DNA of 64,000 bases from an uncultured virus (IMG/VR IMGVR_UViG_3300047319_000709). Its lineage: Duplodnaviria > Heunggongvirae > Uroviricota > Caudoviricetes. The position numbers and the translations under genes were made by a program. The notes below the pieces were generated by a model. That model was not told where the DNA came from. It made no database searches and worked only from the letters and a program-made list of their open reading frames with translations. How positions within the stretch are numbered: the stretch's first letter is position 1; every line of letters begins with the position of its first letter. The stretch lies in the IMG/VR virus record IMGVR_UViG_3300047319_000709. The stretch is one strand, 5' to 3'. Below, one piece after another: positions 1 to 64,000 of this stretch.

Positions 1-189
1 CACCGCCTCTTGCTTGTCGATAGCGGCAGGCTGGCGGGCGAGCAACGCGCGGGCGAACAGAAGAAGGTTGCGCTCAGAGAATAGGCGTCGCCCGCTCATG
101 GCGCGGCCAGAATCGTTGTCGTCGGCAATGGCGAAAATCTCTTCATCAGTCAGCATATCTGCTCCGAGCTTGCTGGTAGTGGCGGTCAT
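1..189 (-). CDS. hypothetical protein, 3' end outside window (MTATTSKLGADMLTDEEIF...)
   Basis: ATG at 189 overlaps the TGA of the upstream gene (ATGA coupling); frame open to the window edge. Confidence 0.6.
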   Translation of the reverse strand, partial: MTATTSKLGADMLTDEEIFAIADDNDSGRAMSGRRLFSERNLLLFARALLARQPAAIDKQEAV

Positions 190-509
190 GCCGGCCTCCG
201 CGAATGCCAAGCCGTCGTTTCGGGCGTCATGATCGAGAACGAATGCTGGCAGCAGCGCTCCATGATCTTCATCGCCAAATCCTCTGCATTAGCCCGAATC
301 TCAGTCGGCTCAGATGGGAAACGCGGATAGTTAATCAGTCCGATCACAGCGCCGGATTCTTCGCCACCCGTATAGATGTAGGTCGTCGGCTCGACGGTGA
401 CGCACAGGCCGATTTCCATACAATGTTCACGACAAACCTGCTTGATGGTTTGGAAGTCGCCAGCGATGTAGATACGAGCGAAGTAGGTTGGGCATTGTTC
501 GATTTTCAT
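186..509 (-). CDS. hypothetical phage protein
   Basis: Start MKIEQ at 509 is coupled to the stop of the PAPS reductase gene. Confidence 0.7.
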   Translation of the reverse strand: MKIEQCPTYFARIYIAGDFQTIKQVCREHCMEIGLCVTVEPTTYIYTGGEESGAVIGLINYPRFPSEPTEIRANAEDLAMKIMERCCQHSFSIMTPETTAWHSRRPA

Positions 510-1483
510 TCGCAGAGTCCGTAGATAGATGTGCAGAGAGGTGCATCGGCTTGCTCGCCGTCCACACGGAACATGTCGTACTGGCGGCCGCCGCGGCCTG
601 TCTTCGCCCATTCGATCGCTTGCCATACGCCGTGCGTCGCAAGCGAAATGTCGGCGCTGTCCGAGGTTTGCTGCGGGCCAGCCAATTGCGCCGTCGCGAA
701 GAAGGTCGCCATATCTCGCTTGCTGGCCTCGCCGACGATAAATTCCCACTCAGCAACGCGGTCAATCTCTTCGGGAAAACGCAGGCCGATCTCAAGTAGT
801 TCGTCCTTGCGTGCATGGATACACGGCATGCAGCCGACACGGCCCATCCCCTGCTGATAGAGCGGATTCGGCTTGATGCCGTGCTTACGGTGCATGGCGA
901 ATACGTCATCAACCGTCCATTGAAGGATCGGGCGAAAGTTCCAAAGCTCAGCGCCGGTGTGGGCGTCGATTTCCTTGCACTCGTTTTCCGGCAGATTGCG
1001 GCGATTCTCGCTCTCGTCGGCCCGCACGCCCTGCCAGCTAATGACGTCGGCTCCCGAATCCAGTAGCGGGCGCTGAACCTGCGCGATGATCGGATTGCGC
1101 TTCAGTTCTTCAGAGCAGAAACGGGCTTTCGTCGAAGGGAATCGACCTTTCCAGATGCACAGGTCGAGAAACGGATTGCCGGTCGGCTTCATAACCGCCA
1201 GCGCGCGCAGCACCTTCTCTTCTGCGATACCCTGCTCACGCCACTTCTCGGCGATGAATGCCGCTTTGGCCTCAATCCGGCGCGAGAAGTCAGCCTTGAT
1301 CGTTCGAATTGGGAATACGTTGTCATTCAGGTATTGAACGTATTCGATCGTCTGCGGATGTTCATGCCCGGTGTCAGCGAAGACGGCCGATAGATTTTCG
1401 GCTCCGCGCTCGATCGCGAGCAGCAGCAACGCCGTTGAGTCCTTTCCGCCAGACACGGAAACGATGTTGTGCTCGGCGCTCAC
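506..1483 (-). CDS. phosphoadenosine phosphosulfate (PAPS) reductase family protein (PP-loop, DndC-like)
   Basis: SVSGGKDS PP-loop, ADTG, RFCSEELK, GVRADES, RVGCMPC motifs. Confidence 0.9.
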   Translation of the reverse strand: MSAEHNIVSVSGGKDSTALLLLAIERGAENLSAVFADTGHEHPQTIEYVQYLNDNVFPIRTIKADFSRRIEAKAAFIAEKWREQGIAEEKVLRALAVMKPTGNPFLDLCIWKGRFPSTKARFCSEELKRNPIIAQVQRPLLDSGADVISWQGVRADESENRRNLPENECKEIDAHTGAELWNFRPILQWTVDDVFAMHRKHGIKPNPLYQQGMGRVGCMPCIHARKDELLEIGLRFPEEIDRVAEWEFIVGEASKRDMATFFATAQLAGPQQTSDSADISLATHGVWQAIEWAKTGRGGRQYDMFRVDGEQADAPLCTSIYGLCE

Positions 1484-1547
1484 AAATCGCCCTCCTGTTC
1501 CCCGTTAGCTGCGCCTGTATTCATGGTGGTCATAATTGGTCTCGGGA

Positions 1548-1973
1548 TTAGGCGGCGAACAGGTCGCCAATTGCTTTTCGAGCGCGGCGCGTCTGTTTTG
1601 CGGTTTCGGCGTGGTGCTCTGCGTCATATGCAAGGTGGCAGCGCTGGCAAAGCGCCTTCAGGTTGCTGTCGTCGCAGTTCTCAGGCACGTGGTCCATGTG
1701 AGCAATCGTCAGTACGACGCGGGTCCACTTATTGCCGCAGTATTCCGACGCCTTGCAGCGTCCGAGCAAGCGCCCGTCGTCAGCCGCATAGACCTCGCCG
1801 TTGCCATCGAATCGCTGAAACGTGCCGGCGTCCTTGTCGATGCCGCGAATGATCATGTCTCCGTTTGGAACATGGCACTGCTCGCAGCAGTCGCCAGCAC
1901 GTGCCAGGATGCGAGCGCGGATCTCTTTCCAGTTCGCCGGATACCGGCCGCGGTTCTCGGGCTTAATCGGCAT
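1548..1973 (-). CDS. HNH-family protein
   Basis: CEQC...LTIAHMDH...NLKALCQRCH pattern. Confidence 0.75.
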   Translation of the reverse strand: MPIKPENRGRYPANWKEIRARILARAGDCCEQCHVPNGDMIIRGIDKDAGTFQRFDGNGEVYAADDGRLLGRCKASEYCGNKWTRVVLTIAHMDHVPENCDDSNLKALCQRCHLAYDAEHHAETAKQTRRARKAIGDLFAA

Positions 1974-2091
1974 ACTCGCCTCAATAGAATGGTTTCAGGT
2001 TTATTCGAAAAAGAGCGGCCGACCTGCACCGCTAAGCACGCCCCATGGACCGGGGACCGACAAGCCCATGGATTTACGAGAGGGGCACTTT

Positions 2092-2424
2092 CTAGGCCGC
2101 CGGCTTCCTCACCAGCCGGTAACCGAGCTTGTTGGCGGCGCTTTTGAGCAGGCGCAACACGTCGCCGGTTTCATCGGTCCCGCGCGTCCACGGCTGGGCG
2201 TCGATGTGCTTGAACGCCGTGTAGCCGTCGAGCATGGCTAGAGTTTGGTTGTCAGCGTGACAGCACTCGACAACCTGTCCATAGCCGCCTACCGACGCCA
2301 TGTCTTTTCGCTCGCGGGAGTTTGCGTAGCTCATCGCCCGGCTAATCTTGCGACCGAGTTCCGGGTCGTTCTCCCACTGATACGCCATGTCATTGCTGAG
2401 CATTACGACTGTTCGGTATCCCAT
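2092..2424 (-). CDS. hypothetical protein
   Basis: ORF in the leftward operon; GAGG upstream of ATG 2424. Confidence 0.65.
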   Translation of the reverse strand: MGYRTVVMLSNDMAYQWENDPELGRKISRAMSYANSRERKDMASVGGYGQVVECCHADNQTLAMLDGYTAFKHIDAQPWTRGTDETGDVLRLLKSAANKLGYRLVRKPAA

Positions 2425-2432
2425 TGCGCACC

Positions 2433-2717
2433 TCAGACGAACATCGCCAGGCAATCAAGCCCGGCGTCGTAACGGATGCCGCACCGCGCAAGGTCGCGCA
2501 CCTGATCGTCAGTAATGACTGTCATCAGTTCATCAATGTCAATGTCGAGAAATATTTCATCGTGCTCGGCTGCGCTCACCATGTCGCGGTTGTGCGGCTG
2601 CAACTGGTTTAGCAGGATGAACGCATGCAGATCTGGGCGACTGCTTAACTTGATTTCGATGCAATCGAAATTGCCGTACTCGTCTTCGTGCTTTTCGAAC
2701 AGTTCGTGAAGGCTCAT
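2433..2717 (-). CDS. hypothetical protein
   Basis: Acidic 94-aa ORF with GAGG RBS. Confidence 0.7.
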   Translation of the reverse strand: MSLHELFEKHEDEYGNFDCIEIKLSSRPDLHAFILLNQLQPHNRDMVSAAEHDEIFLDIDIDELMTVITDDQVRDLARCGIRYDAGLDCLAMFV

Positions 2718-2819
2718 CGTTACCTCTGAATGATGTTTGGGCGCACCACGTCGCCAATCTGCGGGAGATTCGCGCCGGGTGTTCCGGCTTCATCCCATGG
2801 GCGAGTGGTGCGTGGAGGG

Positions 2820-4430
2820 TTAAGCGGCTTGCTTATGCAGTGCCGCTTCAATGTGGCGCATCAGTGCAGCGCAGATCGGCTCGAAATCCGACTCGTGATA
2901 GAGCTTCGCGGCCTTGTCAGTTGCGGCATGTTTGAAACCCAGCGTTGCCAGGCCTTCAGCCGTCAGTGCGATCGGCGCGAGCCTTTCGTTGATTTGGCCC
3001 AAGCGCAGCGTCGGAGGGCTCGTCGGGGCGACGCGAGGTGCCGGACGTGCAATCTGCGGAATGTTCAGCTCGCGCGGCTGCTCGACAGCCTTCGACGATG
3101 CCTGTGCTGCCTGCACTGCGGCTTGCGCTGCCTTCTCCGCTTCAGCCTGCTTGTGCTGCTCGATCCGCGTCGTGACGGCCAACTGGAAGTCTTCAGTCGG
3201 CTTCTGGATCAGCGTCTGCAGATCGCGGAACAGAAATGCATGCTCGCCGTGCGGCTTGTACCGGTCCAGCTTAGCGCGCAGATCCTTCGCTGCCGCATCC
3301 GCCGCGATCTTGCCGTTAGCCAACGCCGTGTCGAGCTTGTCGTATAGGCTGGCGATCGTCTTCAGGCCTTTGATCGCGCCAACAAAGTCGGGCGCCGGCA
3401 CAACGATGCTGACGTCGCCCAGTTCGGCATTCAGCGCCGCGACGTGATCCGCGTACTTCTGGCGACGTTCGGCGACGGCGTTTTCCTTGATCTGCTTCTT
3501 CCGCTGCTCGACCAAGCTGTTCAACGCGAGACGCTTCACCCGCAACTGTTCCCGGATATGATCGACCGTGCGCATCAGTTCGTCGATGCTGGCCGTCTGC
3601 GCAATGGCTGCATTCTTGGCGACTTCGAGATTGTCCTCGGCTTCCTTGCAGAATTTGACCGTCGCGTCGGCCTGAACAAAATCCTCGTCGGTCTTCAGGT
3701 CGGTCTTGATGTTCGCAATGAAAGTCTCAGCCGCAGACCGGAACGCCGGCAGGTTGCTCGCGATGACTTCGCCGCGGATCTGTACGGCGAGCGCCGGGAG
3801 AGCCATGATTGCTTCGGCCTTGGGCTTCTCGGGGATTGCGGCGGGAACGTATTCGGCCAAATCCTTTTCGAACTGCGCCCAGGCGTCGATAACTTGCTGG
3901 CGCAACTCCGGGTCCGACTCATACCAGAAGTGCATCTCCTCCAGCAGGTTGCCGTCAGCGTCCCATCGCGTCGCCTGGAAAAGCGTTCGCGTCGCGCCAG
4001 ATACTTCGGACTGGTGTTCCATCTGGACGCGGTAGTAGATCGGGAGTTCGGCGGCGCACGTAGCCGCCCGAATCTCATCATTCAGGGACTTGTGCTCCCA
4101 CTGGACATCTTCGCCCATCGTCAAGCCGTCCAGCGACGCGGCCATCTTGCCGCGCGTCACTGAAGCGGGATATAGATCGGTGCCGATGATTTCCTCGGCG
4201 AGGGGCCGCGCCAAAGCCTCAAATCGATGCCCGTCGTCGAACAGGCGCTGCGTGTGCTGGTCTACTTCCGGCGCGATGCCAGTGGCTTTCTCATGCAGCA
4301 ACTCGGAGCGCTTTTTGTACGGCGACACGCCCATCATTGCTGGTGCATCACTCGCGTTCCAATAGTTCGCTCGATGGGCCAACCAGGCCGCGCTTCCCTG
4401 TTCCAGGGAGTGAATTACTCGTTCACTCAT
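2820..4430 (-). CDS. YqaJ/lambda-exonuclease-family recombination nuclease with long coiled-coil C-terminus
   Basis: QGSAAWLAHR, ASDAP, GHRFE, ASLDGL, EHK, YYRVQMEHQ motifs. Confidence 0.9.
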   Translation of the reverse strand: MSERVIHSLEQGSAAWLAHRANYWNASDAPAMMGVSPYKKRSELLHEKATGIAPEVDQHTQRLFDDGHRFEALARPLAEEIIGTDLYPASVTRGKMAASLDGLTMGEDVQWEHKSLNDEIRAATCAAELPIYYRVQMEHQSEVSGATRTLFQATRWDADGNLLEEMHFWYESDPELRQQVIDAWAQFEKDLAEYVPAAIPEKPKAEAIMALPALAVQIRGEVIASNLPAFRSAAETFIANIKTDLKTDEDFVQADATVKFCKEAEDNLEVAKNAAIAQTASIDELMRTVDHIREQLRVKRLALNSLVEQRKKQIKENAVAERRQKYADHVAALNAELGDVSIVVPAPDFVGAIKGLKTIASLYDKLDTALANGKIAADAAAKDLRAKLDRYKPHGEHAFLFRDLQTLIQKPTEDFQLAVTTRIEQHKQAEAEKAAQAAVQAAQASSKAVEQPRELNIPQIARPAPRVAPTSPPTLRLGQINERLAPIALTAEGLATLGFKHAATDKAAKLYHESDFEPICAALMRHIEAALHKQAA

Positions 4431-5481
4431 CTTCGTGGCTCCATGCGTCGATCGTGAGCTTTTGGTCTTCGCTCAGCTTGGTTTTCGTTTCGATCATGGC
4501 CACCAAGTCATTCACCGACTTTTTGCGCTCCATGATCAACTTGCGCCACTCTGGCGTCTTTTCTTTGAAATGCTCGTCGGTGCAGACCGGGAGAACCTTG
4601 GCGGCCGGTTTTGCTCCATCCTTCGAGGCATCGTCGCCGCCCTGCTCCGCCTTGTTCTCCATAACCTGCTTCCACGTCGCCTCTCCGTCTTTGATAGCGC
4701 CGTAGATGCCGCGCAGATCCACCAGTTCGTGCGGCGAGCACATATCAAGCGTGTGGCCCAGGTACTTCGTCAGCTCCTCGACCTTCACGCCGATTTCGGC
4801 GAAGGCATCGGCGATGCGCTTACGCTCCGCGCCGGGGTCACGCGCGGCCTCGTTCATGCGAACGGCCTTGATGATTTCCTCGGCCTCGTCCTGCAGATCA
4901 CCGGGGATGATCCGCAGACCTAGCGTCCGTACTGCCTTCGAGATCAACGCGCCGCGCTTGTTGAGCAAGTCGTCATCGTTGGCGGGGACGGTGTAGACCA
5001 TCTTTCCGTAGCTGTTCTTGCGGACCGAGATATACGAACCGTCGTCGGCCGGCTTCGAGCGCTCGACCGTCTTCGATACCCGCACATCCAGCGGATAGGT
5101 CAGATTGGATTCGAGGTCAGTCACACTGACGCAATGGATCTCCTTGGCGTCGTCCTCGAAGGTCATGGACGTCTCGACAAGCACGTTCTTCATGCAACGC
5201 AATGCGACTTCCACGAAACGAATCCCGAGGCCCTCTACACCCTGACCAATCGGCTTGCGGTAGTACGCGCTCTTGTTGTGCGCGAAGGATGGGCGCTTGC
5301 ACTCGCTCATCAAGTCCTGCCGCACCTGATCCCAGTTCCGCGGCTGCCGCATCGCCATCACGTACCGGGCTTCGACCATCGCTTTAGCCTTAGCCGCGAT
5401 GGCGGTCGAAGCGGTTTCGACTAGCGCGTTGGTTGTTTCCTGAGCGCCGAACTCCTGGCGCACTGTCAATGCTGTGCTCAT
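4423..5481 (-). CDS. putative ssDNA-annealing recombinase, partner of YqaJ
   Basis: Directly upstream of and overlapping the YqaJ gene; function inferred from synteny. Confidence 0.55.
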   Translation of the reverse strand: MSTALTVRQEFGAQETTNALVETASTAIAAKAKAMVEARYVMAMRQPRNWDQVRQDLMSECKRPSFAHNKSAYYRKPIGQGVEGLGIRFVEVALRCMKNVLVETSMTFEDDAKEIHCVSVTDLESNLTYPLDVRVSKTVERSKPADDGSYISVRKNSYGKMVYTVPANDDDLLNKRGALISKAVRTLGLRIIPGDLQDEAEEIIKAVRMNEAARDPGAERKRIADAFAEIGVKVEELTKYLGHTLDMCSPHELVDLRGIYGAIKDGEATWKQVMENKAEQGGDDASKDGAKPAAKVLPVCTDEHFKEKTPEWRKLIMERKKSVNDLVAMIETKTKLSEDQKLTIDAWSHEDE

Positions 5482-5675
5482 GCCAATTCCTTAGATTGTT
5501 GTTCCTTCCACTGCTGAAACCTCGCCTCGTACACTTCGAAATACCCGGCGAACGTTTCGCGCAGCTTTGCTTTGTTGACTGGATCGGCCATCAGATAGCA
5601 ATGGGCGAGTGATTGAACAAATGCGCCGCCCTGCTTCTCCATGACGTGGAGGGCGTTGTCGTAGAAGTCAGTCAT
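5478..5675 (-). CDS. hypothetical protein
   Basis: MTDFYDNAL..., stop overlaps the next start. Confidence 0.6.
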   Translation of the reverse strand: MTDFYDNALHVMEKQGGAFVQSLAHCYLMADPVNKAKLRETFAGYFEVYEARFQQWKEQQSKELA

Positions 5676-5851
5676 AACTCCTCCCCACACTCGGAGCAGC
5701 AGTCCCGCTCGTCTCGATGGACGCCGCGCGGATGCCCGTCGTCGATTCCGAAATCCTGCGTGATGACCACGGCATCCTTGCCGCAGTGGTGGCAGACGAT
5801 TGCGACTCGGTTGTCGTCCAAGTCCATGTAATCGGGTTGGTGATCGCTCAT
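5672..5851 (-). CDS. small CxxC-containing hypothetical protein
   Basis: 59-aa ORF read by eye (CHHC...CSEC), coupled at both ends. Confidence 0.5.
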   Translation of the reverse strand: MSDHQPDYMDLDDNRVAIVCHHCGKDAVVITQDFGIDDGHPRGVHRDERDCCSECGEEL

Positions 5852-6036
5852 GCCGCACCCCGAATCGTTCCCATCTGCACAAACTGGCGAGCGACGCTCG
5901 GCGGAATGTAGGCGACGGAGATACGCACACGCGGCGTCAGGCGAGCGCGCTGCTCAAGCCATTTGCGCCGTTGCTCTCGATTTAGATGCGACCCGTACTG
6001 GCGAAGCGACTTGCGGAGAGAGAAAAGCTGTTTCAT
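5848..6036 (-). CDS. hypothetical protein
   Basis: MKQLFSLRK..., coupled start and stop. Confidence 0.55.
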   Translation of the reverse strand: MKQLFSLRKSLRQYGSHLNREQRRKWLEQRARLTPRVRISVAYIPPSVARQFVQMGTIRGAA

Positions 6037-6248
6037 CAGAGCCCCCTGAAGACCATCACAACGAGCACCGCGACGATCCCGAAGCAAGCCGCGCCAGCGA
6101 GGAGTTCATGAGCGAATGCGGTCGCGGCCAATAAATCGTTATCGTTCGCAGCGCGGCGAAGGCCTTCGTCCGAAAGGCGCTTGCGTCCCGCATCCGAGAT
6201 ATGGACGACAACACCCTCGCTGTCGTCTACGAGTTCCCATGTGGTCAT
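6036..6248 (-). CDS. small membrane protein
   Basis: C-terminal hydrophobic helix; GGAG RBS. Confidence 0.55.
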   Translation of the reverse strand: MTTWELVDDSEGVVVHISDAGRKRLSDEGLRRAANDNDLLAATAFAHELLAGAACFGIVAVLVVMVFRGL

Positions 6249-6256
6249 GTCGGCTC

Positions 6257-6580
6257 CTATCGCGATACTTCGATGGTCGCGTCTGGATGGGCGATGCATG
6301 CCTCCAGATACTTCGCGATCCACGGAAGAAAGTGTTCGTACAGGCCCCATCCATTAGGGGCATTGAATTGCTCGTAGTGCGTAGGGCGACGAACCATGTC
6401 AGCGAGCCCAATCGTCAGCGGCTCTACCAATTCGGCCGCCTTCGTGACGCCGATTTCCTCCGGCCTCCACAGATGCTGATAGATGCCAGCCTCGCGTGCC
6501 ATCGCTCCAAGGTTGTGCGTGATGTTTGCGTCGAACACGGAGCCCATCTCCGCATCGTTCAGATAGACGTCCAGACTCAT
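6257..6580 (-). CDS. conserved phage hypothetical protein
   Basis: NITHNL...NGWG motifs common in phage early regions. Confidence 0.75.
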   Translation of the reverse strand: MSLDVYLNDAEMGSVFDANITHNLGAMAREAGIYQHLWRPEEIGVTKAAELVEPLTIGLADMVRRPTHYEQFNAPNGWGLYEHFLPWIAKYLEACIAHPDATIEVSR

Positions 6581-6789
6581 CGCCCCACCTCCACTTCATC
6601 CCAGATGCGAACGTGGCGCATGGGCATCGAATACCGCCTAACTGCCGTCGCCAGATCGTCGTCCTTGTTGTGCTTCCAGTCGCTGAAGCCCGCTTCCCAG
6701 TCTTCGTCGGGGGAATATTCGGGTTCGTCGTCATCCGGCTCTTGCGGCGAGATTTGCCGGTAGACCTCGGCATTGAAGTGTTTTCCCAT
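6577..6789 (-). CDS. hypothetical acidic protein
   Basis: GGAG RBS before ATG 6789; stop overlaps the next start. Confidence 0.6.
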   Translation of the reverse strand: MGKHFNAEVYRQISPQEPDDDEPEYSPDEDWEAGFSDWKHNKDDDLATAVRRYSMPMRHVRIWDEVEVGR

Positions 6790-7237
6790 GGCTATCTCCA
6801 GAGGACTGCTATGTGATTGGGTGTAAGCCCTGACGGGTGACGACTGATGCGATTTCCCTCCGCTGAGCGGATTAGCCGGACCGCCGTCCAAGCACTTCGC
6901 AGTCGTCACACATCAGGGCGCCAGGCTTCCCACCTGACTTGACGCTGTTCGAGCCGCGCTGGCTTCTCTTGAATCAATCCATCGGCCCAAGCAGCTTCTG
7001 CATGAAATGCGAAAACGCCGCCTCATCCCTCTCCCGCTGCTGCCGCATCTGCTCATCGACCCATGCGCGGGTGAATTCAACCCACTCGTCAAGTGCGGTT
7101 TTCATTGCTCACACTCCCTGTGTTGGATTTCGGTGCTGTCCTGACCGGTCGCGCCGCGGATGAACGCCAGAGCGAATAACGCTGCAATTGACCAGACACA
7201 TAGGCCGGCGGCGATTAGCGTGTTTGTCATGTGTACC

Positions 7238-7444
7238 TCAGCAATAGGTCACGTTGAATTCCGCTGCTGCCTCGCGCTTCGCAGCTTCAAAGCAAGGCAG
7301 ACACGATTTCAGACTGATCTCGAACGTCGGCCAGTAACTCTTGTGCTCGCGCTTCTCGACGCCCTCTTTCAGCGTGTTGCAGCGGTCGCAGTGCTCGACT
7401 ACTCGCACCGTCATCGCGCGATTTCTCCAGGCGTCAGTGTTCAC
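7238..7444 (-). CDS. small zinc-finger-like protein
   Basis: CDRC...CLPC; AGGAG RBS. Confidence 0.55.
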   Translation of the reverse strand: MNTDAWRNRAMTVRVVEHCDRCNTLKEGVEKREHKSYWPTFEISLKSCLPCFEAAKREAAAEFNVTYC

Positions 7445-7567
7445 GCTGAACTCCTTCGGCGATCAGGTCTGCCGCGATACACAGCAACAGATGAGCGATC
7501 AATGAGCCGCCAGCTAGTCTTGCTAGGCGCTGCAACTCGAAAAGTGAGGAGGCTTCGGCGCTCATGG

Positions 7568-7756
7568 CTAGACCTCGTCCGCGTCTATTGCCGCGAGAAG
7601 GTCGCGGTCATCCTCAGTCATCTCGACATCGCTGCTGCCTTTGCGCATGACGGCTATTCCAGCCATGGCCGCAGAGTGTGAGGTGAAATTGCCCAACCAC
7701 TTATCGCCCGCGTACATGCGACCGTCGATTACCATCAGGTTCTGATGCCAGTTCAT
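7568..7756 (-). CDS. hypothetical protein
   Basis: ORF coupled to the upstream gene. Confidence 0.55.
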   Translation of the reverse strand: MNWHQNLMVIDGRMYAGDKWLGNFTSHSAAMAGIAVMRKGSSDVEMTEDDRDLLAAIDADEV

Positions 7757-8019
7757 GATTGGCTCCGGGCTTTGAGCATGGCATCGGCCACCTTGTACGC
7801 ATGAAGCGCTAAACGGTCGTACATCGCCTGGATGTCGTGCAATTCGTTCTGCTTCAGTACAACGGCCTGCATCGCCTTCGCGGCGAAGTAGTCGCGCAGC
7901 GTCATTCCGAGCGTCGCGAAGTCGTCGTTGCCAAACTGGTGCGGCATAAGTTCGCCAGTGGTTCGGTTGATCGTTGCGTTGCCCGGAAACGCTGGCCCAC
8001 CGTCTTTGATCTCGCTCAT
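7753..8019 (-). CDS. conserved phage protein (GGPAFP / GMTLRDYFAAKAM family)
   Basis: Recognisable motif pair; GGAG RBS. Confidence 0.75.
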   Translation of the reverse strand: MSEIKDGGPAFPGNATINRTTGELMPHQFGNDDFATLGMTLRDYFAAKAMQAVVLKQNELHDIQAMYDRLALHAYKVADAMLKARSQS

Positions 8020-8051
8020 GATTCGCTCCATTGAGCTAAGTTGTCCTAATT

Positions 8052-9110
8052 CAACAGCGCTGAGCGGTACAGACTGGATCAATCTGTACGACTCAGTGCG
8101 CTATGTTGCAGCTCTCAGGTCGTGGCGACTGTTGCTTCCGCTCTGGCATCCAGTCCCTGCGGCGTCAGGATGTAGTCGGCAATCGCCACGCCTCAAAACT
8201 GCCGAGGGGCCGGTTTTGCTATGACCACTTCCCCGCTATCCAGCCGGCCAAAGCTCGCAGGTGTAGGCTGTCATCGACTCGCCCATGCGCCGGCAGCCAG
8301 GTGCAAGGGGTCATAGTCCGCTCTCACGGGGGGTATGCAGTGCCGCTAACGGCGGCAAGTCGAATGGCTCTTTCGATAACGGACCATTACGCCGGACGGA
8401 GCTAAGTGCCTACTAGACGTACGTCGTTCGCCTTTATTACTGGTGGCACCTTCAGTTCCTGCCTTACCCGGTTAGCAGGACATCCACACGCTTTCACGCT
8501 CGGGGAGGACAATTCAGCACTCAAGAGAACGCACTACGCTATGCATGGAAGCTCTCTACTGGTGTTTCCGGAATCTTTAAACCGCGCCGCAGATATACCG
8601 CAACGGGGTACAGGGATATGATCTATGCGCTATCAGGCGCCGTCTCACCGAGTCATCCGGCCTTACGCCGAGTTACTTTGCAGGGAATGCAATGCGTTCG
8701 CCTCAGTACTGCAGTGCTTCGTGAATGACGCTGCAGACCGGCCTGTGTTTCCGGTCGGCTATGGGCGGACCTAAATGCCGAGGCATCGCCGTTTCCATGT
8801 CTGCCAGCGCACGTCACCAGCTCACTAAAGAGCCGCGCAACGCCATTCACGAAAAACTGCATGCCGCACCACTCCGGCTACTCCCAGCTATGCTGGCTCC
8901 GGCTAAGGTGCGGCGGTTATCAATCCCTCAAGTGTTCTTTAGCGCCATCTGGGCGCCAGGCACTTGAGAAATAGGCGCCGATCTTTTCCGGGGTAGCGCG
9001 TTGGCCCCGCCATTACTGGTATGCCTTCTATTGCAGTGGTTCGAATGTGATCAAGGGCTGGCACCGACTCGGGACGCCGTTCATTCCCGACATTCTTCTG
9101 GCGGCCTACC
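8052..9110 (-). ncRNA. candidate structured non-coding leader of the pL transcript (series of stem-closed domains)
   Basis: No credible ORF; many abutting inverted repeats (see findings). Confidence 0.5.
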
Positions 9111-9246
9111 AGCATGGTGTACGTCACTTGGCGTCTACTTGGTACGGACCCTATCCGCTCGAATGACCTCACAGCGCGCATTTCTGCGGCTGCTTTCGAC
9201 GTTGCTGACATCAGCGCCAGCACTGATCAAACTCAAACCATCTGCG

Positions 9247-9282
9247 TTGTTAAAGATCGCAATCCGCTGTCACCGGATCGTC
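9247..9282 (-). promoter_or_regulatory. boxA-like antitermination signal (CGATCTTTAACAA) preceded by a hairpin
   Basis: Close to the rrn/nut boxA consensus GCTCTTTAACAA; hairpin CGATCCG-GTGACAG-CGGATTG directly 5' of it; lies just downstream of pL. Confidence 0.6.
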
Positions 9283-9316
9283 GCGCCGTTGCGCTGTGTT
9301 GCTTGGTATGGAGAGA

Positions 9317-9346
9317 ATAGTACACGCCATGTGAGTTTGGTGTCAA
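9317..9346 (-). promoter_or_regulatory. pL promoter with operator OL
   Basis: TTGACA-18-TACTAT on the minus strand; 18-bp TACACGCCATGTGAGTTT (9321-9338) matches the OR site at 17/18. Confidence 0.75.
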
Positions 9347-9399
9347 ACATTTTGTGAGTTTTGTGTGTAGTGGTTTGTGAGTAGGCGTTGTGCAGACGC

Positions 9400-9426
9400 A
9401 AAAAAGCCCGCGCTGTGGCGGGCTTC
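9400..9426 (-). terminator. rho-independent terminator after cI
   Basis: AAGCCCG-loop-CGGGCTT stem with a T run on the minus strand. Confidence 0.75.
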
Positions 9427-9462
9427 ATACAACTCGAGTGAGTTTCCAGCTGGTAACTGTCT

Positions 9463-10206
9463 TTAGAAGACCTCGGTTTTGGCCTTCACTACGCCGCAGA
9501 TGGTCGCGTTGCCGTTGACCTCAAAGATACGGTTGGGCCAATTTGGGTTGAGTGCCTTCAGGAATTTCCGGCCGCCCTCAACAATGAGCTGCTTAAACGT
9601 CGCCTCAGACTCATCGTCCAGACGGACAACAACAAGCGATCCGTTCTCGGCGTAAGCATGCGGCTCGACCAATACGAGGTCGCCATCCTTGAAAGAGCGC
9701 TTGCCAGTCGGGTCGTACATGCTCTCGCCGCACACGCGCAACCAGTAAGAGCTCTTAGATACCTTTACCGGCGCTTCGATCCATTGCTCCGCGTCTCCCG
9801 GTGCAAAATTGTCCACGATTCGTTCCCAGGCTCCAGCCTGAACCCAAGAGATCAACGGGTACGGTCCCGTCCCTTCAGGTCCTGGCTCAGTGTTATTCGT
9901 ACCGATGTTATCGCCCGCTATGTGGGTCGAACCGGTAATCATGCCCGAGATTTGACGCTTAATCGACTCATCAGCAGTCGCTGAAATGTGCGCTGGAGTT
10001 GCAGCACCGGAGAGCAACTCATCGACCCCGCACTGGAGCGCGTCCGCGATTTCCCGGACCCGCGCCACTGGCGCCCCGCCCCTCTTCTTCCAATTTGTAA
10101 TCGTGTTAGTCCCCGTCCTCAGTTGGACTGCCAACCACGCCTGATTTTTGCCGAGCGCTGTCAATTTTTCGTCGATGACAGGCCACGGAATATTCGTTGT
10201 TTCCAT
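9463..10206 (-). CDS. cI: CI-like repressor (HTH plus S24 autopeptidase)
   Basis: N-terminal HTH; PLISWVQAG, GESM, ATFKQL motifs; divergent from cro. Confidence 0.92.
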   Translation of the reverse strand: METTNIPWPVIDEKLTALGKNQAWLAVQLRTGTNTITNWKKRGGAPVARVREIADALQCGVDELLSGAATPAHISATADESIKRQISGMITGSTHIAGDNIGTNNTEPGPEGTGPYPLISWVQAGAWERIVDNFAPGDAEQWIEAPVKVSKSSYWLRVCGESMYDPTGKRSFKDGDLVLVEPHAYAENGSLVVVRLDDESEATFKQLIVEGGRKFLKALNPNWPNRIFEVNGNATICGVVKAKTEVF

Positions 10207-10224
10207 GGGCGAAGCGTACCCGTT

Positions 10225-10294
10225 CACACACGCATTGTGACTCACAACGTGAACTCACAAAGTGATTGCAAAAAACTCACATTGCGTGTATCTT
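10225..10294 (+). promoter_or_regulatory. pR promoter and OR operators
   Basis: TTGCAA-17-TATCTT (10266-10294); AAACTCACATTGCGTGTA operator; several further ACTCACA half-sites. Confidence 0.7.
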
Positions 10295-10301
10295 TGTGAG
10301 C

Positions 10302-10592
10302 ATGACGAAGACACCTAACCCACACCCCGGCGCACCAGCCCTTCGCGAGGCGATCGAGAAGGCGGGCGGAATGACGAAACTCGCCGAATTGCTCGGCGAG
10401 GGAACGAAATCCCAGACGATCGCCAACTGGATGACGCGGGGTGTTCCGCTCGAGCGCTGCGTCCTCATCGAGAAGGTTACAGGAGTTAAGTGCGAAGACC
10501 TTAATCCGGAGATCGACTGGAAGACGATGCGCGAGGTTTTGTGTTCGCCCGCCCGCATTACCGGCGGGAGGTCGGCTAGAAAAACCAAATAA
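10302..10592 (+). CDS. cro: Cro-like (YdaS-family) HTH regulator
   Basis: GGMTKLAELL...QTIANW...VPLERCVLIEKVTGV..EDLNP; divergent from cI. Confidence 0.85.
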   Translation: MTKTPNPHPGAPALREAIEKAGGMTKLAELLGEGTKSQTIANWMTRGVPLERCVLIEKVTGVKCEDLNPEIDWKTMREVLCSPARITGGRSARKTK

Positions 10593-10790
10593 AGCAGGAT
10601 GCACAACATATAACAGGCCATCACCCCTCATCACGAGGGGTGCACAAAACAGTGGCTTAAGGAGTTGGGGGTGATTGTTCATCAGAGAGTCTTCGAATTT
10701 TTTGCGTCAACTAGATGCAAAAAATTTTCCCTCTCGATCAACCGGTTTCGCAACCGGGAACCGATGAATCTTTCACTAGGGAGCTTCGAA

Positions 10791-11135
10791 ATGGACGACC
10801 TGCATTTGTTTGGAGGTGTGGTAAGGGCGCCGGAGTTTCTGCCGGCTGAGGTTATCGCGGAATGCCGTACGTACCGCGAGGCAGTGAGGATGGCTTGGGC
10901 GCATCGCAGAATCAAAGCGATGACACAGCGAAGCCTGGCAGAGCGCACTGAGTGCTATCCGTCGCATGTGTCGGATTACCTGCACCCAGACGACAAGCCG
11001 GCTCGGCGTAGTTTGCCAGCAGACAAGGTGAGCGCGTTTTGTGGGGCAGTAGGAAATTGGGGCGTCCAGCAGTGGCTGAATCGACAAAGCCGCTTGACGA
11101 TCATGGAAGAAGTTATTGCGCAGAGGGCAGCATGA
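10791..11135 (+). CDS. CII-like HTH regulator
   Basis: HTH (MTQRSLAE...PSHVSDYL); position after cro. Confidence 0.6.
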   Translation: MDDLHLFGGVVRAPEFLPAEVIAECRTYREAVRMAWAHRRIKAMTQRSLAERTECYPSHVSDYLHPDDKPARRSLPADKVSAFCGAVGNWGVQQWLNRQSRLTIMEEVIAQRAA

Positions 11136-11305
11136 ACCTCCATCAACACGACGAATACCAGCGTGCCCAATGGGATGCATATCAGGCCCGCCAGAACGTT
11201 TCCCTGAAGGACCGCGTAATGGCATCGCCCGTCACGTTCGGGATCTGTCTGGCGGTGCTGTGTGCGCTGCCGGTGGTGGCTGTGATTGTTTGTCTTAGGG
11301 GTTGA
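11132..11305 (+). CDS. small membrane protein
   Basis: C-terminal TM helix; coupled start. Confidence 0.55.
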   Translation: MNLHQHDEYQRAQWDAYQARQNVSLKDRVMASPVTFGICLAVLCALPVVAVIVCLRG

Positions 11306-11306
11306 G

Positions 11307-11528
11307 ATGAAGCGTTTCTCAAGGGCAGAGACAAGCCTCTCCAAGGCAATCGCTGCGATCAAGGTGCCGACTGACGTATTTCCGATCGCCGATCCGGATC
11401 TCGCAGCGCTTTCAGAACTGCTGCATCGCATGCAGATGTGCCAGGAAGACACGCCAGCAACGCGGATGGCTGGTGAGGCTATCCGGAGACTGCGGTCTTA
11501 TTTGTTGAAGGTTGGTGCTCAAAGATGA
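11307..11528 (+). CDS. hypothetical protein
   Basis: ORF within the operon. Confidence 0.5.
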   Translation: MKRFSRAETSLSKAIAAIKVPTDVFPIADPDLAALSELLHRMQMCQEDTPATRMAGEAIRRLRSYLLKVGAQR

Positions 11529-11632
11529 GAACGGCGCTCAAGAGATCGCTGATGTGGCTTGTGTGCCGCGCTATGTGGCTCAAGCCGGTGGTCGACTGGG
11601 CTTTTAAGTTGTTTGACCTGAAGGGGCTGTGA

Positions 11633-12316
11633 GTGGCCGGGGATTGGATCAAGATGAGAATTGCTTTGGCGGATGATCCCGCAGTCATTTCTATTGCTGC
11701 ACGTCTGTCGGTCGACGAGTTCACCGTGGTGGGCATGTTGCATCACCTCTGGGGATGGGCTGATACGCAGTCACGCGATGGTCACGCTCCCGGCGTGACA
11801 AATGTCTGGATAGATCGGTACGTTCGTCACGTCGGATTCGCCGAAGCGATGGTTTCCGTTGGGTGGCTGGAGATAGACGAGTCCGGCGTGACATTCCCGA
11901 ACTTCGACAGACACAACGGCGAAAGCGCCAAGGCGCGGGGCTTAGCTGCAGAAAGAAAGAGAAACCAGAGAAGCAGAGTCACGGAAGAAGATGGACAAAT
12001 GTCACGCAGTGAGCGTGACACAAGCGTGACCAGAGAAGAGAAGAGAAGAGAAGATATAAAAGCAGAGACGCAACGCGCTACGCGGTTGCCTGCCGACTGG
12101 CACCCAACGGGTGAAGATATTGAGTTCTGCGAATCAGAGAGACCGGATCTGGATGTCCAAAGCGTGGCGGAACAGTTTCGCGATTACTGGATCGCACAGG
12201 GTGGCGCAAAGGGTCGCAAGGTGGATTGGCCGGCGACTTGGCGGAATTGGGTAAGAAACCAGAGGCGCGGTCAACAGAACGGACAACAAGGAAATACGGG
12301 CGGGCTTGTACTGTGA
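11633..12316 (+). CDS. replication initiator (lambda O-like)
   Basis: MAGDWIKMR N-terminus, FPNFDRHNG, C-terminal FRDYW...DWPATWRNW. Confidence 0.8.
   Translation: MAGDWIKMRIALADDPAVISIAARLSVDEFTVVGMLHHLWGWADTQSRDGHAPGVTNVWIDRYVRHVGFAEAMVSVGWLEIDESGVTFPNFDRHNGESAKARGLAAERKRNQRSRVTEEDGQMSRSERDTSVTREEKRREDIKAETQRATRLPADWHPTGEDIEFCESERPDLDVQSVAEQFRDYWIAQGGAKGRKVDWPATWRNWVRNQRRGQQNGQQGNTGGLVL
11770..12060. repeat. putative origin: GTCACG/CGTGAC iterons plus AG-rich tract inside the initiator gene
   Basis: Nine hexamer copies at 11770, 11781, 11794, 11826, 11887, 11978, 12001, 12014, 12025, then (AGAGA)n at 12032-12054. Confidence 0.55.
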
Positions 12317-14046
12317 AGACCTTCATTGATTTCGGAATCGACCTGGGCAGCAAGAGCGGCATCGAAGTTAAAACGACATGCCCGCAATGCTCGCCCGGTC
12401 GGAAGAAAAAGAACTATCCATGCCTCAACGTCAACACCGAACAAGGCGTTTGGAACTGCTGGCACTGCGGCTGGAGTGGCACGCTGAAGGGCGGCGAATG
12501 GCAGAAGCCGGAAGTGCGCAAGGTCTACACGAGACCCGCATTCGCTGCGCCGGCGCAAGTTCCTGACGGAACCGTCGCATGGTTCAGGACGCGTGGCATC
12601 GATGCTGCGGCTCTTGAGCGGAACAAGATCGCTAAGGGTTCGACTTACTTTCCCCAAGTCGAGGAAGAGCGGGACTGCATCATGTTCCCGTACTACCGCG
12701 GCGAAGAAGTCGTCAACATCAAGTACCGCAGCAAAGACAAGATGTTCCGCATGGCATCCGGCGCTGAGCGCATCCTGTACGGCATTAACGACATAGACCC
12801 CGAAGGACTGATATGGGTCGAGGGCGAAATCGACAAGCTGTCGGTCGAGATGGCCGGCCTGACGAGTTGCGTCTCTGTGCCAGATGGCGCCCCGGCCGCC
12901 GACTCAAAGTCGTACAGCAACAAATTCGACTTTCTCGCTGAGAAGGCTCTCGAGGATGTGAAGGTGCACATCATCGCCGTCGACAACGACGAGCCGGGCG
13001 TGCGCCTTCAGGAAGAGTTGGTGCGCCGCCTCGGTCGCGAGAAATGTCTGATTGTCGTGTGGCCGGAACACTGCAAAGACGCCAACGAGGTTTTGCTGAC
13101 GCATGGCCCAGACGTCCTGCTCGACTGCATCAAGAACGCCCGTGCGTTGCCGATTGAAGGCACATACAGCGTCAACGACATTATCGAATCGATCTTCAAC
13201 GACTACGAATACGGCCCCGAACGCGGCGTGTCGACGAGCTGGGCAGAAATGGACGACACGTATCGCGTCATGACCGGCGAATGGACGCTCGTAACGGGCA
13301 TCCCTGGGCATGGCAAATCGGAGTGGTTGGACGCCCTAGCCCTGAATCTGGCGAACCACTACGGCTGGAATTTTGGGATTTTCTCGCCGGAAAATCAGCC
13401 GCTCAAGTACCACGTCGAGAAGATGGCGGAAAAGTTCGTCGGCAAGCCATTCATGGAAGGGTTCACGGATCGTATGTCGTTCAAGGAGATGAGCGAAGCG
13501 CTGAAGTTCATCAACGATCACTTCCATTTCATGCTGCCCGACTACCCCACTGTCGACGGCCTGCTCGAGATATCTCAACAACTGGTCTTTCGCCACGGCA
13601 TCCGGGGTTTGATTATCGACCCATGGAACGAGATCAATCCGGCCCGCGACGGCAACGTTACTGAGACGGATTACATCAGCCAGGCGCTGACGAAGATCCG
13701 CACGTTTGCGCGCAAGAATCAGGTGCACGTCTGGCTGGTCGCTCACCCGACCAAGTTGCAGAAAGACAAGACAAGCGGCGCTTACCCGGTCCCAACGCCG
13801 TATGACGTTAGCGGGTCGGCTCACTGGAGAAACAAGGCCGATAACTGCATCACGGTCTATCGGGACGTTGTACAGACCGGATCGCCCGTCCAGGTGCATG
13901 TGCAGAAGGTCCGCAAAAAGACTAACGGCAAGGTTGGCATGGTGGAGTTCGTTTATGAACACATTTGCGGGCGCTACCAGCCGTACAAAAAGAGCGTCCT
14001 GCCGAACACGTACAACATGCACCACCGCAAGAAGGAGGCCGCATGA
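12313..14046 (+). CDS. primase-helicase (Zn-binding, TOPRIM, SF4 helicase; T7 gp4/Twinkle-like)
   Basis: CPQC...CWHC; VEGEID, DND TOPRIM; GIPGHGKS Walker A; IIDPWN; VAHP. Confidence 0.9.
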   Translation: MKTFIDFGIDLGSKSGIEVKTTCPQCSPGRKKKNYPCLNVNTEQGVWNCWHCGWSGTLKGGEWQKPEVRKVYTRPAFAAPAQVPDGTVAWFRTRGIDAAALERNKIAKGSTYFPQVEEERDCIMFPYYRGEEVVNIKYRSKDKMFRMASGAERILYGINDIDPEGLIWVEGEIDKLSVEMAGLTSCVSVPDGAPAADSKSYSNKFDFLAEKALEDVKVHIIAVDNDEPGVRLQEELVRRLGREKCLIVVWPEHCKDANEVLLTHGPDVLLDCIKNARALPIEGTYSVNDIIESIFNDYEYGPERGVSTSWAEMDDTYRVMTGEWTLVTGIPGHGKSEWLDALALNLANHYGWNFGIFSPENQPLKYHVEKMAEKFVGKPFMEGFTDRMSFKEMSEALKFINDHFHFMLPDYPTVDGLLEISQQLVFRHGIRGLIIDPWNEINPARDGNVTETDYISQALTKIRTFARKNQVHVWLVAHPTKLQKDKTSGAYPVPTPYDVSGSAHWRNKADNCITVYRDVVQTGSPVQVHVQKVRKKTNGKVGMVEFVYEHICGRYQPYKKSVLPNTYNMHHRKKEAA

Positions 14047-14414
14047 GCATTGACGATCTGATCGCAGACATTCGAGCCACGTTTCCGGGGGTCAAGGCGA
14101 TGAAGCGGGAATCATGCACTGGAGGCGAACGCTGGATGATTGGCGCCGAACAGGCCACGTCATTTCCAGACGGGTTGTCCGTCTTCTGCGACTGCGCCGG
14201 ATGCTTCGAATCGGGCAGCCACGACGGCGGCGTTCACTTGGCTTTTGCTGCTTGGATTGAAAACCGAGGCTTTTATCTAGAGCGTGAGGACGAGTTCTGG
14301 TTTGTGCCGACGGGTCTGCCTGTCGCAGAAGAGATAGCTGAGTGGCACGCGGCATATGCAATCGCACACGTTAGGCAGGCGGCCGATCCCAACGATGACG
14401 GGCTGCCTTTCTGA
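14043..14414 (+). CDS. hypothetical protein
   Basis: GGAGG RBS; coupled start; ends DDGLPF. Confidence 0.6.
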   Translation: MSIDDLIADIRATFPGVKAMKRESCTGGERWMIGAEQATSFPDGLSVFCDCAGCFESGSHDGGVHLAFAAWIENRGFYLEREDEFWFVPTGLPVAEEIAEWHAAYAIAHVRQAADPNDDGLPF

Positions 14415-14592
14415 TGATTAACGATCTGCAGCGCTTAACAGAGCTTGTCGAAGAAGTCTCCGAAAAGCCGCTCGAATGGCGAAGACGATACCTGAAAGAC
14501 ATGGAAACGGCATTCGGCGAAGCGGCAAGTGAGCAGATAAAGGCAGCACTTATGGCTGCGTGGGCTAAGAGAAAACGGTAAGGGGTGACGGG

Positions 14593-15321
14593 ATGAGTGA
14601 AAGAACTGAAACTGGACTGAATAGTACAACTAAGCGCATGCCGTGGTCTCGGACAGACGTCGCCAGGCTCGAGCGCGAATACCCAAACGCGCTGACGCGG
14701 ACGCTGGCGGAACAGATGGGGCGCACCGAGCGCAGCGTCTACCAGATGGCCGAAAAACTCGGCGTGAAGAAGTCGGCGGAGTACTTCGCGAGCGTCGACA
14801 GCGGACGCATCCAGCGTGGGCGCACCGATCCGCGCATGCAGGCGACGCAGTTCAAGCGCGGTCAGAAGGCTTGGAACGAAGGGATGAAGGGCCTGTGCGG
14901 AACGCATGAGAACTGCCGCCGCACGCAATTTAAGGCAGGACGCCCAGCGTCGGAGTCAGTGAACTACCTGCCAATCGGGTCGGAGCGTATCAGCAAGGAC
15001 GGCTATCTCGAGCGCAAGGTCACCGACGACCCAAGCATTCTGCCTGCGCGTCGCTGGGTCGGCGTGCATCGGATCGTGTGGGAGTCGGCTAACGGTGTAA
15101 TCCCGCGTGGGCACGTCGTCGTCTTCAGGCCCGGGCGCAAAACCGCAGATGCAGCACTGATCACCCTTGATGGGCTCGAGTGCATCAGCCGCGCTGAGCT
15201 CGCACGTCGAAACCATCCCGTTTCGCGCTCTCCTGAGCTCGCCAAACTCGTTCAACTCAAAGGCGCCATCACTCGCCAGATTAACCGCATCGCCCGCGAG
15301 GCGAAGGAGAAGCAGTCGTGA
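14593..15321 (+). CDS. HNH endonuclease-domain protein
   Basis: FKRGQKAWN, PIGSERISKDGY, HRIVWE...G.IP.GH motifs. Confidence 0.8.
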   Translation: MSERTETGLNSTTKRMPWSRTDVARLEREYPNALTRTLAEQMGRTERSVYQMAEKLGVKKSAEYFASVDSGRIQRGRTDPRMQATQFKRGQKAWNEGMKGLCGTHENCRRTQFKAGRPASESVNYLPIGSERISKDGYLERKVTDDPSILPARRWVGVHRIVWESANGVIPRGHVVVFRPGRKTADAALITLDGLECISRAELARRNHPVSRSPELAKLVQLKGAITRQINRIAREAKEKQS

Positions 15322-15575
15322 GCAACAACATCACTACGGTCCGTCAGCATCTTCTCGACACGCTGGCCGATCTTCGCAGCAGAGATAACCCCATGGATAT
15401 TGATCGCGCCCGCGCTGTGGCCGACGTCGCGCGAGTGCTGGTCGACAGCGCCAAGGTAGAAGTCGATTTCATCAAGGCATCGGGCACGGATGGCTCGGGC
15501 TTCCTGGAATCGGGTGAATCCGTCGATCAATTGCCAAGTGGCATCACCGGCATTCGCCGGCACATGATCAAGTGA
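15318..15575 (+). CDS. conserved phage hypothetical protein
   Basis: DRARAVADVA..SAKVEV motif; coupled to the HNH gene. Confidence 0.7.
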   Translation: MSNNITTVRQHLLDTLADLRSRDNPMDIDRARAVADVARVLVDSAKVEVDFIKASGTDGSGFLESGESVDQLPSGITGIRRHMIK

Positions 15576-16144
15576 GGTGCGTGATGCGCATGATCGTTAC
15601 TCAAATCCGTTCTATCCGGACCGCAATCGACCTGCTCAATAGTTGCGGCCCGTTGACCCTCATCCAGTTGTCGAGGCTGGCGAAGCATCCCAACCCGCAC
15701 CGCCTGAGCAAATACCTGATCGAGAACGGCTATGCCGGCCTCCTTCCGACGTACCCGGTCAAGCTCGTTCCCACTGGCCGCGCGTTTGAAATGCCGGAAC
15801 TGACCAAAACGATGGTTGACGTTCTCGACGCGCTCAATCGGATCGGGCCAGCTACCTCCGCCGAGCTCGCCAAAGAAGTCGGTCGCACGCGCGAGACGGT
15901 CGATAGCTTCCTTCGCCAAGGCAAGGAAATGCAGTTGTGTCATGTGAGCGGAGACCGTCAAAGCGAGTTCGCAAAGAACATGCGCATCTACGTATGGACA
16001 GCCGGTCCGGGCGAGAACTTCGTTCGTGAGAAGCGGGCGCCGGCAAAACCGAAAAAGTTGCGCGCGCCCTCCACCACTGTAATGACAAGCGCACGTCCGG
16101 ATGCGCTGACGCAGGCTTTCTTTGCTATGAGGGCTGCAGCATGA
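15572..16144 (+). CDS. winged-helix DNA-binding protein
   Basis: GPATSAELAKEVG HTH. Confidence 0.6.
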   Translation: MRCVMRMIVTQIRSIRTAIDLLNSCGPLTLIQLSRLAKHPNPHRLSKYLIENGYAGLLPTYPVKLVPTGRAFEMPELTKTMVDVLDALNRIGPATSAELAKEVGRTRETVDSFLRQGKEMQLCHVSGDRQSEFAKNMRIYVWTAGPGENFVREKRAPAKPKKLRAPSTTVMTSARPDALTQAFFAMRAAA

Positions 16145-16536
16145 GCCGCGAGCACAGACCTAATGAAGCTCGGCGTGCCCAAATCATCACCGCCATGAAG
16201 ACGAACGGTCCGATGACCATCGCCTCCCTTGCGGCCCAGCTCAATTGGGGCAAGGAGTCGATTCGCACCGAATTGTTGGGCGGCTCTGGCGTCCTGTTCG
16301 AAGAGGTCGTTGGGATCGGGCGTGGAGCGAGGGCGGGATCGACACCGCGCCTGTTTTATCTGACAGCCGAAGCGCTAGGCGTCACCGACGAGGAATACGA
16401 CAGGCTGTCGGACCAGCTCTTTCAGGACGACGGCGAATGGTTCCCCAAAGCGGATGCGCTGGTTGTGCGGACGATTGATGCAATGGTTCGCGCCGGCCGA
16501 AACGTCCTGACCAATTCACCAATGGAGGCCGCATGA
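16141..16536 (+). CDS. winged-helix protein
   Basis: GPMTIASLAAQL HTH; coupled. Confidence 0.6.
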   Translation: MSREHRPNEARRAQIITAMKTNGPMTIASLAAQLNWGKESIRTELLGGSGVLFEEVVGIGRGARAGSTPRLFYLTAEALGVTDEEYDRLSDQLFQDDGEWFPKADALVVRTIDAMVRAGRNVLTNSPMEAA

Positions 16537-16715
16537 GGACCGATCTGAAAGAGCCGACCCAACTAGTCGCAGGGATGAGCCACAAGGAAATGCTCGAGAT
16601 TATGGCCGCGAACAACATCTTCTGCGGGACCGACAAGTTCGCCCGCATCCTGATTGACGCACAGCGCCGCGCTCTGGCGGCACAAGCACAACCGGAGCCA
16701 ACCAATGGTGACTGA
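16533..16715 (+). CDS. hypothetical protein
   Basis: Coupled ORF with GGAGG RBS. Confidence 0.5.
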   Translation: MRTDLKEPTQLVAGMSHKEMLEIMAANNIFCGTDKFARILIDAQRRALAAQAQPEPTNGD

Positions 16716-17065
16716 CTGGTATCCGCCGCATCAGAAGCCTGTTCGCATCGGCTGGTTCGAAGCCTGCATTTTCGACGCCGGCTGGCTCTATGAATGGCGC
16801 GTGTGGTGGGACGGAAAAGTGTGGCGGGAAAAAGAAGGCGGACTAAGCCTTATCGATCAAAACCTCACCTGGAGAGGGCAAACAGAATGACAAACAGTGC
16901 TGAATACGTAGTGAAAGTCGGAGCCCTTGCCCGCAAGGTAGAGGAAGCGAGCGCGCAAGGTTTCCGGACGAAAGCCTCAATGGAACTGCTCTACGCGCTC
17001 GAAGCTGCAATGGATGCTCTGATGTCGACGGCTACGGCGGAGTATCTGGCTAGTGAGGTGAAGGC

Positions 17066-17344
17066 GTGAGCGACGGAATCAAAAAGCTCGAGAAAGAGCG
17101 TGATTACTGGATGCGCGTCGCGTCCTACCTGGCGTCCTGTCATGCGGCCACGCTTAGCTATGAAGGGACCCTGAAGCGTACCTCCCGGACAAGCCGGGAA
17201 CGCCTTGAGAGCATCGTACGGTTGTGCGATGACTTCATGGTTGGCTATGACGGCAATGCCGGTAGCGGATACATCTACTCGACTCCAGAGAAGGCAAAGG
17301 AATTCTGCGCTTTTGCGCTGCGGGACATAGCGGAGGTCAAATGA
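17066..17344 (+). CDS. hypothetical protein
   Basis: Coupled ORF. Confidence 0.55.
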   Translation: MSDGIKKLEKERDYWMRVASYLASCHAATLSYEGTLKRTSRTSRERLESIVRLCDDFMVGYDGNAGSGYIYSTPEKAKEFCAFALRDIAEVK

Positions 17345-17763
17345 GCGGCGACAGACAAGTTTTCCGCCTCGTTCACGCCACAGCACGCCAGATGGCATCG
17401 CGGGCCTGTATTCAGGCTCCGGATGGTTACGTGGTCGAGATCAAACCGCGCACTCGCTCGCTGGACCAGAACGCAAAGATGTGGGCGATGCTCGCCGACC
17501 TCTCGCGCCAGATCGAATGGTATGGCCAGAGTCTGACTTCCGACGAGTGGAAAGACGTTCTGACAGCGGCACTGAAAAAGCAGAAGGCCGTTCCTGGTAT
17601 CGACGGCGGATTCGTTGTCATCGGTGCGCGCACGCGGAACATGACGATTCGCGAGATGAGCGATTTGGTTGAGCTTATGTATGCGTTCGGCGCTGAGCGG
17701 GATGTGAAGTGGACCGACCCGGCGCCGCAGGGATATGAAGAACTGGCGCGAGGTGTCGCATGA
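17341..17763 (+). CDS. ninB: NinB-family recombination protein
   Basis: RSLDQNAKMWAML..., EWKD, VPGIDGG, M...EMSDLVE. Confidence 0.9.
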   Translation: MSGDRQVFRLVHATARQMASRACIQAPDGYVVEIKPRTRSLDQNAKMWAMLADLSRQIEWYGQSLTSDEWKDVLTAALKKQKAVPGIDGGFVVIGARTRNMTIREMSDLVELMYAFGAERDVKWTDPAPQGYEELARGVA

Positions 17764-17887
17764 AGCAAAGCCAGTTTCTCTCGCTGTGCGTCGTCATCAT
17801 CGCAGCGCCGCACTGCTCATGGGAAATCATGCGATGGGTAAGTGCAGCCGCTCTGCTGGCGTCTTGGGTTCTAGCGTGGAGGGAAGC

Positions 17888-18481
17888 TTGATCCGCACTT
17901 CCATCCCCGTAAAGAAGGCACTGAAGCCGCGCCGTTGCAGGTCGTGCGGCAACTCCTTTCAGCCGATCAGCAGTATGTCCAAAGCTTGCTCGGTGCCCTG
18001 CGCCCTTGACCTCGTTCGTCAGGCCAACGCTCGCAAGGAAGCCAGAGCCAAGCGCGAGGAACGTGCGGCTACTCGGGTGGCGAAGGAGAAGGTCAAGACT
18101 CGCGGCACTCACCTGAAGGAACTGCAGGCGGCGTTCAATGCTTGGATCAGGATGCGGGACGCTGGCTTGCCGTGCATCTCATGCGGGCGCCCGGCGTCAT
18201 GGCAGGGTCAATGGGATGCCGGACATTACATGAGTCGCGGATCGTCGCCGGCCTTGAGGTTCGACCCAGCCAACGTCCATAAACAATGTCTTCCGTGCAA
18301 CCGCCACCAGTCGGGGTTTCTCGTTGCATACCGCGTGAACCTGGTGAAGAAGATCGGCCTAGCCGAGGTCGAGCGCCTTGAAGGCCCTCACCTCCCGTTA
18401 AAGCTCACCATACCGGAGATTCAAGAGATGAAAGCGTTCTACAGGGCCGAAGTCCGGCGACTCAAGCGGGAGGCAGCGTGA
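17888..18481 (+). CDS. ninG: NinG/Rap recombination endonuclease
   Basis: RDAGLPCISCG, WDAGHY, LRFD..NVHKQC..CN motifs; TTG start inferred. Confidence 0.88.
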   Translation: MIRTSIPVKKALKPRRCRSCGNSFQPISSMSKACSVPCALDLVRQANARKEARAKREERAATRVAKEKVKTRGTHLKELQAAFNAWIRMRDAGLPCISCGRPASWQGQWDAGHYMSRGSSPALRFDPANVHKQCLPCNRHQSGFLVAYRVNLVKKIGLAEVERLEGPHLPLKLTIPEIQEMKAFYRAEVRRLKREAA

Positions 18482-18765
18482 GCAAGGAATACAACATTAG
18501 CTCGATCAAAGACTTCCTGTCTATTCCTGTCGAATCGCTCGACGCATGCCTCGCGGACTTCAGGGCATGGGTCGAGTTGGCGAGAGGCGGTAGCGAACTC
18601 GCCAACGACCTGAACGATTTTCTCGGCGTTCCGAATGCCACTACCTTCATGCTCGACAGTTTCATTTGGATAGATGACGGCATCTCGGGAATTTCTCGGG
18701 TGCAGTTGAGTGACGCTGCTGGAGATGAAAGGGCGCGAATTTCCTTTGAGGATGTAGCCAAATGA
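18478..18765 (+). CDS. hypothetical protein
   Basis: Coupled ORF. Confidence 0.6.
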   Translation: MSKEYNISSIKDFLSIPVESLDACLADFRAWVELARGGSELANDLNDFLGVPNATTFMLDSFIWIDDGISGISRVQLSDAAGDERARISFEDVAK

Positions 18766-19157
18766 CCAAACCCCAACGATACGGCGCATCAGCCGCTCCC
18801 CGCGATGACGGCATTTTTTGTCTCTACGCGGAGTATGAAAAGGTTCTCGCGGAGTGTGAGCGGTTGCGCGTTGATAACGCAAAGCTTCTGCGCAGCGGTC
18901 AGATGATGAGCACGATCATGCATAACAACACGGTCGCGATGCAGGCTGCCTGGATCGAGTGGCAGCACGGCGAAGGCGCTGAGGGCGCGATGGAATGGAT
19001 TGAGAACACGCTCGAAGGACCCGGCCTTATTCCGGAAGACGAGGAGCCGCATGCAACAGAGGCTCAAGCCTACTTCGACGCCAATAAGAGCGACCGCATG
19101 TATGACCCTGCTCTCGATGTCGCTATCGACGCAGCACGCGCAAAGGAGCAGCCATGA
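18762..19157 (+). CDS. hypothetical protein
   Basis: Coupled ORF. Confidence 0.6.
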   Translation: MTKPQRYGASAAPRDDGIFCLYAEYEKVLAECERLRVDNAKLLRSGQMMSTIMHNNTVAMQAAWIEWQHGEGAEGAMEWIENTLEGPGLIPEDEEPHATEAQAYFDANKSDRMYDPALDVAIDAARAKEQP

Positions 19158-19543
19158 TCGACATCGACGCATTGGGAAAGCTGGCGAAGGATGCGGTCGC
19201 TCGTGGTGAAGAAATCGGCGAGGAGGCTTGGTACTCGGAAGAAGAATTTGCCTGCAACATGCTGATGCACCCCGATGACGCCGCGTATGCCGAGGCCGCG
19301 ACGCCAGACGTTCTTCTCGCCCTTATCGCCGAGGTGCGGGCGTTGCGGGCGAAGCTGGAGACGCCGATTTTCACCGCCGGCCCATATGGCGAGGGCCTTC
19401 TCGGCTTAGAAGGGGCTAATCCCATCACCGCGATACAGGTCTTCATGCATACCCCATGGCCCGTCACAGTTTTCTATGGCGACAAGAAAATTTACACGAG
19501 CATGGCGGCGTTCCTAGAAGCGCATCCGGAGAAACAACCATGA
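19154..19543 (+). CDS. Ead/Ea22-like protein
   Basis: DAAYAEAATPDVLLALIAEV motif. Confidence 0.6.
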   Translation: MIDIDALGKLAKDAVARGEEIGEEAWYSEEEFACNMLMHPDDAAYAEAATPDVLLALIAEVRALRAKLETPIFTAGPYGEGLLGLEGANPITAIQVFMHTPWPVTVFYGDKKIYTSMAAFLEAHPEKQP

Positions 19544-19854
19544 TCCGCATAAGCACCCTATTGCAATGGGTATTCATGGCGGCTGCGAGTTGCGGCCTTC
19601 TCTACGGTTGCTTCTTTTCGGACTGGGCGAAACATGACATGGAGAAGCGCGAGGCTCAGGAGCGCGCTGATGCAACGCCGCACATCATCCGAGAGGCGGA
19701 CGGCTGCAAGGTCTACGCGTTCAAGTCAGGAGACTGGCATTACTTCACACGCTGCGACGATGGCACTGTCACGACGGAGCGTAACTACAGCGAGCGCCAT
19801 GGCAAGACAACCGTCCATAAATCTGAAACCATCGTTACCCAAGGGAACAGCTGA
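19540..19854 (+). CDS. membrane-anchored hypothetical protein (DUF4884-like)
   Basis: N-terminal TM; DGCKVY..F...HYFTRC. Confidence 0.55.
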   Translation: MIRISTLLQWVFMAAASCGLLYGCFFSDWAKHDMEKREAQERADATPHIIREADGCKVYAFKSGDWHYFTRCDDGTVTTERNYSERHGKTTVHKSETIVTQGNS

Positions 19855-20191
19855 CATGAGCGCATTCGTTCCAGGCTTGATAGTCGGCTACGCCCTTGGT
19901 GTCGCCTCAATGTGCGGCTTGGTCGGTCTCTACCTCCTCCACCGTCCGCGGTATGTGGCGCCGACGATGCATAACAAGAAGTGGAGGGATGGACCCGTAC
20001 CAGAGGTACCCGCCTCGCCCTCAAAAGATGACGGCGTGAACTACTCGTTCATGGGCGCAACGGGGCTCGAAGAATAATCGCAAAATTGAGGATTGACAGC
20101 GCTTCTAAATAGGACTACGAAGCGTTGTTGATGTACAATATGTTCGCTAACAAGCGTTGTTTTCCACAATATCGTGTGTGCGGGGTTCAAG

Positions 20192-20593
20192 ATGACGCAA
20201 GACCAATCGAACCAGGTTGAAGAACTACTTCTGGACTGGCACAGATATCAGGATATGTATTCGCCTGCGGTTGGCTTCCCCCGCTGCGATCCCACGTGCC
20301 GCGACTACCAGATCCCCGGAAAGCTGACCGACGCAGAACGATCGGCAATGTCGGAAGCGAAAATCTGGAAGCATCGTTCCGAGCAAGTTGATCTTTGTGT
20401 CGACAAACTGCATTGGGAGCAACGCGCGGCGATCCAGGTATCGATGAAAAACAAGCGCTGCGGATTCTCGGTCTGGAGCAACCCGCGAATCAGTCAGGAG
20501 GATTCGCACCGGCATTACCAAGAGGCAAAGACCCTGCTCTACCCGATGTTCGTTTCGCGCGGCTTGATAAAACAAGAATTGCAGGTGGCTTGA
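20192..20593 (+). CDS. Q-like late antiterminator
   Basis: Position at the end of the early right operon; pR'-tR' arrangement downstream; helical sigma4-like C-terminus. Confidence 0.6.
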   Translation: MTQDQSNQVEELLLDWHRYQDMYSPAVGFPRCDPTCRDYQIPGKLTDAERSAMSEAKIWKHRSEQVDLCVDKLHWEQRAAIQVSMKNKRCGFSVWSNPRISQEDSHRHYQEAKTLLYPMFVSRGLIKQELQVA

Positions 20594-21453
20594 TGAATTT
20601 CGATTGCGGCATCTACACAATAACAAGCCCGTCTGGAAAGCAATACATCGGGCAGGCCATGAGCTTCAAGCGCCGTTGGCGCACTCATCTCCGGCTGTTG
20701 AGGAGGGGATGTCATACGTGCAAGGGTTTGCAAAACGCATACAAGAAATACGGTGAGGATGCGCTAGTTTTCTCAAAGATCGCATTTGTGCCTGTCGACC
20801 AATTGGATGCGCGGGAACAGGAGCAGATAGACGCGCGCCCAAGGAAACGGCTTTACAACATTGCGCTGTTTGCGACGGCTCCCATGCGCGGGCGAAAAGT
20901 GAGCGCTGAAACGCGATCGAAAATGTCAGCGTCTCGTCTGGGTAAGACTATGGGTGCGGAATTTCGCGCGAGATGCGCCGCCGCACAGAGGAATCTGCCA
21001 CCGGATGTGATGGCGCGTAAGTCGTCGGCTATATCACTTTCAAAGCTAGGTAAGCCTCGCGATGCTGCGACTATCGAGAAAATGAGGCAGGCGAAAATTG
21101 GGGCTGTGGTGAGAGCCGATGTTAGAGCTAGGATTTCTGCGTCCCTGACCGGTATCGAACGATCTGCCGAGTACCGCGAAAAGATGGCATTAGCAATTGC
21201 GGGCAAGAGCCTCGGTGAGAAGAACTCCGCGTCTATCCCGGTAATTTGCGTCGAGACTGGGGAGAGATTTGCGAATGCGCCAGCGGCGGCAAAATGGTTG
21301 CGCGAGAACGGTAAGCCGAATGCCACGGCAGCGCATATCTGTTCCACCTGCACCGGAAAGCGGGGGTCGGCTTACGGGTATCGCTGGAAATACCCGGATG
21401 TGCCGCAATTCACGGCGCGCGGGCTCATCAAGGTTATGGAGGTAGCGGTATGA
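20593..21453 (+). CDS. free-standing GIY-YIG homing endonuclease with NUMOD repeats
   Basis: CGIYTITSPSGKQYIGQA, RWRTH; repeated ETRSKMS-type NUMOD3; C-terminal NUMOD1-like AYGYRWKY. Confidence 0.9.
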   Translation: MNFDCGIYTITSPSGKQYIGQAMSFKRRWRTHLRLLRRGCHTCKGLQNAYKKYGEDALVFSKIAFVPVDQLDAREQEQIDARPRKRLYNIALFATAPMRGRKVSAETRSKMSASRLGKTMGAEFRARCAAAQRNLPPDVMARKSSAISLSKLGKPRDAATIEKMRQAKIGAVVRADVRARISASLTGIERSAEYREKMALAIAGKSLGEKNSASIPVICVETGERFANAPAAAKWLRENGKPNATAAHICSTCTGKRGSAYGYRWKYPDVPQFTARGLIKVMEVAV

Positions 21454-22178
21454 ATGCATTCGTTCACCATTACGCACGCAATACGTCCGGACGCGACTTT
21501 GCCGTGGGCGACATTCACGGCATGTTCCGCTTGCTGCAAACCGAGTTGGACGGCATTGGCTTCGATCCAGACGTAGATCGCTTGTTCAGTGTTGGCGATC
21601 TGGTCGACCGCGGCCCGGATTCCGAATTGGCGCTTGAGTGGATCGCAAAGCCGTGGTTCCATGCCGTCCAAGGCAATCACGAAGATATGGCGATCCGATA
21701 CGTCACGCCTGGCAACCGCGATCCATACCACTATGCCGCCAACGGAGGCGCATGGCTGATCGGCAAGACGCCGCCCGAACAGCAGGAGTACGCGATCGAG
21801 CTCGCTGCTCTGCCGTACGCTATCGAAGTTGAGACCGCCGACGGTCTCGTTGGGATTGTCCATGCTGATGTCGCCGGTGGATCGTGGGGCGAAATGGTGA
21901 CAAGGTTCGCCGCCGTGACCAGCAACAACAAACTCAAGGCAATCACGCAAGACGTTCTATGGTGCCGCGATCGCATTCAAGCGGAAGACGTTTCGGGCGT
22001 GCCAGATGTCCGCGCGGTAATCGTCGGCCATACACCGCTCAAGCGCCCGGCCGTGCTCGGAAACGTGTATCACATCGATACAGGCGCGGTATTCCGCGAA
22101 GGGTATTTCACACTGATCGATCTCGGGACGCTGGAGACGATTCCGCCCACGCGGAAGAAACTGGAGTGGGCAGAATGA
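21450..22178 (+). CDS. NinI-like Ser/Thr phosphatase (metallophosphoesterase)
   Basis: GDIHG, GDLVDRG, GNHE, GHTP, IDTGA motifs. Confidence 0.92.
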   Translation: MNAFVHHYARNTSGRDFAVGDIHGMFRLLQTELDGIGFDPDVDRLFSVGDLVDRGPDSELALEWIAKPWFHAVQGNHEDMAIRYVTPGNRDPYHYAANGGAWLIGKTPPEQQEYAIELAALPYAIEVETADGLVGIVHADVAGGSWGEMVTRFAAVTSNNKLKAITQDVLWCRDRIQAEDVSGVPDVRAVIVGHTPLKRPAVLGNVYHIDTGAVFREGYFTLIDLGTLETIPPTRKKLEWAE

Positions 22179-22567
22179 CAACGCGCGGCAAGACGATTCA
22201 CGATGCGTTATATCAACTGTTGAGCATGTGGTCCCGCAGCCCTCTGCCAAATGAGACCACCATCCAAGAGATTCTGACCACGGTTTATGAGGCAGGCTAC
22301 GCAGCTACCCCTGACTTCGACGGGGCGCGCTGGCGGCTGCTGGAGAAGGAGCTCGGCAACGTGCGTGCGCAGTTCAACGGCTATCGCGCTGTCGCGCCCA
22401 CGATACCGCGCCCGAGCCCATTGGAGCCGATGCGGGCTTCGTTCAACACCTACCAGGCTACTCAGTGGCGGTTTGAATGCGATTGGGTCGACCTATCAGG
22501 AAGCGCCGATACAATCCCGAAAATAGTCGCACAGATGATCGGGAAAAAGCGTGGCGAGACAGGCTGA
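22175..22567 (+). CDS. hypothetical protein
   Basis: Coupled ORF. Confidence 0.6.
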   Translation: MTTRGKTIHDALYQLLSMWSRSPLPNETTIQEILTTVYEAGYAATPDFDGARWRLLEKELGNVRAQFNGYRAVAPTIPRPSPLEPMRASFNTYQATQWRFECDWVDLSGSADTIPKIVAQMIGKKRGETG

Positions 22568-22586
22568 AAATATTTTTCGCGGGGTG

Positions 22587-22687
22587 TTGTAAACCCGGAT
22601 AATTTCGTGTATCTTGACTTCCGTGGTGCTGAAGAAGCGCCCACAGAATCCATAGCCCGCCAGGTGAAAGCCTCGCGGGCTTTTTCA
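22587..22687 (+). promoter_or_regulatory. late promoter pR' and terminator tR'
   Basis: TTGTAA-17-TATCTT (22587-22615), followed about 40 nt later by AGCCCGC..GCGGGCT-TTTTT. Confidence 0.65.
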
Positions 22688-22701
22688 TTTCCGGCTCCGT
22701 C

Positions 22702-22896
22702 ATGCGCTTCCCCACTCCCCTCGAATCCCGAATGTACGGGAACCCCGAGCGTGTGCTTGAGGAAAAGCAGGCGCAACAGGCCAACGAACAGAAGCGCGCC
22801 GAGAAGCGGAGAACGCTGACAGTTAAGCCCGGCTGGTCGGAGGCGCGCAAGCGAGCCGAAGAACTTTTCGATTTCCCCGCGGCTGCTTCCCGGTAG
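22702..22896 (+). CDS. hypothetical protein
   Basis: First ORF after tR'. Confidence 0.55.
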   Translation: MRFPTPLESRMYGNPERVLEEKQAQQANEQKRAEKRRTLTVKPGWSEARKRAEELFDFPAAASR

Positions 22897-23244
22897 CCCG
22901 TTATCCCGCCGTGGCGCAACGCCGCTCTGCCGGGAGAGTAAGACCCGGAAGAATTCATGACTGAAGCACAGAAAATCATCGACGACATTGAGCAGGCGCT
23001 AGAGCGTCAGCGCAATCTCGATCCTGCGTTGAGGGCCTGGTACATCGCGAAGCTGGACGAATTGAGGGAATTGACCAAATGAATCCAGTGACGGCGTTTT
23101 ACCTGTGGTGGTCGACGATGTTTCTCGGCGCATCCAAGGTATGCGCGGACATTGCCGAACAGATGGAAGGCGACTAGTGACTTGTACGCTTGCCGCAGCG
23201 TGTACGGGAAAATCGTACAGAGGTAAGAAATCGTACGCTTCAAT

Positions 23245-23335
23245 GCATCCTGTCTAGGTTGTCTGTGACCGCACGTGACTAAATGCGCGCTGACGGCGGT
23301 ACGGTAGCCGGTTCGATTCCGGCAGGGATGCGCCA
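23245..23335 (+). tRNA. atypical or degenerate tRNA-like element (anticodon unassignable)
   Basis: GCATCC/GGATGC acceptor plus G-CCA; perfect T-arm GCCGG-TTCGATT-CCGGC; long variable arm; irregular anticodon loop. Confidence 0.55.
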
Positions 23336-23341
23336 GAACAT

Positions 23342-23414
23342 GGGTGGTAGCGCAGGGGGCAGGCAGGATTCCAAATCCTAGCCGGGTGTGGTTCGATTCC
23401 GCCGCTGCCCGCCA
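23342..23414 (+). tRNA. tRNA-Trp(CCA), divergent D-arm
   Basis: AGGA-TTCCAAA-TCCT anticodon arm; GGTTCGATTCC T-loop; GGGTGGT/GCTGCCC acceptor; encoded CCA. Confidence 0.75.
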
Positions 23415-23417
23415 GAG

Positions 23418-23702
23418 TATCCCTTCGGGGCTTGAGTCTGGGTCCGCGAAAGCGCTGACTCAGCGAAATCGACCGGAAGATAGGCCGGATGCACGAACCC
23501 GTAACGTGCGACCTTCATGCATGCCGCCCTTGGTCCGAACGGGCTTGGGTAAAGAGTACGGCGCACAGAACCTTCCCGGAGGGCCGCCGTTAAATCGCAC
23601 GTAGCAGCCTACCAAGGCGGCATACACGAAGGTGAAATTAGCGACGCGCCTGGCGATAGCCACCTGCGGGTCACGCGGTCTGCGACAAAGTAGCTTTCAC
23701 CC
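23418..23702 (+). ncRNA. candidate multi-stem structured RNA directly downstream of the tRNAs
   Basis: UUCG and GAAA tetraloops; long-range helix 23511-23534/23611-23633. Confidence 0.55.
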
Positions 23703-23737
23703 AATTCTCCTCGCTAGTAGCTTCCCCTGGCTACTCT

Positions 23738-23767
23738 GCCCGCGCTGAAAGGCTGCGGGCTTTTTTC
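23738..23767 (+). terminator. rho-independent terminator
   Basis: GCCCGC..GCGGGC-TTTTTT. Confidence 0.75.
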
Positions 23768-23780
23768 TTCTGGATCTCCG

Positions 23781-23996
23781 ATGGCAGCTCGCAAGACAGT
23801 AAAAGTCGTCGCTGAGCGCACGGAGATCTGTAAAGAATGTCGAGCCGTCCATTGCAGCAGGACGGAAGGTATGCGCTGCCGGCGCTACCCGCCAGTGTTC
23901 GTCTATGACCCTGCAACCGGCGTATCGAGCGCTGAGTGGCCCGAAGTCAATCCGGACGACTGGTGCATTGAGTTCAAACCAAAATTGACGTCTTAA
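23781..23996 (+). CDS. small Cys-rich protein
   Basis: CKEC, CRRYPP, WPEV..DDWC.EF pattern. Confidence 0.65.
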   Translation: MAARKTVKVVAERTEICKECRAVHCSRTEGMRCRRYPPVFVYDPATGVSSAEWPEVNPDDWCIEFKPKLTS

Positions 23997-24005
23997 GGGG
24001 AAACC

Positions 24006-25220
24006 GTGGATATTCGCGAGCTAAAGAAGGCTGTCAAAGAGCATGGCAGCGTCCGTGCGGCAGCCCGCGAGCTCGGAATCCCGGAATCCACGCTCCGTGG
24101 CAAGATCAAGGTCCCGCTGTCGGAGAATGAGCGCAAATTTCGCGACGACTGGACCGCAGACGACTGCATCGCCGAACTTCAGCGCATCGCCAAGATCGAC
24201 GAAGACAAGGTAATCAGCCGGAACTACTTCCGTGTGCACTCGGAAATCTCCGAATCCACATGGAATAGGCACTTCGGCACGTTCCACGAGTTCAAGCGCC
24301 AGGCAGGTATCGTCTTGTCGCGCCACGCACACGGGCTCGAGCGGGCGATTGCCAAGCACGCCAGCAAGGACGTGCAGCGCCGCATGAACGTCGAGAAATC
24401 GGGATGGGAAGACGCTTATCTGCGCCCCAGCTCGAAGCGCTTCCAGACAGTTCTCGTCGCGTCGGACATTCACGACATCGAGTGCGATCCTTTCTGGCGC
24501 CGCTGCTTCATCGATACCGCCAAGCGGGTGCAGCCTGAGAAGGTCGTCATCAACGGTGACGCACTGGACCTGCCCGAGTTCGGCAAGTACGGCGTCGACC
24601 CGCGCGAATGGGATGTGATCGGCCGCATCAAGTGGCTGCACGCGTTCCTGAACGACATTCGTGTCGCCTGCCCTGACACCGAGATCGTCTACATTGAGGG
24701 CAACCACGAAGCGCGCCTCATTCGCCACCTCGGCGAAGCGACGCCCGCGCTCAAGGTTGTCCTGTCTGATCTGCACGGCTTCACGGTGCCGAGGCTGCTG
24801 GGCCTCGAAGCCTACCAGGTGAATTACATCGCCCGGATGGATCTTGCTGCGTTCAGCGAGCGCGACATGAAGCAGGAGTTGGCGAAGAACTATCACGTCA
24901 TGTACGACTGCCTGATGGCGCATCACTTCCCGGAAGGCCGGAACATGGGCGTGCCGGGATTCAATGGTCACCATCATAAACACATCGTCTGGCCGTTCTA
25001 CTCGCCGCAGTTCGGATCGAGCGAATGGCACCAGCTTGGTTGCGGGCATGCTCGCGCGGCGACGTACTGTGCCGGCGAGAAGTGGGCGCTTGGCTTCATG
25101 CTGTGCCACGTCGACACGCAGAAGAAACACACGCAGTTTGAATACATTGAGTTGCGCGACCACGCCATGATCGGCGGACGGTTTTATGAGCGCAGTGCGG
25201 CTGAGGCGATGGGATCATGA
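24006..25220 (+). CDS. HTH-fused calcineurin-like metallophosphoesterase
   Basis: N-terminal SVRAAARELGIPESTLR HTH; SDIH, NGDALD, GNHE, GHHH metal ligands. Confidence 0.8.
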   Translation: MDIRELKKAVKEHGSVRAAARELGIPESTLRGKIKVPLSENERKFRDDWTADDCIAELQRIAKIDEDKVISRNYFRVHSEISESTWNRHFGTFHEFKRQAGIVLSRHAHGLERAIAKHASKDVQRRMNVEKSGWEDAYLRPSSKRFQTVLVASDIHDIECDPFWRRCFIDTAKRVQPEKVVINGDALDLPEFGKYGVDPREWDVIGRIKWLHAFLNDIRVACPDTEIVYIEGNHEARLIRHLGEATPALKVVLSDLHGFTVPRLLGLEAYQVNYIARMDLAAFSERDMKQELAKNYHVMYDCLMAHHFPEGRNMGVPGFNGHHHKHIVWPFYSPQFGSSEWHQLGCGHARAATYCAGEKWALGFMLCHVDTQKKHTQFEYIELRDHAMIGGRFYERSAAEAMGS

Positions 25221-25513
25221 GCGAAGGCACAAAGACACTCGACGTCGGCTCCCTTGCGCAACGCGTCGCTGAACTTGAGCGCATCGTCGCCATCCTGACC
25301 AAGGAGCGCGATGCACGTCAGCCATTCGGTCCGATCCCTTCGCAACCGACGATCGCACCACAATACCCGTTCATCCCGGTAATGCCGGCGGTTAGCGCCA
25401 ATCCTCGCTGCGGCAAATGCAACATCGAGTTGGCTCCAATCATGGGGTATTGCTGCCCACACACGGACTGCCCCTGCGGACTCGGTGGGTTTTCGTGCAC
25501 TACTGCCGCTTGA
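25217..25513 (+). CDS. Cys-rich hypothetical protein
   Basis: Coiled-coil N-terminus; CGKC..CCPHTDCPC. Confidence 0.6.
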   Translation: MSEGTKTLDVGSLAQRVAELERIVAILTKERDARQPFGPIPSQPTIAPQYPFIPVMPAVSANPRCGKCNIELAPIMGYCCPHTDCPCGLGGFSCTTAA

Positions 25514-25591
25514 ACCCGGCCGCCTAACTTATACCTCGCCACCAGATCGCGGGGTATAGCCGAGAGATCGGCATCAACTTCTGAGTAGACG

Positions 25592-25945
25592 ATGACCTAC
25601 CCGAATGACCAAGGAAATCCCGCAGGGGCAATTCCCGTCTACATCACTTCTGGCTCTGGAAGTAGTGGCGGCGTAGCGGGCCCATCGAAAGCCGGTGTCA
25701 GTTCATCGAACAGCGTTGGCACGACCTCGGCACCGCTCATTGCGGCCGGCACATATAAAGGTTGGGTAACGGTGCAAAACACCCACGCCAGCCAGATCCT
25801 GTATGTCTCCTTTGGCGCGACCGCCACGACTTCGGATTTTGCCATCGCTCCAGGTGCTGCTCTGTCGCTGCCGTTCGGGCCGACGAATGCTCTAAATGGT
25901 ATCGGCTCGGCGGCCGGCACCACTTTCGCCGTTGTGGGGTATTGA
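25592..25945 (+). CDS. small beta-rich putative virion protein
   Basis: Gly/Ser/Thr-rich; TVQN....LYVSFG..AT pattern. Confidence 0.6.
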   Translation: MTYPNDQGNPAGAIPVYITSGSGSSGGVAGPSKAGVSSSNSVGTTSAPLIAAGTYKGWVTVQNTHASQILYVSFGATATTSDFAIAPGAALSLPFGPTNALNGIGSAAGTTFAVVGY

Positions 25946-26662
25946 ATGCGCAAGTTCGCACTCATTCTTTTGTTGCTGCCTGCGTTGGCACACGCGCAGT
26001 ACTTCGGCGGTTATCTGTCCAAGTCGGGCGGCACAATAGCCGGTACTCTGGGCGTGACAGGCAATGTCAACGTTCAGGGAAGCCTCAACTCCACGAACAA
26101 CACCCAGGCTGCGGGCCCGACCAACTCTGGCGTCGCTCTGGGCGGCGGACCTAACTTCGCTAGCGCGACCTTCTTCGACCAGACGCTGACGGCGAACAAT
26201 CGCACGTCCGACGCAGTATTTATCACCGGCTGTATGCGGTTCCGGTTCAAGAATGACGCCGGAGATACTGCTCTTCCCTGGATGTCGGCATGTGGAGGCC
26301 AAGCTGGCGGCATCACGGCTATCACGTCCAACAGCGGCACGGGAAGCTGGACTCATACCGGCAACATGGCTGTATCGGGCGCGCTGGTAGCAGGTAGCGG
26401 CACGCTGAACGTTTATTCAGCCAACGGCACTGCGGTTACAACGCCACACATAGTGACCGGCACCGTGACTCTCGCGTCCGGAACGGGAACAGCGACCTTT
26501 ACCGGCAACGCTATATTTAGCAACACGACTTCCTACGTGTGCACGGCGACGAACACATCTACGAATAGCGCGGTGCGTGCCACAAATGCTTCGGCATCGT
26601 CCGTGACGTTCAACTCCGGCGCCACTACTGACGTCATCGCGTATCAGTGTGTAGGAAATTGA
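25946..26662 (+). CDS. fibre-like protein with Sec signal peptide
   Basis: MRKFALILLLLPALAHA/Q; LSKSGGTIAG fibre motif; Thr/Gly/Asn-rich. Confidence 0.7.
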   Translation: MRKFALILLLLPALAHAQYFGGYLSKSGGTIAGTLGVTGNVNVQGSLNSTNNTQAAGPTNSGVALGGGPNFASATFFDQTLTANNRTSDAVFITGCMRFRFKNDAGDTALPWMSACGGQAGGITAITSNSGTGSWTHTGNMAVSGALVAGSGTLNVYSANGTAVTTPHIVTGTVTLASGTGTATFTGNAIFSNTTSYVCTATNTSTNSAVRATNASASSVTFNSGATTDVIAYQCVGN

Positions 26663-26725
26663 TCCGAACCACGAAGCGCTCCGAATGAGTGGATCTTCGA
26701 AAGCGCCACGAGCGGATAAAAACGA

Positions 26726-27382
26726 ATGGCACGCAAGAAGGCGGATCCCGAGATAAAAGCTTTCGCTGAGCGCCCTCGGCCTCCCGCATCGCTGTTCGAC
26801 GCAGGCAACTGGTTCAGGCGCTTCATGCCCGCCGAAGGTGTGGCCGAATGGGTATCCAGGACGCTGCACAGCGAGCATTCTCCGCTCTACAACGCCGATC
26901 ACCAGCACCTCAGAGATGCGGACGTAGAGTTCCTCTGGGCTGCGCAAGAGAACAGCCGGCAGATGCGCCGCGTGGTGGGCCAGTGCGAAGAAGTGACGTT
27001 TCGCTGTGGCGCCTGGCAGAAAGGCAGGCAAGAGCAACAGATGCACGAATGGTTCGGGCGAGTCCCGACCTACCTCATCACGCTTGATGCTATGTACGCC
27101 AACGAGTGCTCCGACGTAGAGTGGTGCGCGCTGATAGAACACGAGCTCTATCACATAGCGCAGAAGGTCGATGAGTTCGGTGCGCCAGCATTCACCAAGG
27201 ACGGCTTGCCAAAGCTAGGTATCCGATCGCACGACGTGGAAGAGTTCGTCGGGATTGTCCGCCGCTACGGCATAGGAGCGGGCGAAACGGCCAAGCTGAT
27301 CGAGGCATCGCGCCGCGCTCCCGAAGTCGGCCACCTCAACATCGCGCAGGCTTGCGGCACATGCATGCTCCGGGCGGCGTAA
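26726..27382 (+). CDS. putative phage metallopeptidase
   Basis: LIEHELYHI zincin motif; HDVEEF; located upstream of the terminase genes. Confidence 0.8.
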   Translation: MARKKADPEIKAFAERPRPPASLFDAGNWFRRFMPAEGVAEWVSRTLHSEHSPLYNADHQHLRDADVEFLWAAQENSRQMRRVVGQCEEVTFRCGAWQKGRQEQQMHEWFGRVPTYLITLDAMYANECSDVEWCALIEHELYHIAQKVDEFGAPAFTKDGLPKLGIRSHDVEEFVGIVRRYGIGAGETAKLIEASRRAPEVGHLNIAQACGTCMLRAA

Positions 27383-27413
27383 ATATTACCCGCGCATTAC
27401 AGAGAATTGAAAA

Positions 27414-27911
27414 ATGGCAGCGCTCACAGATGACGTGAAAGCGTTCGTCGTGCAAGCGCTGGCGTGCTTTGACACTCCTACGCAGGTAGCGAACGCGGTA
27501 AAGGAAGAGTTCGGGTTAGAAATTACCCGGATGCAGGTGTCGACTTACGACCCGACGAAGTTCATGGGGCGCAACCTCAGCAAGAAGTGGCGCGAAATTT
27601 TCGAGGCGACTCGGAAGGCGTTTCTTGAGGATCAGGCTTCTATCCCGATTGCTAATCAGAACTTCCGGCTGCGCGCGCTCAACAACCTTTATCAGAACGC
27701 CGCAACTCGCGGCAATGCCGCCCTCGCCGCTCAATTGCTCGAGCAGGCGGCGAAGGAATCGGGCGGCTCATTTACAAATCGTCGAGAGATGACTGGCAAG
27801 GATGGCGCCCCACTGATCCCAACAAAGAGCGCCCAGGAAATGACGGATGACGAACTCGCCGCCTACATTGGAGCAAGCGGCGCAAGAACTTTGGATACGC
27901 CGCAGGGCTAG
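27414..27911 (+). CDS. terminase small subunit (DUF2280-like)
   Basis: MAAL..VKAFVVQALACFDTP; EMTGKDG; directly upstream of the large subunit. Confidence 0.8.
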   Translation: MAALTDDVKAFVVQALACFDTPTQVANAVKEEFGLEITRMQVSTYDPTKFMGRNLSKKWREIFEATRKAFLEDQASIPIANQNFRLRALNNLYQNAATRGNAALAAQLLEQAAKESGGSFTNRREMTGKDGAPLIPTKSAQEMTDDELAAYIGASGARTLDTPQG

Positions 27912-29391
27912 AGAGGACGTACTCTCCTACGCCCAAGCCATCGAGATACCGGGCAAGCCTGCCGGCGAAGATCCAGACACGGAATTCTTCGAGCCTATCG
28001 AAACGACGATGGCGCAGCACCACCGCCTCATTCTCGAGACGATGGAGAGGGTGAGCAAGACGCCGCACGGCCGGGCCATGTTCTTCATGCCGCCTGGTAG
28101 CGCGAAATCGACTTACGCTTCCGTCGTGTTCCCCTCGCGGTATCTTGGCGCGGAAAAGAATCGCAAGGTCATTCTCGCCAGCTACGGCGACGACCTCGCC
28201 CGCAAGATGGGACGCCGTACCCGCTCGATCATCAAGCAGAAGCGGTTCAAGGGGATTTACGGCTGCGAACTGACGACTGAATCGTCCGCAGCACAAGAAT
28301 TTTCGCTGACGAACGGTAGCGAGTACATCGCGACCGGTATTCTCGGCGGCGTCACTGGTAACCGCGCCAACGGCATCATCATTGATGACCCGGTTAAGGG
28401 CCGCGAGCAGGCTGATTCTCCAACGATCCGTGACAAGACGTGGGATGCCTATAACGACGACCTGAAAACTCGTCTCATCCCTGGCGGCTGGGTCGTCATC
28501 ATCCAGACCCGCTGGCACGAAGACGACCTCGCCGGCCGCATCCTTCCTGAAGACTGGAAGGGCGAAAGCGGCCCGATCATGTGCCGCGACGGCAACGTCT
28601 GGGAAGTCGTCTGTCTGCAGGCGCGCTGCGAAGTCCAGAACGACCCGCTTGGTCGAAAGATCGGCGAATACCTGTGGCCGCAATGGTTCACCGAAAAGCA
28701 CTGGGCGCAGTTTCAGAACAACGTCCGCACGTGGGCATCGCTCTATCAGCAGTTGCCACGTCCGCTGGAGGGCACGCTGTTCAAGGTCGAGAACATGCTG
28801 GTCGACGGCGCTCCGGTGCCGTGGCCGCAGCGCTGCGATTATGTGTTCGCCATTCTCGACTCTGCTCTCAAGGCGGGTGACAAGAACGATGGCACGGGCG
28901 TGACCTACTTCGCCCGCAATCGTCACATCGGGCACAAACTGATTATTCTCGATTGGGACATAACCCAGATCGAGAGTGACCTGATCGCCGAGTGGTTCCC
29001 GAACGTGATGTCGCGAGTCGAGGAGCTGGCGAGGCTCTGCGGCGCGCGCATGGGTAGTGCCGGGAGCTTCGTTGAGGACAAGGGCAGCGGTATCACGCTC
29101 CTTCAGCGGGCGGCACGTAGCGGCTGGCCTGCTCAGGCTATCGACAGCAAGTTGACCTCCATGAGCAAAGACGCCCGCGGCACGGGCGTATCCGATTTTG
29201 TCCATAGCGGCGACGTGAAAATCAGCGAGCACGCCTACAACAAGATTGTTGAATACAAGGGGCGGGCTCAAAACCACTTCCTTAGCCAGTTCTTCGGTTA
29301 TCGGCTGGGCATTCCCAACCAGGCGGACGACCTGTACGACACGGGCGTCTACGGCATTGCAATCGGCCTAGGAGATTCTGACGGCCTGTAA
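27847..29391 (+). CDS. terL: terminase large subunit
   Basis: MPPGSAKS Walker A; IIIDDP Walker B; QTRWHEDD; LYQQ.P; VEDKGSG; DDLYD. Confidence 0.93.
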   Translation: MTNSPPTLEQAAQELWIRRRAREDVLSYAQAIEIPGKPAGEDPDTEFFEPIETTMAQHHRLILETMERVSKTPHGRAMFFMPPGSAKSTYASVVFPSRYLGAEKNRKVILASYGDDLARKMGRRTRSIIKQKRFKGIYGCELTTESSAAQEFSLTNGSEYIATGILGGVTGNRANGIIIDDPVKGREQADSPTIRDKTWDAYNDDLKTRLIPGGWVVIIQTRWHEDDLAGRILPEDWKGESGPIMCRDGNVWEVVCLQARCEVQNDPLGRKIGEYLWPQWFTEKHWAQFQNNVRTWASLYQQLPRPLEGTLFKVENMLVDGAPVPWPQRCDYVFAILDSALKAGDKNDGTGVTYFARNRHIGHKLIILDWDITQIESDLIAEWFPNVMSRVEELARLCGARMGSAGSFVEDKGSGITLLQRAARSGWPAQAIDSKLTSMSKDARGTGVSDFVHSGDVKISEHAYNKIVEYKGRAQNHFLSQFFGYRLGIPNQADDLYDTGVYGIAIGLGDSDGL

Positions 29392-29404
29392 CTGACAAAA
29401 CCAC

Positions 29405-30819
29405 ATGGCAGAAATCAATATCACAGGATCGGCGCTATCCTCGAGCCTGACTGATCTGCTCATGGCGGATGACATCATTCCAGGTGCTGAGCCGTCGTAC
29501 CAGTTGTGCAAGACGATTTACGCGTTTCATCCGCTCGGCTCAAAGATCGTAGATCAGCCGATCAAACTGGCGATGAGCCAGAAGCGAACGATCTCGATTC
29601 CGAACAGCCCAGAGGAAAGGATTCGTGAGGCTTTCGAACGAAAGTGGGACGAGATCGGAGCGAACAAATACATCGCAAACACATGGCGCCTGGCCAAGAT
29701 TTATGGCGCTGCAGCTTTGGTCTTTGGCGCTAAAGGCGTTGATACCAATACGCTGATCAAACCCGAAGATCTCGCGAAGAAAGATCTGTACTTCAATGCG
29801 CTCGACCCGCTGAACACTGCCGGGTCGCTGGTGCTGAATCAGGACCCTAACGCGCCGGACTTCCAGAAGCCCACCATTATCACGGCCGCAGGACAGGCAT
29901 ATCACCCCTCCCGGTCGCTGGTCTTCTTCAACGAAGACCCGCTGTACATCGAGTACACGAACTCGGCTTACGGCTACACCGGCCGTTCGGTCTATCAGCG
30001 CGCTCTCTTTCCGCTGAAGTCGTTTGTTCAGACGATGGTGGCCGACGATATGGTGGCCCGCAAGGTCGGCGTCATCGTCGCCAAGATGAAACAGGCCGGA
30101 TCGATCGCCGACCGCGCGATGGCTGTGTTTCAGGGGATCAAGCGAAACGTCGTCAAGGAGGCGCAGACCAACAACGTCATCAACATTACTCCCGAAGAGG
30201 GAATTGAGACGCTGAATCTGCTGAACGCTGACGGTGCACTCACAACGGCCCGGAAGAACATCCTCGAGAACATCGCTGCTGCTGTCCCGCAGCCAGCCAA
30301 GTTGCTCAACTCCGAGTCGTACGCGGAAGGATTCGGCGAAGGCACGGAAGACGCCAAGGACATTGTTCGCTACATCGAGCACGAGCAGCAGACGGCAAAG
30401 CCTATCTTCACGTTCTTTGATCGGATCGTGATGCGGCTTGCGTGGACTGAGGAGTTTTACAAGACGATCCAAGCTGAGGTTCCAGAATACAAGAACGTCC
30501 CGTACCACAAGGCGTTCTACGACTGGGCGAATGCTTTCGAGGCTGAATGGCCTTCCCTCCTCGTGGAGCCGGAATCGAAGCTCGTCGAAGTCGACGACAT
30601 CAAGCTCAAAAGCATCATCGCAGCGATCGAAGTGCTTCTACCCAACCTCGACCCGGACAACAAGGCCAGGTTGGTCGAATGGGCGGCCAGCAACATCAAC
30701 GAGTCGAAGCACCTGTTCTCGAATCCGCTGGAACTTGATTACGATGATCTGAGGAGTTACGTGCCGCCCACGCCTCCCGAAAATCCTGACGCTCCGCCTC
30801 CATTCTCCGGCCGCTCCTG

Positions 30820-30820
<1 letters not shown>
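29405..30820 (+). CDS. portal protein (DUF1073-like)
   Basis: Follows terminase; 471 aa; G.SV pattern; Pro-rich tail. Confidence 0.8.
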
Positions 30821-34162
<3,342 letters not shown>

Positions 34163-34184
34163 CTGCAGTAGTCGCTAACACGAG

Positions 34185-34209
34185 GCCCGCCACTGAGCGG
34201 GCTTTTTTC
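34185..34209 (+). terminator. rho-independent terminator
   Basis: GCCCGC..GCGGGC-TTTTTT. Confidence 0.7.
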
Positions 34210-34227
34210 ATTTCAGGATAGGAAAAC

Positions 34228-35112
34228 ATGGCACTCAATACGCCTTTCTACCCGTACGCGACTACGAATGCTCAAGGTTCGTTTTCGGTACAAAGCGCTG
34301 GCTACGTTCAGGGCGTCTATCAGGACGCTCCGGCCACGCGCTATTCGCTCGCAATCGGCACTGTTTCCGCGAGCGCGACGCGTCCCATCTGGGGCGGCAT
34401 GGCCATCTCGGAAAGCATCGCTCCGGCATCGGGTTACGACCGCACCCAAGGCGGCACGATCGTCGAAGCATCGGCTGTTGCGAACATCACCGGCTTCACG
34501 GTATTCAACAACGCCTACGCATGGGTTGGCTCGCCATCGAGCCCCGTTCCGACCGCTGGCGCCGCCGGCATGACCGTTCCGTTCTTCCGCCTCGGCTCTG
34601 GTATCGCGATTCCTGTCGCAATGGATCCGTCGCTGGTATCGCTGGACGGCAGCCTGATCACCAGCCAGGTGTCGTGGGACTTCAACAACCAGGTTCTGCA
34701 ACCGTACGACGCAGCGACGGCGACCTACTCGGTTACGTCGGCCACCTCGTCGTTTGCCAACGGCGTCTACACGATCGCCATCGTAATGGCTGCGGCTTCG
34801 CCGGTTGCTGGTGTGGGCGACCTCATCAACATCAGCGGCGTGACGGGTACGGGCGCAGCGCTCGTGAACGGCAACCAGACCGTGTCGGCATTCACCGACA
34901 ACCAGCATTTCTCGATTCAGATCACGGCCGCATCGGGTGCGATCGCCACGGGCGCATTGACGGGCACGATCGTTCTGAACTACGGCACGGGCGCCCTCCC
35001 CGTCAAGATCCTGGACATCAACGCTGGCAACAGCATGACCGTCTCCTACAACGCAACCACCGGCGCAGCTACCTGGAATCGTCAAGGTTACGCGGCCCTT
35101 ATCCAGCTCTAA
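34228..35112 (+). CDS. capsid decoration/cement protein
   Basis: Between protease and major capsid gene; beta-rich. Confidence 0.65.
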   Translation: MALNTPFYPYATTNAQGSFSVQSAGYVQGVYQDAPATRYSLAIGTVSASATRPIWGGMAISESIAPASGYDRTQGGTIVEASAVANITGFTVFNNAYAWVGSPSSPVPTAGAAGMTVPFFRLGSGIAIPVAMDPSLVSLDGSLITSQVSWDFNNQVLQPYDAATATYSVTSATSSFANGVYTIAIVMAAASPVAGVGDLINISGVTGTGAALVNGNQTVSAFTDNQHFSIQITAASGAIATGALTGTIVLNYGTGALPVKILDINAGNSMTVSYNATTGAATWNRQGYAALIQL

Positions 35113-35121
35113 GGACAGAAC

Positions 35122-36141
35122 ATGGCCAATATCGTACCGGCACAAATCCGGGTCAACCCGTCGTACGTGGTTCCCGAACTTCTCCTGCAGTATCAACAGG
35201 CATCGGGCGCGTTCGACACGATCGCAACGGGCGACCCGCTCGTGCGTCTCGGCGAGGGCGACCTGGCCGTCTACATCAAGCGCCTAGATGTCCGCACGCA
35301 AGTGCAGACCGGCCAGTTCGTGGCCAACGCGCTGCCGTCGTGCACGGTCGTGTACAACGAAATCAGCACGCCGACGTACATGATCCGTTCGCGCGCCGAA
35401 TACGATCATCACGACACGGCTGCTCTCGGCCGCGTTGGCGCGTCGACCGTCGAAGCCCATCGCCTGGCAATGCGTCAGGGCACGTTCCAGCAACAACGGA
35501 ACCTGCTGCTGTACGGCGCGAACCCGGCGAACGGCGAAGGCCTGTTGAACGCGAACGGCGCCACGGCACTGAACCTGCCGGCAGACCCGAACGGCAACAC
35601 GACCATCTCGACGTACGACAACGGCGCGCTGGCGTTCTTCCTCGCACAGCAGATCGCTGCGATCAAGACGCGCACGATGACGGTTGGCGTCCCGGCCCGT
35701 TTCACGGTGCTGACGACTCAACGCATCATGCAGGCGATCAGCTACTACGGCATCGTCCAACTCACGCAGTTCCAGCGTGAAGGCGCGGGCTCGAAGTCGA
35801 TCCGCGGTCTTGTGGACGACGTCGCTGGCTGGAACAAGGACGAGATCACCTGGACTTGCGATGACACGCTCATCGGCAAGGGCGCAGGCGGCACCGACCT
35901 GATCATCATCTCCATGCCGGAGGTGAAGAAGAACCGCGTGAACAAGATCAACACGAACGTGTTTGCTGAACTCACGCCGGGTCTCGACGCCTGCTCGCTG
36001 CAACTCGTCGACCGCGCCGCACCGACCGAAATCATCGCTCCGCTTCCTGCTGGCGCTGTTGACGTTGTGTCGGAACTGCGCTCGACGTCGGGCTGGGCAC
36101 CGCGTCCGGAAGCCATCACGCTCGTCAGCGCCGGCTTCTAA
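35122..36141 (+). CDS. major capsid protein
   Basis: 339 aa; LLLYG....GEGLLN HK97-fold pattern; strong codon bias. Confidence 0.8.
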   Translation: MANIVPAQIRVNPSYVVPELLLQYQQASGAFDTIATGDPLVRLGEGDLAVYIKRLDVRTQVQTGQFVANALPSCTVVYNEISTPTYMIRSRAEYDHHDTAALGRVGASTVEAHRLAMRQGTFQQQRNLLLYGANPANGEGLLNANGATALNLPADPNGNTTISTYDNGALAFFLAQQIAAIKTRTMTVGVPARFTVLTTQRIMQAISYYGIVQLTQFQREGAGSKSIRGLVDDVAGWNKDEITWTCDDTLIGKGAGGTDLIIISMPEVKKNRVNKINTNVFAELTPGLDACSLQLVDRAAPTEIIAPLPAGAVDVVSELRSTSGWAPRPEAITLVSAGF

Positions 36142-36147
36142 ACGGTC

Positions 36148-36240
36148 AGCCCGTGGATAGGTTGCGCAACTGACAAGCACGCCCCCTGTCGTGTTTCCAC
36201 GGGCTCCATCCATTACAGGGATTAACTAACAGGGAATACC
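36148..36240 (+). promoter_or_regulatory. three-way-junction/pseudoknot RNA motif, copy 1
   Basis: 10-bp P1 AGCCCGTGGA/TCCACGGGCT; loop CCCTGT complementary to downstream ACAGGG. Confidence 0.55.
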
Positions 36241-36756
36241 ATGCCGTTATTCGTTGCAAATCTGACCAAACACAATTTCCAGTTGCACTTCTGGACGGAG
36301 CGCACGCAGCGCCCGATCTTCGTCGAAATCCCTCCGGGTCAGCAGAAGAGCATCTATCCCGAAGGCTCCCGAGCAGATCACGAAAGCATTGTGAATCAGC
36401 ACAAGATGTACGGCATGTTGCCGGTGTCGGAAATCGACCGCGCCAGGGGGTTCGTCGGCCAGTGCTATCAGTTCGACACGCCGATCCCACTGGACCGCCT
36501 GTACAACACGATGACGAACAACGAGGACGTGCTGTATGACGAAGCAGCCGAGCGCCGCAAGGAAGCCGCCGCATCGTCGGACGATCTGATGCGCAGGGCC
36601 GCCCAGGAAACCGACTCGAAGATCGCATCTTTCGAGGTCGAAATCGAAGAGGTCGATCAGAAAGGCGTCGAATCGCAGGTTCACGAAGTCATCACGGTCG
36701 GCGAAGAAAAGCCGCAGCAATCGGATCGCCGCCGCGGACGTCGCAGCCGTAGCTAA
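36241..36756 (+). CDS. hypothetical head-region protein
   Basis: Follows the major capsid gene. Confidence 0.7.
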   Translation: MPLFVANLTKHNFQLHFWTERTQRPIFVEIPPGQQKSIYPEGSRADHESIVNQHKMYGMLPVSEIDRARGFVGQCYQFDTPIPLDRLYNTMTNNEDVLYDEAAERRKEAAASSDDLMRRAAQETDSKIASFEVEIEEVDQKGVESQVHEVITVGEEKPQQSDRRRGRRSRS

Positions 36757-36764
36757 GAGGAAAT

Positions 36765-37268
36765 ATGTGCACGCCCTGCTTTCCCCCGCTTCCAGGCATG
36801 GGCGTGCTCGCCCCATGGCAAACGCAGTCAGCACCGAACGCAACTGATCTGTACACCTTCCTGACGACGGTCGCGGGTGTGCCTACGGCAGCGCTGCCGT
36901 CGAGTAGCCCTTACGTCACATGGGCTCTCAGCTATGCCGAAGAGCAGACGCTAAGGGTGTTGTGCCTCATCGGGCGCGACTACTACTGCTTCGCCGTTTA
37001 CTGCCTTGCGACGTCGTTTCTTTTGAACTGGTGTCCCGACACTCCGCCCAGCACGTTTTTCGCAGATGCCCGAGCCGATATGAAGCTGACAAGCTTCACT
37101 CCCGGCGTGGTGAATTCCGCAGCAGATCAAGGAACTTCCGATTCGCTGCTCTCGCCCGACTTTCTGAAGGGCCTCACGCTAGGCCAGTTGCAGGCGCTGA
37201 AGGACCCGTACGGGCGCCAGTGGTTGAGTATGCAGCAGGACCTCGGAAATATTTGGGGCATCAGTTAA
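36765..37268 (+). CDS. head-tail adaptor (DUF4054-like)
   Basis: PYGRQWL motif; position. Confidence 0.6.
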   Translation: MCTPCFPPLPGMGVLAPWQTQSAPNATDLYTFLTTVAGVPTAALPSSSPYVTWALSYAEEQTLRVLCLIGRDYYCFAVYCLATSFLLNWCPDTPPSTFFADARADMKLTSFTPGVVNSAADQGTSDSLLSPDFLKGLTLGQLQALKDPYGRQWLSMQQDLGNIWGIS

Positions 37269-37276
37269 GGTAAATC

Positions 37277-37831
37277 ATGGCAGCGAGAGACTTTGCCACT
37301 CCGATGGCTGAGGGGGGCGGGAGTTATTCGCCTGTACACGTCGGCACGACGACCGCGCCACCTGGCCGGATCACGTTGCACCTCGGCGTGATCGACGTCC
37401 CGTACGTGGACAGTGGTGGATCGAAGGGGAAGAAAGGCAAGAAAAGCGCCTCCACGAAGACGACTGGCGAGGTTGCCGAAATCCTCGAAGAGAAATACGC
37501 CGTGCTGGACACGTTCGCTTTTGCGCGCCTACCGGCCATCGCCAAGGCACTGGAGCATTCGATTGCCGGCCAGCTTGAAACCATGATGATGGGCGGCCAC
37601 CCCTCGGGCAACCCGTTTGCCGGTGCCGAATCATCCATCACCACGATGATGAAGAATTTCATCTCGTTGCAGGAGATCGAGCATATGGGAATCGAGGGCG
37701 TTCCGACGCAGGCCGCGCTGAACGGCGTAAATCACCGCCTGAAGCATCCATACGCCAAGGGCAACCCTCGGCGCCCGTCTTTCATTGACACGTCGCTCTA
37801 CTGGTCAACGCTCACCGCGTGGTTTGATTAA
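37277..37831 (+). CDS. neck/tail completion protein
   Basis: RPSFIDT motif; position. Confidence 0.6.
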   Translation: MAARDFATPMAEGGGSYSPVHVGTTTAPPGRITLHLGVIDVPYVDSGGSKGKKGKKSASTKTTGEVAEILEEKYAVLDTFAFARLPAIAKALEHSIAGQLETMMMGGHPSGNPFAGAESSITTMMKNFISLQEIEHMGIEGVPTQAALNGVNHRLKHPYAKGNPRRPSFIDTSLYWSTLTAWFD

Positions 37832-38778
37832 TGCCATCTATCGCCGAATCGCTAGGGTCACAAAGCCAGTTGGCGAGTACGCTGGCGGCCGGTGTTGATC
37901 AGATTTCGCAAAGCCAGACGGTCACATTCACGAAATACAGCCAGTCAATTCTCCCGGCTGATGGATACGTTTTCTGGGTGAAAACTGGCGTCACGCAAAC
38001 GGTCCGAGGGTCTTTGCACCTCGTGACTGATCAGCAGCAGAACGAAGATGAAACGATCGACGTCAACCGGATCGTCTTCACGGCTCTCAGCCAGATAGAC
38101 GTATTTAACACAGCAGCGCCTACAGACCTGTTCATCGGCGTCATCGACGGCATCCGGTTTTCGTTCAATGCTCGAGGAGCGTTTTACCAGCAGGCCAATC
38201 TTTATCACTACGTTGGCAACGCGGTTTATCCGGCGCTCGCATCGCAGCTGATTGACAGCGCGGCTGATCTGCCGACCGGGCTGATCGTATCCAATAGCCT
38301 GCCGATCTGGCTTGCCCAGAGCACCCCTGAACTGCCGGTCTACCCGTCGTATCTGGTGCCGGCCAATGTTGTGCCGCCCTATGTGGTGGCGCACGTCGAG
38401 CCTGACCAGACAGAGGCGCCGTCATTCCCGATCTACGTGTGGCCAGGCACGACCGTTCCGAATTCCGGCGCATCACCGCTGCATGACATGCCGAGTTCAC
38501 AACTCGCCAAAGACCGCGTTCGCCTGACTTTGTACGGCCTGACAAACCAGCAGGCCATCCAGTTCTATGCGTCACTGATTGATTATTCGTTGAACACCGA
38601 CAACTTCGGATTTGGCAACTCGCCGGTTTTGAAAGACGCCAAGCGCACGCAATCCGAATTGAACGTTATCGCGATGAAGAAGACGCTCGACATCGATGCC
38701 TGGTATTTCCAGACAACGTCCGATGCGATCGCGCGCCGATTGATTCTCTCGGCTGGTTTCTCCTCCATCACCACCTAG
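37831..38778 (+). CDS. head-closure/tail-terminator region protein
   Basis: Position before the sheath gene. Confidence 0.55.
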   Translation: MPSIAESLGSQSQLASTLAAGVDQISQSQTVTFTKYSQSILPADGYVFWVKTGVTQTVRGSLHLVTDQQQNEDETIDVNRIVFTALSQIDVFNTAAPTDLFIGVIDGIRFSFNARGAFYQQANLYHYVGNAVYPALASQLIDSAADLPTGLIVSNSLPIWLAQSTPELPVYPSYLVPANVVPPYVVAHVEPDQTEAPSFPIYVWPGTTVPNSGASPLHDMPSSQLAKDRVRLTLYGLTNQQAIQFYASLIDYSLNTDNFGFGNSPVLKDAKRTQSELNVIAMKKTLDIDAWYFQTTSDAIARRLILSAGFSSITT

Positions 38779-38803
38779 CGGGGCACCCCGACTAGTCATT
38801 CCA

Positions 38804-38830
38804 CCCCGCCGCGAGCGGGGTTTTTCTTTT
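38804..38830 (+). terminator. rho-independent terminator
   Basis: CCCCGC..GCGGGG-TTTTT. Confidence 0.65.
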
Positions 38831-38842
38831 CAGGAGCTTTAA

Positions 38843-39217
38843 ATGCCCCAGGCCCCGCTTCAAGCAAACGTAGCACTCAACGCAGCAAACAAGAGTTCGC
38901 AACTCCAGATGGACGGCAGCGGCAATCTGCTGGTCGGCAACGGATCGTCCAACAAGCTGAACGTTACCGCCATCAATCTCGTGAAGGCAGGTGCTGGTCG
39001 TGTTTGCAAGGTGACAGTGGTTGCAGCCGCCACCGCTGGCAACTTCGCCGTGTACGACGTCGCAACGACCGGCGCCGCGGCAACAGCGAACGCCATTCTC
39101 AAATACACCGCTTCGTGGCCGGCGGTCGGCACCGTCATCTCTCTCGATTTCCCCTGCCTCGCCGGGATTGTTGTTGATCCGGGTACCGGTGGTCAAGTCG
39201 CTGTCTCGTTCGATTAA
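38843..39217 (+). CDS. small beta-rich structural protein
   Basis: CAGGAG RBS; between neck and sheath genes. Confidence 0.65.
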   Translation: MPQAPLQANVALNAANKSSQLQMDGSGNLLVGNGSSNKLNVTAINLVKAGAGRVCKVTVVAAATAGNFAVYDVATTGAAATANAILKYTASWPAVGTVISLDFPCLAGIVVDPGTGGQVAVSFD

Positions 39218-39235
39218 TAACTGGAGCACGCCCAC

Positions 39236-40561
39236 ATGGCGACTACAATCACGCCGACGATCGTAACGGTAAATACGACCGTCACGCGCGCGCCGACTGT
39301 CTCGCAGCTTCAGCAAAGTGGCGCGATTGTGTCGGCGGGCGGTACTACCCTCGCGAGCGGAACGTATCAGTATTGCGGATCTCTCTCTGCCGTACAGGCA
39401 ATCCTCGCCACGCCCCTCGCGCTGACCGGAATGGTCTGGTCGAGCGGCACGGTGACAGCCACTACCGCAGCTACCATCGGTTTGGCAACAGGCCAGACGT
39501 TCACGACGACTATCGCTGGCGCGACGCCTGCCGCATATAACGGCACTTACACCGCGACAGTTGCGAGCGCCAACACTTTTACGTTCGCTCTTGCCGCGAA
39601 TCCGGGCACCGAAACCGTTCCGGGCACCTACCTGCCGTCAAATGCCGGCTTCATTAGCAACTCCGCAACGACGTTCTTTGCGCAGGGGAACTCGGTCGGC
39701 GTCTACGTGCTCGAACTCGGCGCTCAGACGACTGCCGCGTCAGCTATCACGGCTTTGCAGACATGGATCACTGCAAACAGTAATCCGCAGGTTTTCTACG
39801 CATACCTGTTGCCCGGTTCATGGGATGCAGCATCGTCCGCCGCCCTGAACACGATGACGGCGAACTACGACAGCCCAAGCGGTCAGACCTACTTCTTCGT
39901 CACCACGACCGTTTCTAACCTGCCGAACTACGCCAATAACAAGGCGGTGTATGCGCAGGTTCCGAGCCCAACCAAGGCGTCGACCGAGCATCAGTTGTCG
40001 GTCGACTTCTACAACTGGCTCGCCAATAAACCCGGCTCGGCCAGTCCGCTGGCGCCGATGTCGTATCGCTATGCTTTCGGCGTGACCCCTTGGTCGCAGG
40101 TTGGCAACCAGACCAGCATCAATACGGTCCTGACCAACTACGGCAACCTGATTCTGACGGGTGCCGAGGGCGGCATTTCCACCGCGTGCGTCTTCAAGGG
40201 CACGACGATGGATGGCGAACAGGCCGCATGGTGGTATGGCATCGACTGGTTCCGCATTCAGGTCAAGCAGGCGCTCGCCGCGGCAATCATCAACGGCTCG
40301 AACAGCAACCCGCCGCTGCTCTATGACCAGAACGGAATCAACACGCTGCTCGCCGTTGCGCAAAACGTGGCCAACTCCGCAGTCAAGTTCGGTTGCGCGT
40401 TGAGCGCAGTCGTCACTGCGGTGCCGTTTTCGACGTACACGACGGAAAACCCGAACGACTACAACGCAGGCATCTACAACGGCTTCGCAGCGACAGTGGT
40501 TGGTCAAAACGCATTTTTGACCCTGACTTTCAATCTTGACGCTACTCAGTTCGTTGCTTAA
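39236..40561 (+). CDS. tail sheath protein (DUF3383-like)
   Basis: 441 aa; WYGIDW, LLYDQNGI motifs; precedes the tube gene. Confidence 0.75.
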   Translation: MATTITPTIVTVNTTVTRAPTVSQLQQSGAIVSAGGTTLASGTYQYCGSLSAVQAILATPLALTGMVWSSGTVTATTAATIGLATGQTFTTTIAGATPAAYNGTYTATVASANTFTFALAANPGTETVPGTYLPSNAGFISNSATTFFAQGNSVGVYVLELGAQTTAASAITALQTWITANSNPQVFYAYLLPGSWDAASSAALNTMTANYDSPSGQTYFFVTTTVSNLPNYANNKAVYAQVPSPTKASTEHQLSVDFYNWLANKPGSASPLAPMSYRYAFGVTPWSQVGNQTSINTVLTNYGNLILTGAEGGISTACVFKGTTMDGEQAAWWYGIDWFRIQVKQALAAAIINGSNSNPPLLYDQNGINTLLAVAQNVANSAVKFGCALSAVVTAVPFSTYTTENPNDYNAGIYNGFAATVVGQNAFLTLTFNLDATQFVA

Positions 40562-40570
40562 GGACGCACC

Positions 40571-41014
40571 ATGGCAAATCCCTATCTCACTGCGGGTCCG
40601 CTAAACCGCGTCCGATGCTCCGTCGTAGTGGCGGCCTTTCCCACGTTGAACATCACGGCCCAGTACATGGGCAAGTCATTTGCGCACATCGAATTTGAAG
40701 GCGATTTCGTGCCTCAGATTGAAACCGCAACAGGCGTCGTGAATTCGCCAGAGCCGTACGTCATGGCGAGCATTACCGTGGGGCTGCTTCGGTCTCAGGC
40801 CTTGGCAGCAAGCTGGCTGGCGCAGGCGCAGGACACGGGCATTCTCGGCGACGTCACGATTCACAGCGACACGTCTGCCTGGCCGGCGATCACGCTGAAC
40901 GACACGGCCATCCGCTCGATTTCGCCCGGCGCGTTCGACGGCACCGATCCTGTTGTCCGGCTAACGCTCCGAGGCACCTACAACATCAACAGCTCGCTCT
41001 GGTCCTTCACTTGA
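40571..41014 (+). CDS. tail tube protein
   Basis: 147 aa, directly after the sheath gene. Confidence 0.7.
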   Translation: MANPYLTAGPLNRVRCSVVVAAFPTLNITAQYMGKSFAHIEFEGDFVPQIETATGVVNSPEPYVMASITVGLLRSQALAASWLAQAQDTGILGDVTIHSDTSAWPAITLNDTAIRSISPGAFDGTDPVVRLTLRGTYNINSSLWSFT

Positions 41015-41021
41015 CCATCAC

Positions 41022-41103
41022 GCCACGGCTAGGGACGCGACCCGAAAGCCAGCACCTTACTGGTTGCCGTGGCACCTCATAAGGCTCAGTTAAAGGGATT
41101 GAG
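41022..41103 (+). promoter_or_regulatory. three-way-junction/pseudoknot RNA motif, copy 2
   Basis: P1 GCCACGGC/GCCGTGGC; loop CCTTA complementary to downstream TAAGG. Confidence 0.55.
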
Positions 41104-41766
41104 ATGAAGATCGACGAACGGCGGAATCTGGTTCTGCCCGTCGTGACAGATAAGGTCACGAAGAAAGTCATAAAGCAGGTCGACGGAAAAGACGTGCCGG
41201 ATGAAATCACCGAAGATGTGGTGCGGATCTATGCTTTCCACACTCCGGTCTCTCGCGCCATCTTCGAGCAGCACTACCGCGTTCTGGCCGCCACCAAGGC
41301 TTCCCTGTCGAGCAAGGGCGCTCACTACCTGATGGGCGCTGGCCCCCGAATCGCGGCGTTGACTCTGAAAGACGAGGGTCGGAAAGAGGCTGCTAGTTTA
41401 GGCATGGTCGACGAGCGCGGCAATATTCACGATGAGGCGACTGACGCACTCTTCGCCGAGTTCAAGCGTCTCACGACCATCCTTTGCCCGGGCCCGAACG
41501 GCTGGGACATGCTACCCGTAGAGACCGCCATCTCGAGCGGAAAGATCGACGCTGAGGATTGGGAGGAAACGGTCGCAGCCGTCACTTTTTTTACCTGTCA
41601 CTATGCGATGGCGAAAAAAGCGGATCGCGAGACGGCGGCGAAGGGAACAGCATCCTTTCTGGGTGCGTCGATCACATCATCCACGCCTATGGAATTCATC
41701 GCCTCTTTGCCGACATTGACGCAGGCCGCGCCTACGACAAAGACACCATCGTCGATTCCATCCTGA
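41104..41766 (+). CDS. tail assembly chaperone (possible -1 frameshift extension to 41882)
   Basis: Between tube and tape measure genes; open -1 frame ends overlapping the TMP start. Confidence 0.65.
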   Translation: MKIDERRNLVLPVVTDKVTKKVIKQVDGKDVPDEITEDVVRIYAFHTPVSRAIFEQHYRVLAATKASLSSKGAHYLMGAGPRIAALTLKDEGRKEAASLGMVDERGNIHDEATDALFAEFKRLTTILCPGPNGWDMLPVETAISSGKIDAEDWEETVAAVTFFTCHYAMAKKADRETAAKGTASFLGASITSSTPMEFIASLPTLTQAAPTTKTPSSIPS

Positions 41767-41878
41767 ACTACATCGCCACAGAGGGATTCGGCGAGGTGTT
41801 TGAGCGGTACGACAGCCCATATCGAACAGCGCAGCAGTTCCGTCATCGGTATCTGATCGAGGCGCTCAAGAGGCCAGC

Positions 41879-43498
41879 ATGACGCAAAAAGCAATCGTCG
41901 ATATTGAGCTTAATGACTCGCAGTTTCGCGAGTTTCACGCCCTCTTTAGCGACTACCAGAAGAAGCTAGAAGCGATGCCCGAGGACTGGGCGAAGGTCAC
42001 CGGCTCGATTGACGATGCAGGCGTCGGGATGGCGGACTTCTCGAAATCGTCGAAGCTCTCGAAAGAATTTCTGATGATTGCCGCCATTCAGGCGAATGCA
42101 ATCACTCAAGGCCTGCAAAAGGCAACCGGCGCGCAGGACAAGTTCAACACCAAGACGAAAGACGGCGCCCTCCAGATGGGCCGCATGGCCAAGTTCTCGA
42201 AGGAAGTCCATAAAGACATCTCGAAGATGAGCAGCGTGCTCCTGAAACTGGGGGCTGTTGGCGGATCGTTGCTGTCATTCCCGGCCGCCGTCTTTGCGTC
42301 GACCAATGCGCTCGCGGGGCAAAACCTTCAGGCCCGTGGGCTTGGTCTGAGAATCGGCCAGACGCAGGCGTTTGGAGCGAATTTTGAGAAGTTTGGTCTC
42401 GGCTCGTCAGACCTCGGGAATGTTTCGAATGCACAAGGCGACGTCAGCAAATGGCGCGCTTTCATGGCTGCCGGCCTGACACCAGATCAGATTCAGAACG
42501 AGGATGCGGAGCAACTCACCTATGACTTCGCCCGGGCGGCCAGCGGGAAATTCCGTGAGTGGCAAAAATCTGGCATGCCGGCCGCATCCATGGCTCAGGC
42601 GTACGGCTTCACCGATCTGCTCTCGCTTCAGCAGCTACGCACAGGCGCAAGTTACAGCGACTCAGACTGGATGAAGGCGCAGCAGAAGGAAATTGCCGAT
42701 GCGAAGCGCAACGCGATCGACCAGGGCACCGCAGATCAGGCATCTGACGTAAAGGCTGCGCTGAAGTCGGATTGGGCTCAGGTAATGAATGAGTTCAACG
42801 GACAGTTGGCTCAGATGGCGCCTGAATTGAAGACAATGGGCGACGCTGCCGCAGCGGCCGCCGTCAACCTTCTGAAGGTCGCCGGTCCAGAGGCTAAGGC
42901 GGTTATTGATGCTCTGCAGGGGCCTCCGGTATCTCGCGACACTGCCGCAAAAGGCGGCGTTGTGGGCGGACTCGCGACGGCAGGTTACTGGTTGCGCGAC
43001 AAGATTCCCGGGCTGCGGAACGTCTTCTCGGATTCGGGCCCGGACTCTTTCGGGACGTTAGGCGCACCGACGATGGCCGGCATCATCGATGCCCAGTACA
43101 CGGTTGAGTCTGCGCGCGGCAAGAAATTGCTGTCGCCCAAAGGTGCGATGGGGCCGATGCAGTTTATGCCCGACACCTGGAAGCAATGGGGCCATGGCGA
43201 TGTCAACAATCTCAAAGATTCCCAGGACGCCGCGCAACGATATGACGCATTCCTCCTGAAACGCTACGGCGGAGATGTGAGGAAAGCGCTCGCTGCCTAC
43301 AACTGGGGTATGGGCAACCTTGACAAGGACGTCGCGAAGAACGGAGAAAACTGGGAATCACATGCGCCGCGAGAGACCCGCGACTATATCGCCAAAATCA
43401 CGCAACTGATGCTTCGACAAGGCCAGAACGTCAACATCAACATCACCAACTCGACGCCCGCCCGTGTCGCGACTTCAATGAACGCAGCGCAGCACTGA
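41879..43498 (+). CDS. tape measure protein with lytic transglycosylase (SLT) domain
   Basis: Helical N-terminus; VES...SPKGAMGPMQFMP, ALAAYNWG, ETRDY. Confidence 0.85.
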   Translation: MTQKAIVDIELNDSQFREFHALFSDYQKKLEAMPEDWAKVTGSIDDAGVGMADFSKSSKLSKEFLMIAAIQANAITQGLQKATGAQDKFNTKTKDGALQMGRMAKFSKEVHKDISKMSSVLLKLGAVGGSLLSFPAAVFASTNALAGQNLQARGLGLRIGQTQAFGANFEKFGLGSSDLGNVSNAQGDVSKWRAFMAAGLTPDQIQNEDAEQLTYDFARAASGKFREWQKSGMPAASMAQAYGFTDLLSLQQLRTGASYSDSDWMKAQQKEIADAKRNAIDQGTADQASDVKAALKSDWAQVMNEFNGQLAQMAPELKTMGDAAAAAAVNLLKVAGPEAKAVIDALQGPPVSRDTAAKGGVVGGLATAGYWLRDKIPGLRNVFSDSGPDSFGTLGAPTMAGIIDAQYTVESARGKKLLSPKGAMGPMQFMPDTWKQWGHGDVNNLKDSQDAAQRYDAFLLKRYGGDVRKALAAYNWGMGNLDKDVAKNGENWESHAPRETRDYIAKITQLMLRQGQNVNINITNSTPARVATSMNAAQH

Positions 43499-43499
43499 T

Positions 43500-44240
43500 A
43501 TGGCAATCTCCGACGCATTCCGGTCCACCTACGACCTCGCCTTCCAGCGCAGCCCCATCATTCTGGTTGGCGGGATCGCGTCGAACACTCTCGGCGGCAT
43601 GCTTCCAATCATAGCGTTGGGCGGTCAGGCGCTTGGCGCGGTCCAGGGCGCACTGACGAGTGGCAGCCTGTCGACCGACGACTTCTTCGCAACCTATGTG
43701 CCGATTCCTGGTTCGACGCTGATCAGCCAGCAGATTGCGACATATCCATTTGCCAATCAGGCGGTGGCGGCGAATTCAACGATCCAGCAGCCGTTGACGA
43801 TCTCGCTGAGAATGATCGCTCCGGTGAAGGACACTGCGGGATATCTGACGAAACTCGCGATATGGACATCGCTGCAGAGTTCGCTGGTTGCACATAACGC
43901 GGCCGGCGGCCGGTATCACGTCGCAACGCCGTGGCGGATATACACCGATTGCCTGTTGCAAAGCATTGCTGACACGACAGGTGGAGACGGGAAACAGCAG
44001 CAAATCATGGCTCAGTGGGACTTCGTGCAACCGCTCGTCACCCAGATGCAGGCCGATAGCGCTTACAACTCGCTGATGAGCAAACTGTCGTCAGGAGCGC
44101 AAGTCACGCCATCGACCACCGCAGGCACCTCGATATGGTCTAGCGCAGCGACCGCCGTTGGCACCGCTGCGCAAAACGCAGTGTCCAACGCCACAAGTCT
44201 GACTGGCGTGGTCAATCAATACCTCTCGGCGCCGCTATGA
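43500..44240 (+). CDS. baseplate/tail initiator protein
   Basis: Position after TMP. Confidence 0.6.
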   Translation: MAISDAFRSTYDLAFQRSPIILVGGIASNTLGGMLPIIALGGQALGAVQGALTSGSLSTDDFFATYVPIPGSTLISQQIATYPFANQAVAANSTIQQPLTISLRMIAPVKDTAGYLTKLAIWTSLQSSLVAHNAAGGRYHVATPWRIYTDCLLQSIADTTGGDGKQQQIMAQWDFVQPLVTQMQADSAYNSLMSKLSSGAQVTPSTTAGTSIWSSAATAVGTAAQNAVSNATSLTGVVNQYLSAPL

Positions 44241-44518
44241 GCACTACGCTGATCGCATTTTCGCCGAATAACTCGGCGTCGCCACCCTTCTCAACCACGG
44301 TCACGCTCGACAACGTCAGCTACCAACTCATCGTTACCTGGAACATTGCAGGGCAGCGTTGGTTTGCTTCATTACAGGATCAATCCGGCACTGCGATATG
44401 GTCCGGGGCGCTGGTGGGCTCTCCACTCGGGTACGACATCCTGCTGGCGCCCGGTATCTTCACGTCAAGCACGCTCCTGTACCGGGCGGACACCGGTAAC
44501 TTCGAGGTTAGTTCGTGA
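44237..44518 (+). CDS. baseplate plug-like protein
   Basis: WNIAGQRW motif; position. Confidence 0.6.
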   Translation: MSTTLIAFSPNNSASPPFSTTVTLDNVSYQLIVTWNIAGQRWFASLQDQSGTAIWSGALVGSPLGYDILLAPGIFTSSTLLYRADTGNFEVSS

Positions 44519-45474
44519 GTCGATACTACTCCCTGACGATCACGCCGGCAGGCAGCACGACGCCTTTCAGGACGTACACCTCACATCCGAACAACATTTA
44601 CGATCCAGCAGCGTTGAACATAGAGTACGACGCGCTGATAGGCCCGTATGGCACGCCGAGCGGCGCGTCCACTATTACGGTGTACGGCATCCCGCTTCAG
44701 GATCTGACGCAGGCACAACAATTCGCCGGCATGACGCTGGAGCTCAAGGCCGGCATGCGCGCTGGCTTGCCGCTGGTCAACCCGGCGCAAGCGGGCACGA
44801 TCTTGAAGGGAACGATCTTCCAGTCGTTCGGCAACTGGGAGGGCGTCGACCAAACGCTCGACTTCGTCGTGATTCCCGGCGTCTACACGGTTGAAAATCC
44901 GGGCAACATCCTGCTTGACTGGAGCGCCGGTATGTCGCTCGCCGATGCGCTGAAGCAGACGTTCTCGGTGGCGTACCCAGGCTTTCAGGTGTCAATGAAT
45001 ATCAGTGGCGATTTTGTGCAGAGCCACGATGAGCCGCATATTTGCGGGACGCTGGATCAACTAGCTCAACTCGTTGGAGACATCACCGAAGGCGTGTTTG
45101 ACAACCGGGTGACTATCGGGATTCAGGCGGGACAGATCGTCGTCTATGACAGTACGTACAAGCCAAACCCAATCCAGCTGAACTTCAATGATCTCGTGGG
45201 CCAACCGACGTGGATCGGCGTAAATACGATTCAGACGAAGATGGTAGCTCGAGCAGACTTGCAAATGGGCGCGATAGTCAAGATGCCAGAGGGTCTTCAA
45301 AACGCACCGGGATACATCAAGACAACCGCAGCGGCCTATCCATCAAGCATCAAATATCAAACAACGTTCCAGAATAATTTCATCATCAACGAATTGCGCC
45401 AGATCGGTAACTACCGGTCAGCGGACGCGGCACAATGGTCAACGATAGCGAACTGCATCGTCCTTCCGAGCTAA
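44515..45474 (+). CDS. baseplate hub protein
   Basis: Position; L.AG motif; LVGQPTW. Confidence 0.65.
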   Translation: MSRYYSLTITPAGSTTPFRTYTSHPNNIYDPAALNIEYDALIGPYGTPSGASTITVYGIPLQDLTQAQQFAGMTLELKAGMRAGLPLVNPAQAGTILKGTIFQSFGNWEGVDQTLDFVVIPGVYTVENPGNILLDWSAGMSLADALKQTFSVAYPGFQVSMNISGDFVQSHDEPHICGTLDQLAQLVGDITEGVFDNRVTIGIQAGQIVVYDSTYKPNPIQLNFNDLVGQPTWIGVNTIQTKMVARADLQMGAIVKMPEGLQNAPGYIKTTAAAYPSSIKYQTTFQNNFIINELRQIGNYRSADAAQWSTIANCIVLPS

Positions 45475-45477
45475 GCG

Positions 45478-46185
45478 ATGTCAGAGAACTACGCCAAACT
45501 GTGGGTACAGCGCAGCGCCAACCAGACCGCAATCAATCGCGCTCAACAGGCCATTGAGAATCTTGGCCGGGCATTACCTTGCCGCGTTGTTAAGGTGAGC
45601 GGATCGATCGTCACCGTGGCCTTTGAGGTCAATGCCGCCCCTTACACACTGCCAAATATCACCATTCCAAAGGCCGAGAGCCCGTGGATAAGGATGCCGA
45701 CACAGGTTGGTGACAAGGGCGTCACGATGCCCGCGGACGCGTACCTGGGTGGTGTCTCAGGGTTGGGTGGCGGAGTAGCGACTCTGACCAGGCCGGGCAA
45801 TTTGAGCGCCCTGGTGTTTGTTCCGATCAGCAACTCGGGATCGCCACCGATTGATCAAAACGCGGCGCAGGTTCAGGGCCCCAACGGCGCCATCATTCGC
45901 ACGACGGAAGGTACCACCTCCCAGATCGTGACGGACACGACCGGAACGACCGTAACCTTCGGCGACAGTACTGTGGTGGTGAACGCTACCGAAACCGCGT
46001 TGAGCTACGGTGCCACCACTTCTCTGGTGCTGAACGCCAGCGGTATTACCATGACCTTCGGGTCGAAAACTATCGTACTGAACGGCTCGGGACTCAGTAT
46101 CAACGGCGAGAGTTACGAGGACCACACGCACGGCTATTTCCCGGGCACCGGTTCGAAGGCGCAAACCGACCCACCCATTAACTAG
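45478..46185 (+). CDS. baseplate central spike (gpV-like)
   Basis: OB-fold N-terminus, beta-helix repeats, C-terminal HTH iron-binding motif. Confidence 0.8.
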   Translation: MSENYAKLWVQRSANQTAINRAQQAIENLGRALPCRVVKVSGSIVTVAFEVNAAPYTLPNITIPKAESPWIRMPTQVGDKGVTMPADAYLGGVSGLGGGVATLTRPGNLSALVFVPISNSGSPPIDQNAAQVQGPNGAIIRTTEGTTSQIVTDTTGTTVTFGDSTVVVNATETALSYGATTSLVLNASGITMTFGSKTIVLNGSGLSINGESYEDHTHGYFPGTGSKAQTDPPIN

Positions 46186-46517
46186 CGGCGCGTATATGAA
46201 CCCTTCAGCCCGTCGTACCGGTCCTGCCACATGCTGAACTTGTGCATGTAATCGATGGTGCCGTTGCTCCAATGCACCGTGATATAGCAATCGATCCGAT
46301 ACAGGCCGGGGTAATACTCGTAGGCCGGCGTTCCGGCTGCAGTTTCAATAGACTCGATTCGGGCAGCACTTGGTCCGAGGTCAAGAAGATAAGGGATGTT
46401 CGCCATCTCCATGTCGTGTGCGAGCGGAGCCTGGCAGTTTTGTGGGATGCCAGACGGGTCAACCGCATTGGCGTTTGTCGCCAACATAGCAAGCAGAATC
46501 GCGAATTGCCGCATCAT
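46182..46517 (-). CDS. secreted/periplasmic moron protein
   Basis: Signal peptide MMRQFAILLAMLATNANA; opposite strand. Confidence 0.65.
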   Translation of the reverse strand: MMRQFAILLAMLATNANAVDPSGIPQNCQAPLAHDMEMANIPYLLDLGPSAARIESIETAAGTPAYEYYPGLYRIDCYITVHWSNGTIDYMHKFSMWQDRYDGLKGSYTRR

Positions 46518-47161
46518 TCACTTTCCTTTTTAACTGCGCCGAAGTCGTCGGGATTGAACCTCGGGCATACGTCGCAGTGCCGCGCTGCGCCCTCCGCCTG
46601 GATCTGATCAGATATTGATGCGGGATGCCCGCGCTGAGGCCGGAACCACTGCAGCATATGCCGACAAGGGAATACGAAGACCCCATTTTCTGAGGCCGCT
46701 TCGTAGTGCCTGAAGTGCGGCGTTATATGGTCGAACGTCCGATGCGGTGCCAGCGGATTGAATGGGTCGTCCACCATCCTGAAGCAGTGCGCCCTGTGGT
46801 CTCGAGCAGCGCACGAATCGGCGAAACATTTCAATACCGCCTCGATCTCGAACGCGGGCTCCATTTCGCCGATGACCATACGCCCTTGCGCATAGAAATG
46901 AGTACCTCGCCAGCCTCGAACGTAGTGGATAAGGTCCATCGCCTGAGTGGCACCATCAAACGTCCTGGCGAATCCCGCAACATGAATCTTGAGGGTCTCA
47001 AGGTCTCGCTCTGCGAATAGCGTTGCGCGCCTGGCCACTTCCATGGCCCACGGAAATGCCTCCGATCGACTTCGCAGGAACAGAACGAGCACCAGATAGT
47101 CGCGCGACGTCCTCAACAGATTGTCGTGCGCAAAGAAACTTGGTGAGTGGGTATCTGGCAT
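46514..47161 (-). CDS. moron protein with Cys-rich C-terminus
   Basis: Opposite strand; HCF, FPC, CDVCP; start uncertain. Confidence 0.6.
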   Translation of the reverse strand: MPDTHSPSFFAHDNLLRTSRDYLVLVLFLRSRSEAFPWAMEVARRATLFAERDLETLKIHVAGFARTFDGATQAMDLIHYVRGWRGTHFYAQGRMVIGEMEPAFEIEAVLKCFADSCAARDHRAHCFRMVDDPFNPLAPHRTFDHITPHFRHYEAASENGVFVFPCRHMLQWFRPQRGHPASISDQIQAEGAARHCDVCPRFNPDDFGAVKKESE

Positions 47162-47185
47162 AGATAAATGGAAATGGTCAAGTAA

Positions 47186-47590
47186 ATGCGCACATATGGG
47201 CGAATCCTGAACGAGGACGGTTCGAAAACATGGGTTGTGGTCGAGACCGATGCGAACGGATACAACGACAACGTTTATCTGACTACTCTCGCGCAATGTC
47301 TGAAACTGAATCTTGGCGAGAGTCCGATCTACGCGAACTACGGTATCCCTCAATACCAGACGATCGTGACGCAGGTCTTGCCTGATTACTACGTTATGCA
47401 GACGCAGACGCAGTTCTCGCAGTACTTCGCGTCACTCACGATTAACCGGGTGCAGGGCTCGTCTCCGCCCGTCTATAACGTCAGTGCGGTGTGCCACAGC
47501 GGCGCAATCCTGACTCCGTATGTGGATTCATCGATCAACGCTCCGCAACTCGACAGCACTTTCATTCTCAATCAATCGGCCCTGGCATGA
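47186..47590 (+). CDS. baseplate wedge subunit (gp25-like)
   Basis: LGESP.Y..YGIP motif; position. Confidence 0.65.
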   Translation: MRTYGRILNEDGSKTWVVVETDANGYNDNVYLTTLAQCLKLNLGESPIYANYGIPQYQTIVTQVLPDYYVMQTQTQFSQYFASLTINRVQGSSPPVYNVSAVCHSGAILTPYVDSSINAPQLDSTFILNQSALA

Positions 47591-48951
47591 TTCGACGCAC
47601 TCTCTTTCTGCTCGCGTTTGTTTGTTCAACGGCCAACGCACAGTTTACGCCCGGTCAAATTCTGACGGCGTCTCAACTTAACGCCGCGTTAGCCGCAAAG
47701 ACGAGCAATTCAGCTGCGGCGATCACGGGCGGCTCGATTACGAATGCCACCATCAACGGTGGAACGATGTCGGGTACTGCCATAACCGGCGGGACAATCT
47801 CGGGGCTGACGTCACCGCTTCCCGTCGCATCGGGAGGCACCGGCGCCACCGCGTCGACCGGATCAGGAAGCGTGGTCCTGGCCACCGCTCCAACAATTGC
47901 AGGTCTGACCGTAACTGGAACGTTCACCGCTCCCGGTTTAATCTCCCCCGCTTCGCTGGCGTCACAAGCGGCGAATACGGTACTCGCGAACGTCACGGCA
48001 TCAAGCGCGTCTCCCACGGCGTTCGCGATGCCGAGTTGCTCGACGTCGACCAGTGCGTTGCAGTACACAAGCGGCACGGGATTTACCTGCTACGCCAATT
48101 CCGCCACGACGACCGGAACACTAGCGCAATTCGCATCCACCACCTCTGCACAACTGGCCGGCGTGTTGTCGGACGAAACAGGCAGCGGCGCCGCGGTGTT
48201 CGGTACGAACCCGGCAATCAGCGGGGCAACAATCACCGGATCGTCGTATGCGGGCAGTGTCGCCGCAACCACGCTGTCGGCAAGCAGTACTGTCAGCGGC
48301 ACTGGCTTCAGCACGTATCTCGCGTCGCCTCCAGCGATCGGCGGCACCGCGCCAGCCGCGGGCACATTCACCAATCTCTCATCGAGTGGAACGGTCAGCG
48401 GAACCGGATTTAGCGCATATCTTGCTTCTCCGCCCGCCATTGGCACAACCACTGCGGCAGCCGGCAAGTTCACCACCTTGCAAGCTACGTCCGCAATCAC
48501 GCCAGCGTATCCCGCGGGCGTCGTAGGCAACACAACTGGCAGCAACGTGACGGCCGGCAGTGTTGGCGAACTGATTTCCTCGAACGTCCTTCAAGCTTCG
48601 GCCGTAAGTTTCCCCAACCAGACATCGACCAACGTCACGTCGATCACTCTGACGCCGGGCGACTGGGACATCTGGGGGCAATTTATTACCAAGCCTAGCA
48701 GCGTGACCTCCATTGCCCTGATTTCCGCATGGCTTAGCACAACGTCCGCGACGATGCCAACGGATTCTGATCCGGCGAAACCGTGGTTCTTCATGTCGAC
48801 TGCCTTCACTGCCAGTCAGGGGACCGCCGTACAAACCGGCATGGGTCGGATCAATGTTTCAGCAACCACGACACTTTATCTGTCCGGCTCCGTGACGTTC
48901 TCCGGAGGCACGATGGCGGCGTACGGAAACATTCAGGCACGCCGCCGCTAA
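47587..48951 (+). CDS. tail-fibre-like protein with Sec signal peptide
   Basis: MIRRTLFLLAFVCSTANA/Q; ITGG and LPVASGGTG fibre motifs; C-terminal SITLTPGDWDI...ARR domain. Confidence 0.75.
   Translation: MIRRTLFLLAFVCSTANAQFTPGQILTASQLNAALAAKTSNSAAAITGGSITNATINGGTMSGTAITGGTISGLTSPLPVASGGTGATASTGSGSVVLATAPTIAGLTVTGTFTAPGLISPASLASQAANTVLANVTASSASPTAFAMPSCSTSTSALQYTSGTGFTCYANSATTTGTLAQFASTTSAQLAGVLSDETGSGAAVFGTNPAISGATITGSSYAGSVAATTLSASSTVSGTGFSTYLASPPAIGGTAPAAGTFTNLSSSGTVSGTGFSAYLASPPAIGTTTAAAGKFTTLQATSAITPAYPAGVVGNTTGSNVTAGSVGELISSNVLQASAVSFPNQTSTNVTSITLTPGDWDIWGQFITKPSSVTSIALISAWLSTTSATMPTDSDPAKPWFFMSTAFTASQGTAVQTGMGRINVSATTTLYLSGSVTFSGGTMAAYGNIQARRR
48271..48480 (+). repeat. 102-bp (34-aa) tandem duplication within the fibre gene
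   Basis: TVSGTGFS.YLASPPAIG.T..AAG.FT occurs twice, offset 102 nt. Confidence 0.8.
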
Positions 48952-49018
48952 GACCATGCATACCAAGCCGCTCGCCCTGCGACGGCAACTTCCATTGCTG
49001 AACTGACCACTACGCCGC

Positions 49019-50434
49019 ATGAGCACAACGTCTATTCCACTGATAATGACGACGGCAGGGCCGCAGGCGACTCCCGTGGCGACGCTGTACGACACCCTGA
49101 TCAATTATGTTGCCAATCAGGTTCCCGGCTACACGGCTAACCTTCCCGGCTCTCTGATCGACGATGTCGCGGGCACCGATACCGGCGCGCTCGTCGCGAT
49201 CGATCAGGCGCGAGTTGATGCGATCAACAGCGTCAGTCCATATGGTGCCAATGCTTTTGTGCTGGCCCAACTCGGCGCTCAATTCGGGATCGCTCCAGGA
49301 GTGGGCGCAAACGGCAGTGTGTATGTGCAGTTCGCTGGTCCCGCTGGATACGTGTTCCAGAAAGGCTTCGTCGTGGGTGACGGGACCAATCAGTACGCAC
49401 TTCAGGATGGTGGTGTCATCCAGGCCAACGGACTAAGCCCGCTCCTTTTTGCGGTAGCGACGACTAGCGGTAGCTTCGCTATTCCGGCCAACACCGTTAA
49501 TCAGTTGGTGACGTCGGTTCCAAGCGCTTATGCAGTCACGGTTACGAACCCGGAGGCCGGAACTGCTGCAACAACTACACAGAGCGTGCCGGACTATCGC
49601 GCGCAGGTGTTACAGGCAGGGTTGGTAGCAGCTACTGGAACGCCCGCTTACCTTAAGACTCTGCTTTACAAAATCACGGGCGTTCAACAGCAACTAGTTT
49701 CGATTAACGCAGTTTCAGGCGGTTGGCAGGTCATCTGCGGAGGCGGTGATGCCTACGCCGTTGCGAACGCAATTCTTCAGGGTGCCGGCGACATAGCACT
49801 GCTAAAGGGATCGCAATTGTCGATCACGACAATGACCGCAGCCAACCCGGTCGTCGTCACGACCAACCTGAATCATGGATACGTCGCGGGCGGCACGGTT
49901 ACAGTGGCGGGGGCTACGCCAAGCGCATACAACGGCACCTATACGATCGCCTCGGTCACGCCAACAACGATCACGACGACGACTAACGGCAGCGGATTTG
50001 GTGCATATGTCGGTGGTGCCACGCTCAGTCCGAATCCTCGAAATGTGACGGTGTCCCTGTTCCAGAATCCCGATACGTATTCGATAACCTTCGTCAATCC
50101 TCCGCAGCAAGTTGTGACAGTAGCGGTGACGTGGAATACGACTCTGCCCAACTTCACGGCAGGAACGTCGGTCAACCAGTTGGCAGCTCCAGCGCTCCAG
50201 TCATACATCAACTCGATCTACGTCGGGCAGCCGATCAACGAACTCGAGATGACGGCGGTGTTTCAGAGTGCGGTTTCTTCAGTTATCGCCGCGTCCAACA
50301 TAACCACATTGCAGTTTGCAGTGACCATCAACGGTGTTCCGGCGTCCCCCGCAGCCGGCACCAGCATTATTGCCGGAGATGTTGAGGGCTACTTCTCTGC
50401 GAGTGCAACTGCGATCACGGTAACTCAAGGATAA
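49019..50434 (+). CDS. baseplate J-like protein
   Basis: 471 aa; PGSL; YRAQVL; position. Confidence 0.75.
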   Translation: MSTTSIPLIMTTAGPQATPVATLYDTLINYVANQVPGYTANLPGSLIDDVAGTDTGALVAIDQARVDAINSVSPYGANAFVLAQLGAQFGIAPGVGANGSVYVQFAGPAGYVFQKGFVVGDGTNQYALQDGGVIQANGLSPLLFAVATTSGSFAIPANTVNQLVTSVPSAYAVTVTNPEAGTAATTTQSVPDYRAQVLQAGLVAATGTPAYLKTLLYKITGVQQQLVSINAVSGGWQVICGGGDAYAVANAILQGAGDIALLKGSQLSITTMTAANPVVVTTNLNHGYVAGGTVTVAGATPSAYNGTYTIASVTPTTITTTTNGSGFGAYVGGATLSPNPRNVTVSLFQNPDTYSITFVNPPQQVVTVAVTWNTTLPNFTAGTSVNQLAAPALQSYINSIYVGQPINELEMTAVFQSAVSSVIAASNITTLQFAVTINGVPASPAAGTSIIAGDVEGYFSASATAITVTQG

Positions 50435-50436
50435 CC

Positions 50437-51336
50437 ATGGGCAATATCGAATCATTCTCGACTTTGCCGCTTCAGAAAACGATCCCGAGCTACCTATACC
50501 TTCAATACAGCGATGACGAGAACCTTCAGGCTTTCGTCGATGCGTTCAACTCGATTTCGCAAGGATATGTCGACTGGTTCAACGACACACCGCTTGGCCT
50601 CTATACGTCGCCAAACATAACGGGCCCGCTGTTGGACTGGATAGGTAACGGTGTCTATGGAATTCCCCGCCCGGTTCTGTCGACGCAAACATCCACAACG
50701 ATAGCTGGATACAACACCGCCCCCTATAACACAGTCCCATACAACGGCCTCAGCCACTCATCGTCTGGAACCGCAGAGATCGCTTCGGACGACATCTACA
50801 AACGTGTGATGACGTGGAACCTGTATCGCGGTGACGGGCAGGTTTTCAATATGGGCTGGCTCAAGAACCGGGTCAACAGGTTCCTCAACGGCGCGAATGG
50901 ATCCGACTACACGGTACTGGACAATCCTCCATCGATAACCGTATCTGGGAACGTATTCACCATTACGTCGTTTGAGGATTCGAACTTTACGATCCTGCAG
51001 GAGTGCCTGAACAACGGTGTTCTAGCGTTTCCGTTTCAGTACACGTTCGCATTCGTCAATATCGGGTTCTTTAACGATGGCGGTGTTCTGTGGATGACTG
51101 CTCCGCTCAATTATCCGACTAGCCCCACAGGGTTAGCAGCGGGTTCCGTTTGGTACAACGGCGGCACCGTCTCTGTGATTCCGGGCATCACCCCCGATCC
51201 CCTGGCGCCGCCAGTCTATTTCGGAACACTTACCGCTTCGGGGCTGCTGGCCCTTGGCGGCGGAAATCTGCCTCTTATCAATCCGGGTTCAACCGGTCAA
51301 CTCTGGAACAACGGCGGCGTCATCTCGATCGCCTGA
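50437..51336 (+). CDS. baseplate protein (DUF2612-like) with C-terminal NGG repeats
   Basis: LLDWIG..YGIPR, DDIYKR motifs. Confidence 0.7.
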   Translation: MGNIESFSTLPLQKTIPSYLYLQYSDDENLQAFVDAFNSISQGYVDWFNDTPLGLYTSPNITGPLLDWIGNGVYGIPRPVLSTQTSTTIAGYNTAPYNTVPYNGLSHSSSGTAEIASDDIYKRVMTWNLYRGDGQVFNMGWLKNRVNRFLNGANGSDYTVLDNPPSITVSGNVFTITSFEDSNFTILQECLNNGVLAFPFQYTFAFVNIGFFNDGGVLWMTAPLNYPTSPTGLAAGSVWYNGGTVSVIPGITPDPLAPPVYFGTLTASGLLALGGGNLPLINPGSTGQLWNNGGVISIA

Positions 51337-51341
51337 CGACA

Positions 51342-52064
51342 ATGACAATTTTTACGTTCGCGAACAACGTCAACACGACGTTGGCAGGACCGGTCTCGTC
51401 CAGCGCCACCTCGATAACGCTTTCAAATACCGCGAACCTGCCGGCATCGATTCCTGCCGGCCAGGTACTGGTAATCACGCTGAATGACGTCGCTACGCGC
51501 CAGAACTACGAAGTGGTGTATGCGACCGCGAGGACCGGATCGACATTAACAGTATTGCGCGGTCAGGAAGGCACGGCAGCGCTTTCGTGGCTAACAGGAG
51601 ACTACGCCTACAGCCCTCCTACTGCGGGACAGCAGTCGTCCTTTGGACAACTTGCGGCGGCCAATACCTGGGCGGGGCCAAACACGTTCACTGATCCTGT
51701 GGCTGTAGCGGCTGCTTCCTCCGCTGGACAAGCGGTGAATCTTGGTCAGTTCTCTGCGGACACTACTGGAACAGGTCACCTTGTAATTCCGTGCTCCGTC
51801 GCGGGCGCTCTCGTTCCGATGGTCTTTCAGTGGGGGCAGGCTGTGACTAACGCCTCCGGGATTGCCACTCTGACGCTCGATTTGCCGTTTCCGAATGCAT
51901 TGCTGTCTGGAGTCGCAAACTACGTGAACAACGGCACAACGGTTACCAACAATCAAGCCTCTTTCTCCAATTTATCAACGAGATTGAACCTGGTGGCTGT
52001 AGTTGCGAACAACGGCTCTCCGGTCAACCTCGCTCAGGTCAACTTCATGGCGATCGGATATTAA
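51342..52064 (+). CDS. tail fibre/attachment protein (no signal peptide)
   Basis: FANN.TTLA, EVV..TAR.G.TLTV.RGQEGT; C-terminal FQWG...FPN...AIGY. Confidence 0.75.
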   Translation: MTIFTFANNVNTTLAGPVSSSATSITLSNTANLPASIPAGQVLVITLNDVATRQNYEVVYATARTGSTLTVLRGQEGTAALSWLTGDYAYSPPTAGQQSSFGQLAAANTWAGPNTFTDPVAVAAASSAGQAVNLGQFSADTTGTGHLVIPCSVAGALVPMVFQWGQAVTNASGIATLTLDLPFPNALLSGVANYVNNGTTVTNNQASFSNLSTRLNLVAVVANNGSPVNLAQVNFMAIGY

Positions 52065-52280
52065 ATGAGTCAGGTGTTCGGATTACCTCAGCCACTTACC
52101 GGTAGCGAGACGGTGACCATCAGGCAAACACAGAACGGGCAAACCGCCCTATGCACGATGCCTCTTTCTTCCCTTCTTACGGTCATCACCCTTACCGCTC
52201 TCGCTTCCGGCCTACCGACAACTCGTCCCTCAGCCCCTGGCGTCGTCTGGAACAACGGCGGCGTAGTTTCAATCTCCTGA
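52065..52280 (+). CDS. small tail-associated protein
   Basis: Ends LPTT.P...GVVWNNGGVVSIS. Confidence 0.65.
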   Translation: MSQVFGLPQPLTGSETVTIRQTQNGQTALCTMPLSSLLTVITLTALASGLPTTRPSAPGVVWNNGGVVSIS

Positions 52281-52290
52281 TTCGAAAACA

Positions 52291-54036
52291 ATGAAGAAAA
52301 TCATCATCGCGGCGCTGTTTGCGCCGCTGGCGGCGCTCGCCCAGACTTACCCTTCACCCACGTTCAACAGTATTACGCTTCAAAATCCGTTGACGCCGGC
52401 CAACGGTGGAACCGGCGTCGCGAACTCCGGGACGATCACGCTTGGAGGAAGCTTTTCGACCACTGGCGGTAACCCGCTTGTGCTCAATACGACAGCTCCC
52501 ACCAATATCACGTTGCCGACCAGCGGTACCCTTCTGAACAGTTCCAGTGGCGCTACCGCAGGAGCTAACAGTAACATTACCTCGCTTTCCGGCCTGACGA
52601 CGCCGCTGTCTGTCTCCCAAGGTGGAACGGGTTCGTCAACAGCGACTGGATCTGGTTCGGCAGTCCTGGCGACCAGTCCTACGCTAGTCACCCCCAACTT
52701 GGGTACGCCTTCCGCGGCTACACTGACGAACGCCACGGGACTTCCCGTGTCGACCGGCATATCCGGTCTTGGAACCGGCGTGGCGGCGGCGCTCGCCAAT
52801 GCAGTGACGGGCAGTGGTAGTCCCGTTCTGGCAACGTCCCCCACGCTTTCCAATGCGATTGTCGGGACGCAATCTGCCGGCAACAACAGTACGCTCGCGG
52901 CGAGCACGGGGTTTGTCGCTGCTCACGCTCCTTGCCCTTCCATCCTCGACTACGGCGGCAATAACGGCGGAGTCGTATCGAACAATGCCGCATGGACGAA
53001 TGCGGTGGCCGCGCAATCGACGGGCAACGTGTGTGTATTTTTTCCGCAAGGCACGTATTACTTCGCATCAAGCATCGGATATACGTTCCCGAACACCAAC
53101 CCCAATTCGATAACCATTAAAGGCGTCGCGGCTGACTCGTCGATTCTGAAGTTTAACGCCACGTCATTCGGGATATCCATCGCAGCAAACGGTCCGTTTT
53201 CCGGTATCCACATCAGAGATCTATCAGTCACCACAACCGCATCAACGCCGACCGGTGTTGCAATCAACCTGGCGCAGCAGCAGAGCACCATCGCCAATCC
53301 GGCCAACTCCGCTCTCTCGGATATCACAAATGTGACGACCCGCGGCGCTGACGGCTACGTTGTTACTGACGGGTGGTCGAATGGTGTAAATGTCGCGAGC
53401 GTATCGAACATCAACTTCACGAACCTCACTACGATCGGACCCTCAACCGCATCGTACGGAGTCATCCTGAACGGCACGTCGACCGCTTTGGGCGTCGTGT
53501 ACAACTTTCAGGGCTGTACCTTCAACTATCTTGGCATTGGCCTTTACTACGCGGCCTATGTGCAAGGAGTCACTGTCAACCAGAGCAACTTCACTGGCGA
53601 CACCAACGGGATCGTCGTCCCGACTGGTCAGGCAGGCCTCGACCAGTTGAGCGTGACGAATAGTCAGTTCAACACCTACAACAACGGCATCCTTACCCAG
53701 TCGAACGTTGGCGTCATCATGATCGCCAACAATTTCTTTCTCGTCCAGAACAACAGCAACGGGATTTCGTTGCAGAACTACAGCGCATTCAGCATCATCG
53801 GTAACACGTTCAACCCTGCCGTTGCATCTCCGACTGGTACTCGCGGCATATACATCGACACCTGGGCGTCAAGCGCCGGTGTGATTACGGCTAATGCGAT
53901 TCAGGAAATGACAACGGGCATCCTCCTCGGGTCGGGCTCCAAGTCTGTCAATGTGCAATCGAATGTCTACTTCGCTAACACGACCAACATTTCGAACAGC
54001 GGTACAGGCAATACGCTCGGCGGCGGCTCTCAATAA
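52291..54036 (+). CDS. tailspike-like beta-helix (pectate lyase superfamily) protein with Sec signal peptide
   Basis: MKKIIIAALFAPLAALA/Q; GGTG fibre repeats; ILDYGG..G, VFFPQGTY; Asn-rich beta-helix. Confidence 0.8.
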   Translation: MKKIIIAALFAPLAALAQTYPSPTFNSITLQNPLTPANGGTGVANSGTITLGGSFSTTGGNPLVLNTTAPTNITLPTSGTLLNSSSGATAGANSNITSLSGLTTPLSVSQGGTGSSTATGSGSAVLATSPTLVTPNLGTPSAATLTNATGLPVSTGISGLGTGVAAALANAVTGSGSPVLATSPTLSNAIVGTQSAGNNSTLAASTGFVAAHAPCPSILDYGGNNGGVVSNNAAWTNAVAAQSTGNVCVFFPQGTYYFASSIGYTFPNTNPNSITIKGVAADSSILKFNATSFGISIAANGPFSGIHIRDLSVTTTASTPTGVAINLAQQQSTIANPANSALSDITNVTTRGADGYVVTDGWSNGVNVASVSNINFTNLTTIGPSTASYGVILNGTSTALGVVYNFQGCTFNYLGIGLYYAAYVQGVTVNQSNFTGDTNGIVVPTGQAGLDQLSVTNSQFNTYNNGILTQSNVGVIMIANNFFLVQNNSNGISLQNYSAFSIIGNTFNPAVASPTGTRGIYIDTWASSAGVITANAIQEMTTGILLGSGSKSVNVQSNVYFANTTNISNSGTGNTLGGGSQ

Positions 54037-54037
54037 G

Positions 54038-55246
54038 TCACGGCTGCCCCGTCGTGACTCCAGTACCTGGATGAACGTCTGATGCCCGGTTGAGCCGCGT
54101 AATCGCGGCTTTTCCGATTGAGATACCGACCCGTTCAATCGCCGAGAACGTTGCAACCGACATTGCGACGGTGGTGACATACATGAAGGCGCAGGTGATC
54201 CAGAATGCAGAATTGTTTCCGAGAGCATAGGAAACAATAGCGGGACGGGTCATCACCATCGTAATGACGAGGCTGTGAAGCAGATACACGCTGTAGCTCA
54301 TGTTACCCAAGCGATGCGCGCCCCGCGTTTGAAGCACTCCGAAGATTGACGTTCCGGAAACTATCATCATGAAAAATCCACCGAGCAGCAACGTGCCAAC
54401 CGGCGAGTAGATGATGTCTGGGACACGAAACGCGGCGACGATCAAGGCGCAAGCGATGATGGACCGTATTGCTCCATCTCCTTTGAGGGCCGGTCGCGTG
54501 CGCATGATTGATGATGCGAGCATCCCGCACAGAAATTCGGCAAGAAACGACCTGAACGGCTCCGCGATCAGACCGTCGACTGCCAGAACAAGAAACAGTG
54601 CTGATGCCGTCAATGCGACCGGACGTCCGAGGCGAGCAAATATAGACAATATCGGTAAGCTTGCGTAGAACAGCCACTCATAACGCAAGCTCCACACAGG
54701 TCCCACTACAGACATCGCAGCATCCATGTTCAAAAAAGGCGTTGGATTCTTGACGACCCCGAGTGCGAGCCATTGGCCAATTTGAAAGACAGTTTGCTTG
54801 AACGGTTGGTCGATCTCAAAGTGGACGCGGCACAAAACCACTGCGAAGTACGACGCAATCAGGAAAAGATACAGTGGATAGATCCTGAAGAAACGGTTGA
54901 CATATAACTCCGCCCAGTTCACGGAATCGGCTTTAGCAAGAAGGCGACTCCAGAACAGGTAGCCGGTAATCATGAAGAATATAGCTACGGCTGCGGGCCC
55001 AAGAGACATATAAAAATGGGAAGGTGCAGCCACTCCAAACTTCGCGCCATATCCATGCAGCACGAAATGATGGAATGCAACGGCTGTTGCAAGGATCCCG
55101 CGCAGGCCGTCGATAGAATCTAGTCGGTGCGCAAATACAGTCGGACTGACGTCCAGAAACCGGAGGAATCGCCCGGAAAGCGCGACCACAACCAGGCCGA
55201 CAATGGCCATCATGGGCCATACCGAAAAAATGGATATATCAGGCAC
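54038..55246 (-). CDS. acyltransferase-3 family (OafA-like) O-acetyltransferase
   Basis: IDGLRG, FF.ITGY, RFFRIYP, WSL.YEW.FY, LG..SYSVYL.H motifs. Confidence 0.9.
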   Translation of the reverse strand: MPDISIFSVWPMMAIVGLVVVALSGRFLRFLDVSPTVFAHRLDSIDGLRGILATAVAFHHFVLHGYGAKFGVAAPSHFYMSLGPAAVAIFFMITGYLFWSRLLAKADSVNWAELYVNRFFRIYPLYLFLIASYFAVVLCRVHFEIDQPFKQTVFQIGQWLALGVVKNPTPFLNMDAAMSVVGPVWSLRYEWLFYASLPILSIFARLGRPVALTASALFLVLAVDGLIAEPFRSFLAEFLCGMLASSIMRTRPALKGDGAIRSIIACALIVAAFRVPDIIYSPVGTLLLGGFFMMIVSGTSIFGVLQTRGAHRLGNMSYSVYLLHSLVITMVMTRPAIVSYALGNNSAFWITCAFMYVTTVAMSVATFSAIERVGISIGKAAITRLNRASDVHPGTGVTTGQP

Positions 55247-55299
55247 CGCGTTCGCCTTCTTTGGGTCTAAAAAATCGCAGCCTTAACGAATTCTGGGAT

Positions 55300-56670
55300 C
55301 TACAAATAGTATTTCCAGATCAGCGTCGACACAGTCATCGACATTGAGAATGCGAGAAAAGCGCCGCAAACGATCATGGTCACCGATGATCGCCGCTTCA
55401 TAGGTTCTGCATCACTTAGGGCGTAAGCAGCGAGGATGGCCGGAGCGGTGAAATAACGACCTTGCACACCGATGATAAGTTGGGCGTGAAGATCCGTCCA
55501 AGTGACAAGCAGCGCGACGAGGGTAAGCATTACCGCGGCCGCGGCGACCATTAACGGCACCGTCCGGGCAAGCGCCCCCACCCCGCGGGAGCAGGAGATC
55601 ACCAATGCAATTAGCAAGCCAACACCCGCGAATTTGTAGGTAACGGGCGGCATGGGCCGATCGAGCCAACCAAGGACGCCGACGAACTGACGCCAGTACG
55701 AATCGATGACTGCCGGGTTCGACAGCGTTCGCCAAATGACTTCTATCAGTTCGACGGGATGATGCATGTAGAACGAGACGGCCTGACCGGTCGTAATCGA
55801 GCGCGGCCACCGCAGATCGACGGTGTGTGATGCTCCATACATCACCCACCCCACAGCGAGCAACGCCGCGATGACAGAAGCAGCCAGCGCACGGCGGTCT
55901 TTTCGGACGAAGAAAACCACTGGTGCCAGTATCAGGATCGCCATCAGTTGCGGCCGACTCGTGGCAATCATGAACGGCGCAACGATCAGCAGCAAGGACC
56001 ACAGAAGCGGAAACGGCTGCTCTCGATCCAAGCCACGGCGGAATAGGCTTGCTGCTAACACAGTCCAGGCGAACGACATACCGTCAGCCGACGCGCTCGA
56101 TAACTGGAACATCGTCATTGGCAGCGCTAGGAGGCAAATTACCAACGCATTCGGCGGGAAGACCGTGAATGCGTAAGCAATGATAACGGCAACAGCAATC
56201 AAAGTTGTCGCGCGTGCAAGCCGGTATGATGCGCCCACACCCAAGTGCAATGATTCGCCAATCCGCAGTCCTACAGCTTGCGGGAGGTAGCCTAGCGGGA
56301 AATATGGCGCAGCACCGGCCATGTCGACGTAACTCCGAGCGCCGCTCCATTTTATGGCTGCACCGGCCTCTGCCGTTTTCGCATCAAACCGGGCATTAGG
56401 CTTGGTAGAAAGCGCCTGAAAGTTCAGCACCTGGTACTGTTGCAACGCGTCGTCGAAATAACCTCCGGTCGAGCGCCCCGGCTCTGTTACGGTTTGCGAT
56501 AGCACAGAAAGCAGATATGCGCGCTTGATATGGTCGTTTTCATCTGGCGACTGCATCGGCGGTATGATTGCCGATAGAAAACTGCCAATGATGACGATGG
56601 AAAAAAACGCAATTGTCCATTGACGCAGCGAATTCATTGCCTTTATTCCTGAATTGTTCGGGCGCATCAT
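55300..56670 (-). CDS. DUF2142-like polytopic membrane protein (probable GT-C glycosyltransferase)
   Basis: PP.QSPDE..H, YLPQA.G, GVLGWLD, GVQGRYF; about 11 TM; alternative start 56637. Confidence 0.75.
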   Translation of the reverse strand: MMRPNNSGIKAMNSLRQWTIAFFSIVIIGSFLSAIIPPMQSPDENDHIKRAYLLSVLSQTVTEPGRSTGGYFDDALQQYQVLNFQALSTKPNARFDAKTAEAGAAIKWSGARSYVDMAGAAPYFPLGYLPQAVGLRIGESLHLGVGASYRLARATTLIAVAVIIAYAFTVFPPNALVICLLALPMTMFQLSSASADGMSFAWTVLAASLFRRGLDREQPFPLLWSLLLIVAPFMIATSRPQLMAILILAPVVFFVRKDRRALAASVIAALLAVGWVMYGASHTVDLRWPRSITTGQAVSFYMHHPVELIEVIWRTLSNPAVIDSYWRQFVGVLGWLDRPMPPVTYKFAGVGLLIALVISCSRGVGALARTVPLMVAAAAVMLTLVALLVTWTDLHAQLIIGVQGRYFTAPAILAAYALSDAEPMKRRSSVTMIVCGAFLAFSMSMTVSTLIWKYYL

Positions 56671-56738
56671 AGCGCAATCGAGAGACGGATTCGTCCGAAT
56701 CCGTCAGCTCTTGCGATTTGCTTGCCTAGCGCAGGCGT

Positions 56739-57674
56739 CTATCCGCCGAACTCAGCCTTAACGATAGGGCCGATGACTGCCAACTCCTGCTGAGCCTTGA
56801 GCGTCTGCAATGTCTCGTCCGGCAATATGCATGTCGCATCCATGTGCGAACCCCAATCCGCCAGAGCAGAAATCGCAGCGTGGTTATCGACCACCGGCAC
56901 ATCGTAGGTCACTCCCGCCGCCTTGATCGCCGCGGCGTAACTTGCCGTGAACGGATGATCGCTGTCGCACGTTGGCGACGGAGTCTCAAGAACTGGTCTT
57001 CTGCCGGCAGCCCGCACGGTCTGGATGGCTTGTGCAAGGTAGCCCGAGAAATCGGAAACTGTTTCGCCGCCGTACTGCTCGTTCAGGCCGTAACTAATCA
57101 CGACGATCGTAGATTGCGTCGATGCCAATCGTTGAGCAAACGGAGCGCCGCCGCCATCCATGCCGTCGAGCAGGTTCATCAGACTCGCTGACGTCCCGCC
57201 GGTCGCATGGTTGGCGACCGTTATGCCGGTATCGTTGAACTCCCTCTGCAGCGAATCTTGCAGGCTGGCCGAAGCTGGTTTAACGATGACCGGAATGCCG
57301 AAGCCATACGATGCAAGACCCATCGCCGCGTCGTCGCCATAGACATCGATATGGATGATCGGCGTAGATGTTGGCCACGACGCGGGCGCCCCAGATGCTG
57401 CCGAGGCTGGCAAAGCAGTCGACGGAATGATCGGCTTTGCAACTGCGGTGTCAGCCGGTTTCTCTCCGCCGCCACAGGCAGCCAGGCAAACGCTCAGGGC
57501 TGCGACGAATCCTGCTCGCCAGCGGGAACCTGCTTCACGTGTGCGCCGAACGTCTCCATGAACTGCAGCACACGGTTGAACTCTTCTTCCGTCAATGCCA
57601 TGTGAGCCGCTCCCACGAACGCAACGTGTGGTCCCATCTTTCGAGGTTCCTTGCCGCCCGTATATTTGCGCCAT
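56739..57674 (-). CDS. SGNH/GDSL-fold lipoprotein, probably catalytically inactive
   Basis: LAAC lipobox; GDD, NHATGG, YGLNE blocks; start uncertain (57674 or 57833). Confidence 0.65.
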   Translation of the reverse strand: MAQIYGRQGTSKDGTTRCVRGSGSHGIDGRRVQPCAAVHGDVRRTREAGSRWRAGFVAALSVCLAACGGGEKPADTAVAKPIIPSTALPASAASGAPASWPTSTPIIHIDVYGDDAAMGLASYGFGIPVIVKPASASLQDSLQREFNDTGITVANHATGGTSASLMNLLDGMDGGGAPFAQRLASTQSTIVVISYGLNEQYGGETVSDFSGYLAQAIQTVRAAGRRPVLETPSPTCDSDHPFTASYAAAIKAAGVTYDVPVVDNHAAISALADWGSHMDATCILPDETLQTLKAQQELAVIGPIVKAEFGG

Positions 57675-57787
57675 TGCTGATCGCTTCCCAGCCAGAACGC
57701 CTCGGCCATCTCCTTCCCGGTCGCATTGCGACGGCGCTTGAGCTCCGCCAGGTCTTCTGTCGATGGTTCGTTGAATTGGATTGGCAT
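57494..57787 (-). CDS. small XRE-like HTH regulator
   Basis: TGKEMAE.F......WRKYTGG HTH pattern. Confidence 0.7.
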   Translation of the reverse strand: MPIQFNEPSTEDLAELKRRRNATGKEMAEAFWLGSDQQWRKYTGGKEPRKMGPHVAFVGAAHMALTEEEFNRVLQFMETFGAHVKQVPAGEQDSSQP

Positions 57788-57886
57788 GTCTTCTGGGTGC
57801 GCGGTCAAGGCGCGTGCGAAAGCTGATTTTCATTGGATCGTCCTATCGGGTTGTTCGGGTCGCGCGGTGCGCTACCTCTGGAACGG

Positions 57887-57916
57887 ATATTAGCCCCCTA
57901 GGGTTTGTCCCGTCAA
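57887..57916 (-). promoter_or_regulatory. moron promoter with palindromic operator
   Basis: TTGACG-18-TAATAT with a CCCTAGGG palindrome in the spacer. Confidence 0.55.
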
Positions 57917-57971
57917 GTGTTTCAGTGTGAATTTTTTTGCGGCCAAGACCGCGCTAACAACAAGACCAACT

Positions 57972-57998
57972 GCCTCCCACGCGGAGGCTTTTTTATTT
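57972..57998 (+). terminator. rho-independent terminator
   Basis: GCCTCC..GGAGGC-TTTTT. Confidence 0.6.
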
Positions 57999-58010
57999 CC
58001 GGGAATGTGC

Positions 58011-58340
58011 ATGGACTACACCGCCGTTGTTGAGGTTGGGTGCGCAGGATTCGCTGCGGTTAGCGGTGTATTCGCGTGGCTCTGGCAGCGCTCAGAGACC
58101 GCGCGAGACAAGGTAATTCAAGAGCAAGGCGAGGCGATCAAGGAAGTATCAAAAGCCCTTGAAGGACACCGCCTGTACGTCGCTGAGCACTACGTCACGC
58201 AGACGGAACTGACCAAGGCCGTGGGCAGCCTGGAGCGCTCTATCGAACGTCTCATCGAGGCCGTCAACCTCAACTCGAAAGAAACACGGGACGGCTTCGC
58301 TGAAATGCATAGAAAGATCGATACGAAGGCAGACAAATGA
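58011..58340 (+). CDS. holin-like single-TM protein
   Basis: N-terminal TM plus coiled coil; coupled to the endolysin gene. Confidence 0.6.
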   Translation: MDYTAVVEVGCAGFAAVSGVFAWLWQRSETARDKVIQEQGEAIKEVSKALEGHRLYVAEHYVTQTELTKAVGSLERSIERLIEAVNLNSKETRDGFAEMHRKIDTKADK

Positions 58341-58789
58341 ACCTCGCCCTTCTCGAGGCCGAACTGCGCCGCGACGAGGGCGTCAGGTACATGCCGTATC
58401 TGGACACCGCAAAGCCGCCTAAGCGCACCGTAGGAGTAGGCCACAACATGGACGTCTCGCCGCTGCCTGCCGACTGGAGATTCCCCCTCTCGGATGCGCA
58501 GGTCAATCAGATTCTGGCGCGCGACATCGAGACCACTCTAGCGAAGCTCGACAAGGCTATGACCTGGTGGCGGTCGCTGGACGAAGTTCGCCAACGCGTT
58601 GTCGCAAACATGGCGTTCAACTTGGGAATCGGCGGCCTGCTCGGTTTTAAGAACACGCTCGCGGCCATGCAACGCGGCTCGTATGCGGTCGCTGCAGCAG
58701 GGATGCTTAGTTCCAAGTGGGCCGGTCAAGTCGGCGCACGCGCCAAGCGTCTCGCCCAGGCAATGGAGACGGGCGCTATGCCCTCCTAA
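58337..58789 (+). CDS. endolysin, T4-lysozyme-like (GH24)
   Basis: DEG.R..PYLDT....TVGVGH; NMAFNLG; SKWA.QVG.RA. Confidence 0.92.
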   Translation: MNLALLEAELRRDEGVRYMPYLDTAKPPKRTVGVGHNMDVSPLPADWRFPLSDAQVNQILARDIETTLAKLDKAMTWWRSLDEVRQRVVANMAFNLGIGGLLGFKNTLAAMQRGSYAVAAAGMLSSKWAGQVGARAKRLAQAMETGAMPS

Positions 58790-58839
58790 TATCCGCCAGC
58801 CGAATATTCGCAGAATATCCGCCACACGAATAAACGAAA

Positions 58840-59385
58840 ATGACCGCACAAGACACGCATGAGACGCATCGGACTCTGACCGAAGACGTCTTTTATCCTG
58901 GCCATGAGCCCCGCACCGAATCCGCCATCTTCCGCGCTAGCAAACACGAACTCAAAGCCGAAGGCGGCTATGTGTGCGCCGTGTGCGGAGACGATGAGAA
59001 GGTCGAGTCGCATCACCGATTTTTCGAGTGGGCGTACAGCCACGCCGTCGACTTCGCCTGGATTAGATCGGTCGCACTCAACCAGACCGACGTCATGCAC
59101 TCGCACAAGTTGGGCCGCGTGGTGCCGATCCCGAAAAAGCATCCGGTCTGGGACCTGATCCGTTTGACGCAGGGCTTCGATTGGGAATCGTTCGATCCGG
59201 CCAAGCCCGAAACATTTGTGGACTCGATCTACAACCAGTTACCCCTCTGCGAGCTTCATCACCGCGGCAAGGGTCATGGACGCCACGAAGAAAGCGATCC
59301 AGTTTGGAGCGTCCAAGCGTTTCTGGTCCCCGGCTTTGTCTACTCACCCGATGAACTGAAGTCACTCCACAAGGAGCAAGCATGA
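58840..59385 (+). CDS. HNH-like Zn-binding protein
   Basis: CAVC..VESHH...N..PLCELHH....GRH. Confidence 0.6.
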   Translation: MTAQDTHETHRTLTEDVFYPGHEPRTESAIFRASKHELKAEGGYVCAVCGDDEKVESHHRFFEWAYSHAVDFAWIRSVALNQTDVMHSHKLGRVVPIPKKHPVWDLIRLTQGFDWESFDPAKPETFVDSIYNQLPLCELHHRGKGHGRHEESDPVWSVQAFLVPGFVYSPDELKSLHKEQA

Positions 59386-59597
59386 ACCTCAGCAACATAT
59401 CGCCAGTAACGCAAAAGCTGATCGTCGGTGGCGTTCTGTTTGCGGCCTGGTCGTATCTGGTCTACACGGGGAAGGTCCCGGCAACAGATTACGTAGAGAA
59501 CATCAAGATCGGGCTTGGCGGCCTTGGGCTTTACCACGTGGTGACGAACTCGACGGCGAAGAAAGCCGACGATTCCTCGGTACCGCCCGCAGCATGA
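59382..59597 (+). CDS. small two-TM membrane protein (holin/antiholin candidate)
   Basis: Two hydrophobic segments; located in the lysis region. Confidence 0.55.
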   Translation: MNLSNISPVTQKLIVGGVLFAAWSYLVYTGKVPATDYVENIKIGLGGLGLYHVVTNSTAKKADDSSVPPAA

Positions 59598-59899
59598 AAG
59601 CCGCTCTGCTGGCGCTATGTCTGACGGGATGCGCCGGCCAAGCCGCCTATTCGGTCAAGCCGTTCTATGAGCCCAGCTTGCAACGCATGGTCTGTTGTGA
59701 AGCCGTTGCGCTGAACTCGAAGGACATTGCCGTCCTCTCGTTCGATCTGACGACCTCGGCTGATGGCGTCGTGACGGTCCACTTCAACGAGACCGGCGTA
59801 GGCGCTACGGCCCCCGTCACCGCCCAAGGCGCAGTCGTTTCCAACGTAGCAAACGCTGCGGGCCAAGCTGCCGCGGCCATCGTCAAACTCACTCCCTAG
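59594..59899 (+). CDS. lipoprotein
   Basis: MKAALLALCLTGC lipobox. Confidence 0.7.
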   Translation: MKAALLALCLTGCAGQAAYSVKPFYEPSLQRMVCCEAVALNSKDIAVLSFDLTTSADGVVTVHFNETGVGATAPVTAQGAVVSNVANAAGQAAAAIVKLTP

Positions 59900-59909
59900 G
59901 ATCACCGAA

Positions 59910-60332
59910 ATGAAGAAATTAATGCTGCTCGCGGCAGGCCTTGTCGCGCTCGTCTCTGGCTGCGCCACCACTGGCACCGTTCAGACTCCCGCTCAAATTG
60001 CGTCGCAGGTATGTCCCCCGACTCAGACCGCAATCACGTCTCTGCAAGCCGTCGTTGGTCTCAGTGACGATGCCAAGGCCAAGCTCGCCGACGCCGCGCC
60101 GATTGTGGCTGCCGTATGCTCTGCTGGCTCGAGCGTCAACGTCGCCGATCTGAAGTCGCTCGGTGCAACTGCATTGCCGGCCGTCATGGCTGTGGTCAAC
60201 GCCTCACCGCTTTCGGACCAGGACAAGACGAAGATTGGCATCGACCTGACCGTTGCGCAGATCGTGTTGTCGAGCGTGCTGGCTGCCCTTCCCGCTGCGG
60301 CGGTTCCTGCGTCGGCTGCATCGGGTGTGTGA
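59910..60332 (+). CDS. lipoprotein (spanin candidate)
   Basis: VSGC lipobox; hydrophobic C-terminus. Confidence 0.65.
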   Translation: MKKLMLLAAGLVALVSGCATTGTVQTPAQIASQVCPPTQTAITSLQAVVGLSDDAKAKLADAAPIVAAVCSAGSSVNVADLKSLGATALPAVMAVVNASPLSDQDKTKIGIDLTVAQIVLSSVLAALPAAAVPASAASGV

Positions 60333-60706
60333 TGAGCGCTTTCCTGTCTGAACTCCAGATGGAGAACGCAACACCGCGCGATGATGGTTTGTGGCGTCTT
60401 ACGGCGCCATTGATCTATCAGTCGGACGTCGCGAAGATGACGTTCACGGTGCCAGCCGGGTTCATCACGGATCTGGCCTCCGTGCCCCGCGTGCCGATCG
60501 CCTACCTGCTCGCTGGTGGCACTTCCAATGAAGCCAGCGTCGTGCATGACTTCATTTACAGCACGCATCCGGTCGACCGCGCAACTGCTGATGCAGTGCT
60601 TAAAGAAGCGTCGGCGGTAACTGGCGTTCCCGCCTGGCGTCGCTGGATCATCTGGGCTGGCGTCCGTTTGGGCGGCGGATCACATTGGAATCCACAAGTA
60701 GCTTGA
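60332..60706 (+). CDS. DUF1353-family protein
   Basis: VPAGF.TDLASVP, VVHD.IY, AD.VL.EA, GVR.GG motifs. Confidence 0.85.
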   Translation: MSAFLSELQMENATPRDDGLWRLTAPLIYQSDVAKMTFTVPAGFITDLASVPRVPIAYLLAGGTSNEASVVHDFIYSTHPVDRATADAVLKEASAVTGVPAWRRWIIWAGVRLGGGSHWNPQVA

Positions 60707-60754
60707 AGTAACCTCCGTCCGAAGCAACGCTACACGCTTCGGACGCACCCCTCT

Positions 60755-61027
60755 TTAGGCCGCGTTCTGCGGCGCCATATCAATCTCAAACCTGCTGTCC
60801 TCAAAGCGATACGCGTCACCCATGCCACCGCTTAGATGAAACAGCGGATCTTCGATCATGGTCCGCTGGGCAAAGTGTGCAACTGTGCCCTCGATGCGCT
60901 CCACGGCAACCAACGTATTTCCGCGCGAAAGGTAGGCCGCAATGCCCTTGGCGCGATCATCTATCCCGCCCAGCAGCGGACCATAGCGAAAGCCGTCGAT
61001 CACCTGTTGCAACGTTGGTTCATCCAT
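60755..61027 (-). CDS. hypothetical protein
   Basis: GGAGG RBS. Confidence 0.55.
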   Translation of the reverse strand: MDEPTLQQVIDGFRYGPLLGGIDDRAKGIAAYLSRGNTLVAVERIEGTVAHFAQRTMIEDPLFHLSGGMGDAYRFEDSRFEIDMAPQNAA

Positions 61028-61060
61028 CCCTCCGCCTCCCGTGCCTAAGCGCACATCAAA

Positions 61061-61354
61061 TCATCCCGCCTCATACGGCGGCGCATCCTTAAGCCACTCC
61101 AGAATCTCCGGTCGCACCGAAAACTTCGGCTCTTTCTTCCAGTCCGCCAAGGCATCGGCCCACTGCTCGAACTCGTGCTCGGTGAAGTCGAACTCTTCTT
61201 CGACCCGTCCGCAGCCCTCATCGCGCAGAAACGCATACACGACCTTGTGCCCGTCCCAGTAGGCTATGGCGAAGTCCGTGATGTCGGCGGAAGTGCCGGG
61301 CGGCATCGTCGGAAGCTGCTCGGTAAGCATCTGGTGAAGTTCGTCGTGCGTCAT
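61061..61354 (-). CDS. hypothetical acidic protein
   Basis: GGAGG RBS. Confidence 0.6.
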   Translation of the reverse strand: MTHDELHQMLTEQLPTMPPGTSADITDFAIAYWDGHKVVYAFLRDEGCGRVEEEFDFTEHEFEQWADALADWKKEPKFSVRPEILEWLKDAPPYEAG

Positions 61355-61371
61355 ACTTCCTCCATGAGTGG

Positions 61372-62001
61372 TCACTTCCTGCCCCAGCCCAAAGCCGCCG
61401 GCCGCCCATACCCTTGGTACTTGATCTTAAGCCAATCCCTCGATCTTCCGCGCTGATACGTTGAGTCCATCCGCTTGGCGATCATCCCTTCAAGGCCAAG
61501 TTCTTTGACGTGCTCAAAGACAAGCTTTCCTTCGTCCTCAATCCCGCTCGCGTAGATCAGCATATTCGAATTGTCGAACGATTTGCGAAGATGGAGTTTG
61601 CGCTCGGTGAGAGGCAGGGAGCGAATGTCGGCGCCGTCAATCGATAGCGCATCGAATACATAGAGCCGGGCCGGATCAGACTTCGCCGCGGCGCGGACAT
61701 TCTTCGGCGTCTTCGTGACCGCGCGCTGTCGGAGCCTCTCGAAGTCGGATCGCCCGGTGTCATCGTCGACCGTCAACTCGGCGTCCCACACGAAGTCGCC
61801 GGGCACATTTTCGACCGCCTGCGCGACCTCAGGAAAAGATCCGTTGAACATGTTGCCGTTGCGGCTCAAAAGTTTCACCTGCTCGCCTTCCTTCACGACC
61901 AGGCAGCGGAAGCCGTCGTACTTGAGTTCAAACAGCCAGTCAGGATCGGAGAATGGTCGCGGGTGCAGAGTCGCCAGCATCAAATCCGAGGCGTCAATCA
62001 C
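61372..62001 (-). CDS. ATP-dependent DNA ligase, adenylation domain only
   Basis: ELKYDGFR, SRNG, DAEL, YVFD, EG.IAK...S.Y..GRS..WLKIK; no OB domain. Confidence 0.88.
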   Translation of the reverse strand: MIDASDLMLATLHPRPFSDPDWLFELKYDGFRCLVVKEGEQVKLLSRNGNMFNGSFPEVAQAVENVPGDFVWDAELTVDDDTGRSDFERLRQRAVTKTPKNVRAAAKSDPARLYVFDALSIDGADIRSLPLTERKLHLRKSFDNSNMLIYASGIEDEGKLVFEHVKELGLEGMIAKRMDSTYQRGRSRDWLKIKYQGYGRPAALGWGRK

Positions 62002-62182
62002 GGTAGCGAGACGTCCAGGCCCACGCGAGCGCCAGCTTGGCCCATGCATCATCCTTCGGGCAGCCGGTCACGTCACACAGATGGGCAAAGTCCTCGTCAA
62101 GGGTATGCCCGTGCTCGTTCCGCTTGGTCCGGTCGGGCAGGACGACTTCCAGAATCGCTTCAGGGTTGCGGTACTCGAACAT
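61994..62182 (-). CDS. hypothetical protein
   Basis: GGAGG RBS. Confidence 0.55.
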   Translation of the reverse strand: MFEYRNPEAILEVVLPDRTKRNEHGHTLDEDFAHLCDVTGCPKDDAWAKLALAWAWTSRYRD

Positions 62183-62186
62183 GGCG

Positions 62187-62399
62187 TCACCTCCTCGTTC
62201 GCGGACCAGCATGAATCGGGCCTTCGTCGTCGGCGCCGATCGCGCGAACCCAGTGCACGCACCCGCGATCCGGCATCGCCTGCACATACGGCCTGCCTTC
62301 GTGCATGCAAAGGATGACTGAACCGCCCGCGCGCCATTCCGTGAAGTGTTCGCAGCCGATGCAGTGGCGATCCGTACCTTGTTCGTTGAAGAGGCCCAT
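62187..62399 (-). CDS. small Cys-rich protein
   Basis: CIGCEH...C...GC.HW.R.IGADD. Confidence 0.6.
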   Translation of the reverse strand: MGLFNEQGTDRHCIGCEHFTEWRAGGSVILCMHEGRPYVQAMPDRGCVHWVRAIGADDEGPIHAGPRTRR

Positions 62400-62416
62400 C
62401 GGACCATTCTAGCTTC

Positions 62417-62941
62417 CTACGACGCCTCGCTCATCATTTTGCCGATCGCCTTAGGGACTAGGATGTTGTACTTCGGCATGAATTTGGCGATGTACTGGGT
62501 TTCAAGTCGCGTCAGGTCTTTCGGCCTGCACTCAATGATGTGGTAGGAGTCGAATTTCTTACTGCGCTCTGCGAAGTGCGTCCCTATCCGTCCATGGCAG
62601 TTTGTCGACTGCCCCACATACACCACGCGCCCTTCGCTCATTAGCAGATAGACGCCACACAACTGCCGGATGGGCTGCGCAATGACATTAAGTTCGGCCT
62701 CAGAAAGCAGGTCCTTTTCCTCGACAAACGCTGCCGATCTAACAAACCGCTTCGCAACATCTCCTTTTTTGAATATCCCGTTGGTGATGTTCTTCTCGGT
62801 GACGAAAGCGATAGCCGATTCCCGATCGCTTCCCAGACTCTTCATCCGGCCGGTACGGGGATCGCGATAGTGGTATCGGTCTGCCGTTGCATTTACGAAC
62901 AGGTTTGGAGGCAAGATCTTTCTCAGTTCTTCGATCGTCAT
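62417..62941 (-). CDS. lambda-Int arm-binding-like domain fused to a GIY-YIG nuclease
   Basis: LPPNL...YRDPRTG...LG.DR..AI; CGVYLL....VVYVGQS....RI..H...E..YI....PKYN. Confidence 0.75.
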   Translation of the reverse strand: MTIEELRKILPPNLFVNATADRYHYRDPRTGRMKSLGSDRESAIAFVTEKNITNGIFKKGDVAKRFVRSAAFVEEKDLLSEAELNVIAQPIRQLCGVYLLMSEGRVVYVGQSTNCHGRIGTHFAERSKKFDSYHIIECRPKDLTRLETQYIAKFMPKYNILVPKAIGKMMSEAS

Positions 62942-63000
62942 AACACTCGTGATATTGTTTTTTGAGCAAATCCGCCGCGGCGGCGACGTTCAAATTCAAG

Positions 63001-63257
63001 GCGTAGGTTAAAGCGTAGGTTCCGTGACCGAGGCCCGTCACATATACACTCTGCACATCCATCATCAAATTACTGCAAGGTTTTTCGGAAGTCTCGCAAA
63101 CCTACGCCAGTATTGAGTTGTCGGCCTGAAAGCCTTTGCTGTAGAGGCTAACTACGATTCTACCTCAAATAATAATGGGCTCCTGATCTGACATGAGCCA
63201 TCGACAAAGATAGTGTGTCGGCGTAGGATTTCGCATCCTCCTACGCCAAACCTACGC
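63001..63257. other. attP-like region with integrase arm-type repeats
   Basis: Six CCTACGC/GCGTAGG copies (63001, 63013, 63101, 63221, 63240, 63251) in an AT-richer intergenic region upstream of int. Confidence 0.65.
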
Positions 63258-63260
63258 TAG

Positions 63261-64000
63261 ATGGCCTTTGACGCCCGCAAAATAAAGCTCATGGCGCCCG
63301 GAACGCACGTCAATATCGACGGCTTCCCAGGCCTCCGAATCGAGGCTACGACGGCCAAACGAAGCTGGACATACCGCTACAAGTCGCCCATTGACGGGCG
63401 CATGAAACAGACAAAGCTTGGCGAATGGCCTGCGATGACCTACGCCTCCGCTATCGCAGCGTGGGAAGCAGCACGAACTACGCGCAGCTCCGGCGTAGAT
63501 ATTTCCGCCGAAAAGCGTAGGAAAAGACGGGGCGAATCTGAGGTCAAGCCGCCATACAACGTCCGTGCTCTATGCGAGGACTATATTGCGGGGCACATCG
63601 AACGGCACCGCGGGCCTACAGCCAGCGCGAACGCCATGCGCCTCATTCGGCGAGGCATCAAACCCATCGCCGATCTCGCTCCAGACTCGATTACCCGCCA
63701 GCAGGCCTACGCACTGATAAGCGGCATGAGCGAATCCCCGACAATGGCTCTGCGGCTCCGGAGCGAACTTGGCGCTGCCTGGGATTTCGCTATGGACGCC
63801 GACAAGTTAGCCAGTTCCACGCCAAACTGGTGGCGCCAGATTATGCAGGGACGCATCAAGACAACTGGCCGCCTCCGCGCCGGCGAACGCACGAAAGAAA
63901 AGCGGGTGCTGAGCGACGACGAATTGGCAGAACTTCTTGTTTGGCTCCCGCACTCTCCGCAACTACTGCAGGACGCGATCTCGCTCTACCTGTGGACCGG
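63261..64000 (+). CDS. int: tyrosine integrase with arm-binding (DUF4102/P4-like) N-terminus, truncated by the window edge
   Basis: Translated by eye: MAFDARKIK...GLRIEAT..KRSWTYRYKSPIDGRMKQTKLGEWP...RVLSDDEL...LWTG. Confidence 0.88.
   Translation, partial: MAFDARKIKLMAPGTHVNIDGFPGLRIEATTAKRSWTYRYKSPIDGRMKQTKLGEWPAMTYASAIAAWEAARTTRSSGVDISAEKRRKRRGESEVKPPYNVRALCEDYIAGHIERHRGPTASANAMRLIRRGIKPIADLAPDSITRQQAYALISGMSESPTMALRLRSELGAAWDFAMDADKLASSTPNWWRQIMQGRIKTTGRLRAGERTKEKRVLSDDELAELLVWLPHSPQLLQDAISLYLWT

Follow-up and report, generated by a model that had tools for sequence, protein, structure and literature searches.

Why would a tailed phage begin its fibre and spike genes with signal peptides? 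This question is raised by a 64,000-nucleotide stretch of DNA from an uncultured virus (the window; features lie on the plus strand unless stated otherwise), which represents a contractile-tailed, Burkholderiales-type temperate soil phage with a CI-like repressor. The initial annotation had noted that the genes starting at 25946, 47587 and 52291 open with Sec/signal peptidase I (SPase I)-type leaders, and our analysis bore this out: each leader (17, 18 and 17 residues, respectively) has Ala at −3 and −1 of the predicted cut, followed by Gln. We scored leaders with a heuristic requiring a net +2 over residues 1–6 and an 8-residue hydrophobicity mean of at least 3.0. Among the 30 late genes listed from 25592 to 54036, these three alone passed both thresholds, and by this heuristic they have the basic n-region, hydrophobic h-region and small −3/−1 residues of Sec/SPase I signals. 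The score and the conserved cut residues place the signal peptides of fibre 47587 and tailspike 52291 at 47587–47640 and 52291–52341. All three starts are boxed in: that of 47587 overlaps the 47186 stop codon (ATGA), that of 25946 directly follows the 25592 stop and that of 52291 lies 10 nt past the 52065 stop. Two independent DNA runs (X3 and X4) covered 30 of 30 bins of positions 45000–58000, with no indels listed. Given these starts and this coverage, we rejected a sequencing artefact or mis-called start as the source of the leaders.

The leaders were present in 48 of 50 distinct copies of 47587 and in 58 of 59 of 52291. Among 47587 relatives, position −1 is Ala or Gly in 45 of 48 and −3 is Ala in 42 of 48; in the 52291 class, all 58 leaders have Ala or Gly at −1 and Gln at +1. 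These strict small residues and the Gln at +1 indicate selection for cleavage. The leader sequences themselves have drifted: mean pairwise identity is 0.31 (fibre) and 0.43 (spike) across the leaders compared with 0.81 and 0.75 across the first 14 mature residues, values inflated by our having picked the copies by that very motif. No conserved alternative start would let translation skip the leader: an in-frame ATG at −6 to +1 of the cut occurs in 1 of 48 fibre leaders and 11 of 58 spike leaders, and in neither 47587 nor 52291. With their leaders, these proteins do not conform to canonical fibres and tailspikes, which are leaderless, fold in the cytoplasm and carry an anchor at the translated N terminus.

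The predicted mature proteins also contain cysteine pairs: Cys151/Cys168 in the shaft of 47587 and Cys215/Cys248 in 52291. In an alignment of 47587-type proteins the pair was found in 88 of 89 leader-bearing rows and in 3 rows with mis-called starts, and in none of 7 leaderless rows, which may lack the whole Cys-bearing shaft segment. In the 52291-type alignment it was found in 44 of 46 leader-bearing rows and was absent from the leaderless P0159, P0180, P0132 and P0155. All 26 of the leader-bearing 25946 homologues that were scored have an even number of Cys. Because the leader features are conserved and the Cys pairs are confined to leader-bearing copies, these data support export and periplasmic folding, as the initial annotation had proposed. 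The total Cys count of 52291 is three, an odd number.

The fibre encoded by 47587 resembles virion fibres beyond its N terminus. A Ser/Thr/Gly-rich shaft and a C-terminal jelly-roll tip occupy 47683–48951 (profile and model evidence), the tip spanning approximately 48571–48948 with pLDDT above 90; the models of both 47587 and 52291 are of monomers. The protein matched tail fibre gp47 (8VBX_R; profile search, E = 1.3e-15), BFVD fibres and phrog_11393, making the shaft and distal binding domain homologous to those of virion fibres, and Foldseek against the PDB returned generic jelly-rolls only (best E = 6.9e-5). The SGLT-type shaft segment that 47587 and 52291 had been noted to share is indeed present in both. 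As a generic fibre repeat, it also occurs in leaderless 8VBX_R and many other leaderless matches, and we rejected it as a special feature. It had further been claimed that the two proteins lack a recognisable attachment N terminus. A library-named domain is absent, yet both N termini are conserved modules that also start leaderless fibres, and by sequence they look like attachment modules. Docking module 1 (F..GQ.LTA..LN, then a helix; 47641–47682), defined by invariant columns and a modelled helix at residues 10–21, also heads leaderless fibres at loci L062, L113, L120 and L122.

The gene upstream, 47186 (47186–47590), encodes a small baseplate protein (phrog_7986), probably gp25/W-like judging by its position, with a 19-residue C-terminal extension. 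This extension ends in a motif that we call hook 1 (L[DN]..F.L..S.L, approximately 47549–47587). The extension is present in 10 of 45 distinct 47186 homologues, and a leader-bearing fibre lies directly next in 9 of those 10; scored across the 45, hook 1 and fibre are both present in 10, both absent in 33 and discordant in 2. Fishing by the fibre N terminus alone yielded 45 distinct fibres, 38 of which have hook 1 at the very end of a neighbouring protein, with one-residue variants in five further loci. The hook-bearing scaffolds fall into 9 clusters without a BLASTP link between them. None of 13,692 antisense ORF ends matched the pattern, the C-terminal anchoring of which was set after we had seen the first co-occurrence result. 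On the 47186 tree, three changes suffice to explain the hook label, the loci being kin and non-independent, and hook 1 on this scaffold may have a single origin. The exceptions are L044, with a hook and no fibre (the contig ends), and L051 and L121/L166, with a fibre and no terminal hook 1 in view. PDB sequence searches with the module 1, hook 1 and hook 2 profiles and with 52065 gave nothing meaningful; matches to adenovirus hexon and NPC1L1 were at chance level and were rejected.

Some fibres (L062, L073, L113, L120 and L122) have this module and hook without a leader, and they bear on whether the leader is a periplasmic route at all. The leader could instead remain on the protein, or be removed only slowly, and tether it to the membrane; or docking on baseplates in the cytoplasm could fall to molecules that are never exported. 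Tailed particles assemble in the cytoplasm, the leaderless versions would dock there with the same module, and the internal ATG of some spike leaders would permit it. We consider this quite unlikely. The cleavage site of signal peptidase faces the periplasm, and the −3/−1 residues and the Gln at +1 are strict; the Cys pairs occur with leaders only; the internal ATG is almost confined to the spike class; and leaderless fibres begin 0–5 residues ahead of the module, where the cut falls in leader-bearing ones.

The tailspike provides a second pairing. The predicted exported part of 52291 (52342–54036) comprises docking module 2 (Q.YPSPTF, 52342–52365), a fibre shaft and, from approximately 52940, a right-handed parallel β-helix (monomer model; Foldseek matches to AlgE4, Sf6 tailspike and CBA120 TSP3). 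This likeness of fold, at 9–16% identity to solved enzymes, suggests a polysaccharide-acting protein. The corresponding hook 2 (LP...P...G.LWN.GG.IS) occurs twice, at approximately 51136–51177 and 51262–51330, in a C-terminal extension of a second wedge-type protein (50437–51336; phrog_8212, from homologues and alignment), 12 of whose 14 cultured-phage matches cover residues up to about 205 only. It recurs at the C terminus (approximately 52212–52277) of a predicted 71-residue cytoplasmic adaptor (52065–52280), whose putative N-terminal anchor (residues 2–42) is supported by alignment and by a fusion: in P0303 this anchor is joined to a leaderless pectate-lyase-type spike (hhalign probability 97.4). 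The P0303 fusion is the sole direct support for 52065 as a spike anchor; comparison with eight hand-picked leaderless fibre N termini gave an hhalign probability of 0.5 and did not support this role. In the ESM Atlas, 52065 fell among unnamed viral clusters, with a Phage_tail_C cluster at 0.87 as a lead only.

Hook 2 accompanies module 2 in 33 of 34 loci, and in the 52 loci fished with module 1 the two are both present in 7 and both absent in 45. None of 17,564 antisense ends matched hook 2, and one locus (L054) has the hook with no partner gene seen. In L008, L009, L013 and L025, an extra exported protein carries its own terminal hook 2 and the next gene encodes another exported spike, as in a branched particle appendage.

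These pairings also bear on where the exported proteins act. They could be mainly free molecules, released at lysis to strip or mask O-antigen or capsule on debris and neighbouring cells so that progeny are not trapped, with the hooks a relic or of minor importance. The leader and Cys evidence is equally compatible with this, phages are known to export receptor blockers, T5 Llp being one, and the polysaccharide-acting fold of 52291 adjoins an O-antigen-type surface-modification cassette (54038–57833, minus strand, antisense to the late genes) in which Pfam identifies an acyltransferase-3 (54038–55246), a DUF2142 membrane protein (55300–56670) and a GDSL hydrolase (56739–57833). In addition, an ordinary leaderless short tail fibre (51342–52064; Pfam Gp53-like_C) is retained, and the exported fibres may be dispensable. 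Against a free-only role, across 9 scaffolds the hooks come and go together with the exported gene, unlike relics, and hook 2-bearing exported proteins are followed by another spike. Because each mature N terminus is accompanied by its own hook on a protein of the particle, we favour joining of the virion, one of the two options first proposed for these proteins, and regard a mainly free role as unlikely. A tight coupling of the cassette to spike type was rejected; the link is loose only.

The third gene (25946–26662; phrog_32740 tail fibre) lies upstream of the terminase genes and encodes a leader-bearing fibre or spike with four Cys, whose C-terminal domain is common to Bcep1 gp51 and BgManors32 gp48. 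A small leaderless protein is encoded directly upstream (25592–25945), an adjacency conserved in 9 of the 11 loci listed (L197 is cut upstream and L202 has another gene), which suggests that 25592 is likely to be the particle partner of 25946.

As the phage is temperate, and exported morons such as λ Lom and Bor lie next to tail genes, the three genes could instead be lysogenic-conversion morons that the prophage expresses to change the host surface in an adhesin-like manner with no virion role. This is very improbable. The genes are co-oriented and start–stop coupled within the late operon, alongside a leaderless J-like baseplate wedge gene (49019–50434; phrog_6, E = 2.4e-22), and show no sign of a promoter or terminator of their own: a consensus scan performed at chance level and, as a weak test, found no plus-strand promoter-like site in 45000–58500. 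Pfam found no membrane anchor or autotransporter domain, and the same arrangement occurs in Bcep1 and Bcep781, which we take to be virulent. RNA runs X9 and X24 contained relatives at 90–99% as contigs and were uninformative on expression.

The reading that best fits these data, and which we consider probable, is Sec export, SPase I cleavage, disulfide-dependent folding in the periplasm and docking on virions at lysis. In this model, which we infer from the leaders, folds, Cys pairs and hook–module co-occurrence, 25946, 47587 and 52291 would be accessory receptor-binding fibres or spikes produced late alongside virion genes, exported, cut and oxidized to disulfide-bonded trimers. Cleavage would bare a short N-terminal module able to bind its cognate C-terminal hook on a particle protein built in the cytoplasm: 47587 to 47186, 52291 to 52065 and/or 50437, and 25946 probably to 25592. 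Rupture of the inner membrane at lysis would bring exported parts and finished particles together. The tailspike would thus be a split protein, with its anchor (52065) inside and its enzymatic or binding part (52291) outside. P22 tailspike attachment to the finished particle is likewise the last assembly step, and the Sf6, HK620 and CBA120 TSP3 tailspikes share the β-helix fold of 52291; tailspikes of these types fold in the cytoplasm and have their anchor on the same chain, whereas in the window two genes encode anchor and spike separately, the latter with a leader. Filamentous phage coat proteins, λ Lom and Bor, T5 Llp and spanins are also exported via host Sec. The filamentous coat proteins enter the particle at the membrane, with no need for lysis, and to our knowledge morons and spanins are never part of a tailed particle.

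Cultured relatives share the arrangement. In the Naesvirus phages Bcep781 (gp49), Bcep43 (gp48), Bcep1 (gp51) and BcepNY3 (gp51), a leader precedes module 1 as in 47587, and in Bcep1 and Bcep781 the upstream gene ends in hook 1, as 47186 does here, although on another scaffold (gp52/gp50; phrog_349 from the IMG/VR copy) with another C-terminal head; BgManors32 has the pair too, on a different scaffold. RefSeq annotates Bcep1 gp51 and Bcep781 gp49 as 'possible tail fiber; possible signal peptide domain', notes that carry no mechanism or test of export. BgManors32 gp48/gp51, Shewanella phage vB_Sb_QDWS gp23 (module 2 with hook 2), BcepC6B gp19 and Xanthomonas phage PBR31 gp35 are leader-bearing fibres or spikes too, annotated as hypothetical, tail or structural; BcepC6B gp19 and PBR31 gp35 form a third N-terminal class with no hook 1 match. 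The available text of the PBR31 paper mentions a signal peptide for gp40 only (PMC10975493). Pectobacterium phage PhiM1 gp47 (PDB 8VBX) is homologous to 47587 in its C-terminal tip and shaft repeat, but is an adaptor-held podovirus fibre whose match excludes the N-terminal module; according to the part of the report available, six trimeric gp47 fibres are present per virion (PMC11440229). We found no description of a fibre export and docking route in the accessible main-text portions of the papers searched, including PMC5567305, PMC9022590, PMC9658991, PMC3426561, PMC13366799, PMC10975493 and PMC13412088; the Bcep781/Bcep1 genome paper may discuss gp49, and the dsbA mentions in the accessible part of PMC13412088 were taken as receptor effects.

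More broadly, we lean towards the view that, in many tailed phages, the last assembly steps take place beyond the cytoplasm. Receptor-binding fibres and spikes would be secreted, cut and locked by disulfides in the periplasm, and would attach when the cell lyses by means of hook–module pairs. At least two such pairs, orthogonal to each other, would exist; being portable, they could be transplanted to nearly any particle protein and linked in series to form branched appendages. If true, this would add an extracytoplasmic maturation step, unexpected for tailed phages, make progeny infectivity hinge on the Sec pathway, signal peptidase and Dsb proteins of the host, and account for how phages acquire disulfide-stabilized receptor-binding proteins. 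From the hook–module pairs one can predict the protein to which each appendage attaches; the pairs are also candidate 13–22-residue assembly tags and are open to direct test in cultured Bcep781, Bcep1 and BgManors32. Recognizing the leaders also flags mis-annotated gene starts: QDWS gp23, annotated from downstream of its leader, and P0014, P0028 and P0061 all have starts called inside or past it.

Most of a temperate contractile-tailed phage is contained in the window, which encodes a CI-like repressor, terminase, portal, major head protein, sheath, baseplate hub, wedge and lysozyme. Paraburkholderia/Caballeronia genomes carry close relatives of its small baseplate protein 47186 (3 of 4 loci), and the sequencing runs that match best come from rhizosphere metagenomes. 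The initial annotation assigned Sec/SPase I-type signal peptides (leaders) to the fibre 47587, the beta-helix tailspike 52291 and a third fibre or spike, 25946. These leaders are real, the gene starts being confined by the stops of neighbouring genes. Our own heuristic (N-terminal net charge +2, hydrophobic stretch of at least 3.0) selected only these three on both counts among the 30 late genes listed from 25592 to 54036, and 51342, encoded in the same phage, is an ordinary leaderless fibre. The heuristic was passed by 98 of the best 120 of 1901 homologues of 47587 and by 58 of the best 120 of 4913 homologues of 52291, the failing members of the latter 120 mostly having only the shaft repeat in common. 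Conservation of the signal, on which the annotation hinged, also held up: at the DNA level, leaders are kept in 48 of 50 distinct genes of the fetched loci that share the mature N-terminus of 47587 (module 1) and 58 of 59 that share that of 52291 (module 2), pattern-based counts that leave out two more leaderless genes, at L113 and L122. At the predicted cut, position -1 is Ala or Gly in 45/48 leader-bearing module-1 and 58/58 module-2 genes, and -3 is Ala in 42/48 and 49/58, a few rows having additional residues between cut and module. The leaders are thus a selected feature; it is improbable that they serve as membrane tethers, or that a cytoplasmic fraction of the proteins is what is used.

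The small protein 47186 occurs in two forms, one of 115 residues followed directly by a wedge gene and one of 134 residues that ends in L[DN]..F.L..S.L (hook 1, the proposed partner of module 1) and is followed by a leader-bearing fibre. The long form makes up 10 of 45 distinct sequences, and a leader-bearing fibre comes next in 9/10 long and 0/35 short forms. The Fisher p for hook co-occurrence, 3.7e-8, treats the loci as independent, and they are akin; the 47186 tree of these related loci has three changes of hook label. In a forward test, viral contigs fished by the fibre N-terminus alone gave 64 loci, 63 of them new, with 45 distinct fibres; hook 1 is the very C-terminus of a neighbouring protein in the loci of 38 of these 45, the terminal anchoring of the pattern having been fixed only after the loci had been inspected. 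Variants one residue off occur at L092, L095, L096, L104 and L105; L121 starts 3′ of the expected 47186 position, and the sole variant at L137 is internal, within the wedge gene. Discordant or cut-off loci, counting both this hook and hook 2 (below), are L044, L051, L121/L166 and L054. Proteins bearing hook 1 form nine clusters without a BLASTP link between them, including wedge subunits (phrog_203, phrog_120, phrog_587 and phrog_8212) and a virion protein (phrog_349), and the hook was found at none of 13,692 antisense ORF ends. The same pair is present in cultured Bcep1, Bcep781 and BgManors32.

A second peptide, hook 2 (LP...P...G.LWN.GG.IS), lies at the C-termini of the wedge-type protein 50437, the 71-residue adaptor 52065 and some short leader-type proteins predicted to be exported. 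Fishing with the 52291 N-terminus gave 45 loci; 34 distinct ones have module 2 by pattern, 33 of them with hook 2, and the outliers have divergent hooks (L156), a variant module with hooks (L181) or a shaft-only match (L186). The two pairs are separate: of 52 distinct module-1 loci, 7 have module 2 together with hook 2 and 45 have neither, and of 39 module-2 loci, 8 have module 1 together with hook 1 and 29 have neither, while one has the fibre only and one a weak antisense match. The same modules also begin leaderless fibres or spikes beside the same hooks (L062, L113, L120 and L122 for pair 1, L073 for pair 2), so the pairs, judged by sequence, look like ordinary particle attachments that acquired a leader. 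That the leader-bearing proteins instead act as free decoys or depolymerases seems unlikely, and that they are a conversion moron very improbable; a free and a particle-bound role can coexist. In the homologue P0303, a leaderless spike of the pectate-lyase type carries the 52065 N-terminal region as a fusion, so 52065 and 52291 read as a putative split tailspike. Queries with module 1 and both hooks gave no match among solved structures. At L187:6428-6931, hook 2 is present on a protein weakly similar (E 1.7e-4) to phrog_3018, a family of head decoration proteins; a leader-bearing module-2 gene follows, possibly encoding an exported head fibre.

The folds of the leader-bearing fibres and spikes are already known. 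The 47587 model has an N-terminal helix and, at the C-terminus, a beta-sandwich predicted with confidence (pLDDT >90 across mature residues 311-435). The family profile matches tail fibre gp47 in PDB 8VBX (chain R; E 1.3e-15), which we take to be the PhiM1 fibre described in PMC11440229 as six trimers per particle. The confident right-handed beta-helix of the 52291 model resembles AlgE4 and the tailspikes of Sf6, CBA120 and Dettilon in a structure match. Protein 25946 is a phrog_32740 tail fibre, with a C-terminal domain common to Bcep1 gp51 and BgManors32 gp48.

Cysteine patterns are compatible with what would be expected of folding in an oxidising compartment. In 99 rows picked by hand from the best 120 of 1901 homologues of 47587, with shaft-only matches mostly excluded, the Cys151/Cys168 pair occurs in 88/89 leader-bearing and 0/7 leaderless rows, and in three rows with a start called inside the leader. 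In 49 rows of the 52291 family, Cys215/Cys248 occurs in 44/46 leader-bearing rows and one with a cut leader, and is missing from the leaderless P0159 and P0180, both well aligned there, and from P0132 and P0155. Cysteine counts are even in 26/26 scored leader-bearing homologues of 25946 and in 68/95 of the 47587 homologue list (from the best 120 of 1901). The leaderless adaptor gene (52065-52280, + strand) has one invariant cysteine, at position 30, which is replaced in P0303.

The route that we favour, and consider probable, is late expression of the fibre and spike genes, after which Sec would carry the proteins out of the cytoplasm, SPase I would uncover the N-terminal modules, disulfides and trimers would form in the periplasm, and lysis would open the inner membrane and let the modules dock on the hooks; we infer each step beyond the sequence features. 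Two small lipoprotein-type genes 3′ of a holin-like gene (59594-60332, + strand), which have no family match, are candidate spanin-type lysis proteins. Speculatively, export might benefit the phage through disulfide stability or by keeping a polysaccharide-cutting protein from cytoplasmic precursors.

RefSeq notes on Bcep1 gp51 and Bcep781 gp49 mention a 'possible signal peptide domain'. Neither exported tail fibres nor these hooks were described in the literature searched, which covered few subscription papers and did not include the Bcep781 genome paper; we regard these proteins as a variant of tail fibre and tailspike biology whose assembly route is probably undescribed. In vB_Sb_QDWS (L001:14004-16073, OK094664), the annotated start of gp23 lies 269 codons 3′ of the leader-bearing start; OP650936 has identical match scores and a different host name. 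A third class of leader-bearing fibre, with mature start ATL.P.QLLNP, occurs in BcepC6B and PBR31 (L002:20959-22032 and L079:5650-6459), where its genes come after a leaderless spike, and a Caballeronia prophage has another leader-bearing, Ser/Thr-rich gene in its head/neck region (L036:207-683).

Elsewhere in the window, a 111-residue antisense gene between spike and baseplate genes (46182-46517, - strand) has a leader-like start and cysteines, with no match in Pfam or PHROG. A head protease/scaffold gene (DUF2213; 31652-34162, + strand) is fused to ADP-ribosyltransferase and Nudix hydrolase domains, possibly a cargo packaged in the head, and a stand-alone ATP-dependent DNA ligase domain gene (61372-62052, - strand) lies near the phage end. 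Directly after the tailspike, an antisense cassette of acyltransferase-3, DUF2142 and GDSL hydrolase genes (54038-57833, - strand), variable among relatives, is likely to modify surface polysaccharide.
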